DNA from: Xanthomonas campestris pv. campestris str. ATCC 33913
GTDB taxonomy: Bacteria; Pseudomonadota; Gammaproteobacteria; Xanthomonadales; Xanthomonadaceae
Length of the DNA stretch: 32,000 nucleotides
NCBI RefSeq assembly: GCF_000007145.1
Contig: NC_003902.1
Coordinates: 2,456,497-2,488,496, forward strand
Direction of reading: 5' to 3'
Part shown: one piece after another, positions 1 through 32,000 of the stretch
Layout: each line of letters opens with the position of its first letter
Numbering within the stretch: the first letter of the stretch is position 1
Translations under genes and position numbers: made by a program
Notes under the pieces: model-generated
What the model was told of the DNA's origin: nothing
Databases searched by the model: none
Seen by the model: the letters and a program-made list of their open reading frames with translations, nothing else

Positions 1-1709
1 ATGGCGGCCAGCACCGCGGCAATGGCGGCAATGGCAATGGCAACGGCGCCAACAAGGAGCGCCGCGACGAGCGTCGCCAGCCGACCGCGCCGCAAACTGG
101 CAACCAGCCGCAGCAGCAGCAAGTGCAAGTGGCCAAGCCAGCGCGCAACGAGCCGCAGGCACCCAAGCAGCCGCAGCAGGGTCAGCAGCCGAAGCAGACG
201 AAGCAGCAGCAAAACCAGCAGCCGCGTCCTCCGCGCCAGCAGGATGGTGCGCCGGCTGAAAAGCAACAGCGTCCCGCACGTCAGGACGATGCAGCAGTGG
301 CACAGGCCGTGACCGCGACTGCAGCGACCGCCACCACCGCAAGCGTGGCAGCGGCCATTGCCGATACCGCCACGCCGGTGTCCAGGACGGTGCAAGCGCA
401 CGAGACCGACGCCGCACATCCGGTCGACGTGACGGTGACGCCTGCCGCCTCCGAGGCACCTGCCGATGCCGCCGCCGAGGGCCATGCCCAGGACGCACCG
501 GCAGGCGATGACGGCGCCAATGGCGAGGGCGGAAGCCGTCGCCGTCGCGGCCGTCGCGGTGGTCGCCGCCGTCGTCGTGGTGCAGGCGCCACGGGTGAAG
601 GTGGGACCGGAGCGGATGGTCTTGAGTCCGATGATCTGGACGGTGATCTGGATAGCGACAACGACGATGCCGGTACGCCAGCACCGACGTCGTCCGCACC
701 ACGCGCCGGGCAGCCCGAGTTCGACTTCGATGACGATGCCGGCACCCCGCCCGCTCGGGTCCAGGCAAAGGTCGAGCGCAGCCCGGAGCAGCAGACGCCG
801 GTGACGCCACGTCCGGTGCCGAAGGAGCGAGCCGAAACCCAGCCGCCGGCTGATACGGCAGCGGCAGCGGCACCGTCGGTCAACAGCGCACCGACTACCC
901 CGCAGCAGTCGGTGATCACCGCGCAGTCGGCACCGGTTGCTTCGCCCGAAGCCGCCGTGTCGTCGCAGGCGGGATCCTCGCAGGCAGCATCGCAGGAACC
1001 CGCTGCAGCACCGCATGCCGCTTCGGCATCGATCGAGGCTGCGCCGGCACAGGAGCAGCAACGCGCTCCCGTGCAGGACGCCCCGCGTGTTGCTCCGGAG
1101 GCAGCGGCTCCAGCTCCGGCAGCGGTGCAAAGCGTTCGTCCTGAAGTGACTGCCCCGGCCTCCCCGGTGCAGCCTGCAGCACCGACGCAGCCTGCCGCGA
1201 CAGCGTCGGTTGAGCCGTCGCCTGCAGCGCAGGTCACGCCGGCGCCCGTTGCGCCGGCCGAAGCTGCCGTGGTCACGGTCACCGCACCGCATGCCGAACC
1301 GTCCAGCACGGCCGGCAAGGACGTGGATGTCGCAGTGACCTCGACCGCCGCGGTTGCGCAGCCGGCCACCGACACCGCGCCAGCGGCGCCGGTGCGCAAG
1401 CCCTACGCGCCGGTGCAGACCACCCTGCTCGATGCATTGGCTCCGCAAACGCCGCAAGCGGCAGCTCCGCAGGCTCAGGCCGAGACTGCTCCGGCAGCCA
1501 AGGTATCTGAGCACTCCACGCCGGCCGCTGCTGTGGCACCTGTGGCTGCGCAGCAACCCGCAGAGGCACGGCAGCCGACGGTAGTCGTGTCGGAGGCGTC
1601 CACGCCGGCGGCGCCGTCTGTTGACGCTGCTGATGCAGCAGACGACAAGGACGACACCGAGGCTGCAGCGTCGAAAGACGATGCCGACAAGCCGCGTAGC
1701 GATCACTGA
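1..1709 (+). CDS. rne: RNase E, non-catalytic C-terminal region (5-prime partial, enters from the left edge)
   Basis: Frame 3 is open from nt 3 to the TGA at 1707-1709; the GTG at 123 is only the ORF-caller start. The translation is extreme Q/P/A/R-rich low complexity with an arginine block RRRRGRRGGRRRRRG and acidic patches, as in proteobacterial RNase E scaffold tails. A strong terminator follows. No catalytic motif is in the window, so identity rests on composition. Confidence 0.6.
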   Translation, partial: GGQHRGNGGNGNGNGANKERRDERRQPTAPQTGNQPQQQQVQVAKPARNEPQAPKQPQQGQQPKQTKQQQNQQPRPPRQQDGAPAEKQQRPARQDDAAVAQAVTATAATATTASVAAAIADTATPVSRTVQAHETDAAHPVDVTVTPAASEAPADAAAEGHAQDAPAGDDGANGEGGSRRRRGRRGGRRRRRGAGATGEGGTGADGLESDDLDGDLDSDNDDAGTPAPTSSAPRAGQPEFDFDDDAGTPPARVQAKVERSPEQQTPVTPRPVPKERAETQPPADTAAAAAPSVNSAPTTPQQSVITAQSAPVASPEAAVSSQAGSSQAASQEPAAAPHAASASIEAAPAQEQQRAPVQDAPRVAPEAAAPAPAAVQSVRPEVTAPASPVQPAAPTQPAATASVEPSPAAQVTPAPVAPAEAAVVTVTAPHAEPSSTAGKDVDVAVTSTAAVAQPATDTAPAAPVRKPYAPVQTTLLDALAPQTPQAAAPQAQAETAPAAKVSEHSTPAAAVAPVAAQQPAEARQPTVVVSEASTPAAPSVDAADAADDKDDTEAAASKDDADKPRSDH

Positions 1710-1757
1710 TCGTTACGCGTGACTGACGCTGTCCTGGGCAACCCGGATGGTGGCGAC

Positions 1758-1788
1758 AAAAAAAGCGGCCTTCGGGCCGCTTTTTTTG
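1758..1788. terminator. Bidirectional rho-independent terminator
   Basis: AAAAAAA-GCGGCC-TTCG-GGCCGC-TTTTTTT: a GC stem at 1765-1770/1775-1780 flanked by an A-run and a T-run, 50 nt after the rne stop. Confidence 0.85.
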
Positions 1789-1790
1789 TG

Positions 1791-2000
1791 TCATCGACTG
1801 ACAGTCGCAAACTGCATGGAGTTTGCAGCTGCCTGGCACGCGAATTCAAACTTCGACAGGTATTGCCCATTACCGCTTCGATCAGACCGCGCTTTGAGCG
1901 TGTCGAGAAACCACGTCGCCGTTGCCACATCGAACAAACAGAAGTTCAGCGCCTTGATCAGATCGGCGAGTACCTGCACCGTCACCGCATCGGTGAGCAT
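1791..2000 (-). CDS. Hypothetical small protein (69 aa), doubtful
   Basis: It is the only ORF in a 0.5-kb stretch with visibly lower GC, and it ends just before the bidirectional terminator. No recognisable motif. Confidence 0.2.
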   Translation of the reverse strand: MLTDAVTVQVLADLIKALNFCLFDVATATWFLDTLKARSDRSGNGQYLSKFEFACQAAANSMQFATVSR

Positions 2001-2276
2001 TCGATCAATAGATCTGCGGCTTTACGCGTCTGCCGCTCCAAAGCCCTGTCGCTCCACAGAACGACAGCGCTCCAGGACGCTAAGCGCAGAGCACAACCAG
2101 CGCTCTACCGGTCGCACCAGCACAAGAATGCGCCGGTTCATCTATTCAATGACGATCTATAGATCCGCATGTTCCAACGCAACGCGACCACCTAAGTGAA
2201 GCGCCACGAATTGCCTCTTCGATTGATCAGCCATACTCCGCCGACGACACCACATCGCCTCAGCGGCGGCATGCGT

Positions 2277-2924
2277 TCACAGCGTACGTGCGGGATCGGT
2301 CAGGCCGTATTGATTGGCCAGGCGCGCCAGGGCGATGTTGTCCTGGATGCCGACCTTTTCGAACAGGCGCGCCTTGTGGGTGTTGATGGTCTTGGCGCTG
2401 AGATTCAGGCGCTTGGCGATGTCTTCCTGGCGCAGGCCCTGCGTCAGCAGCAGCGCCACCTCAAGCTCACGTGGCGACAGCGCATCGAAGGGCGAACCGC
2501 CACCTTCCAAGTTGGAGAGCGCAAGGTTCTGCGCGATGGTGTTGCCGAGATAACGACGGCCCAGCGCAACTTCACGCACGGCGCGCAGCAACTCGTGCGC
2601 GTCGCCGCCCTTGCCGACATAGCCGGACGCGCCGGCTTCGAGCAACCGCTTGGGCAGCGGGCCATCTTCCAGCACCGACACGATGATGACCCGCGTGCCG
2701 TAGTCGCCTTTGACGATGCGCTCAGTGATCTCCAGCCCGCTGACTCCCGGCAGATGCAGATCGCATAACACGATGCCCGGCTTGAGCTGGCGAATCTGCG
2801 GCAGCGCCGCTTCCCCACTCTCTGCTTCGCCCACCACTTCGATGTCCACTTCCTTGGACAGGATCATCTTCATGCCGGTACGCACGAGTGCATGATCGTC
2901 GATCAGAAAAACTCTGATTGTCAT
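2277..2924 (-). CDS. gacA: Two-component response regulator, NarL/FixJ family, GacA/UvrY-like
   Basis: REC domain (LIDDHALVRTG, phospho-acceptor context VLCDLHLPG) plus a LuxR-type HTH (LSPRELEVALLLTQGLRQEDIAKRLNLSAKTINTHKARLFEKVG). Collinear similarity to E. coli UvrY through the linker (GASGYVGKG, RYLGNTIAQNLAL, SPFDALS). Confidence 0.8.
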   Translation of the reverse strand: MTIRVFLIDDHALVRTGMKMILSKEVDIEVVGEAESGEAALPQIRQLKPGIVLCDLHLPGVSGLEITERIVKGDYGTRVIIVSVLEDGPLPKRLLEAGASGYVGKGGDAHELLRAVREVALGRRYLGNTIAQNLALSNLEGGGSPFDALSPRELEVALLLTQGLRQEDIAKRLNLSAKTINTHKARLFEKVGIQDNIALARLANQYGLTDPARTL

Positions 2925-3139
2925 CCGTGTAGTCCTCGCTGTGCGGCTGGCTGGTGCAGCCTAGCTCCGTGAATAATTCAGGGCAAGCTCGATGCGACGT
3001 ATTACGTGGAAGTTAGACGCGTGTACTGCGCCAGATCCCGGCGGACCCGCGCTCAACGCGTGCTGCGCCGCGCTCCACGTGACCAGCATCGTGCCGTGAC
3101 GCTCGCGTTGCAGACATCGGGCAATACAGTCGTGCCCGG

Positions 3140-3901
3140 TCAGATTTTCCCTGCGTCTGCGCACGCTGCGCCATCGACTAACGGACGGAGTTCAGCATCA
3201 AGGGCCACGCGCTCATCGAACACGAAACACCGCCCGTCATAGCCCTCACCACCGACGTCCTCGAAGTACCCCAGGATGCCGCCTTCCAGCTGCAGCACGT
3301 TGTCCATGCCCTCGGCATGCATCCACAGCGCAGCCTTTTCGCAACGGATGCCGCCGGTGCAGAAGCTCACCACCGTGGCATCGGCGAGCGCTGCACGGTG
3401 CGGCTGCAATGCCTCGGGCAGTTCGGTGAACTTGTCGATCGGCAACGTGAGTGCGCCCTGGAACGTGCCATAGGCCACTTCCTGGGCGTTACGGGTATCC
3501 AGCAGCACCAGCGGGCGGCCGTGATCATCGTGCCCCTGCTGCATCCATTTCCGTAGCACTGCAGGCGCGACCGACGGCGCGCGGCCTTGCAGCGGCGAGG
3601 CATCATCGCGGCGGAAGCTGATGATTTCCGGTTTGACCTTGACCTTGAGCCGCGCGAACGGTTGCTCAGCGCTATGGCTGTATTTCACGCGCATCTGTGC
3701 AAAGCGCGCATCTGCATGCAGCCAGGCATAGAAGCTTGCGATCTGCTCGGCATCGCCGGCCAGAAACAGGTTGATGCCTTCTTCGGCCACCAGCACCGAA
3801 CCCTTCAGCGCACGCTGCTGGGCGCGCTCCAGCACGCTGTCCGCCAGCTGTTGCGGGTCGTGGATCGGGGCGAACTGATAGGCAGCGGTATTGGTGATCA
3901 T
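3140..3901 (-). CDS. trhO: Rhodanese-domain protein of the UPF0176/YceA (TrhO, tRNA uridine-34 hydroxylase) family
   Basis: N-terminal YceA-type region (AAYQFAPI, EGINLFLAG) followed by a rhodanese domain with active-site loop FCTGGIRCEKA. Confidence 0.75.
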   Translation of the reverse strand: MITNTAAYQFAPIHDPQQLADSVLERAQQRALKGSVLVAEEGINLFLAGDAEQIASFYAWLHADARFAQMRVKYSHSAEQPFARLKVKVKPEIISFRRDDASPLQGRAPSVAPAVLRKWMQQGHDDHGRPLVLLDTRNAQEVAYGTFQGALTLPIDKFTELPEALQPHRAALADATVVSFCTGGIRCEKAALWMHAEGMDNVLQLEGGILGYFEDVGGEGYDGRCFVFDERVALDAELRPLVDGAACADAGKI

Positions 3902-3934
3902 GGCGCTATTTTAAGCCCGATCCGCTGCGGCGGG

Positions 3935-4300
3935 TTATCCGCGCAACAGCAGGAACGGCAGCAACACCAGCGAGGCGATCACCAACATGCCGACCAGGGT
4001 GGCCAGCACGAACAATGGCCGCCGACGCAACAACGCGCCGAAGGTTTCCGCGGTCCCCGACGCCAGCGCCTGCTGCCGCTGCGTACGCGCATCGGCACCG
4101 CGCCGGGCCTGGTACGCATCCATCAGTGCCTTGGCACGTGGATAGTCCGCATCCTCGCTAAGCCAGATGCCGCCGGCGGAAATGCCCCAATTGCTGGGGC
4201 GCGTTTCGTAGGTCTGCACCAGGTTGTCGCGCATCAGTGCCCGCACGTCGTCGGCTTCGTCGTCGGGGACATTGCGTAGGTTGAGCAGCAGTTTCGCCAT
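3935..4300 (-). CDS. Small membrane-anchored protein (DUF6164-like), 121 aa
   Basis: Start re-assigned to the ATG at 4300 ([18 protein letters not shown]...). The upstream 72 codons of the 3935..4516 ORF are Gly/Arg-rich GC-frame noise and run into the fkbp gene. C-terminal hydrophobic helix [24 protein letters not shown]. Confidence 0.55.
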
Positions 4301-4360
4301 GACGCGATGATAGCGGGAGCCAGGTGCGATAATGCGCGCCTCACTCCTGTGGATCACGCC

Positions 4361-4792
4361 ATGCGCCTCTTTTTGACGCTTTGCGCCGCCCTGTTGCTGG
4401 CGAGCTGCGCCCCTGCCCTGCCCCCGTCCGGTGGCACCATCGCCGCGTTCGAGCGGATCGATCGCACCGTCGGCACTGGCGCCGAAGCCACGCCCAATGC
4501 GCTTGTCACCGTGCACTACACCGGCTGGCTATACGACGAGAAGGCGGCCGACAAACACGGCAAGAAGTTCGACAGCTCGCTGGATCGCGCCGAGCCGTTC
4601 CAGTTCGTGCTCGGTGGCCGCCAGGTCATACGCGGCTGGGATGAGGGTGTGGCCGGCATGCGCGTCGGCGGCAAGCGGACCTTGATGATCCCGCCGGAGT
4701 TCGGTTACGGCGACAAAGGTGCCGGTGGGGTCATTCCGCCGGGCGCCTCGCTGGTGTTCGACGTCGAACTGCTTGGCGTGCAGCCGCGCTGA
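4361..4792 (+). CDS. FKBP-type peptidyl-prolyl cis-trans isomerase, lipoprotein
   Basis: Start moved to the ATG at 4361, giving signal peptide [16 protein letters not shown] with a lipobox. FKBP core VTVHYTGWL...FDSS...[28 protein letters not shown]...[14 protein letters not shown]. Confidence 0.9.
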
Positions 4793-4803
4793 GCACGCAC
4801 CTC

Positions 4804-6057
4804 ATGACCTATGGAAACACACCGCGGCTCGCGGTGATTGGTGGCGGCCCGGCCGGCCTGATGGCGGCCGAGGTCGCGCGCGCCGCCGGGCTTGCAGTGG
4901 ATCTTTATGAAGCGAAGGGGTCGGTCGGGCGCAAGTTCCTGATCGCCGGCAAGGGCGGCTTGAACCTGACCCACTCCGATCCGCCGCCTGTCTTCGCACA
5001 GCGCTATCGCGAACGCAGCACCGAGGTTGGGCACTGGCTGCAGGCGTTCGACGCCGAGGCACTGCGCGCGTGGGCGCGCGACCTGGACGTGGAAACCTAC
5101 GTTGGAAGTTCTGGCCGCGTATTTCCGATGGACCGCAAGGCCGCTCCACTGCTGCGCGGCTGGGTGCGACGGCTGAAGGAACAAGGCGTGAGCTTCCATG
5201 TGCAGCATCGTTGGCTCGGCTGGGATGACGGTGGTGCGCTGCGCTTCGCCACACCAACCGGCGAGCAGGCATTCGCGGCCGATGCGGTGATCCTGGCGCT
5301 GGGTGGTGGCAGCTGGCCGCAGCTGGGATCGGATGGGCAATGGGCACCCCTCCTGGAGCAGCGCGACATCGCGGTGGCGCCACTGCAGCCGGCCAATTGC
5401 GGCTTCGATATCGCATGGACGCCACATTTCGTGCAGCGCCACGCCGGTGCGCCACTGAAGGCGGTGGTTGCGCAGTGGCAAGGGCGCGATGGTGCGACAC
5501 AGGTGCTGCAGGGCGAATGCGTGATCACCGCAACGGGGATCGAAGGCAGCCTGATCTATGCGCTGTCGGCGGACCTGCGCACGCAGATCCAGACACACGG
5601 CACGGCGACGATCTGGCTCGACCTGGTACCCGGCCGCACGCTGGAGCGGCTGCAGGCGGATCTGCAAAAGCCGCGCAACGGGCGCAGTTTCAGCGATCAC
5701 CTGCGCCGCCAGACCGGCATCGATGGCGTCAAGACCGCGCTGCTGTTCGAACACTTGGGCAAGCAGGCCGGCGATGACCTCACGCGCGTTGCGCAGACAC
5801 TCAAACAGCTACCGCTGCGTTTGCTGCGGCCACGGCCGTTGGCGGAAGCCATCAGCACGGCCGGCGGCGTACGTCTGGAGGCACTGGATGCGCAGCTGAT
5901 GGCGCGTGCGCAACCGGGGGTGTTCTGCGCCGGCGAAATGCTCGACTGGGAAGCCCCGACCGGCGGTTATCTGCTGACGGCGTGCTTTGCCAGCGGTCTG
6001 CGCGCGGCGCAGGGCGCGGTGCAGTGGCTGCAACGCGGCGCTACAGCCGAGCGTTGA
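4804..6057 (+). CDS. NAD(P)/FAD-dependent oxidoreductase, BaiN/HI0933-like flavoprotein
   Basis: N-terminal dinucleotide fold LAVIGGGPAGLMAA, GRKFLIAGKGGLNLTH, and a C-terminal GGV...FCAGEMLDWEAPTGGYLL motif typical of HI0933-type flavoproteins. Confidence 0.8.
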   Translation: MTYGNTPRLAVIGGGPAGLMAAEVARAAGLAVDLYEAKGSVGRKFLIAGKGGLNLTHSDPPPVFAQRYRERSTEVGHWLQAFDAEALRAWARDLDVETYVGSSGRVFPMDRKAAPLLRGWVRRLKEQGVSFHVQHRWLGWDDGGALRFATPTGEQAFAADAVILALGGGSWPQLGSDGQWAPLLEQRDIAVAPLQPANCGFDIAWTPHFVQRHAGAPLKAVVAQWQGRDGATQVLQGECVITATGIEGSLIYALSADLRTQIQTHGTATIWLDLVPGRTLERLQADLQKPRNGRSFSDHLRRQTGIDGVKTALLFEHLGKQAGDDLTRVAQTLKQLPLRLLRPRPLAEAISTAGGVRLEALDAQLMARAQPGVFCAGEMLDWEAPTGGYLLTACFASGLRAAQGAVQWLQRGATAER

Positions 6058-7333
6058 CCGACGCGCGCGGCCACACCGATTTGACGTCATAGAACACCGC
6101 GCCCGGCTTGCCGAGTGCGGCGATGCGCTGCGCATCGTAGTCGCGGTACTGCGCGTGCGCCACCGCCAAAACCACGGCATCGTAGGCGCCCTCTTCCGGC
6201 ATCTCGCACAGCTGCACGCCGCCGTGGCGCAGCGCGTCTTCGGGATCGGCCCACGGGTCGCAGGTATCGACCTGCGCGCCGGCGGCCTGCAGCAGCTGTA
6301 CCAGTTCCAGGGCACGGCTGTTGCGCAGATCCGGGCAGTTCTCCTTGAAGGTGGCGCCGAGCACCAGCACCCGCGCCTGCGGTGGTGCAATCCCTTGCGC
6401 CGCGAGCAAGCTGCAGACGCGCTCGGCCACGTGACGGCCAACGCGATTGTTTACCTGCCGCGCGGTGTGGATCAGATCCGGGTGGTAACCCACGCTCTCG
6501 GATTTGTGCAGCAGGTAATACGGGTCCACACCGATGCAATGCCCGCCGACCAGACCGGGCCGGAATGGGAGGAAATTCCACTTGGTGCCGGCGGCTTCGA
6601 GCACATCGAGCGTGTCGATGCCGAGCTTGTCGAAAATCAGCGCCAGCTCGTTGACCAGCGCAATATTGACGTCGCGCTGAATGTTCTCCACCACCTTGGC
6701 CGCTTCGGCTACGCGGATCGATCCAGCGCGCCACGTGCCGGCCGTGATGATGCTGGCGTAGAGCGCATCCACCGCGTCGGCGGCGGCGGGGGTGGAGCCC
6801 GAGGTGATCTTGCGAATGTCGCGCAGCCGCCGCTGCCGGTCACCCGGGTTGACGCGCTCGGGGCTGTAGCCACAGAAGAAATCGGCGTTGAACCGCAGCC
6901 CGGAGGCTTCTTCGAGCAGCGGCACGCAGACTTCTTCGGTGGTGCCGGGGTACACGGTCGATTCGTAGATCACCAGATCGCCTGGCTTGAGTGCGGCGGC
7001 AATCAATACGGTGGCACTGCGCAGCGGTTCCAGGTCTGGCTGTTCGAAACTGTCGATGGGCGTGGGCACGGTGACGATGAAGATCGTGCAGCCCGCAAGT
7101 TCTGCAGCGTCGGCGGTGTAGCGCAACTGCCCTGCAGCGGCGAGTTCTGCATCGTCCAGTTCCAGCGTGGCATCGTGGCCCTGCTGCAACTGCGCCACGC
7201 GCTGGGCATCGATATCGAAGCCCAGCGTGTCGCGCCGCTCACCGAACGCGACGGCCAGCGGCAGGCCGACGTAGCCAAGCCCGATGACGGCAATGTGCGC
7301 CTGAAGCGGGTCGAACGGCGGGGTGCGGGACAT
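6041..7333 (-). CDS. Nucleotide-sugar dehydrogenase (UDP-glucose/GDP-mannose dehydrogenase family; TviB/WbpO-like)
   Basis: Start re-assigned to the ATG at 7333 (MSRTPPFDPLQAHIAVIGLGYVGLPLAVAF, Rossmann fold). Catalytic-Cys context VGGHCIGVDPYY. The 3-prime end overlaps the convergent flavoprotein gene by 17 nt. Confidence 0.85.
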   Translation of the reverse strand: MSRTPPFDPLQAHIAVIGLGYVGLPLAVAFGERRDTLGFDIDAQRVAQLQQGHDATLELDDAELAAAGQLRYTADAAELAGCTIFIVTVPTPIDSFEQPDLEPLRSATVLIAAALKPGDLVIYESTVYPGTTEEVCVPLLEEASGLRFNADFFCGYSPERVNPGDRQRRLRDIRKITSGSTPAAADAVDALYASIITAGTWRAGSIRVAEAAKVVENIQRDVNIALVNELALIFDKLGIDTLDVLEAAGTKWNFLPFRPGLVGGHCIGVDPYYLLHKSESVGYHPDLIHTARQVNNRVGRHVAERVCSLLAAQGIAPPQARVLVLGATFKENCPDLRNSRALELVQLLQAAGAQVDTCDPWADPEDALRHGGVQLCEMPEEGAYDAVVLAVAHAQYRDYDAQRIAALGKPGAVFYDVKSVWPRASVNARL

Positions 7334-7472
7334 GCGGTTCCTTCGATCATGCGCGGCACGGCACCGCGCGCCAGTGCGGCGGCAGCATAGCGCAGCCGGC
7401 AACTGCCCGGTCAGCCGGTCTGCGCACGATGGAGATTCACAATCGCCCGGCAATCAGGCACGCTATCGGTCT

Positions 7473-7556
7473 GCCCGGGTGGCGAAATTGGTAGACGCAA
7501 GGGACTTAAAATCCCTCAGCCGCAAGGCTATGCGGGTTCGACCCCCGCCCCGGGCA
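7473..7556 (+). tRNA. tRNA-Leu (anticodon UAA), class II with long variable arm
   Basis: Hand-folded. Acceptor GCCCGGG/CCCGGGC; D arm GCGAAATTGGTAGACGC; anticodon arm AGGGA-CTTAAAA-TCCCT (anticodon TAA); variable arm CAGCCGCAAGGCTAT; T arm GCGGG-TTCGACC-CCCGC; discriminator A. CCA is not encoded. Confidence 0.9.
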
Positions 7557-7571
7557 CACTCCCCCACGCCA

Positions 7572-8984
7572 TCAGATTGCTTTGGAATAGCGCACGTCCT
7601 GCTGCGAAGGTTGCAGATAGCGGTCAAAGCACATGGCAGCCAGGCGGACCAGCGGCCACCCTGTTGCGGTGACATCAACGCACAGACCGCGTACCTCCAC
7701 CAGGTCATCGGCGGCAAGCAGCTCCAGCGCAGCCAACGCGTCATCGTAGCAATGGCGCGCATCGCACTGGTGGCGTTGCGCCACGGCAGCCAGATCCACA
7801 CGTCCGCGGCATAGTAAGGCCTGGATGACCTCCGCGCGCAGCAGGTCGTCTGCACTCAGTTGCATCCCGCGGCACACGGGCAACGCACCGCGATCGACCG
7901 CTGCATCCCACGCAGCCAGTTCGCGTGGATTCTGGCTGTAGCTGTCGCCAAAATGGCTGATGGCACTGACGCCCAAGCCGATCAGATCGGTATCGGCATG
8001 CGTGGTGTAGCCCATGAAATTGCGCTGCAGATCGCCGCGCCGTTGCGCGATCGCCAGGTCTTCGCTGGGAAGCGCGAAGTGATCCATGCCGATGTACTGG
8101 TAGCCCGCCGCCGACAACGTATGTACGGCGAGCCCGAGCAGCGCGAGCCTGTCCTGCGCGGAAGGCAACTCCTGCACATCGATCTGCCGCTGCGCCTTGA
8201 ACACGTGCGGCATGTGTGCATACCCATAGATCGCCAGCCGGTCTGGCCGCGCCGCCAATACGCGGTCCAGCGTGCGCGCGAAGCCCGCCTGCGTCTGCCG
8301 CGGCAAACCGTAGACCAGATCCACGTTCACCGAGGCGATACCTGCTTGCCGACATGCAGCGATGAGTTCCAATGTCTCCTGCTCGCCCTGACGGCGATTG
8401 ATCGCTGCCTGCACGTCCGGATCGAAGTCCTGGATGCCCAGGCTGACCCGGGTGAATCCGATTTGCGCCAGCGCGGCAACGTCGCCTGATTGAACAGCGC
8501 GAGGATCCAGTTCGATCGAGATGTCGCGACCGGGATCGGTGCTGAAACGGAAGATGCGTCGCAGGCCATCGAGCAAGTCGCCCAGCAGCGCAGGCGAGAG
8601 GAAATTGGGCGTCCCGCCACCTAGATGCAGCTGCACGATCGTTCGACTGCGCTCCAGATGCTCGGCGGCGCTGGTCGCCTCGCGGAGCAGCCGCGCGACA
8701 TAGGCCTGCCCCTTGGTCGCGTCGCGCGTAATGATCCGATTGCAGCCACAGTAGAAACAGGGACTGCTGCAAAACGGCACATGCACGTACAGCGACAAGG
8801 CGCGCCCAGGGCGCTGCTCCTGCGCGCGCAAGAACGCCGCCTGCAAATCCGTGGCACCAAACCCGGGCTGGAAGTGCGGCGCAGTGGGATAGGAGGTGTA
8901 GCGCGGGCCTGGGCGGTCGTAGCGTTGCAACAACGCTTGATCGAAGTTCCAACGGGCATGCGCGGCAGCGATATCGGGTTCCAT
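7572..8984 (-). CDS. hemN: Oxygen-independent coproporphyrinogen III oxidase (radical SAM)
   Basis: 470 aa. N-terminal RPGPRYTSYPTAPHF and the radical-SAM cluster motif HVPFCSSPCFYCGC. Collinear with HemN throughout (GGGTPNF, DFDP.VQ..INR). Confidence 0.9.
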   Translation of the reverse strand: MEPDIAAAHARWNFDQALLQRYDRPGPRYTSYPTAPHFQPGFGATDLQAAFLRAQEQRPGRALSLYVHVPFCSSPCFYCGCNRIITRDATKGQAYVARLLREATSAAEHLERSRTIVQLHLGGGTPNFLSPALLGDLLDGLRRIFRFSTDPGRDISIELDPRAVQSGDVAALAQIGFTRVSLGIQDFDPDVQAAINRRQGEQETLELIAACRQAGIASVNVDLVYGLPRQTQAGFARTLDRVLAARPDRLAIYGYAHMPHVFKAQRQIDVQELPSAQDRLALLGLAVHTLSAAGYQYIGMDHFALPSEDLAIAQRRGDLQRNFMGYTTHADTDLIGLGVSAISHFGDSYSQNPRELAAWDAAVDRGALPVCRGMQLSADDLLRAEVIQALLCRGRVDLAAVAQRHQCDARHCYDDALAALELLAADDLVEVRGLCVDVTATGWPLVRLAAMCFDRYLQPSQQDVRYSKAI

Positions 8985-9018
8985 GCGCGCAGCCTGCCGT
9001 ACCTACGACAGAGGCGCC

Positions 9019-9032
9019 TTGATCAGAATCAA
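9019..9032. promoter_or_regulatory. FNR/CRP-superfamily binding box, perfect TTGAT-N4-ATCAA palindrome
   Basis: TTGATCAGAATCAA at 9019-9032, 35-48 nt upstream of the hemN ATG (8984). It matches the FNR consensus half-sites exactly. Confidence 0.55.
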
Positions 9033-9243
9033 TCTATCGTGACGTGGCGCAGGGAGTGGCACGTCCGCTGAAATCACGTTTGCCCTGCAGCGCTGTCAGC
9101 GTGTGGTGCAGCCAGCTTGCATGGCAACTGGCGCATGGGTCATACCGTGCCAGTGCACAGCGCAGTGAACTTTGGATCCCGCAGTGTGCAATTGCATCGC
9201 CGCCGCTGCGCGACGCGTAGCTTATCCACGCCACGTGCAACCC

Positions 9244-9278
9244 AAATAAAAAAGCCATGGACCGTAAAGTCCATGGCT
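9244..9278 (-). terminator. Rho-independent terminator (minus strand), probably the native terminator of a former tRNA-Gly gene
   Basis: 10-bp perfect stem AGCCATGGAC / GTCCATGGCT (9253-9262 / 9269-9278) with loop CGTAAA. On the minus strand it is followed by TTTTTTATTT. Confidence 0.75.
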
Positions 9279-9284
9279 TGAATT

Positions 9285-9302
9285 TGGAGCGGGAAACGAG
9301 TC
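9285..9302 (-). other. tRNA-Gly 3-prime-end remnant (18 nt, with CCA): putative att scar of an integrative element
   Basis: The minus strand reads GACTCGTTTCCCGCTCCA. The last 16 nt equal the 3-prime end of E. coli tRNA-Gly(GCC) (...GTCTCGTTTCCCGCTCCA). No tRNA body lies upstream of it. Confidence 0.6.
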
Positions 9303-9529
9303 ATGCTTTAGAGCGCTAAGTCGTTGATTCCCAATTACTTTCTTCGCCTCGGTGCTTAGCGAAGGCCTGAATTCTAGCCTTGTTTTTCGCCCTATGCAAC
9401 AAAATTCGTCCAAAGACTTCCATCAAGGTTCAAGGACTGCCATCCGCGTCGTCGCAACGGACGCAGAGCCCTACCGAAAAACGCACCACAGATACGCGAC
9501 ACTACCCGCCTCATGTTGAGCAGTGATCC

Positions 9530-9690
9530 ATGCAACTGAACGTTCGGCGACCCTGAAGGCCTGGGCAAGCGCAAGCAGACCCGGCGCGAGATCTTTTTGG
9601 CAGAGATGGAGCGGGTGGTTCCGTGGCATCACTTGCTCGGGCTGATCACGCCGGACTATGCCGGTGTCGGGGCGGCCAGGTCGGTTGTGG
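9530..9690 (+). pseudogene. IS5-family transposase gene, 5-prime fragment with frameshift
   Basis: ATGCAACTGAACGTTCGGCGAC would encode the MQLTFGD start typical of IS5-group transposases but carries one extra A. The shifted frame reads FGDPEGLGKRKQTRREIFLAEMERVVPWHHLLGLITPDY. Homology is lost after about nt 9690. Confidence 0.65.
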
Positions 9691-9723
9691 ATCAGTCAGA
9701 AGGACTCGGCCATTGGCGGGAGC

Positions 9724-10005
9724 TTATTCATCGAGGCTTTCTTCGGTTTCGACAGCGAGCTCTGCAGCTTCGGGAGCCTGTGCTTCCTGCTCGACAGGAG
9801 TGGCGGCGCGCTCGCTGGCTTCGTCTTCGGACTCGGCGGACTTCGGCTCGGCCTTGTAGACCATGTTGCCGTCGACCTTGATCCAGCTGATATACCGCAG
9901 ACGAGCCTTGACACTGACGCCCTGTTCGCTGGCGCGCTCACCTTTTTCATAGGTGAAGACGTCGGTCCACAGATCGCCCAGGCGAAAGCCGATCAGCACC
10001 TTCTT
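9724..10005 (-). pseudogene. C-terminal fragment of a DUF3577-like (ICE-associated, SSB-like acidic tail) protein, truncated by a MITE
   Basis: The frame reads ...LPNLKKVLIGFRLGDLWTDVFTYEKGERASEQGVSVKARLRYISWIKVDGNMVYKAEPK followed by an acidic tail. It has no true start and runs straight into the MITE end at 10006. The family call is from recollection. Confidence 0.4.
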
Positions 10006-10095
10006 GAGATTAGGCAGGGATTCGTATAAAAAACAGCCAAAAGTGAGCTAACTCACCGTCAATAAAGGATTTTTCACGAATTCCTGCCGAGCCTC
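10006..10095. mobile_element. MITE copy 1 (~90 bp, terminal inverted repeats)
   Basis: GAGATTAGGCAGGGATTCGT...ACGAATTCCTGCCGAGCCTC. The interior (AAAAAACAGCCAAAAGTGAGCTAACT) matches the reverse complement of the element at 26126-26216. Confidence 0.7.
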
Positions 10096-10111
10096 GATTC
10101 GGCGTGCACCT

Positions 10112-10146
10112 GGGGTTACACCCCGGAACCCCAGAAAGAAAGCTGC
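10112..10146 (+). repeat. Tn3-family-type terminal inverted repeat (outer GGGG on the left, element interior to the right)
   Basis: GGGGTTACACCCCGGAACCCCAGAAAGAAAGCTGC. It matches the reverse complement of 23297-23331 at 21 of the first 26 positions, including a 15-nt identical core CCGGAACCCCAGAAA. Confidence 0.55.
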
Positions 10147-10661
10147 CTCGCAGAGCGAGGCCGTGAAAGACTGCGTGCTGTCAGGAAGGAAAACGCCGCT
10201 ACAAGGCAGTCACCCCGGATTATTCAGCGCGGAGGGCAAGGGCATCAGAACTCGTACTTCATCTTTGCGCTTAATGAAGGCGTCGCGCCCTCCTTCCAGA
10301 ATGCTGGCCACCTGATCCCGCTTCCGGCCTCAGCTCGACGAGCTGGGCCGCCTGCATCGGCAATGGCTGTCCGACCTGGACGCCTTCAAAGACTCGCTGC
10401 GCACGCAGGGCGCAGAACCCAAGGTGCTGGAATACGTGAACGAGGCTTTCGGCAATCTGGCCGAGCGCATCAAGCAGCTTGCCAGTTAATCGTCAGGTCG
10501 GTCAACGGAGTGACACGACTGTTGGGTCTACCCCGTGTAACACCCTGACCTTCGTCAAGGATGAGGGATGGAGACACCCATCCCAGCAACGCGGACCCGG
10601 TCGGTGCTATTTAGTCGCTGGCTTGAACCGGCCACTTTTCGCTTGATTACGAGGAGAACTG

Positions 10662-11108
10662 ATGATGTGCATGTCCATGCGTCAATATGCTGCCTGCGTT
10701 GCGCTGCTCGGAAGTTGCGTCTCGCTCGCCCAGGCCGCGCCAACCTGCAACAACCCGGTAGGCGAGTGGAAAAACCAGCTGGGTTCCACACTCACGATCA
10801 CCGCTGTCCATACCTCCGGACAGCTCTTGGGCACGTACATCTCGCCTTCCGGCACCACTGGTGGGGTGTATCCGCTAGTCGGCTGGTTTGCCAACCCGGT
10901 TGCCGGGTCGACGGCATTGAGCAAACTGCCCGCCATCACTTTTTCGGTGCAGTGGGGTAATTACGGCAGCATGACTGCCTGGACCGGCACCTGTGATGCG
11001 TCTGGCGGCGTACCGGCCATCACCACAGTCTGGCACTTGGTGCGGACCGGTTCCCAGTATTCGTGGGACCACATGCTCACCAACAGCGATGTTTTCGTCC
11101 CCAAATGA
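10662..11108 (+). CDS. Secreted avidin/streptavidin-family biotin-binding protein
   Basis: GAGGAG Shine-Dalgarno before the ATG and signal peptide ...CVSLAQA|AP. Collinear with the streptavidin core: WKNQLGSTLTI, GTYISPSG, FSVQW, SMTAWTG, TTVWHL, SWDHML, NSDVF. This keeps the Asn/Ser/Tyr/Trp/Asp biotin-contact positions. There are two Cys residues (TCNNP, GTCDA). Confidence 0.85.
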   Translation: MMCMSMRQYAACVALLGSCVSLAQAAPTCNNPVGEWKNQLGSTLTITAVHTSGQLLGTYISPSGTTGGVYPLVGWFANPVAGSTALSKLPAITFSVQWGNYGSMTAWTGTCDASGGVPAITTVWHLVRTGSQYSWDHMLTNSDVFVPK

Positions 11109-11230
11109 CAGAGAGCTGTCGCCAACAAAACGCCCAGCGCAGAGGCTGGGCGGTTGGTGACAGCTCGCAGTATTCGTGAGACCAAGGTCATAGCCGGTGC
11201 CCCCTGCTCTTCAACCAAAGGAAATGCTCA

Positions 11231-12961
11231 ATGTTGCGATTGAACGGATTACGCGTGTTGTTACGGACGCTGGCGGCAATCGGCGCTTTGCTGACAACGG
11301 CATCGGCGTCGGCCGCCTGCGCCGACCTGCTCGCGCTGTCGCTGCCGTCCACCACAATCAGCAGCGCTACCGACGTGCCCGCCGGTGCCTTCACCGCGCC
11401 GGACGGTACCGTGCTCGACGCACTGCCGGCGTTCTGTCGCGTCGTCGGTGTGTCGCGGCCGGCCAGCGATTCGGAAATCGGGTTCGAGGTGTGGATCCCG
11501 TCCGCAGGCTGGAACCAGAACTACCTGCAGGTCGGTACGGTCGTCTTCGCCGGCAACATTCAATACAGGTCGCTTGGTTTCGCCTTGCGCCGCGGCTATG
11601 CGACCGCAACCACCGATGGCGGCCACCGGGCGTCGATCGGCGATGCGAGCTTTGCGCGCGGCCACCCGCAGAAGATCCTCGACTGGGGCTATCAGGCGCT
11701 GGCCACGACGATCTCCAACGGCAAGGCGCTGGTCTCCGCCTACACGCACCGCGCGCCGCACTATTCCTACTTTTTCGGCGCCTCCAATGGTGGCCGCGAT
11801 GCGCTGATCGCAGCGCAGCGCTTTCCGGGCGCCTTCGACGGCATCATCGCCGATGCGCCTTCCAGCGCCTGGGTCCACAACGCGTTTTCCTGGCTGTGGT
11901 CGCAGGACGCCCAGTTCGGCAGTCCGGCGGCGACTATCTCGGCGGCCAAGCTGCCGGCCATCCAGGCCGCCGCGCTCGCCCAATGCGATGCAAAGGACCA
12001 CACGGCCGACGGCGTGGTCAACGACCCGCGCCGGTGCCGTTTCGATCCCCGCGTGCTGTTGTGCAGCGGTGCCGAGAGCGACGCGTGTCTCACTGCGCCG
12101 CAACTGCAAACGCTCGCCGCCATCCTTGCCGGCCCGGTCAACCCGCGCACCGGCGAGCGCATCTACTACGGTTTCGAGCCGTTCGCAGTCGCCACGCCGG
12201 GGACATGGAACCAGTGGATCACCGGCAACGCCGCCGTTCCCGGCGGGGGCCATGCGGTGCTCGCCAACCAGTTCTTCGCCAACATGGTGTTCGATACCGG
12301 CAGCGCCGGGTTCGACCATACGCAAGTGAACTTCGATACCGATGTCGCCCGCGCCGAACGCAAGCCGGTCGCCGGCCAGCCGCTGGCCAGCGTCATCGAC
12401 GCCACCTCCGCAGATCTGAGCGGATTTCGCGCGCGCAACGGCAAGATGATCCTGTATATCGGCTGGGAAGATCCGGTGGTTCCGCCGCGAGGCGCGATCA
12501 CCTATTACGAATCGGTCGTGGCCAGGCAATGGCTGGACAACCCGCAGATCAGCAGGGCCGAGGATGCGCTTGCGCAGACCCAGCAGTTCTTCCGCCTGTT
12601 CATGGTGCCCGGCATGGGCCACTTCACCGGCGGACCCGGCACGTCGGCCTTCGGCGCGCTGTATGGGCCGCCCGCATTGGCCATCGATCGCCAGCACGAC
12701 GTGTTGGCGGCGATGGAGGCGTGGGTCGAGCAAGGCATCGCCCCGGAACGCATCGTCGCGGCAAAATACGCCAATGACGACCCGGCCAAGGGGGTGGTCC
12801 GCACCCGGCCGCTCTGCCACTATCCGCAATCGGCGGTGTGGATCGGCCAGGGCAGCGCCGAAGATGCGCAGAACTTTATCTGTGTGGACAGTCCGCGCGG
12901 TGCCTACCTCGACGCGGCACCTGCGCGCGCGCCGCTGCCAAGCTCGGCGCAAAGCCGATAA
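11231..12961 (+). CDS. Secreted tannase/feruloyl esterase family hydrolase
   Basis: 576 aa with a signal peptide (LLTTASASAAC). Nucleophile elbow FFGASNGGRDAL (G-x-S-x-G), Cys-rich lid region and MVPGMGHFTGG histidine motif, all characteristic of the tannase/feruloyl esterase family. Confidence 0.8.
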   Translation: MLRLNGLRVLLRTLAAIGALLTTASASAACADLLALSLPSTTISSATDVPAGAFTAPDGTVLDALPAFCRVVGVSRPASDSEIGFEVWIPSAGWNQNYLQVGTVVFAGNIQYRSLGFALRRGYATATTDGGHRASIGDASFARGHPQKILDWGYQALATTISNGKALVSAYTHRAPHYSYFFGASNGGRDALIAAQRFPGAFDGIIADAPSSAWVHNAFSWLWSQDAQFGSPAATISAAKLPAIQAAALAQCDAKDHTADGVVNDPRRCRFDPRVLLCSGAESDACLTAPQLQTLAAILAGPVNPRTGERIYYGFEPFAVATPGTWNQWITGNAAVPGGGHAVLANQFFANMVFDTGSAGFDHTQVNFDTDVARAERKPVAGQPLASVIDATSADLSGFRARNGKMILYIGWEDPVVPPRGAITYYESVVARQWLDNPQISRAEDALAQTQQFFRLFMVPGMGHFTGGPGTSAFGALYGPPALAIDRQHDVLAAMEAWVEQGIAPERIVAAKYANDDPAKGVVRTRPLCHYPQSAVWIGQGSAEDAQNFICVDSPRGAYLDAAPARAPLPSSAQSR

Positions 12962-13186
12962 GTCGGGCGTTCTTGCGCCGCGCCTGGGTATCCAGCTTAG
13001 GGCTGTCCAGGCCCAGGACCGCCATGACCTGCCCCGCCCGGTTGACGCCCAGATCGCTCAAGGTGCCTTCTCCAGGCCGACCAACGTCTTACGAGACAGG
13101 CAGCTCAGGTGCGCCAACTGCGCTTGGGACAGGCCCAGCTCAGCGCGCCGGGTCCGCACGGCATGGCCGATATCGATGAGATTCAT
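12876..13186 (-). pseudogene. XRE/HipB-like helix-turn-helix regulator, frameshifted
   Basis: ATG at 13186 gives MNLIDIGHAVRTRRAELGLSQAQLAHLSCLSRKTLVGLEKAP*, with the stop at 13058-13060. The -1 frame continues TLSDLGVNRAGQVMAVLGLD. A single missing G (AAGGGCACC to AAGGCACC) would restore ...GLEKGTLSDLG.... Confidence 0.65.
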
Positions 13187-13280
13187 GGCAGATGGCAAGC
13201 AAATAAAATGTCTGATATTTTGTAAATACCACCCCTGCGTGCCCTAACCTACAAGAAGCGGATCCGTCGGCCCCGATCTA

Positions 13281-13290
13281 CCCCCCCCCC
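13281..13290. repeat. Homopolymer C10
   Basis: A run of ten C in the divergent intergenic region, about 110 nt upstream of the helicase-nuclease start. Confidence 0.95.
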
Positions 13291-13376
13291 ACGCTGCCAT
13301 AACTCTCATCTGCCGAAATGTCAGGCAATTAGCGCTAATATCGTGGCAGAGCGTAACGGGGCGTAATGCATGTTAC

Positions 13377-13385
13377 GGGGGGGGG
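13377..13385. repeat. Homopolymer G9
   Basis: A run of nine G lying between the two in-frame candidate start codons (13366 and 13402) of the giant ORF. Confidence 0.95.
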
Positions 13386-13401
13386 CACCACAGGGGATTC
13401 C

Positions 13402-16400
13402 ATGGACGAGACACAACCGCAAGCTTCGGCCGTCGCTGCCGAACTGAAGATCGACGTAACCCTGATCGCCAAATTGAACTTGGCGGACTTTCAGAATGCA
13501 GTTCCACTGGTCCGGGACCTCTGGCTGATCAACGAAACCGATCAGGTACATGAGCAGGTCGAGTTAGTCCTGACGTCCGACCCGCCTTTTCTTAAGCCGC
13601 GCCGTTGGCGGATTGATGCGCTGGCAGCAGGCTCCCGCTATCCGATCCGCGATCTGGATGTGAACCTGGATGGTGGACTGCTGGCTCGGCTGACCGAAGC
13701 CGAGACGGCCACGGTTTCTCTGGCATTGCGTTCCGTGGCCGCGGATGCCTCCAACACAGCTCTCGCCCAGCGCGATACCCATCTTGAGCTGCTGCCACGC
13801 AATCAATGGGGCGGCATCTCGCATCTGCCCGACCTGGTCGCCGCGTTCGTTCAGCCCAACGATCCGGCCGTGGATCGGCTACTCAAGCGCACCGCCGAGG
13901 TACTGCGTCAGAACAATCGCAACCCCGCACTGGATGGCTACACCGGCGGCGCCAAGCGCGCCTGGGAACTTGCCTCGGCCCTCTGGGGGGCCACGGCTGG
14001 CATGCAACTGGACTATGCCCTGCCCCCCGCCAGCTTCGAGCAATCGGGCCAGAAGGTGCGCAGCCCCAGCCAGATCGAAAGCTCGGGCCTGGGAACGTGT
14101 TTCGACCTCACGTTGCTGTTCTGCGCCGCACTCGAGCAGGCAGGCTTGAACCCCCTGCTGGTCTTCACCGAGGGCCATGCCTTTGCAGGCGTCTGGCTGC
14201 AATCGGAGGAGTTTTCAAATACGGTCGTCGACGACGTGACCGCATTGCGCAAGCGCCTCAGGCTCAAGGAACTGGTGCTGTTCGAGACCACTCTGATCAC
14301 CCAGCGCCCCACCGTTCCCTTCAGCTATGCCACCGACCGCGGTGCCCAGCAGGTTGACGAATCTCAGGATGCGGGATTCCGCCTGGCCGTGGACATCCGC
14401 CGGGCGCGGCTGCAGCGCATCAAGCCATTGGCCAGTGCAGAAGCGGCAGTTGCTGCGGTGTCAGACAGTGAAGCGACGCTGTCTTCACCCGCCGTATCAG
14501 TGATCGAAGACGCGCCTGACCTTCCCGATAGCCCGCCATTCAAAACAGAAGACGCCAGCCAACTTGATCCCAAGGACCGGTTGCTTCGCTGGCAACGCAA
14601 GCTGCTGGATCTGTCGCTTCGCAACAACTTGCTCAACTTCAAGGCCGGCAAGAAGGCACTCAAACTGGAAGCACCGGACCCCAGCACGCTGGAAGACCTG
14701 CTGGCCAGCGGCCAGTCCCTGAAGCTGCGCCCGCGCCCGGACCTGATGGACGGCGCTGATCCACGCGATCAGGCCATCTACGAAGCCCGTGAACGTGAGA
14801 ACGTGCGCCGCGCGCACGCGCTGGAAGCCCTGCAGAAACGCGAGGTTTTCGTTGGCGTTCCCGAAACCGAGCTCGACTCACGTCTGGTCGATTTGTTTCG
14901 CAGCGCTCGCACGACCTTGCAGGAAGGCGGCGCCAACACGCTTTATCTCGCGCTGGGCTTCCTGTCCTGGACCCGTGAAGACCGTGACGGTCAGCGCTAC
15001 CGCGCCCCCTTGGTCCTGGTGCCGGTCAGCCTGCAGCGCAAGAGTGCTCGCTCGGGCTTCACGCTCAGCCTGCATGACGATGAGCCTCGCTTCAATCCGA
15101 CCTTGATCGAGATGTTGCGTCAGGACTTCGAACTGAACCTGGGCGCGGTCGAAGGCGAACTGCCGCGAGACGATGCCGGCTTGGACGTCACTGCGGTCTG
15201 GAAGGCTGTCGGCCACGCGATCAAGGACATCAAGGGCTGGGAAGTGACCGAGGACGTGGTGTTGTCCATGTTCTCGTTCGCCAAGTACCTGATGTGGAAA
15301 GATCTGGCCGAGCACAGCGAGCAGTTGCGCGAGAACCCGGTCGTGCGCCACCTGCTGGACACCCCGCGCGATGCCTATCCTCCGGGTGCTCCGTTCCCGC
15401 AAGTGCGCGAACTGGACCAGCACTTCGACCCCAAGCAGGTGTTCTGCCCCTTGCCGGCGGATTCCTCGCAGTTGTCGGCCGTGCTGGCCGCCTCGCAGGG
15501 CAAGGACTTCGTGCTGATCGGTCCCCCTGGGACCGGCAAGAGCCAGACCATCGCCAACCTGATCGCCCAATCCCTGGCACAGGGCCGGCGCGTGCTCTTC
15601 GTGTCCGAGAAGATTGCGGCGCTGGACGTCGTCTACCGGCGCCTGCGCGAAATTGGCCTGGGCGAGTTCTGCCTGGAACTGCACTCGAGCAAGGCCCGCA
15701 AGCTCGACGTGCTGGCGCAGTTGCAGTCGGCTTGGTCCAGCAGCGGCCAGACCGATGCCGAGCAATGGCGGGCCGAAGCCGAGAAGCTTAAACGTCTGCG
15801 CGATGCGCTGAACATCTATGTGGAACGCCTTCACCAGCGTCGCCGCAACGGCCTGAGCCTGTTTGATGCTATCGGCACCGTCAGCGCGGGACACGACATC
15901 CCGACACTCCCCTTGGCCTGGCTCTCGGCCGATCAGCACGATCATGCCGGCATCGACCAGTTGCGCAGTGCCGTGGACCGCTTGGAAGTCAATGCACAAG
16001 CCATTGGCCATGCCGCGCTGGCGCAGCACCCCTTGGCGCTGGTCGGCCATAGAGACTGGTCGCCCACCTGGCAACAGCAACTGATCGCCGCTGCGCGTGA
16101 CGTGCTTCCCGCCGCCCAGGCGACAATCGAGTCAGCCCACGCGTTTGTCCAGGCCATTGGCCTGCCCTCGCCCTTGTTGACGCCCGAAACCTGCGAAGCG
16201 CTACTGCTCCTCGCCCAACGTCTCACTTTGGCAGCGGGACACGATTGGCGCTTTGTCCTGCGGCCCGACGCACGCAGCCTGAGCCAACGCCTGCAGGAAG
16301 GTGCGGCACGGGTGCGCCGCCATGCGGAACTGAACACGCTGCTGTCCACGCCGTGGCCCGCTTCCGTCATAACCGCCTGCGCCGACGGGCTGGCCCTGCT

Positions 16401-19400
16401 CACCGAGCACCGGCAGACTCACGCAGAACTCGGCGAGCCCTGGCCGGTACGCATCACCGTGCAGCTCAACCAGGCGCTAGGCCTGCTGGCCCAGCTCAGC
16501 GAGCATCATGCGGCCCTGTCGGTTCCCTACGGCAAGACGATCGAACAGCTCGACGTCGCCCAGTTGCAGCAAATGTGGGAACAGGCCGAGCAGACGTTCT
16601 GGCCCAAGTCGTGGCTGGGCAAACGCAAGGTCACAACTCAACTGTCCAGCGCCACCACAGGCGGCTCGCAGCCTGACGTCGCCAACGATCTGCAGCATTG
16701 GAATGCCATCCGCGCCTTGCGCCAACGGATCCAGGCAATCGATCCAGGCCAGCAGTGTGCGGACGTCTGGGCAGGACTTGACACACAACAGGACAAGGTG
16801 AGCACGGCCCTGCGCTGGCAAATCGCCCTGGCTGCCGTACTCGAAGGCCAGGCCTGGGAAGACGACGGCTTCGACGCCATCGCCGGTGGCCAATGCGGAG
16901 CCACCCTGCAGGCCGATCTGCAACGGGCACGACGACTGCGCCAGCTCGACCAGGACATTGCTGCACATGCATCGCTGGAAACGGCGACCGACGGCCTATG
17001 GGCAGGCCATGCGACGCAATTCAACTGCCTGCGTGCCGCACTCGACTTCCTTAGCGACTGGCGCAGCCATGCCCAGCAAGGTGCATTGGATGCCCACACC
17101 TTGGTTGAGGAAGGCGCTTGCGGCCCCACGCTGGCACGCGACCACCAGACGCTTCGCCAGCGGGCCGATATGGAACAGGCGCTGGCTGCCCTGGACGACT
17201 TGCGCGAGTCCACCGCAGGCTTGTGGAAAGGTCTCGCGACCAACCTGGATGACCTCGAACAGGCCTGCCAGCTCCGAGAGGATCTGGCAGCCGTGCTGGC
17301 CCGCCTGGCCACTACGCCCGAACATATCTCTGCCTGCAAGGCACCGCTGCATACGTTATTGGGCGATGCCAATGCACTGCTGGAGCCAGGTGGTCGAATC
17401 GCGCTGGCCGGCGCCCGATACGTGGAAAAATGGGAACAGCTGCTACCCCGGCGCGAGGCACTCGCGACCACCGGACATTTTGCCGAGGCCGCCCAGACGC
17501 AGTGGCAGTCCATGTCACTCGACGGGCTGATCGAGCAAAGCCAGTCCATCGTGCGCGCCGAACACGGACTGCGCAGCTGGTGCGCATGGCGCCAGGCGCG
17601 CGACGAGGCGCTGGCACTGGGGCTGGCCACGCTGGTCCAGGGCATCAAGCAAGGCCAGGTCGGCCCGGACCAGGCACGCCGAACTTTCGAGGCCAACTAC
17701 GCGCGCTGGTGGCTCAACGCCGTGGTCGATCACGAGCCGGTCATCCGCGGCTTCGTCAGCGCCGAGCACGAACAGCGCATCCGCGATTTCCGCGAGCTCG
17801 ACGAGCGCTTCACCGCCCTGACCCGGGACTGGCTGCGCGCCCGCCTGTGCGCCGACCTGCCCTCGCAGGACAACGTCAGCCGCAACTCCGAATGGGGGCT
17901 GCTACGGCACGAGATGGGCAAGAAGCGTGCGCACCTGCCCTTGCGCGAACTGATGGCCCAGATTCCCGAGGCGCTGACCAAGCTCACGCCCTGCCTGCTA
18001 ATGAGTCCCCTGTCCATCGCACAGTACCTCCAGGCCGGGGCAAACGCCTTCGACCTGGTGATCTTCGACGAAGCCTCGCAGATCCCAGTCTGGGATGCGA
18101 TCGGCGCCATCGCCCGCGGCCACCAGGTCGTCATGGTCGGCGATCCCAAGCAGTTGCCGCCGACTTCCTTCTTCGACCGCGCCGAATCCGGGCTGGACGA
18201 CGAAGACGTCGAGGCCGACCTGGAGAGCATCCTCGACGAGTGCATCGGTGCTAACCTGCCGACACGGAATTTGAACTGGCACTACCGCTCCCGTCATGAA
18301 AGCCTGATCGCGTTCTCCAACCATGCCTACTACGACGGCGGACTGGTCACCTTTCCTTCCCCCGTCACCAACGATCGCGCGGTCAGCCTGCAGCCAGTCT
18401 CCGGCACTTACCAGAAAGGCGGTACACGGACCAACCCGGCCGAAGCGAAGGCGCTGGTGGCCGACGTGGTGGCGCGCCTGACGGCGCCTGGCTTCCGCGA
18501 AAGCGGGCTCACGATTGGGGTGGTCACCTTCAATGCCGAACAGCAGAAGCTGATCGAGGACCTGCTCGACGAGGCACGCCGCCAGGATCCAAGGCTGGAG
18601 CCCTATTTCGCCGAGAGCGAACTGGAACCGCTGTTCGTCAAGAACCTGGAAAGCGTACAGGGCGACGAACGCGATCTCATCTATTTCTCCATCACTTACG
18701 GTCCGGATCCCGCAGGCCAACTGGCCATGAACTTCGGTCCGCTCAACCGTCAAGGTGGCGAGCGCCGGCTCAACGTGGCCATTACACGCGCACGTCACGA
18801 ACTGCGTGTATTCGCCAGCTTCCACGCGGAGCAGATGGATTTGGCGCGAACGCAAGCAATCGGCGTGCGCGACCTCAAGCACTTCCTGGAATTCGCCGAA
18901 CGCGGTGCCCGTGCGCTGGCAGAAGCCAACTGCGGCAGCCTGGGTGGCTTCGACAGTCCCTTTGAACAGGCCGTGGCCGCAGCCCTGGCCCGGCGCGGCT
19001 GGCACGTCCAGCCGCAGATCGGCGCCTCCTCCTTCCGCATCGACCTCGGCATCGTCGATCCCGACGCGCCTGGACGCTACCTGGCAGGTGTGGAATGCGA
19101 TGGCGCCACCTACCATCGCAGCGCCACCGCACGCGACCGCGACAAACTGCGCGAGCAAGTCCTGCGCGGCCTGGGATGGGACATTGTTCGCGTCTGGTCC
19201 ACCGACTGGTGGATCGATCCGGCCGGCACGCTCGACAGACTGGATGCCCGCTTGCAAGCCGTACTCATAGCCCAGCGCGAGCAGCGCGCCGAACAGGCCG
19301 AGCGCGATGCCGAGGCCGAGAGCCTGGCGCAAGCGGCCATCGCGCAGGCCATAGCATCGGTGACGAAGCCAGACGGGGAAATGGCGCCCCCAGCTCAGGA

Positions 19401-20040
19401 CGCGGACCCGATCGCACCGGAAGTCTCGGCGACAGCTCCATCACAGCAAGTCGAGGAAGTCTTTGCTCGCCAGGTCTCCGCAGAAGCAGCCCATGCCAAT
19501 GCCGAAGAAACAACGCCACCGGAAGCCTCGCTCTATCGGATCACCGATCCCGCCGAAGCTGTGACCGGCGCCAATCCCGATCGCTTTTTCGACGGTGAGT
19601 ACAACGACATCCTGTTGACCATGATCGCCCACGTCGTCGATCACGAAGGGCCCGTGCTCGACGCCCTGCTGGCCCGCCGCATCGCCCGTGCCCACGGCTG
19701 GCTGCGTACAGGCGGACGCATCCGAGAGCGCGTTTTCCAAATCGCGCGTCCCCGCTATCGGACGACCGATGAAGAAGTCGGCACGTTCTACTGGCCCGAG
19801 CATCTGGATCCTGCGACAGAGCCTCCCTTTCGCGAGCCCGCCGACGAGGACAGCGTGCGGGCCGCTGATGAGATCAGTATCGCGGAATTGGCCTCCCTGG
19901 CTCGCGCCGTCATCGCACAGGGCACCCAAGGCGAAGGGATCTATCAAGCAATGGCGCGCAGGCTCAGGCTCCAACAGCTACGAGCAGCCAGCCGGGCACG
20001 TCTTGAAAATGTTGTGCGCTCTCTGCGTGCAGAGCCATGA
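13402..20040 (+). CDS. Giant multidomain helicase-nuclease, Hhe-like: transglutaminase-like N-domain, DUF4011-like region, Upf1-like SF1 helicase, Vsr/DUF559-like endonuclease, DUF3320-like C-terminus
   Basis: Start chosen at the ATG at 13402 (AGGGGA SD 7 nt upstream); an alternative ATG is at 13366.
- GTCFDLTLLFCAALEQAGL...EGHAFAGVWL: Cys/His papain-fold-like pair at nt 14098 and 14176.
- LLRWQRKLLDLSLRNNLLNF and GANTLYLALGFLSW: DUF4011-like.
- Walker A GPPGTGKSQT (15520-15546), DEASQ (18067-18081), VGDPKQLPPT, YRSRHESLI, QGDERD, LNVAITRAR.
- RIDLGIV...GVECDGATYH...DRDKLREQVLRGLGWDIVRVWSTDWW (18955-19215): Vsr/DUF559-type fold.
- ILLTMIAHVVDHEGPV...RIA tail. Confidence 0.85.
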   Translation: MDETQPQASAVAAELKIDVTLIAKLNLADFQNAVPLVRDLWLINETDQVHEQVELVLTSDPPFLKPRRWRIDALAAGSRYPIRDLDVNLDGGLLARLTEAETATVSLALRSVAADASNTALAQRDTHLELLPRNQWGGISHLPDLVAAFVQPNDPAVDRLLKRTAEVLRQNNRNPALDGYTGGAKRAWELASALWGATAGMQLDYALPPASFEQSGQKVRSPSQIESSGLGTCFDLTLLFCAALEQAGLNPLLVFTEGHAFAGVWLQSEEFSNTVVDDVTALRKRLRLKELVLFETTLITQRPTVPFSYATDRGAQQVDESQDAGFRLAVDIRRARLQRIKPLASAEAAVAAVSDSEATLSSPAVSVIEDAPDLPDSPPFKTEDASQLDPKDRLLRWQRKLLDLSLRNNLLNFKAGKKALKLEAPDPSTLEDLLASGQSLKLRPRPDLMDGADPRDQAIYEARERENVRRAHALEALQKREVFVGVPETELDSRLVDLFRSARTTLQEGGANTLYLALGFLSWTREDRDGQRYRAPLVLVPVSLQRKSARSGFTLSLHDDEPRFNPTLIEMLRQDFELNLGAVEGELPRDDAGLDVTAVWKAVGHAIKDIKGWEVTEDVVLSMFSFAKYLMWKDLAEHSEQLRENPVVRHLLDTPRDAYPPGAPFPQVRELDQHFDPKQVFCPLPADSSQLSAVLAASQGKDFVLIGPPGTGKSQTIANLIAQSLAQGRRVLFVSEKIAALDVVYRRLREIGLGEFCLELHSSKARKLDVLAQLQSAWSSSGQTDAEQWRAEAEKLKRLRDALNIYVERLHQRRRNGLSLFDAIGTVSAGHDIPTLPLAWLSADQHDHAGIDQLRSAVDRLEVNAQAIGHAALAQHPLALVGHRDWSPTWQQQLIAAARDVLPAAQATIESAHAFVQAIGLPSPLLTPETCEALLLLAQRLTLAAGHDWRFVLRPDARSLSQRLQEGAARVRRHAELNTLLSTPWPASVITACADGLALLTEHRQTHAELGEPWPVRITVQLNQALGLLAQLSEHHAALSVPYGKTIEQLDVAQLQQMWEQAEQTFWPKSWLGKRKVTTQLSSATTGGSQPDVANDLQHWNAIRALRQRIQAIDPGQQCADVWAGLDTQQDKVSTALRWQIALAAVLEGQAWEDDGFDAIAGGQCGATLQADLQRARRLRQLDQDIAAHASLETATDGLWAGHATQFNCLRAALDFLSDWRSHAQQGALDAHTLVEEGACGPTLARDHQTLRQRADMEQALAALDDLRESTAGLWKGLATNLDDLEQACQLREDLAAVLARLATTPEHISACKAPLHTLLGDANALLEPGGRIALAGARYVEKWEQLLPRREALATTGHFAEAAQTQWQSMSLDGLIEQSQSIVRAEHGLRSWCAWRQARDEALALGLATLVQGIKQGQVGPDQARRTFEANYARWWLNAVVDHEPVIRGFVSAEHEQRIRDFRELDERFTALTRDWLRARLCADLPSQDNVSRNSEWGLLRHEMGKKRAHLPLRELMAQIPEALTKLTPCLLMSPLSIAQYLQAGANAFDLVIFDEASQIPVWDAIGAIARGHQVVMVGDPKQLPPTSFFDRAESGLDDEDVEADLESILDECIGANLPTRNLNWHYRSRHESLIAFSNHAYYDGGLVTFPSPVTNDRAVSLQPVSGTYQKGGTRTNPAEAKALVADVVARLTAPGFRESGLTIGVVTFNAEQQKLIEDLLDEARRQDPRLEPYFAESELEPLFVKNLESVQGDERDLIYFSITYGPDPAGQLAMNFGPLNRQGGERRLNVAITRARHELRVFASFHAEQMDLARTQAIGVRDLKHFLEFAERGARALAEANCGSLGGFDSPFEQAVAAALARRGWHVQPQIGASSFRIDLGIVDPDAPGRYLAGVECDGATYHRSATARDRDKLREQVLRGLGWDIVRVWSTDWWIDPAGTLDRLDARLQAVLIAQREQRAEQAERDAEAESLAQAAIAQAIASVTKPDGEMAPPAQDADPIAPEVSATAPSQQVEEVFARQVSAEAAHANAEETTPPEASLYRITDPAEAVTGANPDRFFDGEYNDILLTMIAHVVDHEGPVLDALLARRIARAHGWLRTGGRIRERVFQIARPRYRTTDEEVGTFYWPEHLDPATEPPFREPADEDSVRAADEISIAELASLARAVIAQGTQGEGIYQAMARRLRLQQLRAASRARLENVVRSLRAEP

Positions 20041-20075
20041 CCTGAAGAGTTCGCCGACAGAACATGGAGGGAGCT

Positions 20076-21743
20076 ATGCCAAAAACCAGGCAACTCGGAC
20101 AAAAAAATGCGGCTATCACAACGACGCTTTCACTACGCCTGCTGCGTCCCGATAGGACAGTCGAGCAAGCGATCAGAGATACGAGCGCTGTGGCAGAGGT
20201 TGAGTGTGATTCTGGTCGCTTGTTTATAGCACAAGCTCCTGGAACTCCCCCCACTTGGCTCAGGGTCGTGAACCAGTTCACCAAACAGGGAGACCTGAAA
20301 CTCGAGAACAAGAGCTGTGCAGCAGTCCTATTTCTCGATATTCAGCCAGATGACAAGAGATTGCGAACTCGCACCTTTGCGCTTACGTTCGGCAGCGGTC
20401 ACCATGCCCTCGATACCGATGCATTTGTCCGAAACTTCGGCCTGAAGGTCACGCTCAACTCTGTTGCGCGGGGCGCACTAAAGAATCTTGATATCGCCAC
20501 GCTCGACAGTACGACCATTCAGAAACGCATTCAAGCAAGTAGAAAAGCCGATCTACAGGGTTTTGGAATTGATCTCCAGAACGATCTGTTGCGTCTCGCC
20601 GGTGGAGTTCCCACCGACACGTCATTTGCAAATGCGCTTGCAGGAAGAGACGCACTCACCCTAACCAGCAAGCTCTCAGCAACTGAAATTCCTGAAAAAT
20701 GCAAAACGGCGCTTAGGCTATTTGACGCCAACGATTACAAGAAAGACTATTCCTTTATTGATCAGATAATTCCCGTCCTGGACAAGAAAACACTTGCAGA
20801 TCTCGATGATATTGTCTTTAAAGAAATAAAAACCTTACTTGATGGAAAACCGTCAGACTTACACATAACTCTGCCGGAGATCATTGATCCGGAAGAGTCG
20901 AGTGACTTCGGATATTTCGGCATAGGCTTCAACTCTGGATCGAAGAAATCTTACGGCGAGCTTGCCATCGAGGACTATATTCTCGAATTACAGGCTGGAC
21001 GGCCACAAGAAATTTCTGACATAACAGAATTAAAGGCTAGCCATGAGATCCGAGTTGTAATTGACGGTCACGGAGATCGCCAGAGGCGGCGACGAGTCTA
21101 TGATTGTTTTGTGTACGAAGTGATCTACAAGAAGAAAACCTACGTGCTTTTCTCTGGAGAGTGGTATTGCATCGAAAGCAAGTTTTTCGACGCAGTGGAA
21201 AAAGACTATCAGGCGCTACTGGGGGTTTCATTCCACTTAAAAACGAAAGCCAAAAATGAGCAAGAGCTAATCTCAGAGCTCGACAAGAATAGCAACCTGC
21301 TAAATCTAGATAAAGTGAAAGCCTCGCCGTCAGGGGCAAAGGGCGCCAATCTTGAGCCTTGTGATTTCTTATCTCGCCGAAAGGAGTTTATTCACCTAAA
21401 AGACGGCCACGGCTCCGCCCCAATTAGCCATCTATGGAATCAAGGGCTCGTCTCGGCAGAAAGCTTTATTCGTGATGACGTTTTTCGAAAATCCATGCGA
21501 GACTCGGCAATCAAGCGACAAAAGGCTGCAAAAAAGTCAAAATTTGAGCTATTGCTACCCGATGGCCGTTCAAAAGTAACTTCCACGGACTACAAGGTGG
21601 TTTTTGGCATAATGCGACATCCGTACCAGCGGAGCAAACGACTCGGCCTTCCGTTTTTTAGCAAAGTGAGTCTTCGTGCCGTCGCAAGCCGGATCCAACT
21701 AATGGGCTATGCCGTGGAAGTACACCTTATTGAAAAGACATAA
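20076..21743 (+). CDS. Hypothetical 555-aa protein, low GC; possibly TIGR04141/DUF6119-type 'sporadically distributed' family
   Basis: ATG at 20076 is preceded by GGAGGGAG; an alternative ATG is at 20064. It starts 36 nt after the helicase-nuclease stop on the same strand. Lys/Asp/Phe-rich codon usage contrasts sharply with its neighbours. The C-terminal stretch EPCDFLSRRKEFIHLKDG weakly resembles a nuclease-type core. The family name is from recollection only. Confidence 0.8.
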   Translation: MPKTRQLGQKNAAITTTLSLRLLRPDRTVEQAIRDTSAVAEVECDSGRLFIAQAPGTPPTWLRVVNQFTKQGDLKLENKSCAAVLFLDIQPDDKRLRTRTFALTFGSGHHALDTDAFVRNFGLKVTLNSVARGALKNLDIATLDSTTIQKRIQASRKADLQGFGIDLQNDLLRLAGGVPTDTSFANALAGRDALTLTSKLSATEIPEKCKTALRLFDANDYKKDYSFIDQIIPVLDKKTLADLDDIVFKEIKTLLDGKPSDLHITLPEIIDPEESSDFGYFGIGFNSGSKKSYGELAIEDYILELQAGRPQEISDITELKASHEIRVVIDGHGDRQRRRRVYDCFVYEVIYKKKTYVLFSGEWYCIESKFFDAVEKDYQALLGVSFHLKTKAKNEQELISELDKNSNLLNLDKVKASPSGAKGANLEPCDFLSRRKEFIHLKDGHGSAPISHLWNQGLVSAESFIRDDVFRKSMRDSAIKRQKAAKKSKFELLLPDGRSKVTSTDYKVVFGIMRHPYQRSKRLGLPFFSKVSLRAVASRIQLMGYAVEVHLIEKT

Positions 21744-21874
21744 TAGGCATGTAAGAAACCATGGAGGTTACGCTGGAACCTACTGGAGATGGCTCCAGCA
21801 CGATCGACCCACTCGATCATCAACAGATCGCGTAAGTCCGCGTAAGTAAAGGGATTATCTGCGAGGGAATTAGC

Positions 21875-22258
21875 TCAATTGGTAATCCCCCCGCTTTTAG
21901 CGGACTCCAGAAGTGGAGTTATGCAGCCATTGCCAGTTTCATCGCTGGCGTGATGCCGCCTAGCGCCATGTTCGGGCTCATGGTTGTAAGTCCATAGCCA
22001 GCGCGTGGCTTTGTCCTGCACCTGCTCGATGGTGTCGAACAGGGTGCGGGCCAGCCAGGCGTAGCGGACCGTGCGGTTGTAACGTTCAACGTAGGCGTTC
22101 TGTTGTGGCTTGCCCGGCTGGATGTGCTCGATGCGGATGCCGTTGCGTTCCGCCCACGCCAGCAGTGCTGCGCTGATGTATTCGGGCCCGTTATCGCAGC
22201 GAATGACGCGCGGCTTGCCGCGCCACTCGATGACCTGCTCCAACGATCGGATCACCCG
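21875..22258 (-). mobile_element. IS3-family element, right-end fragment (C-terminal ~125 codons of OrfB integrase core)
   Basis: RVIRCDNGPEYISAALLAWAERNGIRIEHIQPGKPQQNAYVERYNRTVRYAWL (rve domain with the catalytic E region). The terminal sequence ...GGGGGGATTACCA ends in CA at nt 21880. The N-terminal two-thirds are absent. Confidence 0.75.
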
Positions 22259-22261
22259 GGC

Positions 22262-23111
22262 AGATGGCTACTACCACGTGTCTGACAAATACGTGGCGCT
22301 GTTCAGCCACTTCATTCCCTGTGGCGTGCACGAGGGCATCTACATCCTCGACGGCCTGTTGGCCAACACTTCCGACATCCAGCCTGAGATCGTCCATGGG
22401 GACACGCAGGCCCAAAGCTATCCGGTCTTCGGCTTGGCCCACATGCTGGGTATCCAGCTGATGCCCAGGATCCGAAACATCAAGGATCTGACGTTCTTCC
22501 GACCCGAACCGGGCAGGGCCTATAAGAACATCCAGGCGCTATTCGGGGACAACATCGACTGGCAGCTGATCGCCACCCATCTTCACGACATGCTGCGTGT
22601 GGTGATCTCCATCCGACTGGGCAAGATCACCGCGTCCTCGATCCTGCGCCGGCTTGGCACCTACAGCCGGAAGAACAAGCTGTACTTTGCTTTTCGGGAG
22701 CTGGGCAAGGCTGTTAGAACACTGTTCTTGCTGCGCTACATTGATGACAACAAGATTCGCAAAACGATTCATGCCGCGACCAACAAGAGCGAGGAGTATA
22801 ACGGCTTCGTGAAATGGGTCTTCTTTGGCAGCCAAGGGATCATTGCTGAGAACGTCCAACACGAGCAGCGCAAGATCATCAAGTACAGCCAGCTGGTGGC
22901 CAACATGATCATCCTCCACAACGTGGAGGGTATGAGCCGGACGTTGGCTGAGATGCGGAAGGAGGGGGTCGAACTGACGCCCGAGATCCTGGCCGGTCTG
23001 TCGCCTTATCGGACCAGTCACATCAATCGCTTTGGCGATTACCACCTAGATCTTGAAAGGGAAGTGGCGCCCTTGAGCTACACGGCCAAGGTCCTCGAAC
23101 AGGCCCCATAG
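22262..23111 (+). pseudogene. tnpA: Tn3-family transposase, C-terminal ~283 codons only
   Basis: Collinear with the Tn3 TnpA C-terminus: GIYILDGLL, EIVHGDTQAQSYPVFGLAHMLGIQLMPRIRN, LGKITASSILRRL, AFRELGKAVRTLFLLRYIDD, NGFVKWVFFG, QLVANMIILHNV, LSPYRTSHINRFGDYH. It abuts the truncated IS3 fragment head-on. Confidence 0.85.
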
Positions 23112-23181
23112 ATGGGGAGATTACCCACGCGATGAGAAAATAGCCTTATACGTCAGCCGCTTAGGCTAGTTCTGGCCCTGT

Positions 23182-23206
23182 ACGTAATGATTCCCTGCCG
23201 ACCCTC
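23182..23206. repeat. Solo terminal repeat of the MITE/IS family seen at 10006 and 26126
   Basis: ACGTAATGATTCCCTGCCGACCCTC. Its reverse complement GAGGGTCGGCAGGGAATCATTACGT shares GAGGGTCGGCAGGGA and ATC (18 of 19 positions, one extra A) with the TIR at 26126. Confidence 0.55.
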
Positions 23207-23296
23207 ATCTACGCAATTGCGTGGTCGACGACATCAGCGTCAAGAACGAGGCCAACGGTTTGTACTGGGACGAATGCGATGGCGGGTGGAAATGAT

Positions 23297-23331
23297 GGAC
23301 GGAATTTTCTGGGGTTCCGGCTTACACCCCC
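23297..23331 (-). repeat. Tn3-family-type terminal inverted repeat (outer GGGGG on the right, element interior to the left)
   Basis: The reverse complement reads GGGGGTGTAAGCCGGAACCCCAGAAAATTCCGTCC. It lies 186 nt beyond the tnpA stop and is the partner of 10112-10146. Confidence 0.6.
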
Positions 23332-23570
23332 GTTCTCGGCAGCCGTGAACACGCCAATCCACTCGGCATCGCCGAACACCGGGATGTTCGCGTTGTGTGT
23401 GGCGAAACCAAGATCAGACTACCGATCTGCTGCACGGCAGGCATTTCACAGATCCGGCGCCAGGCAGGCTTCGATATCGCGATTGACGACATAACTTCCG
23501 ATCACGATATAAAACTAGTTAGCGCGACAATTAAAATTAGGAGTTCTAATCCATATATAGGCGCCTGAAA

Positions 23571-24641
23571 ATGCCGAACAAAATCTCCGGCTCAATTGCA
23601 CCATCGGCCAGCAGCGACGCGATGAAGAGTGCCGACTGCGCTGAGAATATTAAAGAGGAAGTTGTATCAAAACACGTTCATCAAGCGGTTCCCGCAGAAC
23701 TCGCCGATCTACCAAGCCGGCAACCACCTCGGTCAAAAACAGCACTTTATCAGGTAATCCAGAAATTCAGAGACCCTTTGCCTCTCCCGCCACCACCCAC
23801 GTCACATCCTGTTCTAGCTTACGACAGGGATCTAGGATCATCCGATAATTTTCGCTCTTCGGATGAATTTGACCTCCCCGAAAGTCTCAATCCGACTGGT
23901 TGGAAAAACCTGCACGTTTCAGGTAGCGGCAGTATAGCGTCCATTGGACAGATTACTAGGTTGAGGCCGTCCAAGGAGCGCCCAGTGGTCGTTCTGGATG
24001 CTCGCGAAGAGTCGCATGCCATTGTCGGCGGTTATCCGGGTACTTGGCGTACACCAAACAACTGGGGCAATGCTGGCAAATCACGTGACGAAGCCTTGGC
24101 AGACGAGCAACAGAGGATTCAAGCGCTTAAATCGCAAGAGACGGTACATATCTTCCATCGCAAAGATGTCAAGAGCGAAGCCCGCAACCCACGCGGAGCG
24201 ACGTTAAGTAAGCCACTGATTTTTAGCGAAGAAGAGCTTGTGAGAGCTGCGGGCGCCAAATATGTACGTTTAACAGTGACAGATCATCTTTCACCACGGG
24301 CGGACGATATTGATGCGTTTATTGCAATGGAGCGGGAGATGGCCCATGATGAGAGACTGCATGTACATTGTGGTATGGGCCTAGGCCGTACGACAATATT
24401 TATTGTCATGCATGACATACTAAGAAATGCTGCAATGTTATCGTTTGATGATATCATCGAACGGCAACGTAAATTTAATCCAGGGCGAAGCTTGGATAAT
24501 AATAAAGACGTTTCTGACAAGGGGCGCTCAGAATTTCGTAATGAACGGTCAGAGTTCCTTCCTCTATTCTACGAGTACGCCAAGCAAAATCCAAAGGGCC
24601 AGCCATTGTTATGGTCCGAATGGCTCGACCACAATGCATAA
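23571..24641 (+). CDS. xopH: Type III effector XopH (AvrBs1.1), HopAO1-like dual-specificity phosphatase/phytase fold
   Basis: Cys-phosphatase P-loop HVHCGMGLGRTT (about nt 24365-24391). Low-GC gene immediately upstream of avrBs1, as in the known avrBs1 locus. Confidence 0.8.
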   Translation: MPNKISGSIAPSASSDAMKSADCAENIKEEVVSKHVHQAVPAELADLPSRQPPRSKTALYQVIQKFRDPLPLPPPPTSHPVLAYDRDLGSSDNFRSSDEFDLPESLNPTGWKNLHVSGSGSIASIGQITRLRPSKERPVVVLDAREESHAIVGGYPGTWRTPNNWGNAGKSRDEALADEQQRIQALKSQETVHIFHRKDVKSEARNPRGATLSKPLIFSEEELVRAAGAKYVRLTVTDHLSPRADDIDAFIAMEREMAHDERLHVHCGMGLGRTTIFIVMHDILRNAAMLSFDDIIERQRKFNPGRSLDNNKDVSDKGRSEFRNERSEFLPLFYEYAKQNPKGQPLLWSEWLDHNA

Positions 24642-24731
24642 ATCGCAAGTACATTTTCGGCTATGACGGACTTGTGCTCGATGCGCTGGCGGCTTTCTCG
24701 ATAAATATCAATTAATATAAATATCGAACTA

Positions 24732-26069
24732 ATGTCCGACATGAAAGTTAATTTCTCTTCAAAAATAATAGATTCAACACCCAGTGAAGAGGAGGTCGCC
24801 ACTCAGCAAGATAGTTATACGAAATCTGGACTGGTGGCGCCATCGCTCGATTCACAAGCCTTGAAAAAAGCACCTAGAAAAAGAGTAATAAAAGAAAATA
24901 TAGCTGCTTTGCACACCTCATCGTTAGAGCGAGTTCATCAAAAGAAGGTATTAGTTCAGAATTTAGCGCAGTTGCAGAGAGGGTTGGCTAAGATAAATGG
25001 TAGAGTCGAACTCGAAGAGCTAATTGATGGATTTTCAGTCAAGGAATTGCTAATAAAAAGAAATCCAAAGATTGCTGAAGAGTATGGAGAAGGAAATCCT
25101 TTAATGATTCGATCTCTAAGATTTTCAAACCCCCAAGAGGTGACTAGTAAGCTTGGGGCGGAAGGAAAAACGCCAGCCAAAAGAGAGGTTGATACGATTT
25201 GCAATAAATCCACGCTGCATGACATTGTCATGACGCCCGCCTCCCTTGTAAAAAAGGAAGTGCGGATGAACCTGATATCTGAAGTCCCAAGGGCGAAGGA
25301 TAAACAAAAATACAGAGGTCTTCCTTCAGTCGTATATGGCCAAAGCAGCCGCCGTAGTGAATCAGACTATCTAACGTCTCGAAATGGTTTCGGCGACGTG
25401 CACTCTTTCAAATCCAATAACGCATTTAATTCCGACTACGAAAAAATATGTGGGTCGCTTAGCCATGCCGAAAAGTTGGGGTTAATTGAAAGGAATCTTA
25501 CTCCCTTTATAAGGCATGATCCAGATAGAATCTCCACCGACTTTGTTCACTCTATTGAAGAATTGGCTGAACACCAGATGCTATTGCAATCAAGAAAACC
25601 TGCCAGTGCTTTGCGGCATAATGAATATTGCACCAAGCTTGAACTGTGGGATGCTAAAGCTATAGCAGTTGGTGAATCTCGTGCCTTGGCGGTCGCTACC
25701 CTGATTGAATTTAATTTGGAGATGTTGTCGATAGCACAAGAGATAGATGATGATGGGCACAAGAGTAAAATGGTCGCCGATTTTATCGAGCGCCAACTAT
25801 CATGGCTTGGCCCACAAACCGCACTTGACAGCAAGTCAACGCTTGAAAGGGTTTCAGCGGTGACCATACAAGAAAGGGAATTTATTGCTAATGAGATTAG
25901 CCGATCGTTGCGTCAAGGTGTTTCACTTTGCACTTACGATAAAGATGAAGCAGGAAGTCATATCCGTGAAATGAGTTTGTTGGATTTTAGGGTTGAAGAA
26001 ATCATAGAGGGGATAAGTATTTTTATTTCCTCCAAGCTTTTACATGTTACAAATGCAGGAGAAGCGTAA
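24732..26069 (+). CDS. avrBs1: Type III effector / avirulence protein AvrBs1 (445 aa)
   Basis: The length (445 aa), the N-terminus MSDMKVNFSSKIIDSTPSEEE and the position after the phosphatase gene match my recollection of AvrBs1 (AvrA family). Strongly AT-rich relative to the host genome. Confidence 0.8.
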   Translation: MSDMKVNFSSKIIDSTPSEEEVATQQDSYTKSGLVAPSLDSQALKKAPRKRVIKENIAALHTSSLERVHQKKVLVQNLAQLQRGLAKINGRVELEELIDGFSVKELLIKRNPKIAEEYGEGNPLMIRSLRFSNPQEVTSKLGAEGKTPAKREVDTICNKSTLHDIVMTPASLVKKEVRMNLISEVPRAKDKQKYRGLPSVVYGQSSRRSESDYLTSRNGFGDVHSFKSNNAFNSDYEKICGSLSHAEKLGLIERNLTPFIRHDPDRISTDFVHSIEELAEHQMLLQSRKPASALRHNEYCTKLELWDAKAIAVGESRALAVATLIEFNLEMLSIAQEIDDDGHKSKMVADFIERQLSWLGPQTALDSKSTLERVSAVTIQEREFIANEISRSLRQGVSLCTYDKDEAGSHIREMSLLDFRVEEIIEGISIFISSKLLHVTNAGEA

Positions 26070-26125
26070 GAGAAGAAGTATCCGCCACAATCGAAGCGGC
26101 GGACCGACGTCCTTACGCCCTTCTG

Positions 26126-26216
26126 GAGGGTCGGCAGGGATTCGTGTAAAAGACCTTTGCTGAGAGCCAGTTAGCTCACTTTTGGCTGTTTTTTAAACGA
26201 ATCCCTTCCGACCCTC
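26126..26216. mobile_element. MITE copy 2 (91 bp), inverted relative to copy 1
   Basis: GAGGGTCGGCAGGGATTCGT...ACGAATCCCTTCCGACCCTC, with 19/20 complementary termini. The interior GTTAGCTCACTTTTGGCTGTTTTTT is the reverse complement of the copy-1 interior. Confidence 0.8.
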
Positions 26217-26307
26217 AACATGGCGCCAGTTTCGCACCAGCCCACTCCGGCGGCCATGGGAAATCGGTACTGGCCCATCGCCCCCCGTTGTGTCTGAGGT
26301 ATTCGCC

Positions 26308-27231
26308 TCAACGGAAATACGGATAGTCCCTGCGCACCCGCTCCTCCACCGTCACGGCGAGCGGATGCGACGCACACTCGGTCAGGTTGCGCAGGATAGC
26401 CCAGGGCGTGTCAATCAGCAGATGGTCGGTGTCGAAATGCGGCAGGCCGTCGCGCTGGCGCAGTGCCTGCACGGCGAGCAGTTCGGCTGGGTAGACGCGA
26501 TCGATGTCCTTCTCAAACTCGTAGGTGTTGCGCTCGGTGCCATCCTTGCTGCGGGCGATGTGCCAGTCGGCCGCGACCTGCATGGCCGCCTGGAAAGCCG
26601 CTGCGTCGGTGCTGCGCCAGTGTTCGAGCACGGCCTGGTATTCGGGGATCAGCGGGTGCACAGGCTGGTAATGGGTCGAAATGCCGAAAGCCTGTGCGAA
26701 CAGGAAAATCAGGAAGGCGTCGTTAGTGCCTTTACCCCACCCCTCGCGACGCCACTCATCGGGCTTCAGGGCCTGGTCCTTTTGCGCGACCTGGACCAGG
26801 AAGCGGGCACCAGCCTCGGTGGCCTCCCACTGCGAGAGCATTGCGGTGGCAGCCACCTTCATGCTGGTCCAGAACGGTAGCAGCGGCTGCCTCTCAGTGG
26901 TCCAGGCCAGGGTCACGGCGGCCTCGAAACGAAATGCGATTGAGCGCATCGCCACCGCCCAGCACAGCGGCTGGGCGAGTTCGTCCAAGCGGCCCTGGCC
27001 GCTGAGGGCGCAGGCTTGGACCGCATACACATGGCCAGCCCAAGTTAGTTCCATCCAAAGTTTGCCCGACACGGGGCCGGATGCCGCAAGATAGTTCTCT
27101 ATGTTGTCGAAATATCGCTGTGGTTCATTGTCCCGGCTGGCGTGCTCGATCCAGCGATCACACCGCTTGAAGGTCTTCTTCAACGAAGGATGCCACGTGG
27201 GCAGGTGTTGGTCGCTCTTGTCTTTTGCCAT
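26308..27231 (-). CDS. Hypothetical Trp-rich (helical by composition) protein (307 aa), last gene of the helicase operon
   Basis: ATG at 27231 (MAKDKSDQ...) has GGATGAG 4 nt upstream; an alternative start is at 27273. Trp/Ala/Leu-rich, with no catalytic motif recognised. Same strand as the upstream GIY-YIG gene, 128 nt downstream of it. Confidence 0.7.
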   Translation of the reverse strand: MAKDKSDQHLPTWHPSLKKTFKRCDRWIEHASRDNEPQRYFDNIENYLAASGPVSGKLWMELTWAGHVYAVQACALSGQGRLDELAQPLCWAVAMRSIAFRFEAAVTLAWTTERQPLLPFWTSMKVAATAMLSQWEATEAGARFLVQVAQKDQALKPDEWRREGWGKGTNDAFLIFLFAQAFGISTHYQPVHPLIPEYQAVLEHWRSTDAAAFQAAMQVAADWHIARSKDGTERNTYEFEKDIDRVYPAELLAVQALRQRDGLPHFDTDHLLIDTPWAILRNLTECASHPLAVTVEERVRRDYPYFR

Positions 27232-27359
27232 CAACTCATCCTCGGGCCGCGCTGAGCTAGCGTGCCGGATCATCTCCGCGATGGAGTCTTTACTGCTGAT
27301 TGATCTACTTTGAGGCCCAACGAAGCATCAGGTTGCGTACGCGCCCTGTGGAAATACCT

Positions 27360-28541
27360 TTACTGTTTGACCAGCGCAGCCCGGGCCGGATCATAGATGT
27401 AGTCGGTGATGGATCCATCCTGGATGCGCTTTACAGCCTCATCAATGACAGGCAAAGGCACGAGAAACCACTCACGTGGGCGGACATTATCGCCAAAGCG
27501 ATCTTGGAGTTTCAGATCCAAGCGCGCCGATTGGAAAATGCGGTGAAAGAGATTTTCCAAACGGACGTGATTGAGATTGGAAAGCTTATAGGTAGCCACC
27601 ACTTCTACCTTGGCTAGCATATAAGTCGGATCCTTTTGAGCATTGGCGATGCGCGCTTCGACGCTCCCGCCTGTGATGCCGATTTTATGGATCAACTCAC
27701 GATGTGCGACCACGAATGGATTGTTAGACAGGCTACGCACCACATAGATGGTGCCGTTAACGATATCTTTCAGCTCCAACGTATCGCCAAAGAGAGGACC
27801 AGCGTCGTCATCTGTGATGCGTCGACCCGTGTCGTCCTTGTAGAGGGCTCGTTGCAATGAGCGTTGCAGCAGATTGCTCTCAGTGCCGTTTGAGTAGATG
27901 ACGCGCAGCCTAGCATCGGCTTCGCCATTGGGGGCGCGGATAGTTTCCCCTACTTCGACGACATAGGCCATCTGGCCGCCCAGGATGAAGAAGTTTCCTT
28001 CGGCCACGCTCGCATCCCGGCCAAACCGCAGCGTCTTGCGAAGGCCTGTCTTAATATCCCTTTCCACTCGCTCAAATAGAGGCTGGAACCGATCGAAATC
28101 GACACATGCGGTCCGGTTTGCCACATCCTCAGCAGCTTTACGCTCTTCGAAAGATCGGACATGACGCAGATTGGTGATGTCGTCCTCACCGGATCCAAGG
28201 CCAAGTTCAGCCAGCAGCGCCGCATCATCTAAGTCATCGGCAGCATCAGGCGCGGCGCGGCTGGGTGGCGCCGATAGCAGGCCTTGGGAATCTAGTGGCA
28301 TAAGCAACGCGTGGGCGCTGGTCAGAGCCCTCAATCGATCCAGCCGAACGGCGTAAAGGCGCTCGAAAATGTCGCGGTCTTCGCCGTGTTGGGGAGCTCG
28401 CCCATGCTCTTGGACGAACCGGAGAATGTCTTCAAACCCTGCCAGGAGGCGTTCCTCCTGTGGGGTGTGGCTACTGGCCTTGATCGGTGTCGCTTCAAGG
28501 CCCAGTTCTTCCAGCAGGTCCTCGCCTTCCCGATCAGCCAT
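27360..28541 (-). CDS. T5orf172/GIY-YIG-superfamily domain protein (393 aa)
   Basis: Start re-assigned to the ATG at 28541 (MADREGEDLLEELGL...), which overlaps the helicase stop by 8 nt. C-terminal domain GTIYVVRSL...LIHKIGITGGSVEARI...LENLFHRIF...PREWFLVPL fits the T5orf172 (GIY-YIG-like) pattern. The N-terminal half is acidic with a repeated LL(E/A)ELGL motif. Confidence 0.8.
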   Translation of the reverse strand: MADREGEDLLEELGLEATPIKASSHTPQEERLLAGFEDILRFVQEHGRAPQHGEDRDIFERLYAVRLDRLRALTSAHALLMPLDSQGLLSAPPSRAAPDAADDLDDAALLAELGLGSGEDDITNLRHVRSFEERKAAEDVANRTACVDFDRFQPLFERVERDIKTGLRKTLRFGRDASVAEGNFFILGGQMAYVVEVGETIRAPNGEADARLRVIYSNGTESNLLQRSLQRALYKDDTGRRITDDDAGPLFGDTLELKDIVNGTIYVVRSLSNNPFVVAHRELIHKIGITGGSVEARIANAQKDPTYMLAKVEVVATYKLSNLNHVRLENLFHRIFQSARLDLKLQDRFGDNVRPREWFLVPLPVIDEAVKRIQDGSITDYIYDPARAALVKQ

Positions 28542-30639
28542 TGCCGCCTCCCTGGGCTGCTGCTGCCTTTTGCTGAGCGATGTGGCGTTGCAACGAGGCC
28601 ACGCCTTCGGCCATGCGACGCTCCCAAGGATCTGCCGAGCCGATTTCAGGCAAGCGCCCCCGCTCGTTCTTGAAGGCAACGGCGCGCTTGGCCAAGTCCT
28701 TAGCTTCCTCGTAGGAGATAGCCAGGCGCTTTGCTGCAATAGCGGATTGAACTTGACGAAGCACACGTTCGTCCATGGCCTTGGCCAGGACGGCGTAGGC
28801 GGCGTCGAACGGATTGATCCGATCAATCAGGTCGATATCAAGGTCTTTAACATTGACAAATTTCCGGACACCCTCGATCAAGGACATGTTTGGCGACTCT
28901 CCCTTCGCATCAACTTGGGCTATCACCTGCTTGGCTTGCTGGGTAATGTTCAGAACCGCAATAGCGTGCTGGCGCACAGCCTCGTGATCTTCCTCACTCA
29001 GGTCCGGGTAGCGATCTCGAACGATCTTCGCCATCTGGACTTGGGTGATTTCCTCAGGCAGCGTATTTTCCTTGTCGAACAACCCTCGTTCCAAGGTCGG
29101 CTTGTCCTGAATGAAACCAGTAATGACCTCATTGATATCCTCTTTGCAGATACGCGCTGCCTCAGGAGACTTGGGTTGCGCGAGGCCGTTGATTTCAACG
29201 TGGACTTCTCCGGTCGCGGCGTTTACGCCTACATTGGCGTTGCCTTCCTGGTAGCCCTCATCACCGTAGTCAAACCCCTCTTTCTCGCCTGCATTCTTGG
29301 GCGTGAACTCAAACCGCGGCGCCAGCACTTGCTCCATCAGCAGGCTTGCAGCGATGGCTTTAAGCGTGTCATTCACGGCATCGACCACTATCTCCGAGTC
29401 TGCGGCCGGCTCAGCAATGAGGTTAGTGAAGCGGGAGCGCCCCTTACCTGGTGCATCGCGAGTGGCTCGACCAATGATCTGGACGATCTCAGTCAGGCTA
29501 CTGCGGTAGCCAATGGTCAGAGCGTGCTCACACCAAATCCAGTCGAACCCTTCCTTGGCCATCCCAAGGGCAATGATGATGTCGACGTTGTCGCGGTTGT
29601 CCTTCTGAGCCGGATCCTTCAAGGCCGTAAGGATCTTGGAGCGACGGGCCGCGTCGCTGTCGTCCACCAAGTCAGCCACCCTGATGATCCGCCCACCCTC
29701 GATTTCAATCAGGTGAAAGCCCGTTGCTTCATCGCGTCCCTTCCAATCGCCCAGCGAGGCGAGGATTTCGTCAACCTCTTTGTGCTTGTCCTTCAAAGAT
29801 TCGCGGGCATTGACATTGGGGATATGGATGATCGTCTTCAAAGACGGATCCAGAACCTTCATGATCGCGTCTAGGTAGCGACCGGTATAGAAGAAATACC
29901 CGATGTCCAGGCTTTTGAGGTAGGTATAGCCGTTTAGCTGCTCGTAGTAGGTATAGGAGACCGACTCGAACTTGCCCTCATCTTCCGGCGAAAGAACCGC
30001 GACCGCATCCCCACGGAAATACGAACCCGTCATCGCAACCACATGGACCTGTCCACGGCCAATGAGTTGTCCGAGCTGCGTGCCTAGCTTGTTGTCCGGG
30101 TTGCTACTGACATGGTGGAATTCATCAATGGCGATAAGGCGTCCGTCAAAGGCTTCGATACCGAATTCATCCACGGCGAAACGAAAGGTGGCATGAGTGC
30201 ACACCAGAACCGGATCTTCGCTGGCCAGGAAAGCACCTACTGCCTTCACTTTGGACGGGGCTACCTTTCCGTTGTCCTCACCTGGCGCATTGCAAAGGTT
30301 CCACTGAGGCCTAACCATCCAGTCCGCCCAAAAGCCCTGCTCAGACAATTTCTCGTCGGCAAAGCTGCCACCGATGGAACGTTCGGGCACTACGATGATG
30401 GCCTGCTTTAAGCCCTGGTTCTTGATCTTGTCCAAGGCAATGAACATTAAGGCTCGGGACTTACCGGAGGCCGGGGGCGACTTGATCAGCAGGTGTTGCT
30501 CGCCTCGCTTGGCATAGGCCTTCTCCTGCATCGGACGCATGCCCAGAGCATTGATCTTGCTGGAAGCACCCGTCTGTGCCGTCGCGATGGACACTGACGG
30601 GACGGTGTATTTGTTGGTCGGATTGCCTTCCATGCTCAT
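28534..30639 (-). CDS. SF2 DEAD/DEAH-type helicase (ResIII-like N-lobe plus helicase C-lobe), 701 aa
   Basis: Motif I KSPPASGKSRA, motif II IAIDEFHH (30112-30135), motif III MTGSYFRGD, motif VI QIIGRATRD. The start ATG overlaps the upstream gene's stop (ATGA at 30636-30639). Confidence 0.85.
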   Translation of the reverse strand: MSMEGNPTNKYTVPSVSIATAQTGASSKINALGMRPMQEKAYAKRGEQHLLIKSPPASGKSRALMFIALDKIKNQGLKQAIIVVPERSIGGSFADEKLSEQGFWADWMVRPQWNLCNAPGEDNGKVAPSKVKAVGAFLASEDPVLVCTHATFRFAVDEFGIEAFDGRLIAIDEFHHVSSNPDNKLGTQLGQLIGRGQVHVVAMTGSYFRGDAVAVLSPEDEGKFESVSYTYYEQLNGYTYLKSLDIGYFFYTGRYLDAIMKVLDPSLKTIIHIPNVNARESLKDKHKEVDEILASLGDWKGRDEATGFHLIEIEGGRIIRVADLVDDSDAARRSKILTALKDPAQKDNRDNVDIIIALGMAKEGFDWIWCEHALTIGYRSSLTEIVQIIGRATRDAPGKGRSRFTNLIAEPAADSEIVVDAVNDTLKAIAASLLMEQVLAPRFEFTPKNAGEKEGFDYGDEGYQEGNANVGVNAATGEVHVEINGLAQPKSPEAARICKEDINEVITGFIQDKPTLERGLFDKENTLPEEITQVQMAKIVRDRYPDLSEEDHEAVRQHAIAVLNITQQAKQVIAQVDAKGESPNMSLIEGVRKFVNVKDLDIDLIDRINPFDAAYAVLAKAMDERVLRQVQSAIAAKRLAISYEEAKDLAKRAVAFKNERGRLPEIGSADPWERRMAEGVASLQRHIAQQKAAAAQGGGNG

Positions 30640-31595
30640 TTCTTAGCCTTCTTCTTTGGCTTGCCTTGGCCCGCCGTCATCTTAGTGTAGAGGTCGAACA
30701 GCTTTTCCAAGCGTTCGGTGTCATTGCGGAAGCGCCGACCGATGTAGATCCGCTCCAGGACTTCGTCATTGCGCTCGTGGGCACGGAGAAGGTCATCCGG
30801 CATATTATCAGGGCCGTAAAGATCGGCAATTGTGGCCGGATAGTGCGACTCTCGTGCAAGCAGAATGTCTTCCGCGCATCGAGTTAGATCCGCTTTGTTT
30901 TGTTCAGTGAGAGTCGGCACCGGAAAGGTGTTCCAACCCAAAGTATTTGAGTAGGAATAACGCATCTCTAAGCGCACACAGACAGCCGCCACCCAGACAA
31001 GATGCATCTTTGACACAATCAGCGCAAAGTTCCAAAGAGGCGCGTCATACAGCGCAAACGCCTTGTTATGGACTATCGCCTCTTTCGACAGCAGAACAAC
31101 TGGCAGATACGGCCTGTTCTCCGAGCTTACAATCGGAACGACCAGCAAACTGCTTTCCGCTTCATATTGATCTCGGAAGCGCCACGGCGTCTCAACTAGC
31201 TTTTTTGCCTGAACATCCTTTGTCTTAGTTTTACGATCCTTGCGGACTTTTTCAACACGAGCCCATACAGCAGGGATTTCTTGCGCTAGCGCAAGGTTTT
31301 CGTCTGTAATCCACAAACACGTGCGGGGCGTGCCACTGATGCTCTCACGTGAGCCATACAAGGGACGTATAAATTCAGCAACCCGCGCATCTTCTCCTAC
31401 CATCCCGGACGCTTCATCCAGCGAAAGCATTAGCTCATTCGCGTAGTAAGGATGATTGCCAAATTGCATAGGTGCGCGCTCGTCTGGAACTTTGGATCGA
31501 GGTGAAACCAGAACATTGTCTCCTGGAACAAGATAAGGGCTTATATTAGAGACAGTGCGAACGGTAACTAGTCGCCCCTGAAAAACCCCCTTCAA
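30636..31595 (-). pseudogene. MmeI/PglX-like N6-adenine DNA methyltransferase, C-terminal TRD portion only (catalytic domain missing)
   Basis: The 319 codons match the C-terminal third of MmeI-family enzymes: ISPYL, RTCLWI, VEKVRKDR, ETPWRFRD, SSENRPYLP, SKMHLVWV, RLEMRYSYSNTLGWNTFPVP, DLYGPDNMPDDLLRAHERNDEVLERIY. No SAM-binding or NPPY/NPPF motif is present. The frame opens with a TTG right at the IS junction. Confidence 0.75.
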
Positions 31596-32000
31596 GCACC
31601 AAGTGTCATCGGCGACAGCGGCACGGCGCTAAAGGATGGCCATCCCATCGCCCGCATCCAGGCACGCAAAAACGCGATCCAGCGCAGCAGCCAGCGCAGG
31701 TTGTAGCCGGCGGCGCAGCCGAGTACGTGCAGCGCATCGCCTTGTGCACCTTTCAGCCTGCAGCGACGCAACCTGCAGTCGTCTTTCAGATGTCCGATCA
31801 CCGGTTCCACCGCCTGCCGTCGTTTGATCCAGCGCCATTGCCGTCGCGTCAGCGTCTTGGCCTTGCCACGATGGAGCACCTGCACGCCATCGACCTCGCG
31901 CCCGCGATAGCCCAGGTCCACGATCGCCACCGTCGGTTCTACGCTCAGATCCTGCAGCAACCCGCGTGTCTGCTCCAGCTGCTCGGCCAAGGTGTCGCCG
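31592..32000 (-). mobile_element. IS5-family insertion sequence, transposase C-terminal part (continues beyond the right edge)
   Basis: DDE_Tnp_1-type C-terminus: VDLGYRG...RRQAVEPVIGHLKDDCRLRRCRLKGAQGDALHVLGCAAGYNLRWLLRWI. The ORF ends at 31592 exactly where methyltransferase homology begins. Confidence 0.8.

What the first reader, a model, noticed from the sequence alone, without database searches (positions are those of the whole stretch)
13366..21743. Candidate two-gene defence module: Hhe-like giant helicase-nuclease followed by a low-GC TIGR04141/DUF6119-like ORF
Two same-strand genes lie 36 nt apart. No terminator hairpin is visible between 20040 and 20076, and the second gene has a strong GGAGGGAG SD, so they look co-transcribed.

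Gene 1 combines DUF4011-like, Upf1-type SF1 helicase, Vsr/DUF559-like endonuclease and DUF3320-like regions. As I recall, that is the architecture of the single-gene Hhe anti-phage system (Gao et al. 2020).

Gene 2 has no recognisable enzymatic domain apart from a weak nuclease-like stretch (EPCDF...EFIHLKDG, nt ~21350-21410). To my knowledge no function is assigned to its presumed family.

The pairing sits inside transposon-type repeats, next to IS debris and beside a second defence-like operon. That is classic defence-island context. A helicase-nuclease sensor with a separate effector or accessory gene would be a new configuration.
Basis: partly seen in the sequence, partly recalled or inferred. 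Interest (0 to 1): 0.75.

Follow-up and report, generated by a model that had tools for sequence, protein, structure and literature searches.

The report
ProA defence helicase plus hitch-hiking DUF6119
A known single-gene anti-phage helicase-nuclease (ProA family) is followed by an unrelated gene of unknown function (DUF6119) inserted right behind it; the two travel together in one lineage but normally occur apart, so this is probably two stacked genes rather than a new two-gene system.

Summary
A 2224-aa ORF (13366-20040) and a 555-aa ORF (20076-21743) lie 35 nt apart on the same strand. No terminator separates them, a GGAGGGAG Shine-Dalgarno precedes gene 2, and GC drops from 64% to 47%.

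- **Gene 1** passes NCBIfam's equivalog model "anti-phage protein ProA" (2434 bits, cut-off 1500). It fails the Hhe model (872 bits, cut-off 2000). It also matches PADLOC candidate PDC-S37.
- **Gene 2** is a full-length DUF6119/TIGR04141 protein with no PADLOC hit.
- **The pairing is lineage-specific.** None of 46 other DUF6119 loci has a ProA-like gene within 10 kb. None of 53 independently sampled ProA loci has DUF6119, including loci 91-92% identical to this ProA.
- **Where the pair does occur.** It is shared as an 8.5-kb block with Stenotrophomonas, Acidovorax and P. aeruginosa. Schauerella keeps an intact DUF6119 next to a deleted ProA.
- **The insertion point is sharp.** Homology to ProA-only loci ends 1-4 nt after the ProA stop codon.

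DUF6119 itself looks defence-linked. In 13 of 47 species it sits between hsdS and hsdR in type I restriction-modification operons. A confident structural model has no known fold match.

Verdict: stacked independent genes. The interesting lead is DUF6119, not the pair.

The parts
13366..20040 (+). Gene 1, a ProA-family anti-phage helicase-nuclease. It is 2224 aa from the first ATG; databases annotate 2212 aa starting at 13402.
   Evidence: ORF. NCBIfam NF058533 ProA scores 2434.5 bits against a cut-off of 1500, and Hhe scores 871.6 against 2000. PADLOC gives PDC-S37 at 1290.6 bits and Hhe at 601.7. dN/dS is 0.09-0.12 against orthologues.
14599..15117 (+). DUF4011 domain of gene 1 (residues 412-584).
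   Evidence: Pfam PF13195, E = 6.1e-53, model positions 1-158 of 158.
15520..15543 (+). Walker A motif GPPGTGKS of the SF1 helicase. The rest of the helicase core follows about 750 residues later (AAA_11/AAA_12, residues 1553-1817, including DEASQ at nt 18067-18081).
   Evidence: These columns are invariant in 16 ProA homologues. Pfam AAA_11, AAA_12, AAA_19 and AAA_30 match. The closest solved relatives are IGHMBP2, Dna2 and Sen1.
18961..19254 (+). MTES_1575 (Vsr/DUF559-like) endonuclease domain of gene 1 (residues 1866-1963).
   Evidence: Pfam PF18741, E = 1.1e-35, model positions 1-96 of 96. E1898, D1900 and H1905 are invariant.
19579..19728 (+). DUF3320 domain of gene 1 (residues 2072-2121).
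   Evidence: Pfam PF11784, E = 1.7e-19.
20041..20075 (+). 35-nt spacer between the genes, with the Shine-Dalgarno GGAGGGAG at 20066-20073. It holds no terminator and has no room for a promoter.
   Evidence: Sequence, terminator scan, fold.
20041..21856 (+). Low-GC DUF6119 cassette: the DNA present in pair-carrying genomes but absent from ProA-only loci.
   Evidence: The block shared with Stenotrophomonas, Acidovorax and P. aeruginosa spans window 13310-21856 at 86% nt identity. ProA-only loci lose homology at window 19959-20040. The junction alignment shows divergence 1-4 nt after the TGA. GC is 0.46-0.49.
20076..21743 (+). Gene 2, a DUF6119 / TIGR04141 protein of 555 aa.
   Evidence: Pfam 440 bits, full length. 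TIGR04141 399 bits. No PADLOC hit. dN/dS is 0.06-0.08.
21354..21407 (+). Invariant core motif of DUF6119: E427-P-C-D430-F ... I-H440-L-K442-D443-G. It lies in a predicted alpha-beta-beta-beta-alpha-beta unit.
   Evidence: These columns are invariant in 59 sequences spanning 41-92% identity.
12969..13186 (-). Frameshifted remnant (first 73 codons) of a divergently transcribed XRE-type HTH gene. The gene is intact (163 aa) upstream of ProA in a related metagenomic locus.
   Evidence: tblastn of the L069 163-aa protein hits 13186-13070 (92%) and 13067-12969 (85%) in two frames. A 42-aa HTH_3 (weak) gene is called at this position in Xanthomonas genomes.

Best explanation
Two independent genes are stacked in one transcription unit.

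**Gene 1** is a self-sufficient single-gene anti-phage protein of the ProA family. It combines a Upf1-like SF1 helicase split by a large insert, DUF4011, a Vsr-like endonuclease and DUF3320. By analogy with Hhe-type proteins, I infer that it loads on or translocates along invading or damaged DNA and cuts it with its own nuclease.

**Gene 2** is a separate, horizontally mobile 1.8-kb low-GC cassette encoding a DUF6119 protein. In one shallow ProA lineage it was inserted a few nucleotides after the ProA stop codon. It brought its own ribosome-binding site but no evident promoter, so it is most likely expressed by read-through from ProA (inferred).

Since then the pair has spread between Xanthomonas, Stenotrophomonas, Acidovorax, P. 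aeruginosa and Schauerella. In three of those genera (Stenotrophomonas, Acidovorax, P. aeruginosa) it travels with a divergent hipBA module. Neither gene needs the other.

DUF6119 is probably itself a defence or conflict gene. It is a ~550-aa single-architecture protein with an invariant E..D..HxK..SHxWxQG core. I tentatively read that core as a metal-dependent phosphodiesterase-like active site (inferred, not shown).
For: **Family assignments.**

**Census from the DUF6119 side.** 47 species-level loci, 39-86% identical, were examined with 10-kb flanks. None holds an intact ProA. One (Schauerella, L011) holds a ProA internally deleted from about window 13862 to 19897, next to an intact DUF6119.

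**Census from the ProA side.** None of 53 loci with a complete 3' end and at least 1.8 kb downstream carries DUF6119. These include intact ProA genes 86-92% identical to this one. No neighbour is conserved in more than 15 of 84 ProA loci.

**Insertion junction.** It lies 1-4 nt after the stop codon, and GC steps from 64% to 47% there.

**Patchy distribution.** ProA genes with and without DUF6119 are interleaved in an NJ tree.

**Selection.** Both genes are under purifying selection (dN/dS 0.06-0.12). dS between Xanthomonas and Stenotrophomonas is similar for the two genes, 0.52 and 0.63, so the block has been inherited together for some time.

**Defence association of DUF6119.**
- In 13 of 47 loci it sits as hsdM-hsdS-DUF6119-hsdR-YgjP. 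At its stop it overlaps the hsdR start by 4 nt in 12 of the 13 loci; at its start it abuts or overlaps hsdS (1-nt gap to a 43-nt overlap in the crude ORF calls).
- Elsewhere it lies beside HmaA, a HamB-like helicase, PD-Lambda-4_A, Gabija-type and AbiH genes, a type I R-M system and Shedu.
- Its GC is a median 6 points below the flanks.
- About 3050 clusters at 50% identity match at E <= 1e-10, and the 150 best-scoring clusters are all single-domain: mostly ~520-570 aa, the rest shorter (apparent fragments), none carrying a fused extra domain.
Against: - The 35-nt spacer has no terminator or promoter, which means operon-level coupling.
- The pair has stayed together and intact across four genera at dS of about 0.5-0.6. 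That is longer than a purely accidental neighbour might be expected to last.
- Comparative absence shows that coupling is not obligatory. It does not show that coupling is absent in this lineage.
- The publication behind the NCBIfam name 'ProA' could not be found. That ProA acts alone therefore rests on its solitary genomic occurrence and on my recollection that PADLOC 'PDC-S' denotes single-gene candidates.
- No biochemical function for DUF6119 was established.
Confidence: 0.6

Rival explanations
1. A genuine functional module in this lineage. On this reading DUF6119 is a plug-in accessory or 'guard' effector. It couples to large DNA-translocating helicase-nucleases: ProA here and HsdR in type I R-M operons. 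It fires when that partner is engaged or inhibited by a phage, as the anticodon nuclease PrrC does in the EcoprrI locus.
For: - The genes share a strand, lie 35 nt apart, and gene 2 has its own Shine-Dalgarno but no promoter or terminator between them.
- The block is conserved and both genes are under purifying selection across four genera.
- In 13 of 47 species DUF6119 occupies the slot between hsdS and hsdR, with a 4-nt overlap onto the hsdR start in 12 of the 13. From my own knowledge, that is the slot of prrC.
- Other DUF6119 loci abut helicase-containing systems: HmaA, a HamB-like helicase, UvrD-like proteins and a kinase-AAA_11 protein.
Against: - Intact ProA genes 86-92% identical lack DUF6119, and carriers are not monophyletic.
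- DUF6119 stays intact and constrained beside a deleted ProA in Schauerella.
- About 30 of 47 DUF6119 loci have no conserved partner.
- Helicases are common in defence islands, and no background rate was computed.
- There is no sequence or fold similarity to PrrC or any known effector.
Confidence: 0.22
2. DUF6119 is not a defence gene. It could be a selfish or mobile-element maintenance gene, for example a toxin, an addiction factor or a recombination factor. On this reading it accumulates in the same hotspots as defence genes, and its position behind ProA has no immune meaning.
For: - The family is sporadically distributed, sits below host GC, and is found on conjugative plasmids and an ICE. 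One distant copy lies between two integrases in a P. aeruginosa phage record.
- Neighbours include ArdC, transposases and umuC-type genes.
- PADLOC has no model for it.
Against: Embedding inside type I R-M operons, with a 4-nt overlap onto the hsdR start in 12 of the 13 loci (13 species in all), is hard to explain for a mere passenger. The repeated neighbours are bona fide defence systems.
Confidence: 0.13
3. The adjacency is an accident of a recombination hotspot, with no shared expression. Gene 2 would be transcribed from an unrecognised promoter inside the 3' end of ProA and regulated separately.
For: - The 3' flank of ProA is variable. Different cargo follows it in different genomes: T5orf172 plus a DEAD helicase in L069, hipBA in Bordetella, an integrase island in Comamonas, and housekeeping genes in Paracidovorax.
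- In P. aeruginosa a large DUF4011 gene is a fixed flank of defence hotspot cDHS1 (PMC10250203).
Against: The insertion is only 1-4 nt past the stop codon, and the spacer is conserved in all carriers. No sigma-70-like promoter was found upstream of gene 2, although that scan is crude for Xanthomonas.
Confidence: 0.05

Closest known systems
ProA anti-phage protein (NCBIfam NF058533) / PADLOC candidate PDC-S37
   Same: Gene 1 scores above the curated equivalog cut-off (2434.5 against 1500). It matches PDC-S37 at 1290.6 bits. It has the ~2200-aa architecture DUF4011 + split SF1 helicase + MTES_1575 nuclease + DUF3320. Like most family members it can stand alone.
   Different: Here and in a few related genomes, a DUF6119 gene has been added directly behind it. 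The primary publication for ProA was not found in the searchable library, so its tested properties are unknown to me.
Hhe (Gao et al. 2020; NCBIfam NF042953, PADLOC Hhe)
   Same: It has the same overall design, a DUF4011 helicase with a Vsr-like nuclease. Sequence similarity is significant over the C-terminal ~950 residues (871.6 and 601.7 bits).
   Different: It fails the Hhe equivalog cut-off of 2000 bits. ProA has a different, longer N-terminal ~400 residues and a longer insert. It is a sister family, not Hhe.
PrrC / EcoprrI (anticodon nuclease embedded in a type I R-M operon; from my own knowledge)
   Same: In 13 of 47 species DUF6119 occupies the same slot, between hsdS and hsdR, with a 4-nt overlap onto the hsdR start in 12 of the 13. 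This suggests a restriction-linked second-line role.
   Different: There is no sequence or fold similarity to PrrC. The window's DUF6119 copy is not in an R-M operon. No activity is known.
Hachiman HamAB (helicase sensor plus separate nuclease effector; PMC12278908)
   Different: HamA and HamB always co-occur, whereas ProA and DUF6119 almost never do. ProA already carries its own nuclease domain.
P. aeruginosa core defence hotspot cDHS1, flanked by a large DUF4011 gene (Johnson et al. 2023, PMC10250203)
   Same: A DUF4011 helicase gene sits next to a stretch where diverse defence and mobile cargo is swapped in and out. The same is seen downstream of ProA here.
   Different: I did not test whether the P. 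aeruginosa flank gene is a ProA orthologue. Here ProA is itself part of a mobile block, not a core gene.

Membership tests
ProA (NCBIfam NF058533, equivalog) | Whole-protein score above the curated cut-off of 1500 bits. | tested here: met
   2434.5 bits, E = 0.
ProA (NCBIfam NF058533, equivalog) | Architecture DUF4011 + SF1 helicase + MTES_1575 nuclease + DUF3320, with intact Walker A/B and nuclease residues. | tested here: met
   Pfam domains. GPPGTGKS, DEASQ and E1898/D1900/H1905 are invariant in 16 homologues.
ProA (NCBIfam NF058533, equivalog) | Confers phage resistance. | not testable with these tools
   This needs plaque assays. The source paper was not found.
Hhe (NCBIfam NF042953, equivalog) | Whole-protein score above the curated cut-off of 2000 bits. 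| tested here: not met
   871.6 bits, with only residues 1041-1990 aligned. PADLOC Hhe scores 601.7 bits against 1290.6 for PDC-S37.
DUF6119 / TIGR04141 | Full-length match above the gathering score. | tested here: met
   Pfam 440 bits (cut-off 27), model positions 1-524 of 524. TIGR04141 399 bits (cut-off 35).
PD-(D/E)xK nuclease superfamily (gene 2) | Alpha-beta-beta-beta-alpha-beta core with a D...(D/E)xK catalytic motif, recognisable by profile or fold comparison. | tested here: inconclusive
   The predicted topology of residues 395-514 fits, and E427/D430/H440-x-K442 are invariant. However, the motif is HxK rather than (D/E)xK. No other Pfam family hits at E <= 10. There is no PDB sequence hit. 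Foldseek finds nothing at E <= 0.001 in PDB or BFVD with a pTM 0.75 model.
Obligate two-gene defence system (ProA + DUF6119) | Co-occurrence of the two families across diverged homologues. | tested here: not met
   No intact ProA in 46 other DUF6119 loci. No DUF6119 in 53 ProA loci. Carriers are not monophyletic.
Obligate two-gene defence system (ProA + DUF6119) | Single transcription unit. | tested here: inconclusive
   The sequence is compatible: a 35-nt spacer with no terminator and no promoter. No expression data are available.
R-M-embedded accessory genes (PrrC-like arrangement) | Encoded inside a type I R-M operon between hsdS and hsdR. | tested here: not met
   This holds for 13 of 47 DUF6119 homologues but not for the window's copy, which follows ProA.

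The most novel reading that the evidence does not exclude
DUF6119 may be a large, so far unnamed family of immune effectors (at least ~3000 clusters at 50% identity) with a fold that has no solved relative. It would work as a plug-in second-line module for DNA-translocating restriction machines. It is hard-wired between hsdS and hsdR in one clade and attached to the ProA helicase-nuclease in this one. It would be released when the partner stalls on phage DNA or is blocked by it.
Probability: 0.2. Interest if true: 0.7.

Novelty: new member of a known kind. Interest (0 to 1): 0.4.

Why it matters
The proposed new helicase-sensor plus effector configuration is most likely an evolutionary juxtaposition. 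It should not be catalogued as a two-gene system on adjacency alone.

The useful result concerns gene 2. DUF6119/TIGR04141 is widespread and always has the same single-domain architecture. PADLOC 2.0 has no model for it, and NCBIfam 2026 does not name it as anti-phage. A confident model of it has no recognisable fold.

It repeatedly sits inside type I restriction operons and next to known defence systems. That makes it a concrete, cheap-to-test candidate defence gene. The Xanthomonas/Stenotrophomonas block offers a natural experiment with three states: ProA alone, the pair, and DUF6119 beside a dead ProA.

Tried and rejected
- **Literature.** None found a paper that defines ProA or discusses a function for DUF6119.
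- **Structure of DUF6119.** The second, from 59 sequences, reached pLDDT 79.1 and pTM 0.75. Foldseek against PDB (twice) and BFVD gave nothing below E = 0.06.
- **Other searches on gene 2.** A profile search of PDB sequences found nothing. A permissive Pfam scan of its halves gave only DUF6119.
- **A conserved 'ProB' partner.** Clustering ORFs in 84 ProA loci gave no candidate. The commonest neighbour, ~335 aa in 15 loci, has no NCBIfam or PADLOC match.
- **Transglutaminase-like N-terminus in ProA.** I suspected this from invariant C233/H259/D277. Neither Pfam nor a PDB profile search supports it, so it remains only a motif.
- **hipBA as part of the unit.** I considered this. hipBA is present in Stenotrophomonas, Acidovorax and P. 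aeruginosa, but in the window only a different, frameshifted HTH remnant is left.
- **Plasmid cross-check.** None of the 23 DUF6119 plasmids is among the 60 best ProA/Hhe-like plasmid hits. The other 420 hits were not listed, so this is weak evidence.

Full report
**1. What is in the window**

The window comes from a Xanthomonas chromosome. The exact gene-2 protein is encoded in about 5-Mb NCBI genomes whose proteins are named Xanthomonas. The window also holds the proteobacterial sRNA sX8 (Rfam RF02227) and the type III effectors XopH and AvrBs1.

The two ORFs exist as reported. One runs 13366-20040 (+), 2224 aa; the other runs 20064-21743 (+), 559 aa. Public annotation starts gene 2 at the second ATG, 20076, giving 555 aa. 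The spacer after the ProA stop is 35 nt. It holds GGAGGGAG two nt before that ATG and no terminator-like site. GC falls from 0.63-0.67 over gene 1 to 0.46-0.49 over gene 2.

**2. Identity of the genes**

Gene 1 carries four elements:
- DUF4011;
- a Upf1-type SF1 helicase split by an insert of about 750 residues (Walker A near residue 710; AAA_11/AAA_12 at 1553-1817);
- an MTES_1575 Vsr-like endonuclease;
- DUF3320.

NCBIfam places it above the curated cut-off of the equivalog 'anti-phage protein ProA' (2434.5 against 1500 bits). It falls well below that of Hhe (871.6 against 2000). PADLOC's best model is the candidate PDC-S37 (1290.6 bits), with Hhe at 601.7. Gene 1 is therefore a member of a named sister family of Hhe, not Hhe itself. 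Its helicase resembles IGHMBP2, Dna2 and Sen1 among solved structures.

Gene 2 is a full-length DUF6119/TIGR04141 protein. It has no PADLOC match.

**3. Is the pair a module? Census from the DUF6119 side**

A scan of one genome per species returned 47 DUF6119 loci, 39-86% identical, with 10-kb flanks. A tblastn search with gene 1 found no intact relative in any of them.

The single hit, in Schauerella fraxinea (L011), is informative. The first ~170 codons of ProA, now carrying stop codons, are joined to the last ~140 nt of ProA, followed by an intact DUF6119. This is an internal deletion of about 6 kb of ProA. DUF6119 there still shows dN/dS of about 0.08 against the other copies.

**4. Census from the ProA side**

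Homologues 86-88% identical in Bordetella, Comamonas and Paracidovorax are solitary. A metagenome scan gave 80 further loci.

Of the 53 independently found loci with a complete ProA 3' end and at least 1.8 kb downstream, none encodes DUF6119. These include L068, L069 and L102, whose ProA is 91-92% identical to the window's. That is closer than the DUF6119-carrying Stenotrophomonas copy, at 89%.

In an NJ tree the carriers are not monophyletic. This was an identity-based tree with no support values. No neighbour is conserved in more than 15 of 84 ProA loci, so there is no hidden 'ProB'.

**5. Where the pair does occur**

DUF6119 copies 91-94% identical occur in Stenotrophomonas maltophilia, Acidovorax and P. 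aeruginosa. All follow a 2213-aa ProA and are preceded by a divergent hipB-hipA pair. The surroundings differ completely: an ICE with type IV secretion genes, a Gabija/AbiH/RES island, and a type I R-M system.

At the DNA level the shared block is window 13310-21856, at 86% identity. dS between the Xanthomonas and Stenotrophomonas copies is 0.52 for ProA and 0.63 for DUF6119. dN/dS is 0.12 and 0.06 respectively. The block is therefore not brand new, and both genes are maintained.

Alignment of the junction shows that pair-carrying and ProA-only loci are homologous up to 1-4 nt past the TGA and unrelated afterwards. DUF6119 arrived as a cassette with its own ribosome-binding site directly behind ProA.

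In the metagenomic locus L069, ProA is followed instead by homologues of the window's T5orf172 and DEAD-helicase genes. In the window, DUF6119, the Tn3/IS debris and xopH-avrBs1 therefore lie between ProA and what may be its older neighbour.

**6. What DUF6119 is**

The family is large and architecturally uniform. About 3050 clusters at 50% identity match at E <= 1e-10. The 150 best-scoring clusters are all single-domain: mostly ~520-570 aa, the rest shorter (apparent fragments), none with a fused extra domain.

Its genes sit a median 6 GC points below their flanks. They occur on 23 plasmids, and one distant copy lies between two integrases in a P. aeruginosa phage record.

Thirteen of the 47 species loci share the same operon: hsdM, hsdS, DUF6119, hsdR, then a YgjP-like peptidase. 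The DUF6119 stop overlaps the hsdR start by 4 nt in 12 of the 13. At its start the gene abuts or overlaps hsdS, from a 1-nt gap to a 43-nt overlap in my crude ORF calls. From my own knowledge, this is the slot that prrC occupies in EcoprrI.

Other loci place DUF6119 next to known defence genes:
- HmaA (1583 bits), a HamB-like helicase and PD-Lambda-4_A (864 bits);
- KAP NTPase, UvrD-like and kinase-helicase proteins;
- Shedu.

Outside the R-M clade no single partner recurs.

Across both clades the invariant residues cluster in two places:
- a segment at residues 139-163, which is predicted with low confidence;
- E427-x2-D430 ... H440-x-K442-D443 ... S451-H452-x-W454-x-Q456-G457.

The second cluster lies in a predicted alpha-beta-beta-beta-alpha-beta unit. 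That topology is compatible with a PD-(D/E)xK-like site. However, the motif is HxK, and a model with pTM 0.75 has no Foldseek match at E <= 0.001 in PDB or BFVD. There is also no PDB sequence match. The nuclease reading stays a hypothesis.

**7. Interpretation**

The evidence best fits two independent genes stacked in one probable transcription unit, with confidence about 0.6. ProA is a self-contained helicase-nuclease defence protein. DUF6119 is a separate mobile cassette of probable defence function. It landed behind ProA in one lineage and has since been exchanged or lost.

A lineage-specific functional coupling cannot be excluded, and I give it about 0.2. On that reading DUF6119 is a guard or accessory of large DNA translocases: HsdR in one clade and ProA here. 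The arguments for it are the operon-like junction, the persistence of the block, and the R-M embedding.

The arguments against it are the patchy distribution within a shallow ProA clade, the survival of DUF6119 beside a dead ProA, and the absence of any conserved partner in most loci.

**8. Limits**

- The DUF6119 census sampled only relatives that share two peptide motifs (at least 39% identity). More distant members were not examined for neighbours.
- Gene calling in the loci was a crude ORF heuristic.
- No background rate of defence genes was computed.
- The ProA source paper was not found.
- Nothing here tests expression or activity.

Noticed in passing
These are plant-pathogen virulence/avirulence cargo, not defence genes.
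   Followed up: yes
window 9996-10137, 23306-23331 and 26148-26226: A ~140-nt element upstream of the avidin gene has an inverted copy that is split in two, with xopH-avrBs1 lying between the halves. The arms are 79 nt at 80% and 26 nt at 81% complementarity. It looks like Tn3-family or mobile-insertion-cassette ends around the effectors, and nominally brackets avidin, tannase, ProA and DUF6119 as well.
   Followed up: partly
window 21875-23111: An IS3-type integrase (rve) fragment on the minus strand overlaps a Tn3 DDE transposase fragment on the plus strand (model positions 131-389 of 389 only). This debris is absent from one otherwise identical Xanthomonas genome: L001 joins window 21803 to window 23314.
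   Followed up: partly
window 27360-31990 (-): This stretch holds a T5orf172/MUG113 protein, a 701-aa DEAD/ResIII helicase with a pseudomurein-binding repeat, and only the TRD + C-terminal part of an MmeI-like type IIG restriction-methylase, cut off by an IS (DDE_Tnp_1). In L001 the MmeI-like gene is intact (924 aa). A homologous T5orf172 + helicase pair directly follows ProA in metagenomic locus L069.
   Followed up: partly
window 12969-13186 (-): A frameshifted remnant of an XRE-type HTH gene lies divergent from ProA. It is intact (163 aa) in L069. In Stenotrophomonas, Acidovorax and P. aeruginosa the same position holds hipB-hipA. In Bordetella a hipA-HTH pair lies downstream of ProA instead. 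It could be a regulator or a toxin-antitoxin companion of ProA.
   Followed up: partly
window 13366-14600 (gene 1 residues 1-400): The ProA-specific N-terminal region has no Pfam match. It does have invariant C233, H259 and D277/D278 in a GLxTCFDL...GHAFxGxWL...VxDD pattern, reminiscent of transglutaminase-like cysteine-protease cores. A PDB profile search gave nothing.
   Followed up: partly
window 7473-7557 (+) and 9283-9364 (-): A tRNA-Leu(TAA) gene and the sRNA sX8 lie just upstream of the point where GC drops (about 8.5-11 kb) and the variable region begins. The whole stretch from about 9.9 kb onward may be an island integrated near this tRNA.
   Followed up: no
window 10662-12961 (+): An avidin-family protein (148 aa) and a tannase/feruloyl esterase (576 aa) lie immediately upstream of ProA. 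This is an unusual pairing in a plant pathogen. It is conserved in all ten Xanthomonas genomes examined.
   Followed up: no
L148 (Pseudomonas phage vB_PaeS-D14B, BK061476.1) 4899-6608: A distant DUF6119 homologue (26% identity over 95% of the query) lies between two integrase genes at the end of a 41.6-kb P. aeruginosa phage record. It is the only phage hit among 50,697 records.
   Followed up: partly
L031-L057 (13 loci), e.g. L042 7220-15620: The type I R-M operons that hold DUF6119 also end with a YgjP-like metallopeptidase gene whose start overlaps the hsdR stop. That makes a five-gene unit: hsdM-hsdS-DUF6119-hsdR-ygjP.
   Followed up: partly

Follow-up and report, generated by a model that had tools for sequence, protein, structure and literature searches.

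Identity of the locus

Positions 27360–31570 of the window, the whole 32,000-nt stretch of the Xanthomonas campestris pv. campestris (Xcc) ATCC 33913 genome that was analyzed, very likely represent a decayed copy of the three-gene restriction-modification-like module yeeA(dnmA)-yeeB-yeeC. This type of cluster, composed of genes for the MmeI-type methyltransferase (MTase) YeeA/DnmA, the helicase YeeB, and the GIY-YIG nuclease YeeC, is already known and corresponds to 'group 2' of the MmeI family; the present locus is set in an X. campestris genomic island. The assignment was based on the architecture, Morgan's criteria, and the published annotation of the Xcc locus. An earlier note, made from the sequence, had described four tightly linked minus-strand genes that it could not place in any named system. 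All four ORFs were confirmed (26308–27273, 27360–28541, 28534–30639, and 30636–31595), and the last three form the named yee cluster, which makes this a module of three genes rather than four. The following features were assigned:

26308..27231, minus strand: fourth gene, 307 aa, start ATG at 27231, candidate orphan X-Tfi-type immunity protein
27232..27310, minus strand: 3' stub of a gene for a type IV secretion toxin (X-Tfe, with XVIPCD); last 8 codons (..QRGPRMS-stop) clear, upstream extent uncertain
27360..28541, minus strand: intact yeeC-like gene with its true start ATG at 28541, encoding a 393-aa T5orf172/GIY-YIG-superfamily protein
28534..28541, minus strand: 8-nt overlap of yeeB stop and yeeC start, ATGGCTGA
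28534..30639, minus strand: yeeB-like gene, SF2 helicase/translocase (Pfam DEAD and ResIII), 701 aa, intact
30636..30639, minus strand: yeeA/yeeB stop/start overlap, ATGA
30636..31570, minus strand: yeeA/dnmA-like 3' remnant, target-recognition domain (TRD) and C-terminal domain only, approximately residues 615–924 of the intact protein
31571..32000, minus strand: terminal part of the yeeA-interrupting IS1478 element (IS5 family), which extends past the window edge
31592–31990, minus strand: C-terminal ORF of the IS1478 transposase (DDE_Tnp_1 match)

Morgan et al. 2009 described MmeI homologs devoid of the PD-ExK motif with a DEAD helicase and a GIY-YIG protein alongside, found no endonuclease activity of YeeA alone, and already put forward a split, type I-like mechanism for this trio (PMC2731913). 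In Xcc strains 8004 and ATCC33913, He et al. 2007 found yeeB- and yeeC-like genes along with a yeeA-like gene that was truncated; these lie in island XVR13, which also carries avrBs1 (PMC2246292). Judged by this gene content, avrBs1 beside truncated yeeA, yeeB, and yeeC, their locus is apparently the one in the window. The yeeA gene of B100 was entered in REBASE as XcaBORF2400P (PMC13133917).

Interruption of yeeA by IS1478

Pfam analysis of the 30636–31595 ORF identified MmeI_TRD (2.2e-74) and MmeI_C (1.6e-16) and no other domain. The ORF covered only positions 615–909 of the 912-position type IIG model (PADLOC REase_MTase_IIG), and residues 582–916 of intact X. cucurbitae YeeA aligned to the window in a tblastn search; the intact parent gene codes for approximately 924 aa. 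The remnant lacks the N-terminal, helical-spacer, and MTase domains. From the domain list of the earlier note, the TRD, the SF2 helicase, and the T5orf172/GIY-YIG domain were recovered by Pfam, but Pfam and PADLOC searches gave no N6-adenine MTase domain within the window.

From positions ~31564–31569 onward, the sequence matched IS1478 copies carried by X. campestris plasmids at 99.8–100% identity, and the TTG start at 31595 set by the mechanical ORF call falls within this element. An intact homologous locus, of the kind that the earlier note had suggested looking for, was found in contig L102, which was 99.9% identical over 6845 nt (window positions 24726–31570) and ran on upstream into a yeeA gene that is uninterrupted and encodes an MmeI_Mtase domain. 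Identity to this allele ended at 31570, placing the yeeA/IS1478 junction at 31570/31571. IS1478 entered yeeA between the segments for the MTase domain and the TRD, so that of this gene the window keeps just the TRD and the C-terminal portion.

The helicase YeeB and the nuclease-fold protein YeeC

The yeeB and yeeC genes in the window are both intact and translationally coupled. In a 17-sequence alignment, Walker A (G59-K60-S61), DEFHH (172–176), TGS (204–206), and QIIGRxTR (387–394) of YeeB were invariant, and the protein showed 98% identity to X. cucurbitae YeeB. The best PDB matches of the helicase profile were weak and included the type ISP enzymes LlaBIII and LlaGI (E 0.013–0.021). The analogy to a split type ISP enzyme drawn in the earlier note was a reasonable one, in line with these matches and with the proposal of Morgan et al. 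2009.

YeeC residues 263–373 matched MUG113 (4.2e-16) and T5orf172 (5.5e-13) in Pfam. The earlier note had asked whether this protein keeps conserved catalytic residues. GIY-YIG-type residues were indeed conserved: G263, Y266, K286, G288, R297, E329, H333, and E357 showed ≥98% conservation in 81 homologs and are present in the window copy, with K286 standing in place of the second GIY-YIG tyrosine. The structure model of YeeC was poor (pLDDT 54), and the fold that it matched best, that of the GIY-YIG nuclease Slx1, fell short of significance (E 0.22). T5orf172 proteins of phage ICP1 are active GIY-YIG-superfamily nucleases (PMC8263062). With regard to the database searches that the earlier note had proposed, REBASE and PADLOC recognized the MTase as type IIG, but neither the helicase nor the T5orf172 protein had a model in PADLOC or NCBIfam.

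Conservation of yee loci

The survey comprised 80 species-level genomes, with at least 595 loci matched overall. yeeC directly followed yeeB in 78 of the 80 loci, the two exceptions being contig ends, and yeeA was located upstream on the same strand in 79. The same gene order was found on plasmids of Pseudomonas, Synechococcus, Arthrobacter, Lactobacillus, and Aeromonas; yeeB-yeeC on a plasmid of Moraxella osloensis had no yeeA in the preceding 6 kb. Yee loci lie on mobile islands and plasmids and are devoid of a second methyltransferase. PglZ, BrxC, BrxL, and DrmA-C were absent from every locus examined, and the earlier note had rightly set the locus apart from BREX on the absence of PglZ and BrxC.

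The two overlaps reported earlier were read directly in the sequence, with a GGAGG Shine-Dalgarno motif upstream of the yeeC start. The ATGA overlap recurred in 29 of 79 loci and the 8-nt overlap in 66 of 78; since they recur across the species-level loci, these overlaps are not due to chance. The tight coupling claimed for all four genes holds for yeeA, yeeB, and yeeC but not for the fourth gene, the ATG of which is separated from the yeeC stop by a 128-nt spacer that holds the stub of another gene.

Comparison with known systems

The module in the window resembles yeeA(dnmA)-yeeB-yeeC of B. subtilis and its homologs (V. crassostreae yeeAB) in proteins and gene order, and shares with this type of cluster the tight gene coupling, the location on mobile islands or plasmids, and the lack of a second methyltransferase. 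It differs in that IS1478 has deprived YeeA of its N-terminal, helical-spacer, and MTase domains, and in that the Xanthomonas YeeB bears a C-terminal module called PMBR by Pfam. B. subtilis YeeB and YeeC reportedly lack several short C-terminal-domain stretches found in the Vibrio proteins.

YeeA homologs align to the single-chain MmeI/type IIL/IIG enzymes (PDB 5HR4) from residue ~104 to the C-terminus (E 5.7e-142), and all five Pfam MmeI domains are also called in them. MmeI recognizes an asymmetric site and methylates one strand; by analogy, the same may apply to YeeA. In contrast to MmeI, the first ~85–100 residues of YeeA, the region of the MmeI nuclease motif, could not be aligned: a 25-sequence YeeA profile matched only from position 85/104 on, downstream of the catalytic D70/E80/K82, and the alignment of YeeA homologs contained no conserved ExK in the N-terminus. 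Cleavage is presumably handed over to the separate helicase and nuclease subunits.

Type ISP enzymes (LlaGI, LlaBIII) have the same inventory of nuclease, SF2 translocase, gamma-class N6-adenine MTase, and TRD, with a helicase core weakly similar in sequence to YeeB. However, each of them is one polypeptide and uses an Mrr-like PD-(D/E)xK nuclease, whereas the yee module consists of three polypeptides with a GIY-YIG-superfamily nuclease and an MTase of the MmeI lineage. Like type I systems (HsdR/M/S), it has separate subunits, an ATP-driven translocase, and presumably MTase-dependent restriction, and its operon takes the same kinds of passenger genes (DUF1016-like, AlbA_2 ATPase, RhuM-like, toxin-antitoxin pairs). 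Unlike type I systems, it has no HsdS because the TRD is fused to the MTase, its nuclease is a separate protein rather than a domain of the translocase, and methylation probably affects one strand of an asymmetric site.

The fourth gene

The fourth gene is unrelated to the yee module; it probably encodes the orphaned immunity partner of a toxin delivered by the bacteria-killing type IV secretion system of the Xanthomonadales, a candidate role read from sequence. Because its homologs are 297–309 aa long, the real start is the ATG at 27231 rather than 27273. Only 99 homologs were found, and every one with a named organism belonged to the Xanthomonas/Lysobacter group or its relatives. Three genomes had the homolog behind a homologous ~700-aa protein, with a 1-nt overlap; the X. 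citri representative carries an XVIPCD domain, and all of these upstream proteins have a glutamine-rich C-terminus. Residues 699–706 of the X. citri effector mapped to window positions 27257–27234 (tblastn), and in the DNA alignment ~30 bases leading up to the TGATG at which the toxin stub stops and the fourth gene starts were identical. The arrangement resembles X-Tfe/X-Tfi pairs, in which stop and start codons overlap, but the toxin gene in the window has been lost apart from its last codons. The fourth protein was predicted to be all alpha-helical (AlphaFold pLDDT 94); its model gave no significant PDB match, and comparison with solved immunity proteins revealed neither sequence similarity nor a significant fold match.

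That the locus is a previously unplaced, four-gene split type ISP-like system with the fourth protein as an extra component, as the earlier note read it, is extremely improbable. The parts list does resemble type ISP, LlaBIII and LlaGI are among the weak top PDB sequence matches of the helicase profile, and the lack of models for two of the proteins would agree with novelty. However, the trio has been described since 2009 and the truncated Xcc yeeA-like gene with yeeB and yeeC since 2007, and the module has neither the single chain nor the PD-(D/E)xK nuclease of type ISP. The note had proposed to examine conservation of the four-gene order; the trio order was kept, but the fourth gene was next to the yee module in none of the 80 loci. 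The slot after yeeC was hypervariable, its occupants in 69 loci falling into 66 clusters, homology with the X. cucurbitae locus at the DNA level ended at 27369, within ~10 nt of the yeeC stop codon, and homologs of the fourth gene sit in XVIPCD toxin operons. A novel four-gene system was ruled out on both the fourth gene and the novelty.

Proposed function of the yee module

Intact YeeA would be an MmeI-like protein of ~924 aa with an N-terminal domain devoid of the PD-ExK nuclease motif. Its TRD would read an asymmetric site, and N6-adenine methylation of one strand would mark self DNA. As with type I, type III, and type ISP systems, restriction would require the MTase subunit, because on unmodified DNA YeeA would recruit or license YeeB, an SF2 ATP-dependent translocase, and YeeC, the T5orf172/GIY-YIG-superfamily nuclease, with DNA cutting assigned to these two. 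We infer this division of labour and the YeeA dependence of cleavage. DnmA methylates GACGAG on one strand, and its deletion is not toxic in B. subtilis, which fits MTase-dependent cleavage. In Vibrio crassostreae, yeeAB confers phage resistance; the B. subtilis cluster neither restricted plasmid uptake nor blocked three phages, and B. subtilis studies assigned DnmA a role in gene expression.

That yeeB and yeeC have stayed intact although yeeA was lost allows for a role independent of the MTase. We consider it unlikely that they form an autonomous helicase-nuclease pair, still active in this strain, that provides abortive-infection or DNA-damage type defence independently of YeeA. Loss of the yeeA 5' half has left both ORFs at full length and in their coupled arrangement, 29 member sequences are on record for an identical helicase, and the M. 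osloensis plasmid and the tolerated dnmA deletion point in the same direction; however, intact ORFs may merely reflect a recent IS insertion, the uninterrupted allele being still 99.9% identical. Moreover, the presence of yeeA in 79 of 80 loci, its frequent ATGA coupling to yeeB, and the attribution of the Vibrio resistance to yeeAB argue against autonomy. It is very improbable that the intact system works without DNA cleavage in a BREX-like manner, or as an orphan-MTase epigenetic regulator as proposed for B. subtilis DnmA, with YeeB and YeeC as relics. An MmeI-like MTase is common to YeeA, PglX, and DrmMI (weak PADLOC matches), and the B. subtilis results would be in accordance; yet the absence of BREX and Drm components, the TRD hypervariability typical of restriction specificity under diversifying selection, and the Vibrio phenotype speak against it, and ATPase and GIY-YIG-type residues strictly conserved across phyla are not expected of relics.

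MTase-dependent restriction by YeeA, YeeB, and YeeC is the preferred reading of the intact module; the truncated copy in this genome is probably, if not very probably, inactive.

ORFs and domain content of the module

The four minus-strand ORFs listed by the earlier note were present in the window and gave the following Pfam matches:

30636-31595, minus strand, first ORF (MmeI-like gene, yeeA): MmeI_TRD and MmeI_C only
28534-30639, minus strand, helicase gene (yeeB): DEAD/ResIII and a short 'PMBR' match
27360-28541, minus strand, putative nuclease gene (yeeC): T5orf172/MUG113
26308-27273, minus strand, fourth gene: no match

NCBIfam had no match for any of the four proteins. Both reported gene overlaps were recovered by direct sequence reading: yeeA ends in ...AAG AAA TGA with the helicase ATG within ATGA (30639-30636), and at 28541-28534 the stop codon of yeeB and the yeeC ATG both lie in ATGGCTGA, with GGAGG preceding. 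YeeB and YeeC are encoded by ORFs separate from that of YeeA, each with its own start and stop codons. Only the first ORF was recognised by PADLOC, at positions 615-909 of the 912-position type IIG model; marginal matches of the helicase to PbeA and SngC and of YeeC to PDC-S57 were not taken as assignments. Since the Pfam and PADLOC matches of the first ORF are limited to the TRD/C-terminal part, the window lacks a methyltransferase catalytic domain, and the N6-adenine methyltransferase that had been assigned to it is represented by its target-recognition end.

Disruption of yeeA by IS1478

The end of the window, from approximately 31564-31569 to 32000, is IS1478 with 99.8-100% identity to copies on X. 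campestris plasmids. A related contig with an uninterrupted yeeA (L102) was 99.9% identical to window positions 24726-31570 (6 mismatches in 6845 nt) and continued beyond this homology with 1484 nt more of the uninterrupted gene, encoding MmeI_hel and MmeI_Mtase domains. Because the L102 identity and the IS1478 identity meet at 31570/31571, the IS junction was placed there; it falls in the linker between the YeeA methyltransferase (MTase) domain and the TRD. At 31595, the TTG 'start' of the first ORF is within the IS. The window module is the known YeeABC module broken by an insertion element.

Identification as the YeeA/DnmA-YeeB-YeeC cluster

The earlier note could not place the gene combination in a named system; the trio is the published yeeA(dnmA)-yeeB-yeeC cluster, MmeI family group 2, and is already known. 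Morgan et al. (2009) divided MmeI homologs into two sets, one with a PD-ExK motif and a second without it, whose first 100 residues are unlike MmeI and which 'invariably' has a DEAD helicase (YeeB) and a GIY-YIG-motif protein (YeeC) as neighbours (PMC2731913). They proposed a type I-like system in which the MmeI-like subunit provides specificity and modification and the helicase and nuclease subunits cut; endonuclease activity was absent for YeeA alone and for MslORFHP (PMC2731913). The YeeA of B. subtilis, named DnmA, methylates one strand of GACGAG, the only case in which such methylation of an asymmetric site is known for the cluster; its deletion is not toxic (PMC7261158). The B. subtilis cluster is conserved, and neither restriction nor phage defence was detected (PMC9973331). 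Phage resistance is known only from Vibrio crassostreae, where yeeAB confers resistance to a phage subclade (bioRxiv 10.1101/2021.05.05.442762).

A truncated yeeA-like gene with yeeB- and yeeC-like genes was described by He et al. (2007) in Xcc 8004 and ATCC33913 on XVR13, the island with avrBs1 (PMC2246292), and strain B100 has genes annotated as yeeB and yeeA, the latter listed in REBASE as XcaBORF2400P (PMC13133917). At the XVR13.1 border of strain 8004, the 5' half of yeeA is missing. The link to B. subtilis YeeB (AAB66475) and YeeC (AAB66476) was made through He et al. and the B100 naming of the Xcc genes. The genes next to the module in the window are:

22110-23111, Tn3-family transposase fragment
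23571-24641, PTP-like phytase effector gene, xopH/avrBs1.1-like
24732-26069, avrBs1-like gene

As the avrBs1-/xopH-like genes at 23571-26069 adjoin the module, the locus, judged by gene content, is apparently the published XVR13 yee locus. The effector genes have a GC content of 0.43-0.45, compared with 0.55-0.67 elsewhere in the window outside the low-GC 20-26 kb stretch.

Conservation of gene order

In X. cucurbitae, X. oryzae and Stenotrophomonas maltophilia, close helicase relatives showed one common arrangement: an MmeI-like gene first (916-926 aa, all five MmeI domains), a 701-aa helicase second with a 4-nt overlap, and a T5orf172 protein of 393-395 aa third, with an 8-nt overlap to the helicase gene. 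The window YeeB and YeeC were 98% and 92% identical to the X. cucurbitae proteins, respectively. Intact alleles are carried by X. cucurbitae GCA_028752015, S. maltophilia GCA_013464205 and the strain of SRR14648324. For a wider survey, the helicase alignment was scanned against one genome per species; at least 595 loci matched, and the best 80 (67-77% identity), spanning Proteobacteria, Acidobacteriota, Armatimonadota and Bacillota, were kept.

Gene order among the best 80 of at least 595 matching loci
MmeI-like gene 5' of the helicase gene, same strand: 79/80
T5orf172 gene directly 3' of the helicase gene: 78/80 (the two exceptions are contig ends)
8-nt helicase/nuclease gene overlap: 66/78
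ATGA MTase/helicase gene overlap: 29/79

The gene order proposed earlier was therefore conserved for the trio (78-79 of 80 loci), whereas the fourth gene was absent from all 80 and drops out as a module component; the position that follows yeeC is hypervariable (66 clusters among 69 loci). The same yeeA-yeeB-yeeC order was found on plasmids of Pseudomonas, Synechococcus, Arthrobacter, Lactobacillus and Aeromonas (five phyla or classes), and 263 plasmids carried a helicase homolog.

Acinetobacter accounted for 72 matching records. Among the A. baumannii plasmids listed, the majority have no more than part of a yeeB homolog, spanning residues 16-178 or 168-686. In published maps, pieces of yeeB, yeeA and yeeC lie within the blaOXA-23 transposons Tn2006 and Tn2009; YeeABC remnants may thus travel with this carbapenemase gene.

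YeeA in comparison with MmeI

Intact YeeA alleles and homologs resembled MmeI (5HR4) with E 5.7e-142 from residue 90/109 on, and all MmeI Pfam domains were called in them. The check for a PD-ExK motif was carried out on homologs, as the N-terminus is missing from the window copy. When the YeeA N-terminus was searched against the PDB as a single sequence, only noise came back, so a profile search was needed; a profile of 25 YeeA N-termini aligned to MmeI from position 85/104 only, beyond MmeI D70/E80/K82. No conserved ExK was found in a 71-sequence YeeA alignment.

Among the Xanthomonas alleles compared (window 30636-31570 and the related loci L003, L101, L102 and L006), whose YeeB proteins are 98-99% identical, YeeA is a mosaic: identity was 96-99% in the N-terminal and helical-spacer domains, 67-76% in the MTase domain and 34-38% in the TRD core. 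DNA homology between the window and X. cucurbitae within yeeA begins only at 31061. On these sequence comparisons, the mosaicism points to specificity swapping by recombination.

Motifs of YeeB and YeeC

YeeB has the invariant motifs Walker A G59-K60-S61, DEFHH, TGS and QIIGRxTR. The GIY-YIG-type residues of YeeC, in line with the earlier assignment of this fold, are kept in the window copy and in at least 98% of 81 homologs (G263-x-x-Y266, K286-I-G288, R297, E329/H333 and E357-W-F). A catalytic Arg and Glu pair is retained in Odn, the active T5orf172 nuclease of phage ICP1 (PMC8263062). The AlphaFold model of YeeC was poor, with a pLDDT of 54 from a shallow alignment (74-95% identity), and its top fold match, Slx1 (E 0.22), was not significant.

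A helical motif, F..F...GR.P...D..ER.LA., is common to the C-terminus of YeeB (residues 636-690, window 28570-28734) and the N-terminus of YeeC (residues 22-77, window 28311-28478), with hhalign E 0.002 at a probability of 14% and BLASTP E 0.06; it could serve as a docking module. The Pfam 'pseudomurein-binding repeat' match of YeeB probably reflects a short helical motif rather than a module for cell-wall binding, and 'pseudomurein-binding repeat-containing protein', the product name at NCBI, probably misleads.

Comparison with other restriction and defence systems

The restriction systems closest in parts differ from the trio in architecture. Type ISP enzymes combine all activities in one polypeptide and use an Mrr-like PD-(D/E)xK nuclease, whereas the trio consists of three separate ORFs, its candidate nuclease is of the T5orf172/GIY-YIG type and the YeeA N-terminus is without PD-ExK; type ISP was ruled out on the three chains and the nuclease type. 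The YeeB profile matched LlaBIII (E 0.013) and LlaGI (E 0.021) in the PDB, weakly but among its top hits. Type IIL/IIG MmeI-type enzymes cleave autonomously through an N-terminal PD-ExK endonuclease; because this nuclease motif is absent from the YeeA homologs, YeeA does not qualify as a genuine MmeI-type type IIG enzyme. Even so, the intact YeeA of locus L003 (7230-10004) scored 933 bits with the PADLOC model REase_MTase_IIG though it lacks the motif.

The remaining candidates were ruled out by absent partner genes, including type I (HsdR/M/S). For BREX, matches of PglX to the YeeA MTase core were weak, and no PglZ or BrxC Pfam families occurred in the neighbourhoods of intact yee loci or on the plasmids examined, which upholds the earlier view that the system is not BREX. 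DISARM comprises the DrmA helicase, DrmB (DUF1998) and DrmC/DrmD with DrmMI, partners that the trio does not have: YeeA and its TRD fragment matched DrmMI weakly, the YeeB helicase had no Drm match, and no DUF1998 or PLD neighbours were present at intact loci.

The fourth gene

Homologs of the fourth gene (99 in total, the named ones all from the Xanthomonas/Lysobacter group or relatives) are mostly 297-309 aa long, which sets the start of the gene at ATG 27231. Homologs in X. citri, a Xanthomonadaceae MAG and Lysobacter lie 3' of a gene that encodes an approximately 700-aa protein and overlaps them by 1 nt; the three upstream proteins share 41-44% identity, and that of X. citri matches XVIPCD, the secretion-signal domain of the X-Tfe toxins of the Xanthomonadales type IV secretion system. 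Genes for X-Tfi immunity proteins lie directly 3' of their XVIPCD toxin genes and are transcribed together with them, and the fourth-gene homologs occupy this position in these three cases. Of such a toxin gene, only the last codons (..QRGPRMS-stop) remain in the window, where its stop overlaps the fourth-gene start in TGATG, and homology at the DNA level to the yee locus of X. cucurbitae stops at 27369. The fourth gene is thus rather likely to be an orphan immunity gene. Its product was predicted by AlphaFold as all alpha-helical (pLDDT 94); no PDB structure matched at E 0.001, a profile search against the PDB found nothing, and the best hit by TM-score, PA2201 (2fef; probability 0.72, TM 0.43), is a hint only. 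X. campestris contigs with the fourth gene break off within it.

Neighbouring and variable genes

Directly behind yeeC, abortive-infection or HEPN-type genes are frequent (loci L003, L009, L006-L008 and L010), such as Abi-alpha in P. fluorescens, AbiJ_NTD3 with Abi_C in S. maltophilia and a HEPN protein in Synechococcus; in X. cucurbitae and X. oryzae, GmrSD lies slightly further downstream. The genes after yeeC are defence-island neighbours, not conserved components. A second defence-type locus of the same island occupies 13366-21743: a 2224-aa protein (13366-20040, plus strand) with DUF4011, AAA_11/AAA_12 SF1 helicase, REase_MTES_1575 and DUF3320 domains, scoring 1290 bits with PDC-S37 and 602 bits with Hhe in PADLOC, is followed by a DUF6119 protein (20064-21743, plus strand).

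At the yeeA/yeeB junction, approximately 40 of 79 loci have an insert of variable cargo, 0.2-2.8 kb in size (L019-L098; also L001, L002, L010 and L012). As labelled from sequence, this includes DUF1016/YhcG-like PD-(D/E)xK genes (10 loci), AlbA_2-type ATP-binding genes (8) and RhuM-like genes (3), besides toxin-antitoxin pairs and unassigned genes. Similar passenger genes occur within type I hsd operons.

Proposed mechanism and state of the window copy

The published Morgan-type model is best supported, and we infer the division of labour among its subunits as follows. YeeA would read an asymmetric site and methylate one strand; on unmodified DNA, it would license the YeeB translocase and the YeeC nuclease. 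The presence of intact yeeB and yeeC without the MTase half fits such YeeA-dependent cleavage, as does the non-toxic dnmA deletion, so the window module is most likely inactive. The intact yeeB and yeeC could also be read as an autonomous YeeB-YeeC pair acting after the loss of yeeA, which we regard as very improbable. Hardly more credit is given to the broader proposal that yeeB-yeeC has a function of its own after yeeA loss, in MTase-independent defence or with another partner, and that the yeeA/yeeB junction is a landing site devoted to accessory defence genes; if the landing-site reading were true, YeeABC would be a scaffold for composite systems and not a plain restriction-modification unit.

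The preferred reading remains MTase-dependent restriction, and the result is mainly a correction: what looked like a new four-gene system is a degraded copy of a published three-gene module beside an unrelated gene. PADLOC/REBASE-style tools score YeeA as complete type IIG and have no YeeB/YeeC models, so the trio is not visible to them as one unit; automated defence annotation accordingly reports a complete single-gene type IIG system and misses the trio. The family is widespread (at least 595 species-representative matches). That yeeB-yeeC has stayed intact beside a naturally truncated yeeA suggests, as a minor line of evidence, that the nuclease arm does no harm when the MTase is missing, in keeping with MTase-dependent, type I-like restriction.
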